Source of the DNA: Macrostomum lignano
Taxonomy: Eukaryota
NCBI GenBank assembly: GCA_002269645.1
Contig: NIVC01001726.1
Location: forward strand, 1 to 64,000
Direction: 5' to 3'
DNA: 64,000 nt
Each line of letters begins with the position of its first letter. Position 1 is the stretch's first letter. The notes under the pieces were generated by a model. That model did no database searches and was not told where the DNA came from. It was given only the letters and a program-made list of their open reading frames with translations. Both the position numbers and the translations under genes were made by a program. Below, in pieces: positions 1 to 64,000 of this stretch.

Positions 1-88
1 CTGCAGTGCTCGGGCGGGATGCGGGCTGGGTGGATGGCTGTCTGGGTCTCCAAACCCTGTGTCTCAATTAACGACACAACAGCATTTA

Positions 89-715
89 GATTGGCGCACA
101 ATAGCATTTAGATTGGCGCCACAATAGCATTTATCTTGGCGCCACAATGGCATTTAGATTGGCGCCACAATAGCATTTAGATTGGCGCCACAATAGCATT
201 TATCTTGGCGCCACAATGGCATTCAGATTGGCGCCACAATAGCATTTAGATTGGCGCCACAATAGCATTTATCTTGGCGCCACAATAGCATTTATCTTGG
301 CGCCACAATAGCATTTAGATTGGCGCCACAATAGCATTTAGATTGGCGCCACAATAGCATTTAGATTGGCGCCACAATAGCATTTAGATTGGCGCCACAA
401 TAGCATTTATCTTGGCGCCACAATAGCATTTATCTTGGCGCCACAATAGCATTTAGATTGGCGCCACAATGGCATTTATCTTGGCGCCACAGTAGCATTT
501 ATCTTGGCGCCACAATAGCATTCAGATTGGCGCCACACTAGCATTCAGATTGGCGCCACAATAGCATTTAGATTGGCGCCACAATGGCATTCAGATTGGC
601 GCCATAATAGCCGTTAGATTGGCGCCTCAAAAACCCAGATTGGCGCTTCAAACACCCAGATTGGCGCCTCAAACACACACCCAGATTAGCGCCCCAAACA
701 CCCAGACAAAAAATA
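89..715. repeat. 23-bp minisatellite (GATTGGCGCCACAATAGCATTTA), degenerating at its 3' end
   Basis: Unit spacing of 23 nt read directly (e.g. 111 to 134); lies upstream of the first visible exon of the anosmin-like gene. Confidence 0.95.
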
Positions 716-822
716 TGTCATTCTGGGCCGCCACCAGTAGCCCGCGCTCAATTATCCAATTGGTTTCCACAAGAATTTCCAGTTTCGGTGACCCCGCGCG
801 TGCCGTTTTACCATTTCCGCAG

Positions 823-7321
<6,499 letters not shown>

Positions 7322-7488
7322 AGACGTCACCGCGCATCCCGCCGCTGCCCGACATCAACTCTTCCGCATTAAAAATTAAACTTCATGCACTGAATGCGAA
7401 ACTGTCAATACGCTTGTACAAAAGAGACTTGGCTCAGGCTTCAGAATCTGGAGAGGGAATTCGAGGAGAAGTCATTTTAAGTCGTTTT

Positions 7489-8025
7489 TAGGGCCAGTTC
7501 TCATGACATCTTAGGGCCAGTTCTCATGACATCTTAAGGCCGATTCTCATGACATCTTAGGGCCAGTTCTCATGACATCTTAGGACCGATTCTAATGACA
7601 TCTTAGGGCCAGTTCTCATGACATCTTATGACCGATTCTCATGACATCTTAGGACCGATTCTCATGACATCTTAGGGCCGATTCTCATGACATCTTAGGA
7701 CCGATTCTAATGACATCTTAGGGCCGATTCTCATGAAATTTAGGGTCAGTTCTCATGACATCTTAGGGCCAGTTCTCATAACATCTTAGGGCCAGTTCTC
7801 ATGACATCTTAGGGCCGATTCTCATGAAATCTTAGGGTCAGTTCTCATGACATCTTAGGGCCAGTTCTCATAACATCTTAGGGCCAGTTCTCATGACATC
7901 TTAGGGCCGATTCTCATGAAATCTTAGGGCCAGTTCTCATAACATCTTAGGGCCAGTTCTCATGAAATCTTAGGGCCAGTTCTCATGACATCTTAGGGCC
8001 AGTTCTCATGACATCTTAGGGACGA
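7489..8025. repeat. 23-bp minisatellite (GGGCCAGTTCTCATGACATCTTA)
   Basis: 23-nt spacing (7491 to 7514); just downstream of the anosmin-like stop codon. Confidence 0.95.
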
Positions 8026-8759
8026 TTCGAAAATGATTCATGTACTGTAAGGTATTCTCTAGGAAGCTGGCGAGCCTGGGCCAATCCATAAATCATATCT
8101 GATTTCTGATAAACACGCAACCAACCTTACAACCAACCACCCGGCATTTAGACTGGCAATAAAAACTGTCACGCCACCCCTTGAACAGGTGATCATAATC
8201 CACATGTACAGCAATAATCAGCGAACTCGATCAGCCTACACCTGTATCCATGCCTAAACTACCATAGCCGCTATACTTCCGTTGGACATCTGTGATTTTA
8301 TTTTCAAGTTTCGATGATGGAGGCGTCTGAAAATGTTTTTTTGGCACCCCACTTGGCTCAAATATCGTGCTCACAATCTAGCAGTGCTGTGTAACATTGA
8401 CTTGACAAGTACATGTATGTTTTTGTTGTTTGACTGCGAATATGGCTAAGATGGAAAATAGTGATTCTTGCGATCCGTTGCTTATCCTCTCGTCACTCTA
8501 TACAAACTCTAACTCTACATGCAGTTAGTGTACTGCACTATTTAATTAAAAATACTAAATATACGCTCGTACTATTAACTCCAAACAATGCACATTTTTT
8601 CAATGCACCTACGTTTCTGCAACTTTGGCGTTACGAGCTAAAGCAATATGATTGCCAATGCGCGTTTGATATTTGATTTATTGATTTGCCATGCGAGCAT
8701 GTAGTAGGGTTAGCGCTGCTACACCAGCCTCATCTTTGACGTATCCTCAAACTCGGCCT

Positions 8760-9790
8760 CATCTACCCCGAACTCGGCCTCACCTACCCCGAACTCGGCC
8801 TCACCTATCCCCTAATTCGGCCTCATCATCCCTCATCAATAAGCCTCATCAAACTCCTTAATCAACCAGCACTTATCAACTTTCAGTCAGCTTCATAACC
8901 CCTAAAAATCAGCCTCAGCACCTCTCAGAAACTCGTCATTAACCTTCATAAATCAGCTTCATCAACCCATTTGTAGGTCAACCGTAAAAATCAGCCTCAT
9001 CAATCAACCCTAAAAATCAGGGCTTCATCAGCCCAAACAATTAGCCTCATTACCCCCTCAAAAAAATCAGCCTCATCACCCCTGATAAATCAGCCTCATC
9101 ACCCCTCATAAATCACCCTTATCAACTCTCCATATATCAGTCCCATCACCCCCCATACAGGCCTAATCAACCCTTCATAAATCAGCCTCATCAGCCCTAT
9201 GACTCCTCATCAAACAGCCTCATGACCCCTCATAAATCAGCCTCATCACCCCTCCAAAAAATCAGCCTCATCACCGCTCATAAATCAGCCTCATTAGCCC
9301 TAATAAATCAGCCTGATCACCCCCTCATAAATCAGCCTCATCATCCCTCATCAATCAGCCTCATCACCCCTCATCAATCAGCCTCATCACCCCTCATCAA
9401 TCAGCCTCATCATCTCTCATCAATCAGCCTCATGACCCCTAATAAATCAGCTTCATCACCCCTCCAAAAATCAGCCTCATCACCCCATCAAAAAATCAGC
9501 CTCATCACCCCTCATAAATCAGCCTCATCACCCCATCCAAAAATCAGCCTCATCACCCTAATCAATCAGCCTCATCACCCCTCATAAATCAGCCTTATCA
9601 CCCTCATAAATCAGCCTCATCACCCTCATCAATCAGCCTCATCACCCTCATAAATCAGCCTTATCACCCCTCATCAATCAGCCTCATCACCCCTCATCAA
9701 TCAGCCTCATCACCCCTCATAAATCAGCCTTATCACCCCTCATAAATCAGCCTTATCACCCCTCATAAATCAGCCTTATCGCCCGTCCAA
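8760..9790. repeat. Degenerate ~22-23-bp minisatellite (AAATCAGCCTCATCACCCCTCAT)
   Basis: Directly visible; divergence increases toward the 5' end. Confidence 0.9.
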
Positions 9791-10545
9791 AAATCAGCGT
9801 CAAAAACAGAGGCATAAAAATAACTAAGGAACAAGACAAAAGTGCTCAGCCAAGCGCCAATTTCAATCCACTCAGGGAATTCAAACAGGCCCGGGAAAAT
9901 TCAGTGAAAAATTTCCCACGTGAAACAAGTTGCACTGAATCATAGCATTTTGCTGTCTCTGCTGCTGTCCAATATCTGTGTAATTAAAAATTGATAATTA
10001 TTGATTGGCTTCAAGCAAGCTGAGCCCAACGAAAGCAAGAAATGAGTTTGAGTAACATAGTTTTGCGGTAGAAAAAGTACAGTAGTCAGAGTCTGTGTAG
10101 GCGGAGATATCAAGCATTACAAAGGAAAAAAACAACTGTTACATCCCAACAATAGACAGAAATTCCCAAGCTTACTAACAGTAGAATATAATATACGAGC
10201 ATATCTAGAGCTGAAAACAGGTTAGAAAGTTAATGTTAATTATAAACTTAGGCGAGTGAAAAACTCACTACTTGCGAGTAGTAGCTAAGCTGGAAAATTG
10301 AAACACAGTAAGTATAATATTGCTTTAAAGCCACTTATAGTCATAGAGATGTTGCCAAATTAGATGTCGGTAAATTAATTAACAAACTGAGAATAGACAG
10401 CTCACTTGTACTACTTGCTAGCTAAGTAGTATAACACACATTTTGATAGTCACCCTATATATGCTGTGAGCTATCCAGTCTATCTGATCACCAAACACAC
10501 ACAACCCGCTGCTGTCAAAATGGAACCCGAGGATCACTCGGCAGT

Positions 10546-13500
10546 CTAGCACGGTCGGCCCATGCCGCGGCCCGGCTTCACCGGCTTGTTCTCATTGGGC
10601 AGGGTGCTGGAGCTGGCCGGATTCTTCACAGTCTCGTCAACGCTGAGCATGCTGCAGGCGGCCTCGGAGGCGGCCACAATGGCATTGGCCTTCACCAGGG
10701 CCGGCTCCCACACGCAGGCGGTGAAATTGTCGGCAACGTCCTCGCGCTGGATGTCGACGCCGGCCCACAGGTCGCCGTTGGCGTGCCGGTTGCGCAGCTT
10801 GTTGAGCACGAAGGTGGCGTCGAAGCCGGCGTTGTCGCACAGCTGGCGGGGAATGAGCTCGAATGCCTTGGCCATGGCGCCAATCAGCAGCTGCTGCTTG
10901 CTGGTGACATTGCGCGAGTGCTGGCGCAGGTGGTAGCTCAGCTCCATGTCGATGGCGCCGCCGCCGGCCACCACCGAGTCGTTTTTCCTGGCCCGGCGCA
11001 CAATCATGATGGCGTCGTGCAGGGATCGCTCGGTCTCCTCCATGAACTGTTCGGCACCGCCGCGGAGCACAATAGTGCAGGTTCGAGCTCGGGGACACCC
11101 GGTGAACAGGTTGTACCTGTCGGCACCGATCTGCACCTCTTCGAATAGTTCGCAGGTGCCCAGCGTGGCGTCGGTCAGGCCAACAACGGTGGTGTGGATG
11201 CGGCCACCGCAGGCCTTCTGAGTCCGGCGGAGGTCCTCCTCGGGCACGCGGCCGGCGCAGAACATGTCGCGGTCGGCGCACCACTGGGTGGCCACGTCGC
11301 CAATGGGCAGCTTGGATAGCACAATTTTCACTCCGGCTTTGTGCAGCGTGACCAGCTTGTCGTATAGTATGTTCCACTCGGTGTCCACCACCTGCGAGAG
11401 TATTTATAAAGTGTCTTTTCTAAACATATCGGTATAGGGACTAGTTTTAATAAATTAGATAGATATGGCACTCCTCTTCACGTCATTTATTGAGAAATTA
11501 TAAACCAATTCACCTGGCCACTTTATTCTTTATCATTGTATCTGTGGTCCCCGCTTTGTCGGTTTTTAGTTCTTTTTGACACATATCGGTAATCAACCCA
11601 GTATATAGAAAATGCTCCATTCAGAGATCTCCACAATAAGAATACTTCCTCGTATCAGTTAACTAAACTACTATGTAGAACATAGAAAGTTAGTTATATA
11701 AAAAATTAAATTTGGTCACATTGAGAATCGAACCCAGGACCTTAGAAACAGATAAAAGTACATGCGAGTGAAGCAAACTCACCTTCTGGTACTCTTCGAC
11801 GCTCTTAACTCGAACTTCGGCATTTTCGCGCTCGGCTCGCAGCTCGAGTTCAATGTTGAGCAGGGCAATCTTCGGGTTGGCATATTTCTTTGGCTGCATC
11901 TCGAAGCCGGCGTAGCTGAACGTCTTCTTGAAGGCGACGCCCGACACCAGTCGGGTGTCCTCCAGGGCACCGCCGGCAACCTTCTTGATGCCGATCATGT
12001 CAAGTGGCAGCAGCTCGTCAAGCAGCATCACAGCGTCTACCACCAGCTTGCTGAAGAACTCCTTCTGGTGGGCCACCAGCTTGGAGTTCAGGGCAGTGGT
12101 CGCGCACTTCTCCAGCAGGCTGCGGACCTGGCTGTAGTGGGATTTGGAATTCTAAGTTATGGGATTAGGATTCTGAGTTGTGGGATTGGGATTTTTAGTT
12201 GTGGGATTGGGATTCTTACTTGTGGGATCGGAATTTTTAGTTGTGAGATTGGAATTCTCAGTTGTGGGATTGGGATTCTCAGTTCTGGGATTGGAATTCT
12301 CAGTTGTGGGATTGGAATTCTCAGTTGTGGGATTGGAATTCTCAGTTGTGAGATTGGAATTCTCAGTTGTGGGATTGGGATTCTCAGTTCTGGATTGGGA
12401 TTCTCAGTTGTGAGATTGGAATTCTCAGTTGTGGGATTGGGATTCTCAGTTCTGGGATTGGAATTCTCAGTTGTGGGATTGGGATTCTCAGTTGTGGGAT
12501 TGGGATTCTCAGTTGTGGGATTGGGATTCTCAGTTGTGGGATTGGAATTCTCAGTTGTGGGATTGGAATTCTCAGTTGTGGGATTGGAATTCTCAGTTGT
12601 GGGATTGGGATTCTCAGTTGTGGGATTGGGATTCTCAGTTGTGGGATTGGAATTCTCAGTTGTGGGATTGGGATTCTCAGTTGTGGGATTGGGATTCTCA
12701 GTTGTGGGATTGGGATTCTCAGTTGTGGGATTGGAATTCTCAGTTGTGGGATTGGGACTCTCAGTTGTGGGATTGGGATTCTCAGTTGTGGGATTAGAAT
12801 TTTTAGTTGTGGGATTGGGACTCTCAGTTGTGGGATTGGGATTCTCAGTTGTGGGATTAGAATTTTTAGTTGTGGGATTGGGATTCTCAGTTGTGGGATT
12901 GGAATTTTCAGTTGTGGGATTGGGACTCTCAGTTGTGGGATTGGAATTTTCAGTTGTGGGATTGGGATTCTCAGTTGTGGGATTGGAATTTTTAGTTGTG
13001 GGATTGGGATTCTCAGTTGTGGGATTGGGATTCTCAGTTGTGGGATTGGGACTCTCAGTTGTGGGATTGGAATTTTCAGTTGTGGGATTGGGATTCTCAG
13101 TTGTGGGATTGGAATTTTTATTTGTGGGATTGGGATTCTCAGTTGTGGGATTGGGATTCTCAGTTGTGGGATTGGAATTCTCAGTTGTGGGATTGGGATT
13201 CTCAGTTGTGGGATTGGGATTCTCACTTGTGGGTTCGTGATTTTTAGTAGTGGGAGTTCAGACTCACGCAGGATCGTCCTTAGCGATCTTAACGGCGATC
13301 TCATCCAGCCGGTCCAGAGCCAGCTGGGTGCCCCTGCGCAGGGCGTGGATCACCACCCTGGGGTGGACGCCCTCCTCTAGGAACGGCTTCATCTGACGAA
13401 GGAACTCGCAGGCCAGAATCACTACGCTGGTTGTACCGTCGCCAACTTGAGCATCCTGCGATTTGGCGATGTCAACCAGGATTCTAGCGGCCGGGTGTAC

Positions 13501-13721
13501 AACGTTGAGCAGCTTCAAAATGGTGGCGCCATCGTTGGAGATGGTGGCCTTCTTGCGGTCGTCGATGATCAGTTTGTCCATGCCGCGGGCCCCAGGGTGG
13601 TGCGCACGGCCTCGGCTATGGCCTGGCAGGCGTTGATGTTGGAGATGATCTGCGGCAGGCCCTGCGAGGAGTCGGTGCCCTCCTTCAGCAGGATGATTCT
13701 GGGCTGGATTTGCTGAGTCAT
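10546..13721 (-). CDS. CCT7: T-complex protein 1 subunit eta (chaperonin CCT7); exons 13721-13268, 12131-11783, 11391-10546
   Basis: [72 protein letters not shown] and [13 protein letters not shown] match CCT7. GT-AG junctions are in phase. There is one 1-nt deletion at ~13588 (TTLGP/RGMDKL). Confidence 0.97.
12136..13232. repeat. 21-bp minisatellite (CTCAGTTGTGGGATTGGGATT) filling CCT7 intron 1
   Basis: 7-aa periodicity in several ORF frames; runs up to the acceptor. Confidence 0.97.
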
Positions 13722-13959
13722 GATGATGATAATAAGCTGTTAACTATTGAGTTCCGGTTTTGCAGTTGAAATTTACTTGCTTGCTTTTGCATGCAGTAAG
13801 AAAATAGAGCAGAGATGGAGTTACTATGGTGCTTAATAAATACGAACTGCCGTTTCGTCTATGGCACTAACTGAAAATCGACTCTGAACTCGAAATGCAG
13901 GCATCAGCGACACTCGTCCATATGCTGCTCAAATTCTCACCTGCAGACTGATCGAGATC

Positions 13960-15660
13960 TCACCTACTGATCAAAATCTCACCTATAGACTGATCAAAAT
14001 CTCACCTACAGACTGATCAAAATCTCACCTACAGACTGATCAAGATCTCACTTACAGACTGATCAAAATCTCACCTACAGACTGATCAAGATCTCACCTA
14101 CAGACTGATCAAGATCTCATCTACAGACTGATCAAAATCTCACCTACAGACTGATCATAAATCTTCACCTACAAACTGATCATAAATCTCACCTACAGAC
14201 TGATCAAAATCTCACCTACAGACTGATCAAAATCTCACCTACAGACTGATCAAAATCTCACCTACAGACTGATCAAAATCTCACCTACAGACTGATCAAA
14301 ATCTCACCTACAGACTGATCAAGATCTCACTTACAGACTGATCAAAATCTCACCTACAGACTGATCAAGATCTCACCTACAGACTGATCAAGATCTCATC
14401 TACAGACTGATCAAAATCTCACCTACAGACTGATCGAAATCTCACCTACAGACTGATCAAAATCTCACCTACAGACTGATCGAAATCTCACCTACAGACT
14501 GATCAAAATCTCACCTACAGACTGATCGAAATCTCACCTACAGACTGATCAAAATCTCACCTACAGATTGATCAAAATCTCACTTGCAGACTGATCAAAA
14601 TCTCACCTACAGACTGATCAAAATCTCACCTACAGACTGATCAAAATCTCACCTAAAGACTGATCAAAAAATCTCACCTACAGACTGATCATAAATCTCA
14701 CCTACAGACTGATCAAGATCTCACCTACAGACTGATCAAAATCTCACCTACAGACTGATCAAAACCTCACCTACAGACTGATCAAAATCTCACCTACAGA
14801 CTGATCAAAACCTCACCTACAGACTAATTAAAATCTCACCTACAGACTGATCAAAATCTCACCTACACCTACAGACTGATCAAAACCCCACCTACAGCTA
14901 CAGACTGATCAAAACCTCACCTACAGACTAATTAAAATCTCACCTACAGACTGATCAAAATCTCACCTGCAGACTGATCAAGATCTCACTTACTGATTAA
15001 AATCTCATCTACTGATTAAAATCTCACCTACAGATTGATCAAAACCCCACCTACAGCTACAGACTGATCAAAACCTCACCTACAGACTAATTAAAATCTC
15101 ACCTACAGACTGATCAAAATCTCACCTACACCTACAGACTGATCAAAACCCCACCTACAGCTACAGACTGATCAAAACCTCACCTACAGACTAATTAAAA
15201 TCTCACCTACAGACTGATCAAAATCTCACCTGCAGACTGATCAAGATCTCACTTACTGATTAAAATCTCATCTACTGATTAAAATCTCACCTACAGACTG
15301 ATCAAAATCTCACCTACAGACTGATCAAAATCTCACCTACAGATTGATCAAAATCTCACTTGCAGACTGATCAAAATCTCACCTACAGACTGATCAAAAT
15401 CTCACCTACAGACTGATCATAAATCTCACCTACAGACTGATCATAAATCTCACCTACAGACTGATCAAGATCTCACCTACAGACTGATCATAAATCTCAC
15501 CTACAGACTGATCATAAATCTCACCTACAGACTGATCATAAATCTCACCTACAGACTGATCAAGATCTCACCTACAGACTGATCATAGATCTCACCTACA
15601 GACTGATCAAGATCTCACCTACAGACTGATCATAAATCTCACCTACAGACTGATCAAGAT
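13960..15660. repeat. 23-bp minisatellite (ATCTCACCTACAGACTGATCAAA), between SPAG1 and CCT7
   Basis: Directly visible, ~1.7 kb. Confidence 0.97.
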
Positions 15661-16047
15661 CGTAACTATACGAGCGCGGACTTATCTCTACTAAAAACTA
15701 TTAAACTTCTAACTAAAACTATTTAAAAAATAAACGAAAAATCAGAATACCAACAATTGCATTGTATCAAAAAACGTAGCACAGCGTTACACATATCCAG
15801 TAAACTTGTATTCAGGAATTAGTGAGGCATTATAAAACCGCTATTTTTCACCACCATAACCTTGTGGACGGAAAAGAATATAAGAAAGTCACAAATTTAA
15901 GAAGCAAGAAACGCGTCTACACTACTCAAAGTAGCTTGAAGGGAAATTATTATTAAATGATGAGACACAAAACCAGCAGAAAAAGTTCAGTGCAACATCG
16001 TGTAGAAAAAAGGGAAAAATTGAGCTCCAAACAGCATCCGAGCTGCA

Positions 16048-19000
16048 TCACAGTTTGTAGGCCGTTTTCAACGCGCGCATCTCGTCTGGGCTGAGGGCGC
16101 CCAGCGACTCCAGCTTAGCGGCTGTGGCCGACAAATCTGAAAATACATTGGATTAATAAAGATTATCAAGCTGATCAACAGACACAATCAAGCTGAACAA
16201 CAGACACAATCAAGCTGAACAACAGACACAATCAAGCTGAACAACAGACACAATCAAGCTGAACAACAGACACAATCAAGCTGAACAACAGACACAATCA
16301 AGCTGAACAACAGACACAATCAAGCTGAACAACAGACACAATCAAGCTGAACAACAGACACAATCAAGCTGAACAACAGACACAATCAAGCTGAACAACA
16401 GACACAATCAAGCTGAACAACAGACACAATCAAGCTGAACAACAGACACAATCAAGCTGAACAACAGACACAATCAAGCTGAACAACAGACACAATCAAG
16501 CTGAACAACAGACACAATCAAGCTGAACAACAGACACAATCAAGCTGAACAACAGACACAATCAAGCTGATCAACAGGACACAATCAAGCTGATCAACAA
16601 CAGACACAATCAAGCTGAACAACAGACACAATCAAGCTGAACAACAGACACAATCAAGCTGAACAACAGACACAATCAAGCTGAACAACAGACACAATCA
16701 AGCTGAACAACAGACACAATCAAGCTGATCAACAGGACACAATCAAGCTGATCAACAACAGACACAATCAAGCTGAACAACAGACACAATCAAGCTGAAC
16801 AACAGACACAATCAAGCTGATCAACAGACACAATCAAGCTGATCAACAGACACAATCAAGCTGATCAACAGACACAATCAAGCTGATCAACAGGACACAA
16901 TCAAGCTGATCAACAGACACAATCAAGCTGATCAGAGACAAACCAGAAGCGCAGACAATCAGCACAAAGCCCAAGCCACTGACCGGCCTTCTCCTTGGCA
17001 TCCAGGAACATGACGACAAAGTCGAATCGTTCAGCGCCGGGCAGGCTGAGCAGCACGTTGGCGCCGGCGCGAGCGTCTCGCTCGGCCAGGCGGTCCCTGA
17101 CGGCGGCCACAATCTGCGCCAGCATGAGGCCGTCCAGCTTATTGGACAGCAGACGCGGCAGGCGGCTGCACTCGATGGCGGTCAGCATGTCGGCGTGAAC
17201 TGCCGAGGCCGGCTGGCTAGGAGAAGAAGACCGAGCTGCGGACAGCCAGGCCTGAGTAAACTCGAACGGGCTGCAGTCTGGGCGAACACAGGCCGAAGGC
17301 TTGTCGCCGACTGGCTCCGGAAATTGCAAACGCGGTGACGCGACGGTCGTTTTGTCGGTGGACGATACGCTTGTCTTAGTAGCCAATGTACTTTTTACAG
17401 GCTCGATAGTACTTTTGTCGGCAACTGGTGCACTTTTATTCGACTCTGCTGTACTTTTGATAGCAGCCGATGTTGTAGTAGTTTCGTTTGTACTTTTAGC
17501 AAGTACAGCTGCACTATTATCAGCAGCCGGTGTAATTTCATTCGACTCGGGTGTACTTTTCTCAGCAGCAGATACATCGGCAACAAGAGTACTATTATTG
17601 GAGTCTACTGTACTTTTATCGGTAGCTGTTGTACTTATTTCGGGTGTCGCCCCCCGCGCACCAGCGGCAGTCAGCCTCGACTCGGTCACAACTCCATCAA
17701 CCTCGCGAACAACGGCCACATCCGCAGCGTCTTGTCCAGCTTCTTCTTCATCGTCATCTTCGTCTTCAACTTCTTCAACAAGAACTCGCCTGCCCGCGGA
17801 TTTCCGCATAGCCGATTCAACCTCGGCAATCTCCTTAGCAATCTGCTTATTGAGCGGATCGAACGATTTGGCCAGATTGAAATCCAGCAGGCTCTCCCGA
17901 TAGAAGCCGAGCATTTTGCGGGCAACGCCGCGCCTGAAAATTGCTTTCATATTGTTGGGCTCGAGTTCCAACGCCATGTTGCACTCGTACACGGCGTCGT
18001 TAGGCTGGTCGAGTTTGATGTAACAGACGGCTCTGTTGGTGTAGGACACCGGGTCATTGGGCCGCAGCTCGCTGCATTTGTCGTAAAGCTTCACGGCACG
18101 GGCATAGTTGCCCGCTTTGAATAGCTGGTTGCCGGCCTCTTTAGCCGCGTCAAATTCGTCTGCCGGAGGCTGGGCCGGCGCCGCTTCATCCTGGGCAGCT
18201 GCCGCTTTCTTGTTGCTGGATTTTTTACCGGACTTCTTCTTGGATTTTTCTTTATTAGTCGAGTTGGCTGCTTCTGCGGCTTTCTCTTGCTGCTGAGGTT
18301 GCTCAACAGTGCTACTGTTGCTGGGGGAATACAGGTGGACAATGGATCCTTCATCACTGGCGGGCTGGCTTGCTCAGTCTCAACTTGACTATTCGAAGAC
18401 TGCACAGTCGAGCAGCTCCCGCCAGCAGCAGCTTGATGGCGCCCGTTCAGAGCGTTGCTGACTGGACCATTAGCTTCTAATCCAGCATTATTGTCGTCTT
18501 CATCATCCTCTTCCGAGCTGCCAACCTCTTCGATAACCATTCGCTTGGCCGAGGCGGAGGTCTTGCCCCGCTTAGCCAGTTCAGCATCCAGTTCGGACAG
18601 CAGAGCGGAGCCGGCCGCACTGCCGGGGTCCAGGCGTAGCAGGCGCTCCAAGTCTGCGCGGGCGTCAACAATTCGATGAATTTTTTGATAGGCGGTGGCC
18701 CGGCGCAGCAGCGCTTTAACGTTGTCTGGCTCGGCTTTGAGCACGCGGCCGCAGTCTTTTACGCAGGCGGTGTACTTTTGCAGTTTTAGATCTGTAATAA
18801 TGATAGTAATGCATCGGTAAACCATTGACATCTCAGCATTTTCCAAATGCCAGCTCGGAAACTTTCCGCAAACTCAAATCAGACTACTGATAGTAGAAAT
18901 ATGCAAAAATTATGACAAAAAACAAACGCAAATTCACAACAAACGAAAGCTTAATTTTTTTAAATCAGACTACTGACAGTAGAAATATGCAAAAATTATG

Positions 19001-21042
19001 ACAAAAAAATATAAAAAACATCGAAAAACTCACAAGCGAAAGCTCTATTATTGTAGGCAGCCGGCAGTGGGCTGGCAGACACGCTCCGGCTATAGTACAG
19101 GGCCGCCTCTTCGTAATCGCCCGATCGGAACGCTTCGTTGCCCTTTGCTTTCTCCTGTTCGGCTAAACGAGCTCGCTCTTCACTAGATAGACCGTCAACA
19201 CGCAGCCGGTTGGGCAGATTGGGCATCTTTCGACTAGCCGGAGAAGCTGTTGCAGCTGGCGAAGTTTTGCTAGCGTTGGCCTGAGGGGTTTTGTTTTGCT
19301 ATCAGTTATTTCTCCTCTAACCATGCACTTGTAGTCCCAAAGTATAAAAGGATTGAAAGCCCTTATGGAGATCTGAAGCTTCGAGCTTGTGAAAGGAATT
19401 GAAGGCCCTTATGGGGATCTGAAGCTTCGAGCTTGTGAAAGGGATTGGAGGCCCTTATGGGGATCTGAAGCTTCGAGCTTGTGAAAGGGATTGGAGGCCC
19501 TTATGGGGATCTGAAGCTTCGAGCTTGTGAAAGGGATTGGAGGCCCTTATGGGGATCTGAAGCTTCGAGCTTGTGAAAGGAATTGAAGGCCCTTATGGGG
19601 ATCTGAAGCTTCGAGCTTGTGAAAGGGATTGAAGGCCCTTATGGGGATCTGAAGCTTCGAGCTTGTGAAAGGGTTCTATAGATTCTATATAAAGAATTCT
19701 ATAGGGCAACACCTGTTTGATGGAGGCTTCATCAGCGGAAATAGCGGCGTCCCGCTCCTCCTGCGCCTCCAATTGCTTCTCCAATTTTGACCATTCGTCA
19801 TAGCTACGCGGCATCGGCCGTTTTGCCGAGCTGGCTGATACGCTAGAACCGGAAGTTCGACCGGATGTAGTCGTTGTTGAAGAAGCCATCTGCTGCTGCT
19901 GCTGAGACGGACTCAAGTTAATAGTGGCATTAGCCGCTCGAACTGGCGGCAAGAGATCGTCCGCATCGGTTTTGGATTTCTCCTGGCCGGCATCGGCACT
20001 GCCAGTATTAGTATTCACTGCGGCAGTCCAAGCATTCAAATCCGCCGCTATGCTGGCCCACTCGGCCTGATCGAGGCCGGCCGCACTAAGCGGCGGCTGC
20101 TCCTTGCGTAGCACTCGGCTGAGGGCGGAATTCGGGAATTCAAATTGATAAAAAATAGAAAAATGAAACCATTGGACTTGTACTGGCTCTTTTTTGCCTC
20201 AAGATGAGATATGCGTGTAAACTACTTTCAGTTCAGTAGTAAATTAAACAGAAGCATTTTAATGTATTTTTAAAGCCAAGGCTCATTTATTGGCTCTTAC
20301 CCCCCCCCAACCGCTTTCCACACTACCCGCCCCGCCCCTGCAATTTTATTGCCTTTCTCTCGGAATTCCAGCCTAAAGCTGCCATGTACATTTCAGTGGA
20401 CTGGCTAATGTACATTATGACTGAACCAATTAGCAAGCTGTTTACGCCTGCAAGCTTGGGCTTCTAAACTTATCAAAGTCATTTCAGCTCTGCCATTAGT
20501 TTTATAAAATAGCTTATGTATTCTTATTTGCTACTGAACTGAAAGTAGAAAGCTGTTTACTAAGTATATATGCCCGAGTGGCTCATCCAGTTATTCTAGT
20601 ATCTGTGGTGTAGCCTATTTTTGAACTCCAATTGCACTCTAACTAGCCTACTGTGTTAGTGGAAAGATAAGCGCCAACACAACGATTCTTGGACGGCTCT
20701 TTCGGTATCATTTACAATGGGCTTATCCCCCGTAACGGGAGCATGTCTATTGCTGGTCTTTTCTTAAAAACCGCTTTTGCGATACGCTGAGAAGCAGCAC
20801 GGTTTTAAACAAACACTGAATCCAAAACTACTCAAACAACTGTACCTGTTTGGAGCCAACAATCTGAGCCTCTCCTCGCAATGGGTCTCCAACTCCGGAT
20901 AGCGGCCCTCCTCGCCAGATAGCAACACTTTGTAGATGTTTTCTAATTCTTTAACGTCCGAGCAGCCCGATATGTATCGAAAATCTAAATGATCCAGAGG
21001 TATATTGTACCTCCTGGTGAACTGGGCAGTCATCGGGTCCAT
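16048..21042 (-). CDS. SPAG1: Sperm-associated antigen 1-like TPR co-chaperone with RPAP3-type C-terminal domain; exons 21042-20846, 20118-19713, 19280-19034, 18791-16984, 16136-16048
   Basis: The N-terminus IPLDHLDFRYISGCSDVKELE..L.SGEEG.YPEL..HCE matches the SPAG1-specific N-terminus. Two TPR clusters (EKAKGNEAFRSGDYEEA; KEAGNQLFKAGNY). The C-terminal SPFEFTQAW...LSNKLDG...RFDFVVMFL is the RPAP3_C domain. All junctions are GT-AG and in phase; one 1-nt indel near 18370. Confidence 0.92.
16170..16935. repeat. 22-bp minisatellite (AATCAAGCTGAACAACAGACAC) in the last SPAG1 intron
   Basis: Directly visible, highly homogeneous. Confidence 0.97.
19358..19673. repeat. 46-bp tandem repeat x~7 in a SPAG1 intron
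   Basis: TCGAGCTTGT recurs at 46-nt spacing (19381, 19427, ...). Confidence 0.95.
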
Positions 21043-22057
21043 CGGCTTGGCTGAAATCGTAAAGTGCAATAGTAATTTTTTTTAGAAACAGGTCGACTAC
21101 CGATATGTAGCGAAAAGTACTTTGCAAAGGAGACAAGTTTAAAAAAGACTCAAGATAAAACTATAGATATAAATTTTACGACCTGTTGGAGTCGTTCAAA
21201 AAATTAACTTTTTGAAATAAATAAGGACATACTACTCGTGAAGTAATACACATAGACTGAAAAGAGTAATTACTTATGTACAGGCATAAGAATAAAAATC
21301 TGTTTAATTCCAGCCAAACACCATGCAATATCTGAAGTAAATAGTAGAACTATAGACAGCGGCGAATAACGAATATTTATCACATACAATCAAATATATA
21401 AATAATATAAACATATAAAGTAAATAGCTTGTTTTATTAACAGTCTGATGCTTTTCTGATGTATGTTTTAAACACAGAATTTTTGCTTTATGAAGTTGTC
21501 TACACTACATATCGGCAATTCAGGAAAAATCAAATTTTCACTACTGTACACGAGCCGATGGAACTTTCAACACTTTTAATGGCCTAACCTACTTATTGGG
21601 TAAGTAGTATGGAGAATATATTCCGTCAAAGAATTAATCACCGGAGTGAAGGCATTAGAAATTCTATAATAGTTATCTATTTTCTGAAAGCTAAAAAGCA
21701 ACGTTATTCAGATTTTTTGTCTCAAAATTTATGGCAGGAATCTTGAATTTTCTCTTGATTATCTCCATACCATACAATCCTAGTTCACAATGGGTTAGGG
21801 CAGAGGGGGTTGTTTACCTCTAACCTCAAGGGCCAGATGAACAATCCACCTCCTGGCCGAGGACCAGACAAGAGAGAAAAGGAGATAGAGGAAAAGAGAA
21901 GAGAGAAGAGAGCTGAGAAGGGACACAAACGTTGATCAGGCCGGATAGAGAGGCTTCGCGGGCCGGAGTTTGCCGGCCCCTTAGATAGGTTTTGGGCTTA
22001 GTTTAGTTTTTGGGTCAGCAGTTTATTTCTGGCAGTCTAAAGTCATCGGCCAGTCAG

Positions 22058-25000
22058 TCATCCGTGACCCTGGGGCGGCTGCCGACTATTGGGCTGCGAC
22101 AAGCGCACCTGACGCAATGAGCTATTCAACACATTGACAAGGCCGCCGGAGCCTGCCGAGGCAACGCTGGAGTCGGAGGCCGCGGATAACGACGATGTCG
22201 GCGATGATGAAGGAGTGGATGCTGCATAGGCGTCGCTGCTGTCGCCGCTGCCGTCATCGTCGACGGCGCCAGCCGGCTTCGCGACGCCAGCGGACGCCAC
22301 CGCTGTGGCTGTTAACGACGGGACCGTTGCCGCCGACGCAGCGGCCCCAGTCGGCGACGGCATTGCCAGGCCGGCGACGCCCTTAAGCCGATCGGTCGGG
22401 CCGAAGCCGCGCTTCACTCGGCGCACCTTGGAGGCGTCGTCTTGGCGCTGCTGCACCATCAGAGCGAAGTCGACAACGTAGGCATAGCCGAATATCACCA
22501 GGGAGCAACACGGCTCCGACCTTGACGTGGGGAGGTGAGCGGACAGGGTGAGACTGCGATTTGAGTTGTGAGCTTAGTCTGGAGATATAAGAGGGGGCGG
22601 TGGCCTAGCAACTGAGGATCTGGGAGGCCGGCAGTGGCCCAGCAACTGAGGATCTGGGACTGGCCCAGCAACTGAGGATCTGGGACTGGCCCAGCAACTG
22701 AGGATCTGGGAGGCTGGCCCAGCAACTGGGGATCTGGGAGACTGGCCCAGCAACTGAGGATCTGGGAGGCTGGCCCAGCAACTGGGGATCTGGGAGGCTG
22801 GCCTAGCAGCTGGGGATCTCTGAGGCTGGCTGCTCAGCAACTGGGGATCTGGGAGGCTGGCCTAGCAACTGGGGATCTGGGAGGCTGGCCCAGCAACTGG
22901 GGATCTGGGAGGCTAGCCTAGCAGCTGGGGATCTCTAAGTCTGGCTGCTCAGCAACTGGGGATCTGGGAGGCTGGCCTAGCAACTGGGGATCTGGGAGGC
23001 TGGCCCAGCAACTGGGGATCTGGGAGACTGGCTCAGCATCTGAGGATCTGGGAGACTGGCTCAGCAACTGAGGATCTGGGAGACTGGCTCAGCAACTGAG
23101 GATCTGGGAGACTGGCACAGTAACTGACGATCTGGGAGACTAGCTCAGCAACTGAGGATCTGGGAGGCTGGCAGTTTAGCCAACAGATCCCGTGTGGCCA
23201 TCTGATCAGGTTTTTCGCCCGGTTTTGCTCTGGCTTGCTATGTTTTTTGCCCCATTTCCAGGCGAAGAACATAAACCAGGCGAATTTATCCGGTTTTTCT
23301 CTGCCTTTCTAAACCAGGCGAAATTCCGGAGGAAAAACCGTACGAGTGCTCTGGTTTTTTACCCGGTCCTTCGCCAGGTTTGGAACCAGTTTAGTAACGC
23401 AGGGAAATCCGGAGTAAAAGCGGATGAAATAACATTTCCGGCTGGAATTTTGCCCGGTTCTTTCTCTGGTTCTTCGACCGGACAAGAGCCGGATAAAAGA
23501 GCTGATGAAAGCCTTTAATTCAGGATTGGGTTGAAAATGGTATGGGAGACACAGTGTATAATTGACAATTGACATGAAGATTTTCTTGTAATTACATGTC
23601 CTGTAATGTGCTCCTGTTTTGTTCTCTTGCAGTATTTTTTCCGCTCATCTTTATACATATCATATGAGCGTCTTTGTATGTCACATTACGAGCGTAGTTC
23701 ACGTAAACTGAGAATAAAAATATATTGTCATTTTAATGCTGTCATCGCACACATTTCTGAAGGCTGCATGCTACTGTGGGATTCCAACGTTGATTTCCTC
23801 TTTTACAAAAATGTATAAGCAAAGTCCCATCCCCGAATTGGCCCGCTAGGCGTAGCGTACGTAGCAGCCTTTGTTAATAAAGTTTCATGAATTTCCAGTG
23901 CTGGTAATTAAGAAACCTGAAATAATCAGCGGGCGCGACGACTGCAACAAAATATTGACGCGGCCTGCGCTGAGTTGACTGACCGACCGCGTTCCCCGGT
24001 TAGTCGCGCTGTACCTAGTACTTCGCGCAGCAGTAGCACTGTCGTCGCAGCATCGTCGCAGCTTCTCAGAGGTGCCGAGTCCGTAGACACCGGTGACAGT
24101 GAGCCCTCCGAGCATGGTGAGTAGCATCGAGGATCTGCAAAAAGCGGCCCCGATATCCGTTGATACAGAAAAACTATCGCGCGTTTCCCACAGACTCCAG
24201 TGACGGCAGCAGTGGAGGCGACCAAAGCCGCAGTGACGCTGAGTCCGTAAACAGCGCTGGCCGCAATGGCAGCGACGGTACAGAGACACCCGACTCTTAG
24301 CCCTCTGAGCATGGTGAGTAGCATCGAGGATCTGCAAAAAGCGGCCCCGATATCCGTTGATACAGAAAAACTATCGCGCGTTTCCCACAGACTCCAGTGA
24401 CGGACGTGACGCTGAGTCACTTGACTCCAGCGACAGCGATGGCCAGGAACAGCCAGTTCTTGATCCCTGGCTACAGCTACCGTGGCACAACGGCGAACCC
24501 ATCACGGGCACCATTGGTGAAGCTGTGTGTCATATCAACGACTGCGCCATTGATCTTGGAATCCCAAGTAAAAAATTAACCAGACTTCTACGTCTTGTGC
24601 ATTGTCTGGTTCCGGGAAGTCGAATTCCGCGCACTGCAAGAACTATGTGGCGGACGCTAAAGTCCGCCCAGAGTTACATCGGCTCCGCAAAATGCGTCAC
24701 TGTGTGCAACGAGTGCTACGTAAACTACCGAGGAGACTGCAGTCAAAACGGTGGACATTGCAGTGACTGCGGATCAATGAGAGTCGCAAACTTCTGGGTT
24801 TTCAACATTAGAAAGCAGATCCGAACTCACATAGAGTCATGTGGACTGCTGCATAATTTGACTTTTCCTTCCGACTTCAATCCGCACGAAGACACCATCC
24901 ATTTCTACAACAGTCACCTGTACAGACAGTTTCGGGAGTCGATAAACCTAGTTGCTAAGAGCGACCTCTCGTATACTCTGAGCTCTGATGGGTTTCCAGC

Positions 25001-28000
25001 ACGGTCAACCAGCAAGGTAGAGGTGTGTCCAGTCTACTTAAGCATCAACGAGGTTCACGATCATGTCAAGTTGCGCTATGACATAATCTATGGGCTCTGG
25101 GCTGCTAAGACCAAAGTGAGTTCAGCGGCTTTCCTTCCGGTGGTCGTCGACGCGCTGATTTCTTTACGCATCCGGGGCGTAACGTACACTGACGCTGATG
25201 GAGTTCAGCGTACGATACGCTTCCATCCGTTGCTAGCAATGTTCGACTCACCGGCTCGTGCAGATGCGCTCCGCATGCGACGATGCACGGCTATCTACGG
25301 CTGCGAGAAGTGCTACATTGCTACGCGTCTTCATCCTTCAGGCTCTGGGCGTGTCTTCGACGTCGGCTTAACGCCAGCAATGCAGAATGCTGCTCGACGC
25401 CTAGGTTGTCTGCAAACTGTCCTGCGGAGCATGGCAGATACGCGCAGATTAGCGGAGCAACACCTAGCAGGTGCTCGGCACCAGAACACAGACACATTGG
25501 GTGTCCGAGGCCACTCTCCGTTAGGACGCCTCCCGGGCTTTGACTTCATGCGCGGATGTCCGCCGTGTTATCTCCACCAGCTGCACCTAGGTCTGGTCCG
25601 GATGATAATGTACCAATTATTCCTGGTGCGGGCCGAGAAGCCGGACCGAGGAGAAACTAATTGTCCGGACCTGCACCGGCTTCAACATCAGATCGATGAG
25701 CCGCTGCTCCGCATCCGGCTGCCCATCAACGTCCAACGACATTAAGTGCGTCCACTAAGTGACCTCCGCAATTTCCGTGGGCACGAGTTTGAAATGTGGC
25801 TGATGGCTTACGGCCCCCTCGTTTTGAAAGCCGTCCTACCACCCGCCCACTACCAGCATCTGTTACTTCTTTCCGCTGCAGTGTTCTGGATGACTGCCGA
25901 TTATGCGCCTCTGTCTGAGTTGCGGCACGTAGAGATTGCATTGCGCCACTTCCACGACAAACTGTATAGGTTGTACTCCTTAAGAGCACTAACCTATAAT
26001 GCTCATCAGGTGTGCTGCCACATGCTGACATACGTCCATCTGGCCGGCTCTGCGCACCGCCTATCGGCTGGAATTTTCGAAAGCACGCACTTGCGCCTGC
26101 AAAAACGCCTGCATGGGACGCGGCGCATCGACGTCGAGCTGGTTGGCGCCGTGGAGCGCCACATCGGCACCATCCAAGCGCGAGCGCGACTGATCGGGCA
26201 CGGGGATCAGCAAGACGAAGAGGAATTATTCCGTCGAACAGAAGTACTCACCCTTCCAGATTTCGTGCTTCGTCGACCGAAGCGCTGGCAAGTCGGATGG
26301 CACAGTGACACTCTGAAATCCGGTTGGACAATACGAATTTTCACTCCCGGATGTCAGGATGCGGCAGGCTTCGTGGCCATCGAAGGTGACACTACGACGG
26401 ATTTCCGATTCTGCCGAGTGCAAACCATCGAATGTCAAGGTGAGCAGGTTAGGCTCGGACTGCTCGTACTGCCAGTTCTCGCGGCCGTCGACCCGCTGGA
26501 GGAACTAGCACAGGTTGCCACAACGTCACCTAATCGAGGCTGTCGACTCGCGCAGTTCCGAGTATTCGCATGCGATCCCTTCGGCGACTTGAGCTACCTC
26601 GGCGACCCGATTCATGTGGGGCTGCCACAGTTTCGTGGCGTCTGTGTCGTCACCGACACAAAAGTAGCTCTGCTGGCCCATCCGCAGTTGGGCTATTCGT
26701 AGAGTCTGCTGGCGTCCGTAGCAATGGGATAACTGATTGACAGGCTGGGATAACTGATTGACAGGCTAGGATAACTGATTGCCAGCATAAAACGTATTTT
26801 CCTTTCGTTTTTTCCTTACTTTACGATTGGCAAAAAAATAATCAAATTTCTATTATATTTTTTAACAAACTGTAGTAGTCGTTCTAATTGTTAGCGATTT
26901 TGTAAAAATGTATATATATGCACCTAATAGTAGATGCAATTAAACCAAAAAATTGAGTCCGGTTTCCAGAAGCATCTGGATGAGATGCTTTATGAGTCAT
27001 ATGTAGTGAAGTGATACATTTTGGCTCTAGAAAGTTCCCATCCAGATTGAATGTATTTTAACCAATGAATGCGCTCCAAATAGCAAAAGCTGAGGACACG
27101 ACCCCAACGTCAACCAATGAAAAGCAGTTATGTACGATCCAATGCGATTAAGACTGAAAAGTAGTATAAAAGCTCATGTTAACCAAGCAAGAAGCTCGCC
27201 TTTTCTCTCTTCCGCGCCTTTTCTCGCCCTCGCCTCTCTTTCGCCCTTCTCCTAGCCTACCTCTTTTGACTATTTTGATTGACACAGTTAGGGTGTCAAC
27301 CCAAACGCTAAAACTAATTAATTGACTCACTAAAGCTAAACCAACACCCAATTCACGTTCTACAATAGACTGAACCTTCGGTTTACCCGAACAATTAGAA
27401 ACCCTTTGTAACTTAAGCTGAACGAGCTTCTTATTTGGAATTCCATCTTAGACCTTATATTTTGTAAGATAACACCTCGAGATTGTGACCATCAAATACA
27501 ACGGTCTGTAAGTTAACACCAAGTGTTTTCATCATCAGGAAAAGTCAGTTGAATCCGCCGCCTCAGTTATTTGGCTCTCACATTGATATTTGAAGTAGAA
27601 CAAGAGCCATACTCGTAGAAGTGAGAGACCAGAACGATAACGATAACATACGTATATACGTATATAATTTTAAAATATTTCAGTAGCTTATTTACGTGTT
27701 ACTTCCGTATACTATATTCACTTCATTTTTTGTTGTGTTCATATGCATAAGAATAAGAATATTCTTATAGGTGGTCAAAACCCTTTTCAGACTGACCCCA
27801 TTGGATTTAAATCATGTCGGATCGCCCCATAATTGACTGGCCAAAACTTTTCGACCGAATGATCGCTGACGGGGATGCCCGTGCCAACGTCGACTCCGAT
27901 GACGGCAGCGACACCACAATCGGTGGTCACTCTCCCGGCCCGCCACCAACGTCGACCCGCGCGCGAGCCACTGCTGAGTCCAAGTATACGTGGGAGGACT

Positions 28001-31000
28001 ACAACCGGCTACCACCGGCTGCTCCACCGTCATTTGAGTCGAGGCGTTGGGACGAGCGACGCCTACTACCTGCGCAAACTTGCCCGGACTGCGCCTCATG
28101 GTAAGCGGAGCTGTCGCCGACTAGCCGAGCACGCCGCTTAGCGCTGCACGGCCGCCACCGACACAGGCGGATCGTGCAAGCGCCAAACTTCTTCGCGATT
28201 GAAATGCCGCCATCACCACCTCCCGTACCGTTGGATCAATTGAAAGTGAGGAAGCGGCGTCGAAGGCCGCTTCGGGGTCTGTCATAGAGACCCCGCACTG
28301 AATACGAGTGACTACTGCGATTGATGGACTGGAGACTGCCTCAATTGATGGATTGATGACATTGAGATGATGATGACATTGAGATGATGATGACATTGAG
28401 ATGATGATGACATTGAGATGATGGACGTTAGACATGCACGTTTGTATGTATACCAGCATATGCTGATAAATACACTAAGGCCTTGTTGCCGGCACAATTT
28501 GTACGGACTTTTTGATTGAGGAGGAAACCGACAGCCTTAATTGTTACTCTTGAGTCCAGGCCTAGTTAAAGTAACGTACGAGTACAATTACATTTCACCC
28601 ATGTGAACACAGAACACAGTATTGACACAAAAAACTCACCTTTTTCAGCTGCCCTAATCCTAATGGGCACAGGAAAGAAGACTACTGCCGTAGTCGGCAA
28701 GTCGAAATCAAATTCCACGTCCACTTCAAAGTCGAAGTCGAAGCCGACCTCCAAATCAGCTCCAACAAAGGCGCCGTCGAGTAAGTCCGGTGGAAAGAAG
28801 CGCAAAGCTGTGACTGATGACGATGAGTCATTGAGTCAATTTCTCGGTCGTACTGCCGAGAAATCACGTCGACTGCAGGATCCGCTATTGTCAGCCATCG
28901 AAGATACTGACACTATGTCTGCTGCACAGACTTCGGGCCCTTCTTCGTCTGCTGTCGCAGAGGGCACCCAACGGGATGACGTTTTCATACAGCATGACAT
29001 GGTGCCCTACGAACGTGAAGCGGTACCGCGATTCTTTATTTTTAAGTACTCCAACTATTTCGAAAAAAAACAGACGTTTTCAGCACGCGCGATGACATTG
29101 TTGGACGCAAACGCGAGTTCCCGAGTAACGTCGTCGATGTCGGCAGCGAAGTCTTAATTGTCGTCGCTAAGGCGAACAGGACGGCCGCGAAAAAATGGCT
29201 CGGGACACTAGTACGTGGGCCGTTCGCTTCCAGAAGCATCGCGACCGGCACAGCGGTCCTAGGAAACGTACACGCTCAGCCATCGGAACTTCCACGTGCC
29301 TGTGCATCCTGCCGGACGTTTGCTATAGAGAACGAGCGACAGTCGTCGCTTATAGACACCCTGCGTGAGTGCCATCAATTGTTGGTCGTTACTTGTGCAC
29401 TTTCAGGTCGGGTATAGTGCCTTTTTTGTTTGAACCACCGCATACTTTTCTAGGGAGCCAGTTACAGCACAGCACAGTTGAAGAAACGAATCAGCGAGAA
29501 AGCGTCCGACTATTAACGGAGCAGCTTCGTGTCGCGAATCGTATGGAGCGGACGCTTTTACGCCAACTGGAGGACGAGCAGCATCGTAACGTGCTGCTGG
29601 TCAGCAGCATGCAGCAGTGCAACTCGCTGCTTATTCAGGGGTCAGAGCTGCTTTCCCAGAATGCCCGCGAAGTCTCTCAGCCGGCCCGCTCGAGTACAAA
29701 AGCTGCATCTGACACCAATGACGCCGATGGCGGTGATGACGGCGACGCCAGCGATTCCAGGCAGGACGCCATGTCCTTCACTGTAACGCAGAGCTTGTCC
29801 GCAGCGCAGACGCGCGCTCTGAAAGATGCCTGCGACGCCGCCGCGCCGAACGTTGACCTAACAGCTGCTTATCTTGTGCCATTCTCTGAGCAGCAGGGCT
29901 TCGTTAAGGTAGCTTTGAATAAGCGGCACGATGCGGAAGATCGGCTAGAAGCCTACAAAAAAGTGCCAGCCAATCAGGATGGCGAGGACGCAAAACTTTC
30001 TGCACTCCGAAAGTCTGTGACGCTGGCAGTTCTCCGAGCTGCCCTGCGTGCCGTCTTCACGGACAGGGAGTTCGACTGCTGCACACTGTCCGGGCGCAAG
30101 GCGCCCGGTCAGACCACATCTTCACCCGCAAACCCGGGAAAATTGGCTGCAGTACGTGTGTGGCTCGCGAACGCCGGGGTGCAGTGCACTGCCGACAGTC
30201 TAAGTCAGGCGTTCACGCAATGCACTGCGACTGCGCGGCAGAGACTGGAACTCCCAACGCGCTCCGCCCCTCCCCCCCAGCGGAAGCAGCCGAAACCGCC
30301 AAAGCCGAAGGCCACAACAGTCGTCATTATAGACTCCGCTGACTCTGCTCAGAGCCGCGAAGTCTGTCAGCCAACCCTCTCGAATACAACAGCTGCATCT
30401 GACGCCAATGACGCCAATGACGCCGATGACGGCGATGACGCCAGAGATGCCAGAGAGGTCGAAATGCGGCATCTGGAGGGGGACGACGATCAGAGCGCCA
30501 TGGACGGCACAGTCAGCTGCGGCGACTTTCTGAACATACTTTTGGCCAGTCAGAAGTGATTTTAAATTCCCGCATTTATGCGCCTAGATGACTAGCGACT
30601 ATGCGTCTACTGACTGTATTCTACAACATCTTTGGAATAAAAAAAACAGAGGAGTATATTGATCTTGTAGGTGATTTGGAACAGTTTGATGAATTGCAAG
30701 ATGGAACGTTACATAGTTTGTATTAACACTAACTGACAATTGTCTTACTTCTTTAATCTTCACGGTCGGTATCCGTTGACAGAAGCGCACTGTAGATGTT
30801 TTACTAAGTCGGCACTACATATTTCCGAGATGAAGGGTTTTTCGTCCGGTTTGATCGTCGTGTCGCTTTCGTTAGGTTTTAGTCTGATTTTGCTCCGGAT
30901 ATTCGTCCGGTTGGGTCGTCGTGTCGCTTTCGTTAGGTTTTAGTCTGATTTTGCTCCGGATATTCGTCCGGTTGGGTCGTCGTGTCGCTTTCGTTAGGTT

Positions 31001-31997
31001 TTAGTCTGATTTTGCTCCGGATATTCGTCCGGTTGGGTCGTTGTGTCGCTTTCGTTAGGTTTTAGTCTGATTTTGCTCCGGATATTCGTCCGGTTGGGTC
31101 GTCGTGTCGCTTTCGTTAGGTTTTAGTCTGATTTTGCTCCGGATATTCGTCCGGTTGGGTCGTTGTGTCGCTTTCGTTAGGTTTTAGTCTGATTTTGCTC
31201 CGGATATTCGTCCGGTTGGGTCGTTGTGTCGCTTTCGTTAGGTTTTAGTCTGATTTTGCCTCGGTTATTTGCCGGGTTCTGCTATTGCACTTTCATCCGG
31301 TCATTTGTCGGGTTTTATTCAGGGTACTCATCATTTTGAGTAGCCGAAGAGAAACCCGAGAAAATACATGATGTCCTCTACGAAATTCCTGACGAACAAC
31401 CAGACGAAACTGCCGTCTTCGTCCGTTTTCGAGACCACTTTCCCGAGGATTTTCGGGTTTTTAGATAGGAAAAAATGTATTACAAACCGGGAAAAAATCC
31501 CGATCGCCTACCGGGCGAAAAACCTGATCAGATGGCCACACGGGGAATTTCAAAACTAAGCGGCTAGACCAAAGATTGTAAAACAGTGAAAAGTGCAGCC
31601 TCAATAAATAGACAATTCACCTATTATAAGCAGCCTCCAGCTCGGCGCAGTGCCTCTCCTCAAACTGCCACCAGCCGTTGCGACCTTCGTAGTACCAGCC
31701 GCGCTGTCTGCATGCCGGGTCAGACGCGCAATCGACAGAATCAGCGGCCGCCGCCTCGGCGTTACCACTGGCAACGAGGACGCCAACGCTAGACGCGGCG
31801 GCCGACTCCTGCGGCAGGCGGGGTCGGGCGAAAAAATCGGCGGGTATCCGCGACCGGCACAGGGGGCAGCGCATCGAACGGAGGGCGGCGCCTTTGATGC
31901 ACAGGAAGCAGAAGCGGTGGGGGCAGGCCGGCAGGGACACGGGGTGCACCATAGGGCTAAGACACACGGCGCATTCATCACATGATGCTGCAGCCAT
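22058..31997 (-). CDS. RNF146: E3 ubiquitin ligase RNF146/iduna (RING + WWE); coding exons 31997-31621 and 22553-22058 separated by a 9,067-bp intron
   Basis: Exon 1 has ECAVCLSPMVHPVSLPACPHRFCFLCIKG (RING) and WYYEGRNGWWQFEE (WWE). Exon 2 has LVIFGYAYVVDFALMVQQR...VRRVKR...KGVAGL, the rest of the WWE domain. The phase-2 donor at 31620 and the acceptor at 22554 join them in frame. Confidence 0.92.
22600..23170. repeat. 26-28-bp minisatellite (GGCTGGCCCAGCAACTGGGGATCTGGGA) in the RNF146 intron
   Basis: Directly visible; the same family occurs inverted at 56525-57030. Confidence 0.95.
23189..23223 (+). repeat. Left TIR (CCCGTGTGGCCATCTGATCAGGTTTTTCGCCCGGT)
   Basis: Exact reverse complement of 31510-31544. 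Confidence 0.97.
23930..26702 (+). pseudogene. EnSpm-type DDE transposase, interrupted (introns 24117-24193 and 24314-24390; in-frame stops at 24298-24300 and 25743-25745)
   Basis: Family motifs are visible: CxxC zinc-finger-like region, LSSDG(F)P..S..(V)CPVYL.INE (D1), MFDSPAR...YGCEKC (D2 + CxxC), GVRGHSPL..LPGFD...YLH.L.LG, R..R.L......E...WL, and IFES (E). The 5' start was not determined. Confidence 0.88.
27814..28104 (+). CDS. Short orphan ORF inside the transposon (96 aa, or first exon ending at the GTAAG donor at 28101)
   Basis: ATG 23 nt after a polypyrimidine-AG acceptor; GC-rich; no recognisable domain. Confidence 0.4.
   Translation: MSDRPIIDWPKLFDRMIADGDARANVDSDDGSDTTIGGHSPGPPPTSTRARATAESKYTWEDYNRLPPAAPPSFESRRWDERRLLPAQTCPDCASW
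28663..30559 (+). CDS. Transposon accessory protein (TnpA-like role): Lys/Ser-rich N-terminus, coiled coil, BEN-like domain; intron 29365-29453; 1-nt slip in the A8 run at 29063-29070
   Basis: A phase-1 GT-AG intron joins the frames. LRAALRAVFTDREFDCCTLSGRK...NPGKLAAVRVWL...LSQAFTQCTATARQRL fits the BEN domain pattern (l..lFt.eel...sl.G...LDp.kl.ai...kc...R) as recalled. Confidence 0.65.
30842..31260. repeat. 61-bp subterminal tandem repeat x~7 near the right end of the transposon
   Basis: ATTCGTCCGG recurs at 61-nt spacing (30901, 30962, ...). Confidence 0.95.
31510..31544 (-). repeat. Right TIR
   Basis: Exact reverse complement of 23189-23223. Confidence 0.97.
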
Positions 31998-32349
31998 GCC
32001 AGCAGCAGGTTTGTTACTATGCTCCTGAGTATGCATGCAGTAAAAAACATTTGTCTGATCTTATACTTTTATAAAATAAATTTTATATAAGCGATCTTGC
32101 ATGCACATTAGGGAGCCAACAATTTAAGTAAAGTATCTTTTTTTCTTTGAATTTTCTCGTTTTATGGCTACTGTGCGAAATTGCATTTACCATTCATTTT
32201 AATTAAACCAATCAATCATTTTAGAGGCTATATCCTATATACTATAGCTCAATATGAGTTAATACTAGCAATCCAGTCCATTTGGGGAGTGCAAAAATGA
32301 AAATGAAAATATGGCTGAAAATATTAAAGAATGGACCCATGCTTCCAGT

Positions 32350-33365
32350 TAGCCTTGACATCCCAGCATTCCCCCCATAAGCCTTGACATCTCAGCAATT
32401 CTCCCAATAAGCCATGACATCTTAGAAATTTTCCCACTAAGCCTTGGAGTCAGCAATTTCCACAAAAGCCTTAACATCCCAGCAACTCCCCTAACTGTAG
32501 GCCTTGACATCCCAGCAATTCCCCATAAGCCAAGCCTTGACATCCCAGCAATTCCCCATAAGCCAAGCCTTGACATCCCAGCAATTCCCCATAAGCCAAG
32601 CCTTGACATCCCAGCAGTTCCCCATAAGCCAAGCCTTGACATCCCAGCAATTCCCCATAAGCCAAGCCTTGACATCTTAGAAATTATCCCAGTAAGCCTT
32701 GACATCCCAGCGATTCCCCATATAAGCCAAGCCTTGACATCCCAGCAATTCCCCATAAGCCAAGCCTTGACATCCCAGCAATTCCCCATAAGCCAAGCCT
32801 TGACATCCCAGAAATTCCCCATAAGCCAAGCCTTGACAACTTAGAAATTATCCCAGTAAGCCTTGACATCCCAGCAATTCCCCATAAGCCTTGACATCCC
32901 AGCAATTCCCCATAAGCCAAGCCTTGAAATCTTAGAAATTATCCCAGTAAGCCTTGACATCCCAGCAATTCCCCATAAGCCTTGACATCCCAGCAATCCC
33001 CATAAGCCTTGACATCCCAGCAATCCCCATAAGCCTTGACATCCCAGCAATTCCCCATAAGCCTTGACATCCCAGCAATTCCCCATAAGCCAAGCATTGA
33101 CATCCCAGCAATTCCCCATAAGCCAAGCCTTGAAATCTTAGAAATTATCCCAGTAAGCCTTGACATCCCAGCAATTCCCCATAAGCCTTGACATCCCAGC
33201 AATCCCCATAAGCCTTGACATCCCAGCAATCCCCATAAGCCTTGACATCCCAGCAATTCCCCATAAGCCTTGACATCCCAGCAATCCCCATAAGCCTTGA
33301 CATCTCAGCAAATCCCTCCATAAGCCTCGACATCTCAGCAGTTCTCCCAGTAAGTCTAGACATTT
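32350..33365. repeat. 27-33-bp minisatellite (ATAAGCCAAGCCTTGACATCCCAGCAATTCCCC) upstream of RNF146 exon 1
   Basis: Directly visible. Confidence 0.93.
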
Positions 33366-34989
33366 TAGCAATTTCCCTTGCTAAAATGTTTTTTATGTTC
33401 TACAAGATGCTTTATTTATGCTTGAAATTATGCTTCTTTTATGTTTAGCGTAATACTTTTTTACATGGTGATTCTTTTTGTAAGCTTTAATCATGAAACT
33501 TAAAAATATTAACAAGTTACTCTATTGAAATTCTAACCCAGTCGCTGCTTTAGCAGCTCCATCTGTTTGCATCTGGGCTAGCTTTCATTGATCAATATGC
33601 TTGTACATAAATTGTAGCACTTATAATTCAATACTCAAATCACATTAGTTAGAGTAAAAGTCATGACATAATTTATTTCTCATTCAGTCAGTGTCAGTCA
33701 CTATTAAAGTTAGCAATTCAATTATGCAATATCAATCAAGTCTTGTGCTATATGCTTCTGTAGAGTGTTCTACCTCCCGTAAAAAAGACAAAAGTGTTAA
33801 TGTACTACTCATATTTTATTCAATAGTATACTAAGTACCATGTATTAAGATATGCACTAAACCATACATATTTTAAAATCAATCAATAGGAAAAGAGAAA
33901 TCTTGAGCATGCTAATTCTAGAAATCACCCAATCACGTGTGACCTGTCAATTGTCAACTGTCAATTCAAACCCCACCTTCAAGTCATCATCTAGTTTGCA
34001 CCCGGGTTGCACCCAGATGAACCAATCAAAGACTACCAGCTATGGTAACTAATCATGCACTTTTACAGTAGACTAGTTGCGCAACTTTCTACCCTGTCAT
34101 GCTTGATAGCCACCAAATTGTGACCCTTTGACATTTATAAAAAAGTGATGGACAACCTCGAGAGAGGTTCATTTGCCTATAAATACAAGTGGTCCAAAGC
34201 GGACCCGGAGCCAAGAAATCCTCTGGAAGGAGAAGAGCTCCAAAGAGGAAGCCAATACAAGACTTCCTACAGAAGACCCATCGAGTTCTTGCGGTAAGCC
34301 TTACTCATTTGAGCCTGTGTTTGAGACATCTCATTTGTATTGAGTTTGAGTCTATTGAGACTCAATTGGTTGCAGTCTCCAGAAAGACTGCCCCTGATAG
34401 ATCTTAGAAGACTATCAGTGGTTTCTAGAGCTATACCTAGAATGTGTTAAGGCACTGCTAGAAGGAGTAGGCTTATACAATACTGCAGTTTGGCACAGGG
34501 ATCCCATTGTTAATTGGAAGCTTCCCATTGGTCTGTGCGACAGATACTGGCCAGCAAGAAACGAAGAAGACTTACCTGACCAGGCTCCAAGAGCGAAGCG
34601 AAGTTAATTGGCAAACTTCAAAGGACCACTCGCGAGAACTATGCAAGGAAGAGATTGACTCAACTGGACACAAGGTAAAAGATACCTTCATTTGATTACT
34701 GGGTTGCCTAGCTAAAGAGCTAGAAGTGATTGTTCTTTGATTATAGAAAAGGTCTGGTAATAAGGAACACATCACTTCCACACTGTATATTTTTAGTGTA
34801 AGTGTTGTACTCGCGGGCTGCGATCTCATTTAGCCCTGTTGTTTGTTTTCCCCGGGTAGCAGGTTCAGTGTGGGACTGCCCCGGGTGCGCGGCAGAGGGA
34901 TAGACAGAAGGCAAACGACCAGCGACTCCTCGAGATCACAACGCAAATCATCCCAGTCTAAGCCGAACCCGGCCCATTGCAGGCTTTGC

Positions 34990-35500
34990 TTCCTGGGTCT
35001 AGACCTTTATGCTGAGTTCGGTGTCGCACCATCAGCATCTGAAGAGGAGCTGCGGAGAGCATACTAGCGGGAGTCTACAACGGCATCCAGATAAGTGTGG
35101 GCAACAGGGAACTGAGAGCTTCCAGAAGCTCCAGCATGCCAGTGCAATCTTGCTGTGCCCATTTCGGCGAGCATTGTATGATTGGTTTGGTCAGGAGGCA
35201 GTCTCTAACCCGATTGAGTGTGCCCGGTATTTTGTGCCGCCAGATGGTGTGTTGGTGCCAGAGGAGTTCTGTACTTGTATCGTATTGACAACGAATCAGC
35301 CAGTCCAAGTGAGAATGGCAAAACGGATGCAAGCGAGTGGGCTGATAGGATAGAGGAGGATCTCTCAGATTACAAGGCTAGGTATGCGTATGGCTACACC
35401 TAGTCCGAGGAAGACAAGCTCGGACTAAATGACTGGATGGAAGATGTCGTCATGGTGGAAGACAACCAGGGTGGTCAAGTGATACTAGCGGCCACAACAT
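34990..35500 (+). pseudogene. DnaJ (J-domain) pseudogene, weakly DNAJC9-like
   Basis: DLYAEFGVAPSASEEELRRAY*R/SLQRHPDK...FQKLQHASAILL...RRALYD.FG is a J domain with HPD, broken by a TAG and a frameshift. The downstream EEDLSDYKARY...SEED recalls DNAJC9. Confidence 0.7.
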
Positions 35501-36964
35501 AAGTGCAATCTAGTGCATTAGCATACTCTAGCACAAGAAAAGGGGGCACCTAGTACAATTAAGACCTTGGCTACAATAGGGCTTATTTTTATAATATAAA
35601 GAACTGATACTAGGCCTAAATAAAAAATAATTTATAAAAATCTAATACTTAGGGCCTAACCTTGTATTAACTTTATTTTAATTTAACTAATTTTATAAGC
35701 CCTATAGGGAATAGGCCTTTATATTTATATAACAGGCATTTATAATTATATTCCTAACTCAATAAAACTTAGGCCCTATATAAAACATAGAAAGCCTTTA
35801 TACCTAATATGGCCTAGATCTAAGTTTAATTTTTATATAAATATTTTGATCAAATGTCAAATTATATGAATTGTATAAAACATTAAACTAAAATAAAAAA
35901 AGCCATGTTTTTGCTAATAGTGATAGTGAGAATCTAGTGAGAAACAATTTAAGTTTTGTATATATAAAATATAATATTAATTTTTTTGTCCTAGGTTTCT
36001 AATCAAATAAAAGTATTGACAAAATTATTTTTAATTTATCCTAGCCAAGCATAGGCTGCCCAACTATAATACAAAAATAAAACCTGCCAAAGGTACCTTT
36101 CTTAATGAATAAATATATCTTAACTAAAGCAAATAAAATATATATAATATATTATTGATCTATACAATAATGTAATATGACTGACAATATGCTTTTTGTT
36201 TTGCTATTTTTGACATTTTGTCTGCAGCTTGGGTAGGGTGAGATTGGGATTTCACTTTGGCATTTTAGGTTGGTAAGGCCTAGGCCTATCCTAGGATTTT
36301 AAAAAAGTGTCAAAATGAGATTGGGTTGGTATAATTGCTATCCTAGTCTAGTATATATAAGCCTATTACTGCAAATGAACATTAACTTTTTGTTATCTGG
36401 ATCTTGTCCACTATGGACTAGGCCTACCTTTTTGACCCATAGAAATCAAATTAGGCCTCATTGCTTGCATTATTATAATATTATGTATTATAGGCATATT
36501 ACTTACTATCTTAAAAATGGTATAAGACCAAGATGGCCACAGCATTGAATCTCTGTTATATCTAATTTTTCTCTCTGTACCATTAATTAGCAACTTAATA
36601 GGCTTAGGCCTAGCTATTGTAATATTAACTAATATGTTTAATCAATCATAATATTTATAAATACTAATAGGGGGCTCACTCAGGCTACAATAATAGATTT
36701 GAAACTAATTACCCATAATACAAAACTTTAATCTTTTTCTGTGTTTGTGCCAATTTATTGCGTCTATTAAATCTATCACTATTAGTTTATCAAGAAACCA
36801 ATGCTATACAAAATAGGATATATATGCAATAAGGTATTTATTTTGTGCTAGGTTACTTGCCTTATGTAGTAGATAAATATAGGTCAGGCTATAATAAAAG
36901 CTAGGGGGGCCTAAAGTCAAAGGGAATGTTCTTAATTTAAAATAATTCTATTATAGCATCTATC

Positions 36965-37076
36965 GGCTATCCTGTAGTTTTGCACGTTTAATTATAACCC
37001 TCACCCCCCACCACCCTTGAATAGAGGGCGAAATAATTCCGTAAAATAATTTAACGTGCGAAACTACAGGATAGCC
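36965..37076. mobile_element. 112-bp MITE with ~31-bp TIRs (GGCTATCCTGTAGTTT...) and an 8-bp TSD CATCTATC
   Basis: TIRs match with 2 mismatches; CATCTATC is present at 36957-36964 and 37077-37084. Confidence 0.88.
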
Positions 37077-37231
37077 CATCTATCCCCTCCAAGACTTAAA
37101 GATCTATAGTATGATATAGTATATCTAATACAAATTAATACCAATAAGAAATGAGTCGAGTACATATATATAGGGCCTACTTAGGCTTATTATTATCTAT
37201 TTATGCATTTAGAGCTGCGGCCAATTTTTTT

Positions 37232-37458
37232 CTGGGTTTTTTCGTCCATAACTTGGGTGCGATTTCGCACCCTGTGCTAGATTTCAGGGTGCGATTTTCA
37301 AGACCAGGATGCGCTGCACGTCCATAACACTAAATTTTGAAATCCGCATCACGTCCTTACAAAAAATTCTGGTGCGCTTTTCGCACCCTGAGTCAAATTT
37401 CAGGGTGCGATTTTTAAGACCAGGATGCTATTCGCACCCATTCGCACAAAAAACCCAG
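37232..37458. repeat. ~230-bp MITE-like element with an internal duplication and GGGTGCG/CGCACCC palindromes
   Basis: Flanked by the CTGGGTTTTTT / AAAAAACCCAG inverted repeat; an internal ~60-bp block occurs twice; no TSD found. Confidence 0.5.
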
Positions 37459-38342
37459 GCGGGGCCATCTTGGTGTGTGGCCATCTTGGTCATGCGCCTA
37501 AAAATAGTATCTTGCATAATCTAGCTAAGATTAAATTACTTATTATTAAACTGCGTTGGATTAGCAAAGCCTGTGTCATGTAGAACTTATCAAATTTTAA
37601 TTTAATGACATGAATGTAGTTATATGCACGCACGAAACTACGCTACATCGGTGCGAACATACATAAAGAATGCTGAATGAGTCACAATGAAAAATGAATA
37701 AATGAAGATAGATTGCAATTTTGAATACTGCACATAGTTTTAGACGGGTAAAGCAAAAAATTGCTATTATTTGAAATCAAATACTACAAGTCTAATGCGC
37801 TATTTGTTAATTAGATTCTTAATTAGTTTCATTTTGACTTGCTGACGCCCGTTTTTTACTGACAGCTGCTGTGGATTTTGAAGACGGCACATTCCCTGTT
37901 CGCCTGTACCCCATCATGGGTTCAATCCAAGGACTACTTAATAGTAATATACTACTATATTACTATTATTACTATTACTGCAACTACTCGAAGCATATAT
38001 GGCTGATTTTCTCGCCCTCTGATCAATAGGCGGAACAGCCGCACTGTAGGCACTAGGACTAGGTTTAGGCTAGGCGTAAGGTCCCAGTTTTAGGCTAAGG
38101 GCTAGGCGTGGGAAGCCTCCGACTTCTATCCCTGACGTCGGAAGTCGTGAGTTTTTCGGACAGATTTTTATTGATTGTTGTTCTTTAACAATCAAGTGTT
38201 CTAATTATGTAAGTTATTTTGACAATTGCATTTATTGACTACTACCTTGCTTATTTTTATTTACTGTTGTTCTTAATGTAGTTACTTTGCTGCCAGTCAT
38301 CAGATATTTTGCCTTTCATGTGCATGTAACGGTTACAGATAG

Positions 38343-38750
38343 GCTGTCTCTGAACCAATGTTCTCAAAGCTCTGTTTCCTGGGATGGCGTCTGCGGCAGA
38401 GCCATCGATGGAAACACAAACCATGCAGCATGACTACTGGAATAGTGCACTCACACGAACTGGGAGAAGGGCTGGTGGATGGCTGAGACTCCGAAGCTGG
38501 CACAAATCAGAAAGGTCAAGATCTTCAAACAGACGACTCGACTGCTGTTCTAACAGACTTACAAACTTTGTGGTCACGGTGGACGGTGACGCGTGCGCCT
38601 CGTACAACTCAAGCAGCGTCTTCAAGGTGAAGACGTTCAGTTGCAACAGAGTAGGCAGGGTCGTGTGAAGATCAGCAGTCGCAAGAAAACTTCCCTGAAC
38701 CTATGCGAAGTTCAGGTGTTCGGCTTCTACGCAAAGTCGTATATGGGCAG
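38343..38750 (+). pseudogene. F-type lectin (fucolectin/FTP domain) pseudogene or error-laden exon
   Basis: Frames give CSQSS...RAIDGN, CTHT...WW, RLDCCSNRLTNF, C...GRVV/KI...LNLCEVQVFG, including the H...RxDxxxxR fucose-binding motif; at least 3 frameshifts. Confidence 0.8.
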
Positions 38751-39419
38751 TAAGTTATAAACCTTTCCGTGTTCCCTTCGAAGACATTGCTAGGCTAAAT
38801 TGTCACGTGTTTAAATTCATTACACCAACTCCAAGCGAGTGCTAAAGAATGCAATTTAACATATTATGAATAGCAACAGACTCTGTGTATGACACTCCTT
38901 TATCTGCAGCTCCACTGCCGATTGTCTAACTCGTACGGTGTGTGAAGCTTGACGACACCGAATGAAGAGGAGGACGAATGATTGATTTCTATGACGGAGA
39001 GAATTGAGCAACTCTCAAAATAAGACTTTCACTCACCTAACGATTGTGAAAGTCTATTTATATTTTCCTTTCGCCCAAGTGCAGGTTTATTTAAACACAG
39101 CTCTTTTTGATTCGCGGTGGTGGAAAGCTATCTAATAGAAAAGACATTTATCGGTTGAGAAGATAGCTGGAACCCCGGATGACGGTGTATTGGAATATGT
39201 GCACCACTGAAGTTGCTTCGCCTTTCTACCCAATTGTAATGTTCAGTTAGCCAGGAATATCGACCAAAACCAAAGCTTTCCTCATGCACCAACCCCAACA
39301 CTTCAAATATCCACTATATAGCATGTAGACACATCTAATTATGCCTTAATTCTGCAATGCAATCAGGCAATTATTGCAATTATTAGGCAATCAGGCCCGC
39401 TCAAGGTTTGTGTCTCTTC

Positions 39420-39600
39420 TCAGCTTGATGTCCTCTCTCTAATCGCCTCTTTTTTTCTCCTCTTTCCTCTCCTCTCCTCTCCTCTCTCGTTTCCTCTCTT
39501 CCCCCCCTTTTTTGCCTCGCCTCTCCTTTCTCCTATCTCTCTTCTCTCTATTCCATTTCCTTTCTCCCCTCCTCTGGCCCGCAGTTCTCTAGTTCTCGGT
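39420..39600. repeat. CT-rich low-complexity tract
   Basis: Directly visible. Confidence 0.85.
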
Positions 39601-39762
39601 TCTCTAGCTGGCCCTAATTGAGGCGGAGTTTGCCGACCCTGATAATACAAACTGAACTTTTTTCATATCTGATTGAAAGTCTCCTGTTAGTTTAAAATTA
39701 CTTCCAATTGATTAATCCGCAGAAATATGGAGAGAGAAAGAGAGAGAGATTCACTTCTTGTC

Positions 39763-40396
39763 TACGACCAGTTTTGCTAAGCTATCTCGTGTCTCTATGA
39801 TTCTAGCAGTCATACCGTTCTCACTACGACCAGTTTTGCTAAGCTATCTCGTGTCTCTATGATTCTAGCAGTCATACCGTTCTCACTACGACCAGTTTTG
39901 CTAAGCTATCTCGTGTCTCTATGATTCTAGCAGTCATACCGTTCTCACTACGACCAGTTTTGCTAAGCTATCTCGTGTCTCTATGATTCTAGCAGTCATA
40001 CCGTTCTCACTACGACCAGTTTTGCTAAGCTATCTCGTGTCTCTATGATTCTAGCAGTCATACCGTTCTCACTACGACCAGTTTTGCTAAGCTATCTCGT
40101 GTCTCTATGATTCTAGCAGTCATACCGTTCTCACTACGACCAGTTTTGCTAAGCTATCTCGTGTCTCTATGATTCTAGCAGTCATACCGTTCTCACTACG
40201 ACCAGTTTTGCTAAGCTATCTCGTGTCTCTATGATTCTAGCAGTCATACCGTTCTCACTACGACCAGTTTTGCTAAGCTATCTCGTGTCTCTATGATTCT
40301 AGCAGTCATACCGTTCTCACTACGACCAGTTTTGCTAAGCTATCTCGTGTCTCTATGATTCTAGCAGTCATACCGTTCTCACTACGACCAGTTTTG
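39763..40396. repeat. 62-bp tandem repeat x~10, essentially identical copies
   Basis: GCTATCTCGT recurs at 62-nt spacing (39781, 39843, ...). Confidence 0.97.
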
Positions 40397-40505
40397 AGCT
40401 TGCGACAAGCCCCAAAGTCATAGCTGAATTAATTGTCTGTCAGTTGCGGCCTGACTGTCTGACTATGAGAAAATCGGGGCCGCTGTGCACCCTGGATGTG
40501 TGCAT

Positions 40506-40780
40506 CCATTCCCTCGTTGAGATCCTAAACACCGCCATGCGCGCCAACGCCCCTAAGTTGTATTGCAGGAAGAAATACTCTCCTTGGTGGAGTCCCGAGC
40601 TCACTCACATGAAGAAAAACATCAAGACAAGAAAACACAAGACAAGAAAAACCTTTGGTCTAGCTAAAACAGGCTTACATGGACCACCTAATTTCTCGGA
40701 TAGACTGAAACATTCAACTGAACTGTCAATAGGTAATACACGAGAAGACACGAATGTCTCGCAGGAGATATCCCAATAAC
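40506..40780 (+). mobile_element. Possible non-LTR retrotransposon (LINE ORF2) fragment
   Basis: TAMRANAPK...[15 protein letters not shown] resembles the PWW motif between the LINE endonuclease and RT domains; nothing else of the element is visible. Confidence 0.45.
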
Positions 40781-40971
40781 ACAGAGTCCCGGAGAGGTGC
40801 AACAGTAACAGATGTTACATCAAGTGGACTGGATACCTAAGGTAAGCATACTCGCATTGAAATTGCAGTAAGTACTAAAACAAAGTGTTATTTAGGATGA
40901 AAAAATGTTTTCCTGCCAGACCAAAAAGCAAAATCTACCAGGTAAGCAAATCGGTGCACATACAACTTAAG

Positions 40972-41460
40972 CTGGTCCAGCTAACCTACAGACTGTACTG
41001 ACGTCACAGAGCCAGTCTGTTTAAGAGCCTCACAGATGGGAGGTGGAATTCAAGTTTAGGAGGTCCAGCTAACCTACAGACTGTACTGACGCAACTGAGC
41101 CAGTCTGTTGAAGAGCCTCACAGATGGGAGGTGGAATTTAATTTTAGGTGGTCCAACTAACCTACAGACTGCACTGACGCAACTGAGCCAGTCTGTTGAA
41201 GAGCCTCACAAATGGGGGTGGAATTCAAGTTTAGGTGGTCCAGCTAACCTACAGACTGCACTGACGCAACTGAGCCAGTCTGTTTAAGAGCCTCACAGAT
41301 GGGAGGTGGAGTTCAAGTTTAGGTGGTCCAGCTAACTTACAGACTGCACTGACGCAACTGAGCCAGTCTGTTTTAGAGCCTCACCAATAGGAGGTAGAAT
41401 TCAAGTCCAGGAGATCCAGCTAACCTACAGACTGTACTGACACCAATATGCCAGTCTGTT
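40972..41460. repeat. ~87-bp tandem repeat, block 1 (GGTCCAGCTAACCTACAGACTG...CAGTCTGTTGAAGAGCC...)
   Basis: Directly visible; each unit contains an 8-bp inverted repeat. Confidence 0.9.
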
Positions 41461-41819
41461 TCAAAGTCTCAGTAGAATATCAGTTGCAAACTGTCAATCC
41501 TGAATTCTCGTATAAATGCCAAATTTGACAGGCCCAGTCTGAAGACGGCAAGTCAGCTTTGATGCAGACGAGTGACGCAAGCAACTCCAGGAAGATGTCG
41601 ACCAAGACTTTAAAGGCCAAGAGCCATTGAGTCGACTATAGGCTGACACCTCACGTCTGGACACCTCTAAGAAGTCGGCTGAGGCACCTGAGACGCTGGT
41701 CAGTCCGGTGGACAGACGTGTTGCCTCATCGCAGTTCAGTCATCGGACGAGATTGAAACTACTGTGGTGAGCCTGCTGCAAAAGTGTTCAGATTTGGCTT
41801 TTCCTATTCTAATTGAACT

Positions 41820-42240
41820 GGTCCAGCTAACCTACAGACTGTACTGACGCCACAGAGCCAGTCTGTTTAAGAGCCTCACATATGGGGTGGAATTCAAGTT
41901 TAGGAGGTCCAGCTAACCCAGCAACAGACTGCACTGACGCAACTGAGCCAGTCTGTTGAAGAGCCTCACAGATAGGAGGTGGAATTCAAGTCCAGGAGGT
42001 CCAGCTAACCTACAGACTGCACTGACGCAACTGAGCCAGTCTGTTGAAGAGCCTCACAGATGGAGGTGGAATTCAAGTCCAGGAGGTCCAGCTAACCTAC
42101 AGACTGCACTGACGCAACTGAGCCAGTCTGTTGAAGAGCCTCACAGATAGGAGGTGGAATTCAAGTCCAGGAGGTCCAGCTAACCTACAGACTGCACTGA
42201 CGCAACTGTGAGCCAGTCTGTTGAAGAGCCTCACAGATTG
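41820..42240. repeat. ~87-bp tandem repeat, block 2
   Basis: CCAGCTAACC at 42001 and 42088 (87-nt spacing). Confidence 0.9.
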
Positions 42241-42994
42241 TGGCTTTCTGTGAGATGATTCCGCTATCCGTCGTAACATGTGTTGTCCGTCCGTTAAAAC
42301 TTTTTTAATTGTTTAAAATTGAGTGGAAAGTTTTTCTATTGTAATACGTGAAATTTATTAAGCAAATGTATTTATTAATTATTGTATATCGTCGTCAATC
42401 TACTTGCTTTTTGGCACATATTTGGGACGTTAAGTGTGTTTCTTTAGGTTTATCGTTATTCTAGTGCACTACGAGCTACAAATATGACTTTTTGCTATTT
42501 AAACTTTTGCTTGGCCGTTAATTTGCACTGCTAACTATTTTTCTTGGCCTAAAAATTAGTTGCATTTGATTCATTTGTTTTTAATGAGGATGATCGGTTC
42601 TTGAGTCCGGAGCAAAGTAGAACTGAATGCATTATTTGCACTTTATTACATATTTTGTATTTGGGGCTTCTGTCACGTGACTTTTTAGTGTTTTTTCTCG
42701 TGCTTAACAGTACTGGGTCGATAATAATCGCAGTACTCTGCTAAATAAATGATGGTCCACCTAAACGGTGTCTTTTTGAAGGTCCACCTAAAACAGGTCC
42801 GGGCTGGTCCAGCTATCCCAGTTGAAAGTGACATGCAGTTTCCACGAGATGGCTAATCTGCAGGCTAAACTGAAAGACAACCCACGCTAACTTTTCGTGT
42901 AGAGACAAAAGACACCGGTTTTATAAGGAAACTAGGTGGTCCACCTAATGCATTAACCAAACTCTCTGGTCCCGCTAAACACACAGACAGTGGT

Positions 42995-43345
<351 letters not shown>

Positions 43346-45384
43346 AACGCCGACGTCTGTGGGAACAGTGTGCTATGGGCTCGGACAGCGCTCCGCTAAA
43401 CGCGGCCGTGACCAAGACGTGCACCGGAAAGTGCAGTCGTGGAAATTGGCGCAGAAAACTTTGTCTACGGGGTAGAAAAAGGAAACACAATGCGTGTCAC
43501 TATTTACAGTAGAGCTATTCGTAAAGTCAGCAAAATCGAATTTTTATACATAAAAATCATCTCGCACTTTATCAAAGATAATTGATAATTCCCTTCTCCA
43601 AGAAGGTCAGCACCAGATCAAAGCACCAGAGGCGGTATCAAAAGCAGCGGTACAGGTAGAAAAGCCCTAGTCTTCTTCTAGATTGCCCTAGATTGACAAA
43701 TTTAGTTTTCACTAATTTGAGATTGGTAATTGTCTGGAAAGAAGACTCTTGAAACTCTTGAAAGAAAATTTATTGTATCTGTTTGAATGCTAAAGGTATT
43801 AAATATTTGAAAAAACGATTGTTTCTCCAACGTTTTTAATAGGAGGCTATAGAAAAGGTCAAAATCTCGACTGACTGAATTAGTGAATTGCAATTCCAAT
43901 TGAGATTGGCCACAACTTTTTGCTCTCCACTGTGTAGGCCTCAATACTGGCTGTGTGGAAGGGTAAGAAAATGCCCAGTGGCTGCGTGTGTACATTCTGA
44001 CCCTGGCTGACTGATGGAATGCATCGACAAATGGCTTTTTAGCAAAAACCTGGACTATTCTAGATCTGTGGGGAAAATCTACTTGTTATAATATGCAAAC
44101 ATAATTTCCGGTTGCCTTCGCCGAAATTCGTAAAGTCAAAATTTAACGCAAGGTCTCTGTGGTGGTTACCTTACCTTCTCATGCCTTGCCTTCCCTCTAC
44201 CTCTTGTCTTACATACCAGTTAATCTTTTAAAACATACCCAGGGTTTCTTTGGTATCCTCATCCAATCTCCTAACGAAACTTCTGTAAAAATGATAACTT
44301 TAAATTAAAAAATCTGTTTCCTGATGCCCTGACATCTGAGACTGAGAGAGAGTAGGCCTACATGCTATATTCTGTTTTCCTGAGCCAGACTTGATGAATA
44401 ATGGTCTAGCAGTCTGTTATTTGTCATAGTCACTAGAATAATAAAAACTTAGGTAGTTTTTCAGTAGGCCAACTCTTTATAGTGTATTATCTATAGTGTA
44501 GGATACATCATTGATTATTGTAGGCCTAATAGTCAACTTAAGTCCCATATCCCTTGCCCCCAATCTTTTGATTAATAAAATTATTAAAGAAAACTATTTG
44601 ACAAAAAAGCACTTGTATGCCTAGACATAGTCTAGGCCTAAAAGGGAGACTGATATGCTGTGTGCCTAATAAAACAGTAAAAAATTAAAAATATTTAATT
44701 CATCATTAAATTTAAACTATCATGAAAAAATATTTAATTTTAGGCCTAGGCCTATGTTTTATTTAATGTAGGCCTAGTCTTCTCTTATAACTTATATTCT
44801 TATATATTTTTTAATTTAATATTTTGAGGTAGGCCTTATTTTATTTTAGCATTGTTTGTTTCCTAGAAAGTAGTATATTTGAAACTAGGTTATTTTGTTT
44901 TAATACATATAATATTAGTAATATTGTAAATATTTTAAATATTATGAAATTTTATTTGTTTAAAAGACCAAATCAAGAAGAGTATAAATACACGAGCCGA
45001 ATAAGAAGGAGAGCAACTTGGGCAACTTGTGCTACTTGTGCTTCGCTGGCTTCTAGCTTAAAACTGTTCTAGTATATTACTCGGTACTTACTGACTTAGT
45101 TATTTTAGAAAGCATCGGAAGCCCCAAGATTGGGAGAGTTTAACCCGTTCTCAGAGAACGAGACAACTAGATCTAGGATCTGAGAAATCGCCTTTAGGAG
45201 GCAGAGATCCTACCACAGGGTAGAGAAGCCCAGACTCAGAGTCTGAGAAACCCGCCTCAGGGCAGAATACCCAGCAAATAAGCTGTGACCCTCTGATCCC
45301 AGGAACGCCCAGGACTGAAAATAATATCTTTAGAGGAGTATAAGGATAGGATAGACAGTGTCTAAAAAGACCGCTCAGGCCAGA

Positions 45385-45500
45385 AAGTACAATAGAAGTA
45401 CAGACGCTACTAGTAAAAGTACAGACGCTACCAATAAAAGTACATACGCTACTAATAGAAGTACAGACGCTACTAGTAAAAGTACATGCGCTACTAGTAA
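45385..45500. repeat. 21-bp repeat with AAAAGTAC core x~5
   Basis: AATAGAAGTACAGACGCTACT / AGTAAAAGTACAGACGCTACC etc. Confidence 0.85.
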
Positions 45501-47101
45501 AAGGCAAGTGATAACCAGTAAGATTAATAAGAAGGAATAACCCCTGTAACAGCTTGGTAGCAGCAAATAAGGCTAAACAAAAGAATAAATAAGAGCCCTG
45601 GGACAGCTTTTGGTGGCATTTAGTAGGATTCTCAGTGCATAGGAAACATGCCTAGCACAACTTTGGTCTCAGAAGTGGGATATTATTAAGAAGGAAACAT
45701 CCACTAGCACAATTTTATATTTAAAAGTCTATTTATAAATTATAATATATTTATTATTTTTCTATCTTTTCTCAACTTTACTTTAAAATGCATAAGACTA
45801 AAGCCTAAGGTATAAAGCTTTACTTAAAGTAACCATAATTAGGAAGATAACCATTTAGAGAAAATTCTGATAAAAATAGTTGAATATATATGTTGTTCTA
45901 TTGTATTATAATGCAATAGCAAGTAAGGAAGATCTTACACAATATAGTGCAAAAAATGATGCAATTTGACAAGGTAAAATTTGGTATAAAATATTTTTGC
46001 TGATAAATAATTAGTGATTTTTTGTTTGCCAGTATATTGATAGTTTTTTAAATTAAAATATATCAACATTGTAGTTTCTACAAACCAGATTTAATCATAA
46101 CATAAGTCTTATTTAATAAGTTATTAGTTTTTTTAAACTAAAATATTATCAATTGATAAGTTAGGCTTTAGCTTTTATTATTAAAATTGAGATTGTTTAT
46201 TACATTTTTTGATAAAAAATAAGGTTTACTTTCAAAGATACATATATATAATAGTAACAGAGATTTCATTGTAATTTAGCCTAGAGTCATCCAAGCACTA
46301 TCACTATCACCAGATTGGACCACTCAATAAAATAATCATATTTGCAATTATAGTAACAAACCAATTATATTTCAGATCCTAAATTATTTTTATATCAACA
46401 TTTTTAAACAATTGTGCTACCACTACCATTGTCCCAATTGGCACCTTCATCATTTTTTGTCACATTATAGTGCCAGAAAAGCCTAGAATTTTATTTCTCC
46501 TATTTTTTATATGCCTTTAGGTAATGTAATACAATGTAATGACTATTTTATATTGAATTTACAATCTAGATAAATGTTCTGTTTGATTTCTAAGCTTAAA
46601 TATGGAAGTTAAAATATTATAGCCACCAAAGCAGCAGCCACTCCCACTATAGCCACCACTATTGCCAATATAACTTTCTATATTTAATGTTAGAAATCAA
46701 AGAAATGATTATATATATTGTAATTCAATCTAAAATAGTCATTACAGTGCATTATGAAATTAAAAACCATAGATAATAATAGTAATAATATAACTATTGA
46801 ATATGTACAAGCTCGTAAAGTTAGCTATAAATTGTAAATAAGATAATAAACAAATAATGATATCAATATGAAATTTCACAAAAAATTTCTTTTCCCTCAT
46901 GGTGCTACTTAGGCAGCAGTAGCACAATAGAGACTTTGCTTTATTTTGAACTGTCTATTGATAGAGCATATTTTATCTCTATTGAAATTGGTACTGAATC
47001 TGGTTACTTGAATGCATGTTGTGCCAAATCTGCTTGGCTAAGATTTGCACTGACCATTGCTGCTGCTGACTGCTTCCAGAGTGCTTTTGCCATATCTTGC
47101 A

Positions 47102-50100
47102 ATGGACACTCAGCAGCAGGCTAGAAATGCTACTCATTCTTCTGGTCACACAGCAATGGATGTAGATGAGACTGCAGCTGCTGCCTCAGTTACTGCAGCT
47201 GTCGCCTCTTCTGCTGGTCTGCCCGACCCAGCCAACTCGAGCAGCTCAACTGAGCAGCAGCCGCCGGCTCGCCAGATTCAGCTTCAAAGCGACACGGAGG
47301 TCAGCCTAACCGACTTCCTCTCCTCTCTGGGCCGCTACGATAGCAAATTATGCGGCGACAGTAGTAAGAAGTATGAGCGGATTATGAAAATTGGCCAGGG
47401 CACCTTTGGCGAGGTGTTCAAAGCGCGCAGCCGATTAGAAAAGAATCTGATCGCTATGAAGAAGATCAAGATGGAGCACGAATTGGAAGGCTTTCCCATC
47501 ACGGCTATTCGAGAAATTCGGATTCTATTGGCCGCAAATCATAAAAATCTTGTTAAACTGTTGGAGATTTGCAAGACCGAGCCAACTAAGGCTAATCGGT
47601 ACAAATCCGAGTTTCACCTGATATTCGAAATGCTCGATCACGATCTGGCCGGATTATTGGCTAATCCGAAAGTGACATTCACCCTGGCTGAGAAGAAGGA
47701 CATGCTGCACCAGCTGCTGGAGGGTGTGTGGTATCTGCACAGGGTCAACATTCTGCACAGAGACATGAAGGCCGCCAATATACTCATTTCTAAGAAAGGT
47801 TTGTTGTCTCGAGTGCCTGTTATCTATAGAGTTATTGTTTGAGCAGAATAGGCAGGTTGTGTCACCCCTCATGGCACCCAGCGTGAGCCAGTGGCGAATT
47901 AAGCTGAGCTCCAGTTCACGCAGCCGCTATAGAGTTAGCAGCTCTCTGAGCTGCCGTGAACTACTTCGGGGGTGAGAGTGCAGTGGCGACTCCCCGACAG
48001 TGTCCTCCACACTCTACAGCAGCTAGCTGTGTACAGTGATGATGCAGTGAGACTGTGTACAGTGATGATGCACTGAGCCTGTGTACAGACTGCCTGCAAG
48101 CTGTAGTTGTGTACAGTGATGATGCTGTGAGCCTGTGTACAGACTCCATTCTAGCTGTAGCTGTGTTAGTGTACAGTGATGATGCAGTGAGCCTGTGTAC
48201 AGACTCCATTCTAGCTGTAGCTGTGTTAGTGTACAGTGATGATGCAGTGAGGCTGTGTTCAGGCTCCATGCTAGCTGTAGCTGTGTACAGTGATGATGCA
48301 GTGAGGCTGTGTACAGGCTCCATGCTAGCTGTAGCTGTGTACAGTGATGATGCAGTGAGGCTGTGTACAGACTCCATGCTAGCTGTAGCTGTGTACAGTG
48401 ATGATGCAGTGAGGCTGTGTACAGACTCCATGCTAGCTGTAGCTGTGTACAGTGATGATGCAGTGAGGCTGTGTACAGACTCCATGCTAGCTGTAGCTGT
48501 GTACAGTGATGATGCAGTGAGGCTGTGTTCAGGCTCCATGCTAGCTGTAGCTGTGTACAGTGATGATGCAGTGAGCCTGTGTACAGACTCCATGCTAGCT
48601 GTAGCTGTGTACAGTGATGATGCAGTGAGGCTGTGTTCAGGCTCCATGCTAGCTGTAGCTGTGTACAGTGATGATGCAGTGAGGCTGTGTTCAGGCTCCA
48701 TGCTAGCTGTAGCTGTGTACAGTGATGATGCAGTGAGCCTGTGTACAGACATGTAAAGTCCAACTGCACATCAATAAACAATAATGCGACCTGCAGGCGT
48801 GCTGAAGCTCGCAGACTTTGGCCTGGCCCGCAACATAACCACCAGCGACAAGACCAGGCAGTACACAGGCCGGGTGGTGACCCTGTGGTACAGGCCGCCA
48901 GAGCTGCTGCTGGGAGACCGGCAGTACGGACCCCCGCTAGACATGTGGGGCGTCGGCTGCATTGTGGCGGAGATGTGGACGAGATCGCCAATCATGCAAG
49001 GCGGTGCCGAGCAGAAGCAACTGGAGCTGATTGTGAACCTGTGCGGCTCCATCACTAAGGAGGTGTGGCCGAACTGCGAGAAACTCGAACTGTACCAGGA
49101 GATGTGCGCCGGCTTGCCGAGTAATCAGAAACGAAAGGTGATTAGAAATTTTGGCGGTTGCCATGGCTGGGCCATTCATCCAGTTACTACTTTTAGTATT
49201 TAGTTGCCAAGGCCTACTTAAGTATAATGTATTCGGTAAAACCTGTAGCCCTTAGTAGTTATATGTACAATTAATTTACTCTTTCAATATTGTCCAAGTT
49301 TTTATACTTTATCCGCATTTCCTAGAAAGCAGATCGTCATTCCTCGAATCTGTTTTGCATTTCTTAGAATCTGGATTGTATTCCTGGAATTTAGGATTTT
49401 ATTGTTTAAATATCAAGTCAGGCGTTTCCTAGAAATGTGGCTCAAGTTCCTAGAATGCTATTTAAGTTCATACATGCGCAACCCCCTGATTTACACTGGC
49501 CATGCGACTTACTAGCAAAATTAACGCTTTTGGGTAAACGGCAGGAGTAACTATAACAGTCTTATAAGGGCTAAATGCCTCGTCATCTAATTAGTACTAC
49601 GTCTTTATTCTTTGCGGTGGGCATTTTTGCGAATTGCCCCTGGTCCGCCACAATTTACGGTGGTCAGATCGGCCAGGTCGGCCAGCAGTTGCGCATGTAT
49701 GTTTAAGTTTCTTAGAATATCAATCGTACCTATAGGGTTCTATCTAAGGGGTTGCAGCCTAGTGGTCAGAGCGTCGGACTCACGACTTGAAGGTCGGGGG
49801 TTCGATTCCCGATCCCACTGGAACAGTTTGTGTTTTTGAGGAAGACACAACTCTGCATTGCTTCAGTTCACCCAGCTGTAAAATGGGTGCCAGCATTAGC
49901 AGTGGTAATTGAAGGTGTGTGGCGACCCCCCAGTCCATGGACTGAACAGCCTTACGCAGCCTTCAGATGCGCCGTGCAATAGCTGCGGCTGAGCTATCGG
50001 TTGCACATCTGGCCTAACTGGGACAGGTGTAATCACCTGCTATTTGGATTATATCCGTGGAATCTGGCGCTTCAAAAAATGTTCTAATTCGTTTTCTTAG

Positions 50101-50488
50101 AAAGGGTGTAGAAACCAACTCTAACAATATTCGCCAGGTCAAGGAGCGACTCCGCCGCTACATCAACGACACCGAGGAAGGCCTCGACCTCATCGACAAG
50201 TTGCTGCAGTTGAACCCGGCCACCCGCCTGACGGCTGAGCACGCGCTTGATCACAACTTTTTCTTTGTCGAGCCGGAGCGCACCAGCATCGAGCCCAAGC
50301 TGCAGACCATCGATGTCAGCTGCTTCGAATTGCTTGTGTCCAGTCGGCAGGCCAAGCCGCCCATGGGCGTCCTCGGTGGCGGCGCCGGCGGAGGCGGCGT
50401 GGGCCGCGGCGGGCCCGGCGGATCCCGGATGCAGGTGCCGCCAACTAGGAATTTCCCGGATAATCCCAACTACGATAGGATTTTTTGA
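47102..50488 (+). CDS. CDK9: Cyclin-dependent kinase 9 (P-TEFb kinase); exons 47102-47798, 48797-49137, 50138-50488
   Basis: KIGQGTFGEVFKAR, EGFPITAIRE, HRDMKAANILI, LADFGLAR, RVVTLWYRPPELLLG, AEMWTRSPIMQG, LCGSIT.EVWP and LDLIDKLL match CDK9; GT-AG junctions are in phase. Confidence 0.96.
48023..48752. repeat. 54-bp minisatellite in CDK9 intron 1
   Basis: GTGAGG at 48301 and 48355; 18-aa periodicity in the ORF track. Confidence 0.96.
49747..50034 (+). mobile_element. tRNA-headed SINE with a CORE-like central domain (copy 1, CDK9 intron 2)
   Basis: A box (TAGTGGTCAGAGCG) and B box (GGTTCGATTCC), then ...GAGGAAGACACAACTCTGCATTGCTTCAGTTCACCCAGCTGTAAAATGGG; a second copy is inverted at 51807-52097. 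Confidence 0.88.
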
Positions 50489-50589
50489 CTGCCTGTTTTG
50501 CGTATTCATTTGCATGCATTCGTATGAATGAGTTGCCCAATTTGCTTCTGTGCGCGGTCGGAGGTGGGTCTGTTTGTGCTAGCTTTGGA

Positions 50590-51110
50590 TTGCATGTACT
50601 TTTCTAACTCTTTCCCTTTCGCCTTTGTTTCTTTGCCTCTCCTCTCTCCTCTCCTCTTCTCTCTCCCTCTCTCCTCTCCCTCTTCTCTCTCCTTCTCCTC
50701 TCTCCTCTCCACTCTCCTCTCTTCTCTCTCTCCCCTCTCCCTCTTCTCTCCCTCTCTCTCCCTCTTCTCTCTCCTACCTCTCCCTCTCCTCTCTCCCTCC
50801 TCTCTCCTCTCCTCTTCTCTCTCTCCTCTCTCACTCTTCTTTCTCTTCTCTCTTCTCTCTCCCCCTCTCTCCTCTCTCCCCCTCTCTCCTCTCTCCCCCT
50901 TATCTCCCTCTTCTCTCTCCCTCTTCTCTCTCCTTTCGCTCTTTCACCACTCTCCTTTCCCTCTCCTCTCTCCTCTCCTCTCTCCCCTTCTCTCCTCTAT
51001 CCCCCGTATCTCCCTCTCCTCTCTGCCTCTTCTCTCTCTCCCCTCTCTCCTTTTCTCCCACCTCTCTCCCTCTCCCTCTTCTCTCCCCCTCCTCTCCTCA
51101 GTCCTCTGTA
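50590..51110. repeat. CT-rich low-complexity tract downstream of the CDK9 stop
   Basis: Directly visible. Confidence 0.92.
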
Positions 51111-51806
51111 GACTTGGGTTTTCCAAAAGAATCACCAACAGCAGCCTGTGTCTGCCGCGGGCGCAAGCCATCATTCTTGAGCATTGAATTTGATCTTAAC
51201 AGTTGTTATGCCGCATTTTGTACTGCCAGACAGGGGTTTTAAACTAATTACATTTTGTCTAGCTGACCAGTTAGCATAACCGGTGGCATTAATAATAAAT
51301 AACTTGCTATCCCAAGTTTTCATATCAAATCGCTTTGTATGAATGTCTAATAAAAGTGCTTTCTGTCTTAGTCATGTATGTTTAGCGAACTTTTGTGATT
51401 TATTTTTGAAAATTTTGTCGCACTACTCGACTTTGTAGCTTAGCATATGCTACTGTCAGTAGCAGTGGGTTTTGTCGGTATTTCAAAAAAGCATCTACAT
51501 TCGCTCCAGTTAAATATTATGCTATGATTGCTATTCTGTAATTATAAACTGTTATAATAAAAATAAGTTTTGCATCATAGCAGAGCTGGCAGCTGGGCTC
51601 TGCTTGGTGCAAATATTGATTTCTATTAAATAATGCTCAATTGTAGTTGGCCAGGTATCCAATTTGTGCCTTTAAATAACTTTTTTATTTTAATTTGTCT
51701 GATCAGCTGACTTTAAACAATTAGTTGGGTAATTCCATTAAAATTATTTTTAGAAGACAACAATGGTGTTAGTGTCTAATATAACAATAATATATTAATA
51801 GTAATC

Positions 51807-52097
51807 GATTACACCTGCCCCAATTGGTCCAGATGTGCAACCTACAGATCAGCCGCAGCTATTGCGCGGCGCATCTTAAGGCTGCGTACGGCTGTTCAGT
51901 CCAAGGACTGGGGGGTCGCCACATACATCCTCAATTACCCCAGCTAATGCTGGCACCCATTGTACAGCTGGGTGAACTGAATCAATGCAGAGTTGAGTGT
52001 CTTGCTCAAGGACAAATTGTTCCGAGTGTATCAGGAATCGAACCCCCGACCTTCAAGTCGTGAGTCCGACGCTCTGACCACTAGGCTGCAACCCCCT
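51807..52097 (-). mobile_element. tRNA-headed SINE with a CORE-like domain (copy 2)
   Basis: The reverse complement aligns end to end with 49747-50034; contains TGTCCTTGAGCAAGACACTCAACTC...CAGTTCACCCAGCTGTACAATGGG. Confidence 0.88.
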
Positions 52098-52559
52098 TTT
52101 GCCGTAAAGACGGTCTCTTACTGCGAAGACTCAATTTAATGTCTTGAAATAATATTGCAATTGCAGTGTGCATTGCAGGCATTAACAGTAAAGACCGTTA
52201 ATACGGTCTCTGACTGTTTTTACCCTGGCTGTCCTTCTTAGCGGCGTTTCTAGGGTTGTGCGCAATCCGATTGGCATAGTCCAATTTTCTAAGGGTCCGC
52301 CCCGGAGGGGCTGTGCCTGTTCAAAAATATACCCTATTTTTTTCTAACCAATAGAATTTCGGCCCTCGGTCTTGGTTTAGGGGAGGGGGTGCCCGGAGTG
52401 AGTAGGTACTCTGGACTGCAGTGTGGCTAGGACGGGACTGAGCCCCCCGGTCGTACCCGCCCTGCAGGAAAGAAGACCAATTCACAAAGGTGTACGGTAG
52501 ACCCAGTAGACTGCCAGCCCTGAGGCTGAGCCCCGGGTAACAGGTTGAGGGGGCCTGTG

Positions 52560-53900
52560 TGGGTTCAGGTGCTCCTCCAGTTGTGTTTTAGTCCCATTAC
52601 AGTATTGGTTTTATCTAATCCCGGCCTACTGTATGTAGCCGTCCAATCTCTCGGAGTAATGAGCTCTGCCCACTGCCCGGTCCACCCTGCTCTGTCCTTG
52701 GGTCCATCTACTGGCTCCTGCTGACGGTCCCTGCTTGCGTGTCTCTGGCTCTCATCCTGACAGTGGTTTGGTGTCCTGGGAAGGATGTTCGTCCCGTACC
52801 GGGGACAACCGGCTGAGTCCGGAGTCCTCTTGCCCCTGGTGCCTCTTCCTGACCCCTTGGCCTGGCCCCCAATAATGAGGTGGATAGGCGATGCCCTTGG
52901 GTTGGCAGCAATAGAGGTGTTGCTATATCCGCCTAGAGTCTCCCCCTTGGATACAAGCCTTCCAGACTCACTCCAAAATAGAGCTGGGTAGTGAAAAGCC
53001 TTGAGGCTCGAGACCACAGTGTTCGAGGCCTGATGGATCGCTCTTGGTAATTAGCTGCCCAGACTCACTCCAATAGTAAGCCATTTCCGTAGGTTTAGGA
53101 GTAACTCCTCACTCGGACCGCTTTTCAGTAGTATCCCAAGCATTTCGCTCTCCAATTTTTCTGCGCACTCCCAAAGACTCGCTGGCTGGGGGGTAAAAGT
53201 CCACCATATGGATAAAAAATTTCCGCTCTTTCCGACGAGCTCTTTGACGTCAGCGTCGTCGAGATATTCAACGATTCTTGTCGAAGACACTGGTGGCAAG
53301 GACAATCAACACTACACTATAAATCTTTATGGGGAATCCATATTGGCTCAATAATCTGGGTCAATCTGTCGTAGAGGCTTTTGTTTTCAGCATCCCAGGC
53401 ACCAGGGTCCCCTTCATCACCTTCATCACCTACAACGGAGTGCCACCGCGCGGCCCTGACGAGCTGGCACCCCCAACATCGTGATTTTTCTATCAAGGCA
53501 TCAAACCAGGCATGTCTGCATATCACTCCGTTGAAGGTCCCGAAGGTCGCCTGTATGTCTACAGGTCAGCCTAGAGGGTCGCCATCGTCCACTTCATTCA
53601 CCGATTGTGTCTACTGACTGAATGCTGCATGCTGAAGAGGATTCTTCCACTTCAGTTTTGGGAACGCAGCCGTCTGTGAGATGCCGATCGGGTGTTTTTG
53701 TTGAAGGTTGAAGGTTGGTGGTTTTTGCCACCGGACACCTCGAGGAGAATCGTTGAATATCTCGATGATGCCGATTTTCCATGATTCTCGAAGTTGCTCT
53801 ATCGGATAGAGCGGAAAATTTTAGCCCGTGTTCTGGATTTTCATGGCAATTGGTTGAATATTTTTGGAGAGCCAGACAAAGGAAAAATGTGTGCATTTGA
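52560..53900 (-). mobile_element. Possible decayed Gypsy/PNMA-like gag remnant
   Basis: Consecutive stop-interrupted minus-strand reading stretches (QATFGTFNG...; ...KGETLGGY...) loosely recall gag motifs; no LTR, PBS or pol was found. Confidence 0.3.
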
Positions 53901-53989
53901 AATCCACCCCCATGGTCTTTCTACTGTTAAGTACTCGTAGACTAGATTTCTTCTGGCATACTGTGTTTTTCATTTAATTTTTGCTACAC

Positions 53990-54235
53990 AACCCTGTCCC
54001 AAATCCCTAGTTAGTCTTGTACATCGGTTGTTATTCTAAATCCCCCAAATCCCCAAGTCAAAAATTGTAATCCCAAATCCCCAAGTTAGACAGATTTATA
54101 GCTCAAATCCCCAAGTTAGACAGATTTATATCTCAAATCCCCAAGTTAGACAGATTTATATCTCAAATCCCCAAGTTAGATATTGATCCCAAATCCCCAA
54201 GTTATATCGACTGTCAACTCATATCCCCAAGACAT
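53990..54235. repeat. ~30-bp degenerate repeat (AAATCCCCAAGTTAGACAGATTTATATCTC)
   Basis: Directly visible. Confidence 0.8.
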
Positions 54236-55887
54236 CGATATTCATCTAAAGTCCCTAATTTTTATCCCAAAGTTCTTTCTTTGAGATAGCCTTTCTTAAA
54301 CGAGCTATATATGTATCTATGTTCAAATAACACACTAGTCAGCCGACAGTGGGGCTGCCTGGAGTATAGTGTTCCAAAAAACTTCTATTATTAATGAGGA
54401 AATAAAAATATTAGCATTGTTTTTAATACAAAGCTAATCATATATCCAATCAATGATTCTACTTTCGTATATGGTAAAATCACTGTCTATGGTCTCTATG
54501 GTCGCTGCGCTCCCCAGGAAGGGACACTCACCCGCCCCACCCTACTCCGCTACATGTATACGACCATAGAGGCTTCCCTGCCAGAGCATTGGGTTTAAGA
54601 CAAAGAGAGCAGTAAAATTAACACAAGTCATGCCCGCCGCGCAAATGCAGAGCAGGAGAGCCCACCAGACAAAAGCAATCTACAGGATTGGCGTTCCATG
54701 GTACTGCAGAGAATCAAAGACTCAGGCTTGGATGTTATCACGGTTTGTTCACACTGCGCTTCCTGCCCCTCTGTTTAGCCCGTGAAAACATCTGACTAAG
54801 CACACATGCGGTCTGACAGTTGATTTACAGTTTTAGTTTTGACTTGTTCGCTATGTGCATCACAAAATGCTAATTCACAGCAGCTCCATCTGGGTGAAGG
54901 CTATGCAGTGTTGAGGCCGTTGATAAAAATCTGAGACTTGGCAAGGCTGCACTGAGGCGCAGTGCTGATTGGCGCACAGGGGTGCACTGAATACACTGGC
55001 GCTTACGGGAAAAATCCAACCCTCTGGAAGTACTGTTGACGACGGTTATTGTGTGCCTGCGTTGCTCCGTTCCGGCACAAAAGTTGACACTATAAAAAGT
55101 AAAAAGTTTTAAGAAGTTCCAATCTTGTATGCAAGTATTTTTATTTTATGTTCCAAGGATGTCAATTAAATGTTGGAACCTTATAAATACACGTGTATTT
55201 ATTGCTGCTGTATCAAGATCTGTCAATATCGTATCCGGATAGGAATAACCACCTCCGTAACTCTAATTGCATTGCTATGGTTACCATGCATCAAATTGAA
55301 AAGCCAAGCGTGCTCGCGCAGCAAATGAAAAATACGCACAAAGAAATAAAAGTTCAAGCGGTGTCCTAACAGTTTGCGAGATTAAAATTTAAGTTCTATT
55401 CATTTAAACTGACTGTTTCCTGTTCATCCCACCAGTCCAAATTAGAGAATTCTTATTCATGCTCGAGGGCAAAGCAGTGCATGCTCAAACGAGTTATCCT
55501 TCTCAGAGGGCACATGCAAGAAAACATACAATACATGCATGTCTACTTTAAATAAAATTACGTCAACATTTTGTAATCCGGAGGGCTTCTCACGAACACT
55601 TGCCTCATGCTAGAGCCTCAAGCTCTGCATGCGAGCACCATTAGGCCGTCACCATGGACTCTCAAAACTGACACCAACTCCAAATTATAAGTAGACCTAA
55701 CCTATAATGAGGAGGCTTAAACCTTATTAAACAGAGGCAACATAACTGAGTTAGGCATCTAAAATCATATTAATCGAATATCTTCAAAAGGCATCCCACG
55801 AACTTTCTGAGAAGCCCTTGGCAGAGCACAGAGACGCCTGAATCAAAACTACAAATAATAATTGTGCGCACTGGGGTAGTTGACTAG

Positions 55888-57663
55888 TTAATTAGGGTCG
55901 AACCCCAGTCGGCTAGTACGACTTGTCGACGTTCTCATCAGCAGGGTGTCGATTCGTCGACGCTGCACTAATCGACGAATTTCCACGTCGCCAAGGTCCC
56001 AATCGTCGCGGGAATCAGCGCCGACGCCGACGCATTCGCCGCTGCTCCTGTCGAGAGCCTCAGCCAGCGGCAGGAAGCGAATCCGCCGCCTGAGGTCGTC
56101 CGTCGAGGCGGCTGCGGCCGGCCCCGCCGCCTGGCGCGCCGCAAACATCGGTTCTTTATGTCGTCGACGAATTATTGAAGGATTCGACGAAAATGTTGTC
56201 GACGAGGCCGACGGCGATGGAGAGTTCGGCCGGGCCGGCGCCTCATCTGCCTGCGGCGTCGCCGACTGCGGTGGCTGCGGTGTCAGGCTGGGCGCGGAGC
56301 GAACTGTTGCGGGCGTCGCCGCGGAGTCGGCAGTCCCGGCGGGTGCCGTTCTTGTCCGGCGGGTCGACGCCGAGCGACGCTGCGGCGGCTGCTGCGGCGA
56401 GTTTGACGGCGGCTCGACGCGTAGGAAATCGCTGCTGCCGCTGCTCTGCAGGCTGCTGGTTGGGAATTGGAGCCGTCGATTGGATGCCTCAGCTGATGCG
56501 ACTTGGAGCACCACTGTCTGAGCTGTGCCGCCCCCCTCCCAGATCCCCAGTTGCTGGGCCACCGCCACTTTCCCAGATCCCCCAACCTCCCAGAGTGTCA
56601 GTTGCTGGGCCAGCCTCCCAGATCCCCAGTTGCTGGGCCAGCCTCCCAGATCCCCAGTTGCTGGGCCAGCCTCCCAGAGTGTCAGTTGCTGGGCCAGCCT
56701 CCCATATCCTCAGTTGCTGGGTTAGCCTCCCATATCCTCAGTTGCTGGGCCAGCCTCCCATATCCTCAGTTGCTGGGTTAGCCTCCCATATCCTCAGTTG
56801 CTGGGTTAGCCTCCCATATCCTCAGTTGCTGGGCCAGCCTCCCATATCCTCAGTTGCTGGGTTAGCCTCCCATATCCCCAGTTGCTGGGCCAGCCCATAT
56901 CCTCAGTTGCTGGGCCAGCCTCCCATATCCTCAGTTGCTGGGTTAGCCTCCCATATCCCCAGTTGCTGGGCCAGCCTCCCATATCCCCAGTTGCTGGGCC
57001 AGCCCAGATCCTCAGTTGCTGGGCCACCTGTCCAAATCCCCGTTCTGTTTTCGCACCTATTTGCACCGAGGAGCATCAATGGTTTTATGTTTTATGACCG
57101 CAGAGTGAATCCGCAACTCACGAGGACGCGTAGCTGGCCTGCTCGCTCCACCGGTGCTTCGCGATCACCTTCTCAGCCAGTTTCGAGGACCGACGATTCG
57201 AGCGCGGACCGGCGCACGGCGCGGCCTCCTGGGTGCGCGCCACGGACAAGCGGCTCTTCAGGTCGGCCACCGGAGGCGAGCCGGCCGAACCGCAGCTGGC
57301 GGCGGTGGCGGTGGCGCGGCCACCCTTCGGCTTGAAGCAGCTCCGCCTGCGGTACTCGGGCGCGTAGCTGCCCAGGTCGAAATCCGACGATCTGCTGTCC
57401 ACCGTGTCGGTGTCGCGCAGGTTCTGGCAGACGTGCCAGACGGTGGACTTGTCGCCGCCCAGCACCCGGCTGACGATCTCTCGCTCCTCTTCAGACAGCG
57501 ATCGAAGTCGGGATCCGCAGATGTCGCCACCAACAATTCCGCTGACGGCGCTGCTGATGCTGAACTCCGGCCGTTTCGCACGAGCTTGCCGCTGCTGCCG
57601 CTGCGCCGGGTTGGTCATGCTGTGGCGCGGCAGGTGGCTGGATGACTGAACAATTGACCTCAA
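55888..57663 (-). CDS. Unidentified GC-rich, Ser/Arg/Ala-rich gene; exon ~57663-57122 and exon from 56517, intron filled by a minisatellite
   Basis: GC-rich exon-like blocks with a GTGAG donor at 57121 and a CAG acceptor at 56518. The frame of the second exon is ambiguous (the spliced frame stops at 56283; an alternative frame runs to 55888). No domain recognised. Confidence 0.5.
56525..57030. repeat. 28-bp minisatellite (CCCAGATCCCCAGTTGCTGGGCCAGCCT), inverse of the 22600-23170 array
   Basis: Directly visible; the reverse complement matches the RNF146-intron unit. Confidence 0.95.
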
Positions 57664-57879
57664 ACTGATCGATGGACTTGGCTAGTGGCATCCCCTGCTG
57701 CCGCTGTGGCTGTGCGAGAAATTGCAGCTGCTGATTTTGTTAACTTTGACCATAGAGTTCAGGGTGTTCTATAAATAGCATCTGGACTGAGTTTTATCAC
57801 ATGGATGTCAAAATTCAGTGGCGGGTGACTTGCGATGTTCAAGTATACTTTTTCAGCGAGCAGTCCATCTTCCCTCTCT

Positions 57880-58580
57880 GTCTCATCTGCTCACCCTCTC
57901 CTCTGCCTCACTCTCTCTCCCTCTCGTCTTCCTCACCCTCTGCTTTGCCTTACCATCTCCTCTGCCTCACCCTCTCCTCTGCCTCACCCTCTCCTCTGCC
58001 TCACTCTCTCTCCCTCTCGTCTTCCTCACCATCTCTTCTGCCTCAATCTCTCTCCCTCTCGTCTTCCTCACCATCTCTTCTGCCTCACCCTCTCCTCTGC
58101 CTCACCCTCTCCTCTGCCTCACCCTCTCCTCTGCCTCACCCTCTCCTCTGCCTCACCCTCTCCTCTGCCTCACCCTCTCCTTCGCCTCACCCTCTCTTCT
58201 GCCTCACCCTCTCCTCTGCTTCACCCTCTCCTCTGCCTCACCCTCTCCTTCGCCTCACCCTCTCTTCTGCCTCACCCTCTCCTCTGCTTCACCCTCTCCT
58301 CTGCCTCACCCTCTCCTCTGCCTCACCCTCTCCTCTGCCTCACCCTCTCCTCTGCCTCACCCTCTCTTCCTCTCCTCTGCTCTCCTTCTCCTCTGCCTCA
58401 CCCTCTCCTCTGCCTCACCCTCTCCTTCGCCTCACCCTCTCTTCTGCCTCACCCTCTCCTCTGCTTCACCCTCTCCTCTGCCTCACCCTCTCCTCTGCCT
58501 CACCCTCTCCTCTGCCTCACCCTCTCTTCCTCTCCTCTGCTCTCCTTCTCCCCTGCCTCACCCTCTCTCCCTCCGCTTTT
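57880..58580. repeat. 17-bp CT-rich minisatellite (CCTCTGCCTCACCCTCT)
   Basis: Directly visible. Confidence 0.93.
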
Positions 58581-59482
58581 CTATCTGCATCTTCCAAAAG
58601 CTGCCCATTATTTAGCATCGGGGCAGTAGAATTGATGTCTCATTTGTATCTTCTATAGAAATTATCATAAAAAAAATAATGCAAAAAAGCATTCAAGGAT
58701 TTCACTAAAAAAAATTGTCAAAATTACTCAATATCTCGATTTCTAATCGAGAGGATTGCTAATCTATCCAACATGAATGAAGACACAGAACAGTTTGCTC
58801 ATTTAACAGACAGGTACAAGTGATGAAAGTTGAGGCCAAGGACTACTAGACTAGAACGAATATATAACGAAGTGTTCCTAGTGGTCCTTGGTTGAGGCGG
58901 GCTGGGCACTCCCCAGAAGCAATATGCTTCCCGTCACAGTCTGCAAGGGACAGAAAGCGGAAACTTAAGCTGGCCGTCACACCGCACAGTTTGGCTTCCT
59001 CTTCTTTAAGCAACGTTGCTGCCCCCATGCAGACTCCCCCTCATCATAATCCTATTTTTAACTGGAGGCCACAGAGAGGCCTAACGGAGTCCTCGTAGTT
59101 TACTCTTAGTTTTCCCTTCCATCTCTCTCCCTCCCTCCCCTCCTAGCAAGGTAGCTACTTAGCTCCTGGTGCCCAAACTGCGTGGCAACAGACAGCGCTG
59201 CCACCCCCTCACTCCCCTCTCCATCAGCCGCCACCCAGCCTCCATAGACAGCTCCGCGCCAATACAAGCCGCTATATAGAATTATAAATTTTGAATTCCT
59301 CTCTCAATTCATCCAATAGAACTGAACTCTGAACTCAAATGAAACGCAGCAACAGCCCACTGCTGCAGCATCCGCAGGCATTGCCGCCTCAGTTATCTAA
59401 GCTGAAGTTTTTCCGCAGCTCAGCACCGCAGCATCATCGCCTGTTGACCTGCCGCTGCCGCTGCAGAGCGGCTCAGCTTCAC

Positions 59483-62400
59483 ATGAGCTTTCTTCATCAT
59501 TTCCTACCGAGCTATCGACAGTTAGTTTACATTGTCGCAGTTGCACTGCTGTGCTACATCAGCTATCAGCAGCGCTGGGTCTACGTGACCTGGGATGACC
59601 CCGACTCGCCGGCCAGCCAGCAGCGGCAGCAGCAGAGCCGGGAGGAACTCCACCGGCTGCAGGCGGTCCGACACGTGCAGCAGCAGGCGCTGGGGCTGAA
59701 GGGTCTGTCAAGGGGTTGGTGCCAGGTTTCCAATGTGGAGCTGTTGTGCCTCAGCTAATCAGGATCGCAAATACCTGCATGTACCTACATGTCTATAGAT
59801 AAATACTAGCAATCTAGTGCCCCCTTCGGGGCGCCCAAATGGCAAAGAGCAAGAATTATTCATGCAAATTAATTAAAAAAGCACATCTCCTTCTTCAGAT
59901 TTTTAAATCACCTTAATAATGTAAAAATTGTCACGGACAAAGATTTTTGCTATGAATCTCTTCTAAAGCCTCAACAAAGATAACAGGCGTCCCCCCTAAA
60001 TAGAAAGCATCCCCAAGACAACAAGCACCCACCCACCCCCTCCCAAATAGCAAGCATCCCCCGATAGCAAGCATCCCCAGATAGCAAGCATCCCCCGATA
60101 GCAAGCATCCCCCGATAGCAAGCATCCCCCGATAGCAAGCATCCCTCGATGGCAAGCACCCCCAGATAGCAAGCACTCCAGATAGCAAGCATCCCCCCAT
60201 AGCAAGCATCCCCCGATAGCAAGCATCCCCCGATAGCAAGCATCCCCGATAGCAAGCATCCCCCATAGCAAGCATCCCCCGATAGCAAGCATCCCCCGAT
60301 GGCAAGCACCCCCAGATAGCAAGCACTCCAGATAGCAAGCATCCCCCGATAGCAAGCATCCCCCGATAGCAAGCATCCCCCCATAGCAAGCATCCCCCGA
60401 TAGCAAGCATCCCCAGATAGCAAGCATCCCCCGATAGCAAGCATCCCCCGATAGCAAGCATCCCCCGATAGCAAGCATCCCTCGATGGCAAGCACCCCCA
60501 GATAGCAAGCACTCCAGATAGCAAGCATCCCCCCATAGCAAGCATCCCCCGATAGCAAGCATCCCCCGATAGCAAGCATCCCCAGATAGCAAGCATCCCC
60601 CGATAGCAAGCATCCCCCGATAGCAAGCATCCCCCGATAGCAAGCATCCCTCGATGGCAAGCACCCCCAGATAGCAAGCATCCCCCGATAGCAAGCATCC
60701 CCCGATAGCAAGCATCCCCCGATAGCAAGCATCCCCCATAGCAAGCATCCCCCATAGCAAGCATCCCCCCATAGCAAGCATCCCCCCATAGCAAGCATCC
60801 CCCCATAGCAAGCATCCCCCGATAGCAAGCATCCCCCCGATAGCAAGCATCCCCCCATAGCAAGCATCCCCCGATAGCAAGCATCCCCGATGGCAAGCAC
60901 CCCCAGATAGCAAGCACTCCAGATAGCAAGCATCCCCCCATAGCAAGCATCCCCCGATAGCAAGCATCCCCCGATAGCAAGCACTCCAGATAGCAAGCAT
61001 CCCGCAGATAGAAAGCTTCCTTCGATAGCAACCCCCCCAAATACGAGCTACAATAGCAAGCAGCCCCCTGATATCGTCCTAAAGTCCCACAAACCAACGC
61101 TGAGGCAATTCTGCCCATTCCGCTGCCTCCTGAGCACAGACAAGCGCGCCAATACTGTACGCAGGCACTGCACTCATGCACATGCTCACACAGGGTGTAC
61201 ATCGGCCCTGGCACTTTCCAATCGTCAGGCATGTACACTCTTTGCGTCTTGTAGTTGATCCTCATGGCTGTGAATCGCACGAAAAGCCACTGGCCACTGA
61301 AATATCGAATGTACATTGGAACAGCTAGATTAGGGAGGGAATTCCGAGTGTTCTAGAGAATTGTTACTTAGCACACTCCAGTTAGGTTTGGGAATTCTTA
61401 ATGTACGCCAGATCAACTAGAAAGGGGGTCCCTAATGTACACTATATCAACTAGAATGGGGAATCCCGAATTTACACTATATCAACTAGAATGGGGAATT
61501 CCGAATGTACACTATATCAACTAGAATGGAGGAATCCCGAATGTACACTATATCAACTAGAATGGGGGAATCCTCTATGTACACCGGATCAAATAGAATG
61601 GGGGAATCCCGAATGTACACGATATCAACTATAATGGGGGATCCCGAATGTACATTATATCAACTAGAATGGGGAATTCCGAATGTACACTATATCAGCT
61701 AGAATGGGGGAATCCCGAATGTACACTATATCAACTAGAATGGGGGAATCCTCAATGTACACCGGATCAACTAGAATGGGGGAATCCCGAATGTACACCG
61801 GATCAATTAGAATGGGGAATCCCTAATGTACGCCGGATCAACTAGACTGGGGGAATCCCTAATGTACACGATATGCATAGTTCGGCAGGCAACCCCAACG
61901 AACTCTTGACACCCTGCAAACACTGCAGACAGCCGGGTCGAAGAGCTCATCAGGCAGATCGCCGCCTCGGGCCAGTCGGACTCAGTCAGAATGAATCGAA
62001 GCGACGATCCAAAGAAATGCCGGGACCGTCTGCCTCCGCTGTTCCACCAGATCTACGCCGGCAGAAGCATACCGGAGGCCTACCGCGGCCACCTGCTGTC
62101 CTGCCTGCGGCTCAACTATCCCGACTTCGCTTACGTGCTCTGGACTGACGACGACGCGGCCGCCTTTCTCGCCGACAAATTCCCGGTGCACTCGGCCATG
62201 TTCTCCGGCTATGCGAAAGCTTTGCAGAGGTCGGATGCGCTGCGCTACTTCATATTGAGCTATTTTGGTGGTGAGCGGCTCCGGCGTCTGACCTAAAACT
62301 GGCCTAAACCTCACCTAAACCTAGCCTTGACCTGACCTAAGCCAGACTTAGACTGAAGCCTCCTACCCTAAAACTGATCTAAACCTTACCAAAATCTGGT

Positions 62401-63092
62401 CTAAACCTGACTTAAGTCTGAATCAACCCTGACCTAATACTGACCTAAACTTCACGGGCATAAACCAAACTTAAATGTACACGTAAAAGTTATCAAAACC
62501 TGACCCAAGTCTGACCAAGGCCTAGGCTAAAACAGGCCCAAACCTTATAAAAAAACTTAAACATAAACTCAAACTTAAACCTTAAACATAAATTAACCTT
62601 GACTTAAAATTGGCTTAAACCTGGAGTATACCAAACGTTAACCTAAACTAGATGCATCCCAAACCTGACCTAAACCTGGCCTGTCCAAAATTTGACCTAA
62701 ACTTGGTCAACTAACTAACTGCAGGCTAAACTAAACTCGCCTTAAACTTGATCTACCCCAGCCTACTTGTAAATCTAATCCTGACCTAAGCTTAAGCAAG
62801 TCGCACTAGAGAAATATTTAGAACCAAACCAAGTAAACAAAGTCGATTAAAAAAAAACTTTCAATAAACCAAAATTAATCTCCAGGCATCTACGCCGACA
62901 TGGATGTGCAGTGCCTGCGCCCGTTCAACCGCCTGGCCGCGGCCGAGTCCTGTTTCCTGGACCAGGAACGCTGGGAGCAGAGCCAGATTCTCCACGGCAC
63001 CGAGTTCGCCGCTATGAACTCCGTGATGGGCTGCGGCAAGCGGCATCCGTTCTTTGATGTCGTCATCGCCAGGTTGAAGCGCACTAGCAAAG
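59483..63092 (+). CDS. GT32 (DXD-motif) glycosyltransferase, SUR1/Och1-like type II membrane protein; exons 59483-~59702, ~61929-62270, 62886-63092, continuing past 63850
   Basis: N-terminal TM segment (LVYIVAVALLCYISY); PPLFHQ...IP...PDFAYVLWTD...RSDALRYFILSYFGG|GIYADMDVQCLRP...NSVMG...HPFF matches the Gly_transf_sug pattern. The exon 2/3 junction is in phase; the exon 1/2 junction and exon 4 are uncertain. Confidence 0.88.
59806..59835 (-). mobile_element. Helitron-like 3' terminus (GCCCC-GAAG-GGGGC hairpin, 9 nt, CTAG|T)
   Basis: The minus strand reads GCCCCGAAGGGGGC ACTAGATTG CTAG T. Confidence 0.45.
60040..61010. repeat. 16-17-bp minisatellite (GATAGCAAGCATCCCCC) in GT32 intron 1
   Basis: Directly visible. 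Confidence 0.95.
61084..61296 (-). repeat. Copy 2 of the unidentified ~210-bp dispersed repeat
   Basis: The reverse complement aligns with 2014-2220. Confidence 0.8.
61430..61870. repeat. ~36-bp minisatellite (AATGTACACTATATCAACTAGAATGGGGAATCCCG)
   Basis: Directly visible. Confidence 0.9.
62290..62800. repeat. Highly degenerate CCTGACCTAAAC-type repeat in GT32 intron 2
   Basis: Recurrent ACCTAAAC/CCTGACC motifs. Confidence 0.65.
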
Positions 63093-63134
63093 GTCTGGTT
63101 GGACGTTGCAGTTCATATCGTGTCCTCCTTCCTA

Positions 63135-63830
63135 TAGGCTAGATTAGCAATCCATTCTATTCCTTCTGTTGATGTTGGATAGATTAGCAATCCATTCTAT
63201 TCCTTCTGTTGATGTTGGATAGATTAGCAATCCATTCTATTCCTTCTGTTCCTGTTGGATGGATAAGCAATCCATTTTATTCCTTTCGTTGATGTTGGAT
63301 AGATTAGCAATCCATTTTATTCCTTTCGTTGATGTTGGATAGATTAGCAATCCATTCTATTCCTTCTGTTCCTGTTGGATGGATAAGCAATCCATTCTAC
63401 TCCTTCTGTCCATGTTAAATAGATTAGCAATCCATTCTACTCCTTCCATCCATGTTAAATAGATTAGCAATCCATTCTATTCCTTCTGTCCATGTTAAAT
63501 AGATTAGCAATCCATTCTACTCATTCCGTCCATGTTAAATAGATTAGCAATCCATTCTACTCCTTCTGTCCATGTTCAATAGATTAGCAATCCATTCTAT
63601 TCCTTCTGTCCATGTTCAATAGATTAGCAATCCATTCTACTCCTTCTGTCCATGTTCAATAGATTAGCAATCCATTCTACTCCTTCTGTCCATGTTCAAT
63701 AGATTAGCAATCCATTCTACTCCTTCTGTCCATGTTCAATAGATTAGCAATCCATTCTACTCCTTCTGTCCATGTTAAATAGATTAGCAAGCCATTCTAC
63801 TCCTTCTGTCCATGTTCAATAGATTAGCAA
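63135..63830. repeat. 40-bp minisatellite (AGATTAGCAATCCATTCTATTCCTTCTGTTGATGTTGGAT) x~17 in a GT32 intron
   Basis: AGATTAGCAA at 63181, 63221, ... Confidence 0.96.
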
Positions 63831-64000
63831 GTTTGTTTTTCTTTCCCAGTCGATGACGCCAAACTGTTGCCAACTTTATTAATCCGACAATGCCCTCTTT
63901 TGTGAGCCATATTTGCCAGACCACCGGAGCCGAAAGCCAGACGCACCTCTAGAAGCAGTCATCCCGCGTTCCCCATCCAGCGAAGCAAAAATTTGCTTTC

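Follow-up and report, generated by a model that had tools for sequence, protein, structure and literature searches.

A coding-defective CMC-type transposon with a probable BEN-like accessory gene in the intron of an RNF146-like gene of Macrostomum lignano

The RNF146-like locus and the inserted element

The window analysed here is a 64,000-nt stretch of Macrostomum lignano contig NIVC01001726.1 (13,001/13,001 positions identical). Its minus strand carries a two-exon gene. Exon 1 (31621..32036) encodes a RING finger and the first part of a WWE domain (Pfam zf-RING_2, zf-C3HC4 and WWE), and exon 2 (22058..22520) encodes the rest of the WWE domain and a Ser/Ala-rich tail, as in the annotated protein P0285. 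The spliced protein was 98-100% identical to M. lignano BOX15_Mlig011180, and its best named matches were insect, mollusc and vertebrate RNF146 (E = 1e-47 to 1e-31). With an N-terminal RING followed by WWE, and RNF146 proteins as the closest named relatives outside Macrostomum, the gene is best described from its sequence as RNF146-like.

The intron of this gene (22521..31620, minus strand) was delimited from donor and acceptor reading and the P0285 junction, and holds a transposable element together with a 28-bp minisatellite (22601-23172). The donor GT is located at 31620-31619, 76 nt from the element, at exactly the distance given in a sequence-only reading of this DNA. That reading also correctly described the element as antisense to its host (the element ORFs are on the plus strand) and the WWE coding sequence as split by the element-bearing intron. 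Its intron lengths (711 bp expanded to 9,067 bp) need correction: P0285, the public annotation of the locus, with its junction between ...AAYNR and SEPCC..., places the acceptor at 22521, which gives an intron of 9,100 nt, or about 741 nt without the element. An effect on RNF146 splicing, suggested in the same reading, was not indicated, as the filled copy is annotated with a normal junction, in an annotation that cannot separate the near-identical copies of the locus.

The element spans 8,356 bp (23189-31544) and is bounded by perfect 35-nt inverted repeats (5'-CCCGTG…). The left arm (23189..23223, plus strand, 5'-CCCGTGTGGCCATCTGATCAGGTTTTTCGCCCGGT) and the right arm (31510..31544, minus strand) both start with 5'-CCCGTGTGGCC... 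and are complementary at 35/35 positions (100%), as had been claimed. The first 22 nt of the repeat occur at two sites in the window, which are the two element ends, against a chance expectation of 0. The 5'-CA...TG-3' termini of most CMC members are absent and the element ends in 5'-CCC...GGG-3'; likewise the terminal pentanucleotide is CCCGT and not the CACTA of strict plant EnSpm elements. CCC tips were found in 5/5 lineages examined.

An empty site, proposed earlier as a means to define the target-site duplication, exists in the same assembly (copy L003, …CAGAATTTC…), next to two copies filled at the identical site, L004 (which is the window) and L005, and the expectation that both versions of the locus occur was thus confirmed. 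The empty copy reads ...CCAACAGAATTTCAAAA..., and the filled window reads ...CCAACAGAT, followed by the element and GAATTTC.... Comparison of the two identified GAT (23186..23188) as the left and GAA (31545..31547) as the right target-site copy, which can be read as a 3-bp duplication (GAA, one position mismatched) or as a 2-bp duplication (GA) with an extra T. Because the empty and a second filled copy are present in the same assembly, this is a real insertion with duplication of 2-3 bp of target. This agrees with the short duplication predicted and lies within the 2-5 bp range of the CMC superfamily. The duplications compared were GAT/GAA in the window, AGT/AGT in the related element L001 and GA/GA in L006, with no match in L002. 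A 2-bp duplication fits the window, L001 (AG with an extra T) and L006 (GA); a 3-bp duplication, the length typical of EnSpm/CACTA in the strict plant sense, is equally parsimonious.

The transposase gene

The transposase reading frame (24357..26702, plus strand; 781 codons including one stop) was recognized by homology to the proteins P0001 and P0003 and by profile search. It consists of two ORFs, 24357-25745 and 25746-26702, divided by an in-frame TAA (25743..25745). We located the catalytic residues D211 (24987-24989), D297 (25245-25247) and E575 (26079-26081) and the motifs C316-x2-C319 and H550-x4-H555. In an alignment of 56 sequences, conservation was 96-100% for each of D297, the two motifs and E575, and D211 was also among the conserved columns; these residues match the catalytic signature described for CMC transposases (PMC12730594). 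The protein further contains a conserved CxxxC...CxxC module. It shared 35% identity with M. lignano P0001 across 96% of its length and 44% with P0003, and a profile search with it recovered 7,619 relatives. In a Pfam search of the window ORFs the transposase had no direct match above threshold. Among the 60 next-nearest relatives, 50 matched Transposase_21 (PF02992), and an hhalign comparison of the window-clade profile with these 60 gave a probability of 100% (E = 1e-73, 550 columns). The superfamily assignment is therefore transitive, since the window proteins reach no Pfam threshold, and the protein can be considered, by way of its relatives, a DDE transposase homologous to the tnp2/Transposase_21 catalytic core.

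The TAA, at which the intact P0001 and P0003 have sense codons, truncates the protein before E575 and is also present in L005. As two contigs carry it, an assembly error is unlikely; as it lies before the catalytic glutamate, the copy is not autonomous. In addition, a tandem duplication with a 197-bp period (24095..24403, plus strand; two 112-nt copies, 96% identity) was found at the 5' end of the gene. Each copy contains a GTGAGT...CCCACAG intron-like segment, the duplicated exon-like piece contains a TAG, and frame analysis showed the duplication to be frame-disrupting. The earlier description of the element as full-length thus holds for its structure, which is complete, but not for its coding capacity, because with the TAA an active transposase cannot be encoded. 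The assignment to EnSpm/CACTA-like elements was borne out in the form of a CMC DNA transposon with CCC termini, a short target-site duplication, subterminal repeats and a second protein.

The accessory gene and the subterminal regions

Downstream of the transposase, plus-strand ORFs had been listed at 28603-29157 and 29369-30559 and counted as two further ORFs. Comparison by tblastn and of introns showed instead that they are exons of one accessory gene (28663..30559, plus strand; exons 28663-29014, 29047-29364 and 29454-30559). The tblastn alignment with the L002 homologue leaves the first ORF and continues in a third frame. L002 has an intron that agrees in position and phase with the one at 29365-29453 (within an Arg codon after ...DTL), and splicing gives a 591-aa model that has no interruptions and is collinear with its counterparts in L002 and L001. 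A 32-nt GT...AG segment (29015-29046) represents a mini-intron or else an insertion that breaks the frame, and the gene is intact only if this segment is spliced out. Of the multi-gene payload seen previously, one conserved accessory gene remains; otherwise there is just an unexplained, ATG-initiated 96-aa entry of the ORF list in the spacer between the two genes (27814..28104, plus strand), with no homologue in related elements.

The predicted accessory protein has a basic N-terminus, a small conserved '...GPF' domain, a CxxC and coiled-coil region, a BEN-like domain and an acidic tail. Its ORF matched that of L001 with a pairwise E = 8e-5, and an HMM of the C-terminal domain detected a same-strand ORF 3' of the transposase in 5/5 divergent lineages; two of the five had no part in building it and were matched as well, L002 (E = 8e-14) and L009 (E = 8e-8). 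None of the downstream ORFs matched TnpA/Transposase_24 in Pfam.

The C-terminal domain (29852..30247, plus strand) is probably a BEN domain, judging from sequence profiles and a structural model. In a PDB-sequence profile search its best matches were BEN domains (4x0g at E = 0.09; NAC1 8yzs and 7bv9), with E values of 0.09-0.6 overall, and a conserved ...LLRxLFTxEE...SG... motif aligned with the BEN structures. Pfam BEN (PF10523) gave a sub-threshold match to a single family member (E = 0.0033) and none to the window sequence itself. For an AF2 model of the domain (pLDDT 68, pTM 0.61), BEN-DNA complexes including 4ix7 and 4x0g were the top three Foldseek matches (probability 0.97-0.98, E = 0.2-0.3, TM 0.40-0.48). 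Sequence-specific binding of DNA is an established function of the BEN domain (cited in PMC11601247). The second DNA-binding protein expected for such an element is present as a protein, and its DNA binding appears probable.

Possible binding sites are found near both element ends. TCCGG/CCGGA motifs cluster there, with 7 matches in the first 500 bp (left subterminal region, 23224..23530) and 20 in the last kb; the right subterminal region (30780..31509) includes a tandem array of 61 bp x 6.9 (30841-31259), each unit of which contains TCCGG motifs. The subterminal repeats described before are hence real. In L002, the closest relative, the motif occurs 40 and 23 times at the ends vs about 7 times internally. 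The motif varies by lineage, being TCCGG in the window and L002 and GGTAAC in L001. The TCCGG motifs are likely to represent targets of the accessory protein.

Origin of the copy, related elements and implications

Taken together, the locus very probably contains a structurally complete, coding-defective copy of a two-gene CMC (CACTA/EnSpm-Mirage-Chapaev) transposon of the animal 'CCC-terminus' type with a BEN-like accessory gene, inserted into the intron of an RNF146-like gene. The downstream ORFs could alternatively be captured fragments of host genes or chance ORFs, a Pack-type payload. They reach no Pfam family at threshold, a word search of 5.8 billion proteins found no homologue, their composition is biased (Ser/Lys-rich with acidic stretches), and in L005 a 690-bp deletion has removed the domain. 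Yet a homologue in the same position and orientation is found in five lineages, with transposases that share only 33-44% identity with that of the window, the intron is conserved in both position and phase, three lineages have a collinear domain order, and several M. lignano gene models (P0005 and cluster members) fuse the accessory ORF to the transposase, which together make such a payload improbable. More weight, while still the less likely option, has to be given to the possibility that the C-terminal domain is of a small helical DNA-binding type other than BEN, e.g. HTH, or does not bind DNA at all, with the N-terminal/zinc-finger region of the transposase binding the subterminal motifs. 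The best Pfam match of the window accessory sequence was HTH_64 (E = 0.0003-0.001, below threshold), every BEN score is marginal, a second AF2 model (pLDDT 55) gave no BEN match in Foldseek, and the conserved cysteine module might serve the transposase as a motif binder. Against this, BEN ranked first in three methods (PDB profile, Pfam on a relative, Foldseek on the better model), and the motif alignment with BEN structures also favours BEN.

The identical repeats had been taken to indicate a recent insertion, and one might go further and see in the element a young, autonomous and possibly still active copy encoding all it needs. Besides the 35/35 match of the repeats, the intact catalytic residues, an accessory gene that can be modelled as an uninterrupted 591-aa ORF and the empty site in the same assembly would be in line with this. 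It is largely refuted and now very improbable, given the TAA upstream of E575, the TAG-containing duplication in the 5' region and the lack of any annotated gene inside the window copy, whereas the Mlig026393 family has both genes annotated. Moreover, insertion, TAA and the mismatch in the target-site duplication are all common to the window and L005, which differ by 41 substitutions and 13 indels (0.5% within the element, 0.6-1.0% in the flanks). As the nonsense codon is found in both filled copies, the insertion is not of very recent date. L005 differs further by another stop, a 288-bp in-frame insertion in the 96-aa spacer ORF and a 61-bp array that is 5 units longer.

The coding-defective CMC copy that we favour was inserted by cut-and-paste, antisense, into the only intron of the host gene, with the observed duplication of target. 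In intact members, the DDE transposase with its C(2)C and H(4)H motifs would cut at the CCCG termini and integrate with a 2-3-bp stagger. The second protein, with coiled coil and BEN-like domain, would, like TnpA in maize En/Spm, bind lineage-specific motifs clustered in both subterminal regions, TCCGG here, and at these sites would contribute to assembly or regulation of the transposition complex. Because of the nonsense codon upstream of the catalytic glutamate, the window copy would be mobile only if an intact relative recognizing the same ends provided transposase in trans; it persists as an intronic passenger, with the intron extended to 9.1 kb from a length of about 0.7-1.0 kb.

Maize En/Spm encodes the TnpD transposase and the DNA-binding protein TnpA. 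The window element resembles it in superfamily, in having two proteins (a DDE transposase and a putative sequence-specific binder), in subterminal repeats at both ends and in a short target-site duplication, and the fused M. lignano gene models hint at an Spm-like shared transcription unit. Its termini are CCCGT vs CACTA in the plant elements, its accessory protein is unrelated to TnpA and BEN-like instead, and its genes seem to be arranged in tandem, whereas those of En/Spm are alternatively spliced products of one exon set. Among animals, SmTRC1 of Schistosoma mansoni and its relatives in Tribolium and Aedes represent the 'TRC' elements of the CACTA superfamily, for which a CCC core was proposed and a 2-bp target-site duplication reported (DeMarco et al. 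2006, PMC1636069). A platyhelminth host, repeats starting with CCC and not CACTA, a very short duplication and Transposase_21 homology are shared with these (PMC1636069). Compared by description only, SmTRC1 is smaller (~4.7 kb vs 8.4 kb) with longer repeats (54 bp vs 35 bp) and has a single, alternatively spliced ORF instead of a separate conserved accessory gene, and the window transposase, unlike that of SmTRC1, is too divergent for a direct Pfam match.

Closest are M. lignano Mlig026393 (P0001), Mlig001703 (P0005) and Mlig033474 (P0006) and a Tara Oceans marine-metagenome element (P0003, contig L002), which form one clade with the window element. They share the transposase-then-accessory order, a C-x2-H variant of the D-x2-H motif, subterminal motif clusters and CCCG... 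termini (CCCGTTG, CCCGCGGG, CCCGCTG), and differ in transposase identity (33-44%), repeat sequences, the subterminal motif of L001 and in their intact transposase ORFs (946 and 863 aa), where the window copy has a nonsense codon. The accessory C-terminal domain has its best profile and fold matches in BEN proteins such as Drosophila Insensitive and Elba/Bsg25A and human NACC1, BANP and BEND6, and in such proteins BEN commonly follows a coiled coil. They are cellular chromatin or transcription factors, whereas the window protein is transposon-encoded with a similarity below every curated threshold. In the literature searched, neither an element of this kind in Macrostomum nor a DNA transposon with a BEN-type accessory gene was described. 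We tentatively suggest an undescribed flatworm CMC clade with CCCG termini, the C-x2-H variant and two genes, in which a coiled-coil/BEN protein might have taken the role of TnpA and bind co-evolving, lineage-specific subterminal motifs.

As such, the insertion is unremarkable, a DNA transposon in a decayed state in an intron of a repeat-rich genome. It is at the same time a clean natural example in M. lignano, since one assembly contains the gene both with and without the element, which pins down element ends and target duplication, and it shows that an antisense insertion creating a 9.1-kb intron is tolerated in an RNF146-like gene. A probable BEN-type gene adjoining the transposase in five lineages, together with lineage-varying motifs, offers a testable animal parallel to TnpA/TnpD and may connect BEN-domain proteins with mobile DNA. 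If this holds true, it would be the first case in which a BEN-domain protein is shown to function as part of a transposon, and certain BEN-domain chromatin factors of animals might descend from transposon genes. As M. lignano is a transgenic model, an intact clade member, e.g. of the Mlig026393 family, could be tested there as a candidate endogenous transposition system.

Empty and filled copies of the insertion site

The two ends of the 8,356-bp element (23189-31544) form a perfect inverted repeat of 35 nt (23189-23223 and 31510-31544, 5'-CCCGTGTGGCCATCTGATCAGGTTTTTCGCCCGGT). When up to 3 mismatches were allowed, its 22-nt core occurred within the window at these two arms only, with 0 occurrences expected by chance. 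The element lies in an intron of an RNF146-like gene on the opposite strand. Exon 1 of this gene (31621-32036, minus strand) encodes the RING finger and the start of the WWE domain (Pfam), and the remainder of WWE is encoded at 22058-22520 (minus strand). The GT donor of exon 1 is found at 31620, and the gap to the element is exactly 76 nt. The spliced host protein shared 98% identity with M. lignano BOX15_Mlig011180g1, and its other relatives bear the name RNF146. Re-reading of the window bore out what the sequence-only reading had described, namely the inverted repeats, the plus-strand ORFs, the tandem repeats, the 76-nt donor gap and the splitting of WWE across the intron. The intron length of 9,067 nt given there was 33 nt too short: the exon junction of P0285, the annotated RNF146-like protein of the filled copy (...AAYNR|SEPCC...), places the acceptor at 22521 and gives an intron of 9,100 nt.

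The protein cluster of BOX15_Mlig011180g1 had three members on three contigs of GCA_002269645.1. The first, NIVC01001726.1, was 100% identical to the window across 13,001 bases. The second, NIVC01002249.1 (L005), carries the same element with identical site and flanks in a copy of 8,187 bp, which differs from the window element by 41 substitutions and 13 indels. On the third, NIVC01000017.1 (L003), the RNF146-like gene spans only 1.9 kb. Its intron reads ...GGCAGTTTAGCCAACAGAATTTCAAAACTAAGCGG..., i.e. both window flanks directly joined without the element, whereas the filled window junctions read ...CCAACAGAT[CCCGTG...CACGGG]GAATTTC.... This comparison supplies the empty site that the sequence-only reading had proposed to look for, and it shows that the element arrived by genuine transposition and that the target duplication is very short. 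This duplication is either GAA (3 bp), in which one base has since changed, or GA (2 bp) with an extra T. By substitutions, the window diverged from L005 by 0.5% within the element and by 0.6-1.0% in the flanking sequence, and from L003 by 1.0-2.5%. The insertion therefore occurred before the two filled copies separated, and a recent insertion, as proposed earlier, is not supported.

Following the RNF146-like gene (window 13000-20100, minus strand, and beyond) we found a TPR-repeat gene, with an RPAP3_C match in the L005 copy, and then a Cpn60/TCP1 chaperonin gene. This gene order is kept in all three locus copies, which indicates that all three contigs carry copies of a single larger segment, either as haplotypes or through genome duplication. 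A 28-bp minisatellite (22601-23172) adjoins the element and occupies most of the original RNF146 intron; it is found again, inverted, 33 kb away (56535-57041). Its length varies among the three locus copies, which accounts for the intron of about 1.04 kb in the empty copy. Minisatellites were present throughout the window, with more than 20 arrays of period 17-88 bp and up to 74 copies (for example 2562-3964, 12137-13255, 13925-15661, 16165-16931, 57881-58526 and 60047-61031). Most long ORFs outside the element are probably artefacts, since most of them fall inside such arrays. One 62-bp array of 10.2 copies (39762-40396) showed 100% matching copies, which suggests very recent expansion or assembly collapse.

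Transposase and superfamily assignment

Between the inverted repeats the plus strand holds four long ORFs (24357-25745, 25746-26702, 28603-29157 and 29369-30559), of which the first two constitute a single frame split by one TAA (25743-25745). None of the element ORFs had a significant match in Pfam, the transposase profile matched no PDB sequence, and a word-indexed search returned a single transposase homologue, M. lignano P0001 (35% identity, 96% coverage). An exhaustive profile search with the transposase recovered 7,619 relatives, of which 460 fell below 1e-30. The closest was P0003 from the Tara Oceans marine metagenome (44% identity), and M. lignano proteins P0001/P0002, P0004, P0005, P0006, P0008 and P0009 were 33-38% identical to the window transposase. 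P0003 and these M. lignano relatives make up a small clade, separated by a wide score gap from a big family of many animals, in which 50 of 60 sampled members match Pfam Transposase_21 and some also DUF4218 or Plavaka. Transposase_21 is tnp2, the En/Spm transposase. Profile-profile comparison of the window clade with the Transposase_21-bearing group gave a probability of 100% (E = 1e-73, 550 columns).

In an alignment of 56 sequences the acidic residues D211, D297 and E575 were near-invariant, and the residue signature of the window transposase is the one given for EnSpm, Mirage, Chapaev and Transib (PMC12730594). In the Macrostomum clade the widely conserved PDYMH motif takes the form PPCYLH. 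We take it to correspond to the C/D-x2-H motif known from these superfamilies.

Every related element begins with CCCG (window CCCGTGTGG; L001/L006, the Mlig026393 family, CCCGTTGAAAA; the Tara Oceans contig L002 CCCGCTGAAAA; L007, of the Mlig001703 family, CCCGCGGGAAA), and T directly precedes CCC at 4 of 5 left ends. These starts fit the CCC core that has been proposed for the TRC elements of the CACTA superfamily in animals, for which target duplications of 2 bp are reported (PMC1636069). Two independent insertions of the Mlig026393 family are flanked by AGT/AGT (L001) and GA/GA (L006); a matching duplication was not found at the ends of L002 or in L008 (grouped with L007), the candidate in the further lineage L009 was unreliable, and the right end of L007 lies outside the locus examined. 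Taken alone, CCC ends would also suggest piggyBac or Transib, which are excluded by the transposase homology and by the lack of a TTAA or 5-bp target duplication. At the superfamily level the element is of a known kind, CMC.

The TAA faces sense codons in intact homologues (VQRH*VRPLSD versus VQRRGARPLKD in P0003). It lies upstream of E575 and is common to L005, which gained an additional transposase stop. Placing the TAA within an intron was rejected, as the sole surrounding GT...AG pair encloses 14 nt and the codon aligns inside conserved sequence. The 5' end of the gene contains a tandem duplication with a 197-bp period that includes a TAG and a segment resembling an intron (GTGAGT...CCCACAG). 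Splicing from the exon ahead of the first GTGAGT to the second acceptor re-establishes the frame, but modelling of the spliced 5' exon did not yield an in-frame ATG. Because of the in-frame TAA before E575 and the disrupted 5' end with no start codon found, the window copy is unable to make active transposase. Overall, the earlier interpretation is supported in part.

A single accessory gene with a BEN-like domain

The 396-aa ORF (29369-30559) showed homology to the ORF that follows the transposase in the P0001 element (E = 8e-5). An exact-sequence look-up of the 396-aa ORF found no record and a word-indexed search with the accessory-domain alignment no match. In tblastn the L002 homologue aligned to the window at 29055-29393 in the third frame (E = 8e-11) and at 29765-30250 (E = 2e-11). 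As these alignments span both regions, the 184-aa and 396-aa ORFs, previously counted as two further ORFs, belong to one gene. Frame 1 (...FEKKQTFSARAM...) was rejected as the continuation of the GPF domain, since tblastn places the homology in the third frame (...LVRGPFASRS...). An intron at 29365-29453 (C|GTGAGT ... TTTTCTAG|GG) interrupts an Arg codon right after ...DTL, and L002 has a GTAAGT donor at identical position and phase. Joining the first two frames requires the loss of a 32-nt GT...AG segment (29015-29046), after which the spacing equals that of L002; this segment could be a tiny intron or inserted sequence. As an intron it would be unusually small. The resulting model (28663-29014, 29047-29364 and 29454-30559, plus strand) is an uninterrupted ORF of 591 aa collinear with the L002 and L001 proteins. 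A run of A8 within the gene (29065-29072) is A7 in L005, i.e. this homopolymer is length-polymorphic.

The predicted protein has a basic N-terminus (KKRK), a small conserved ...GPF domain, CxxC and a coiled coil, a C-terminal domain of about 130 aa (approximately residues 162-293 of the 396-aa ORF) and an acidic tail. When the C-terminal domain was searched as an HMM, each lineage examined (window, L001/L006, L007/L008, L002 and L009) had a match in an ORF lying downstream of its transposase on the same strand, including the lineages outside the training of the HMM, L002 (8e-14) and L009 (8e-8). Several M. lignano UniRef models (P0005 and cluster members) fuse the accessory domain to the transposase. 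Against PDB, the three best matches of the C-terminal profile were BEN domains, below threshold (Bsg25A 4x0g with E = 0.09, and NAC1 8yzs and 7bv9), and Pfam BEN matched one family member at E = 0.0033, below the formal threshold. The top three Foldseek matches of an AlphaFold model of the domain (pLDDT 68) were BEN-DNA complexes (4ix7, 4x0g; probability 0.97-0.98, TM 0.40-0.48, below the formal threshold), followed by the BEN domains of BEND6, BANP and NACC1; a second AF2 model (target P0005, pLDDT 55) gave meaningless fold matches and was uninformative. Together, profile and structural model make it fairly probable that the C-terminal domain is a BEN domain.

In L005 a 690-bp in-frame deletion (window 29677-30366), flanked by 81-nt direct repeats (window 29665-29745 and 30355-30435), has removed the entire BEN-like domain. 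Between transposase and accessory gene lies a further ATG-initiated ORF of 96 aa (27814-28104) ending at a good GTAAG donor. No homologue of it was found in related elements, and in L005 it stays open (193 aa) with a 288-bp in-frame insertion.

Subterminal motifs and comparison with known elements

Short motifs are clustered in both subterminal regions, and the motif varies by lineage. In the window element TCCGG/CCGGA was counted 7 times within the first 500 bp and 20 times within the last kb; at the ends of L002 the counts were 40 and 23, versus about 7 internally. In L001 the motif is GGTAAC instead. The right end also holds a 61-bp tandem array of 6.9 copies (30841-31259), which has 5 more units in L005. 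Lineage-specific clusters of this kind are expected for binding sites of an element-encoded sequence-specific protein, and sequence-specific DNA binding is established for the BEN domain (PMC11601247). A TnpA-like role is therefore the most economical model for the accessory protein, which would bind the subterminal motifs while the DDE enzyme would perform cutting and joining.

Of the relatives known, the complete 9.9-kb element of L002 (Tara Oceans ERZ976238 k127_1411745, 97-10043) is closest to the window element. Its inverted repeats match at 29 of 30 positions, its 863-aa transposase is intact and its accessory gene is spliced. This element presumably derives from an unsampled marine flatworm-like animal in the plankton metagenome. 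On L007 (NIVC01000822.1) a right end (2268-2306) and the next left end (7316-7354) place two Mlig001703 elements 5 kb apart; the right end of the second is more than 16 kb off, beyond the locus examined, which suggests nested insertions.

The window element lacks the CACTA tip and a TnpA homologue and so falls outside plant CACTA in the strict sense. It resembles the animal TRC type, to which it adds a conserved BEN-like second gene. Within an incomplete coverage of the literature, we found no published description of CMC elements in Macrostomum or of a DNA transposon with a BEN-domain gene. The element is an ordinary intronic transposon that has lost its autonomy, and its modest novelty lies in the accessory module and the clean set of empty and filled loci.
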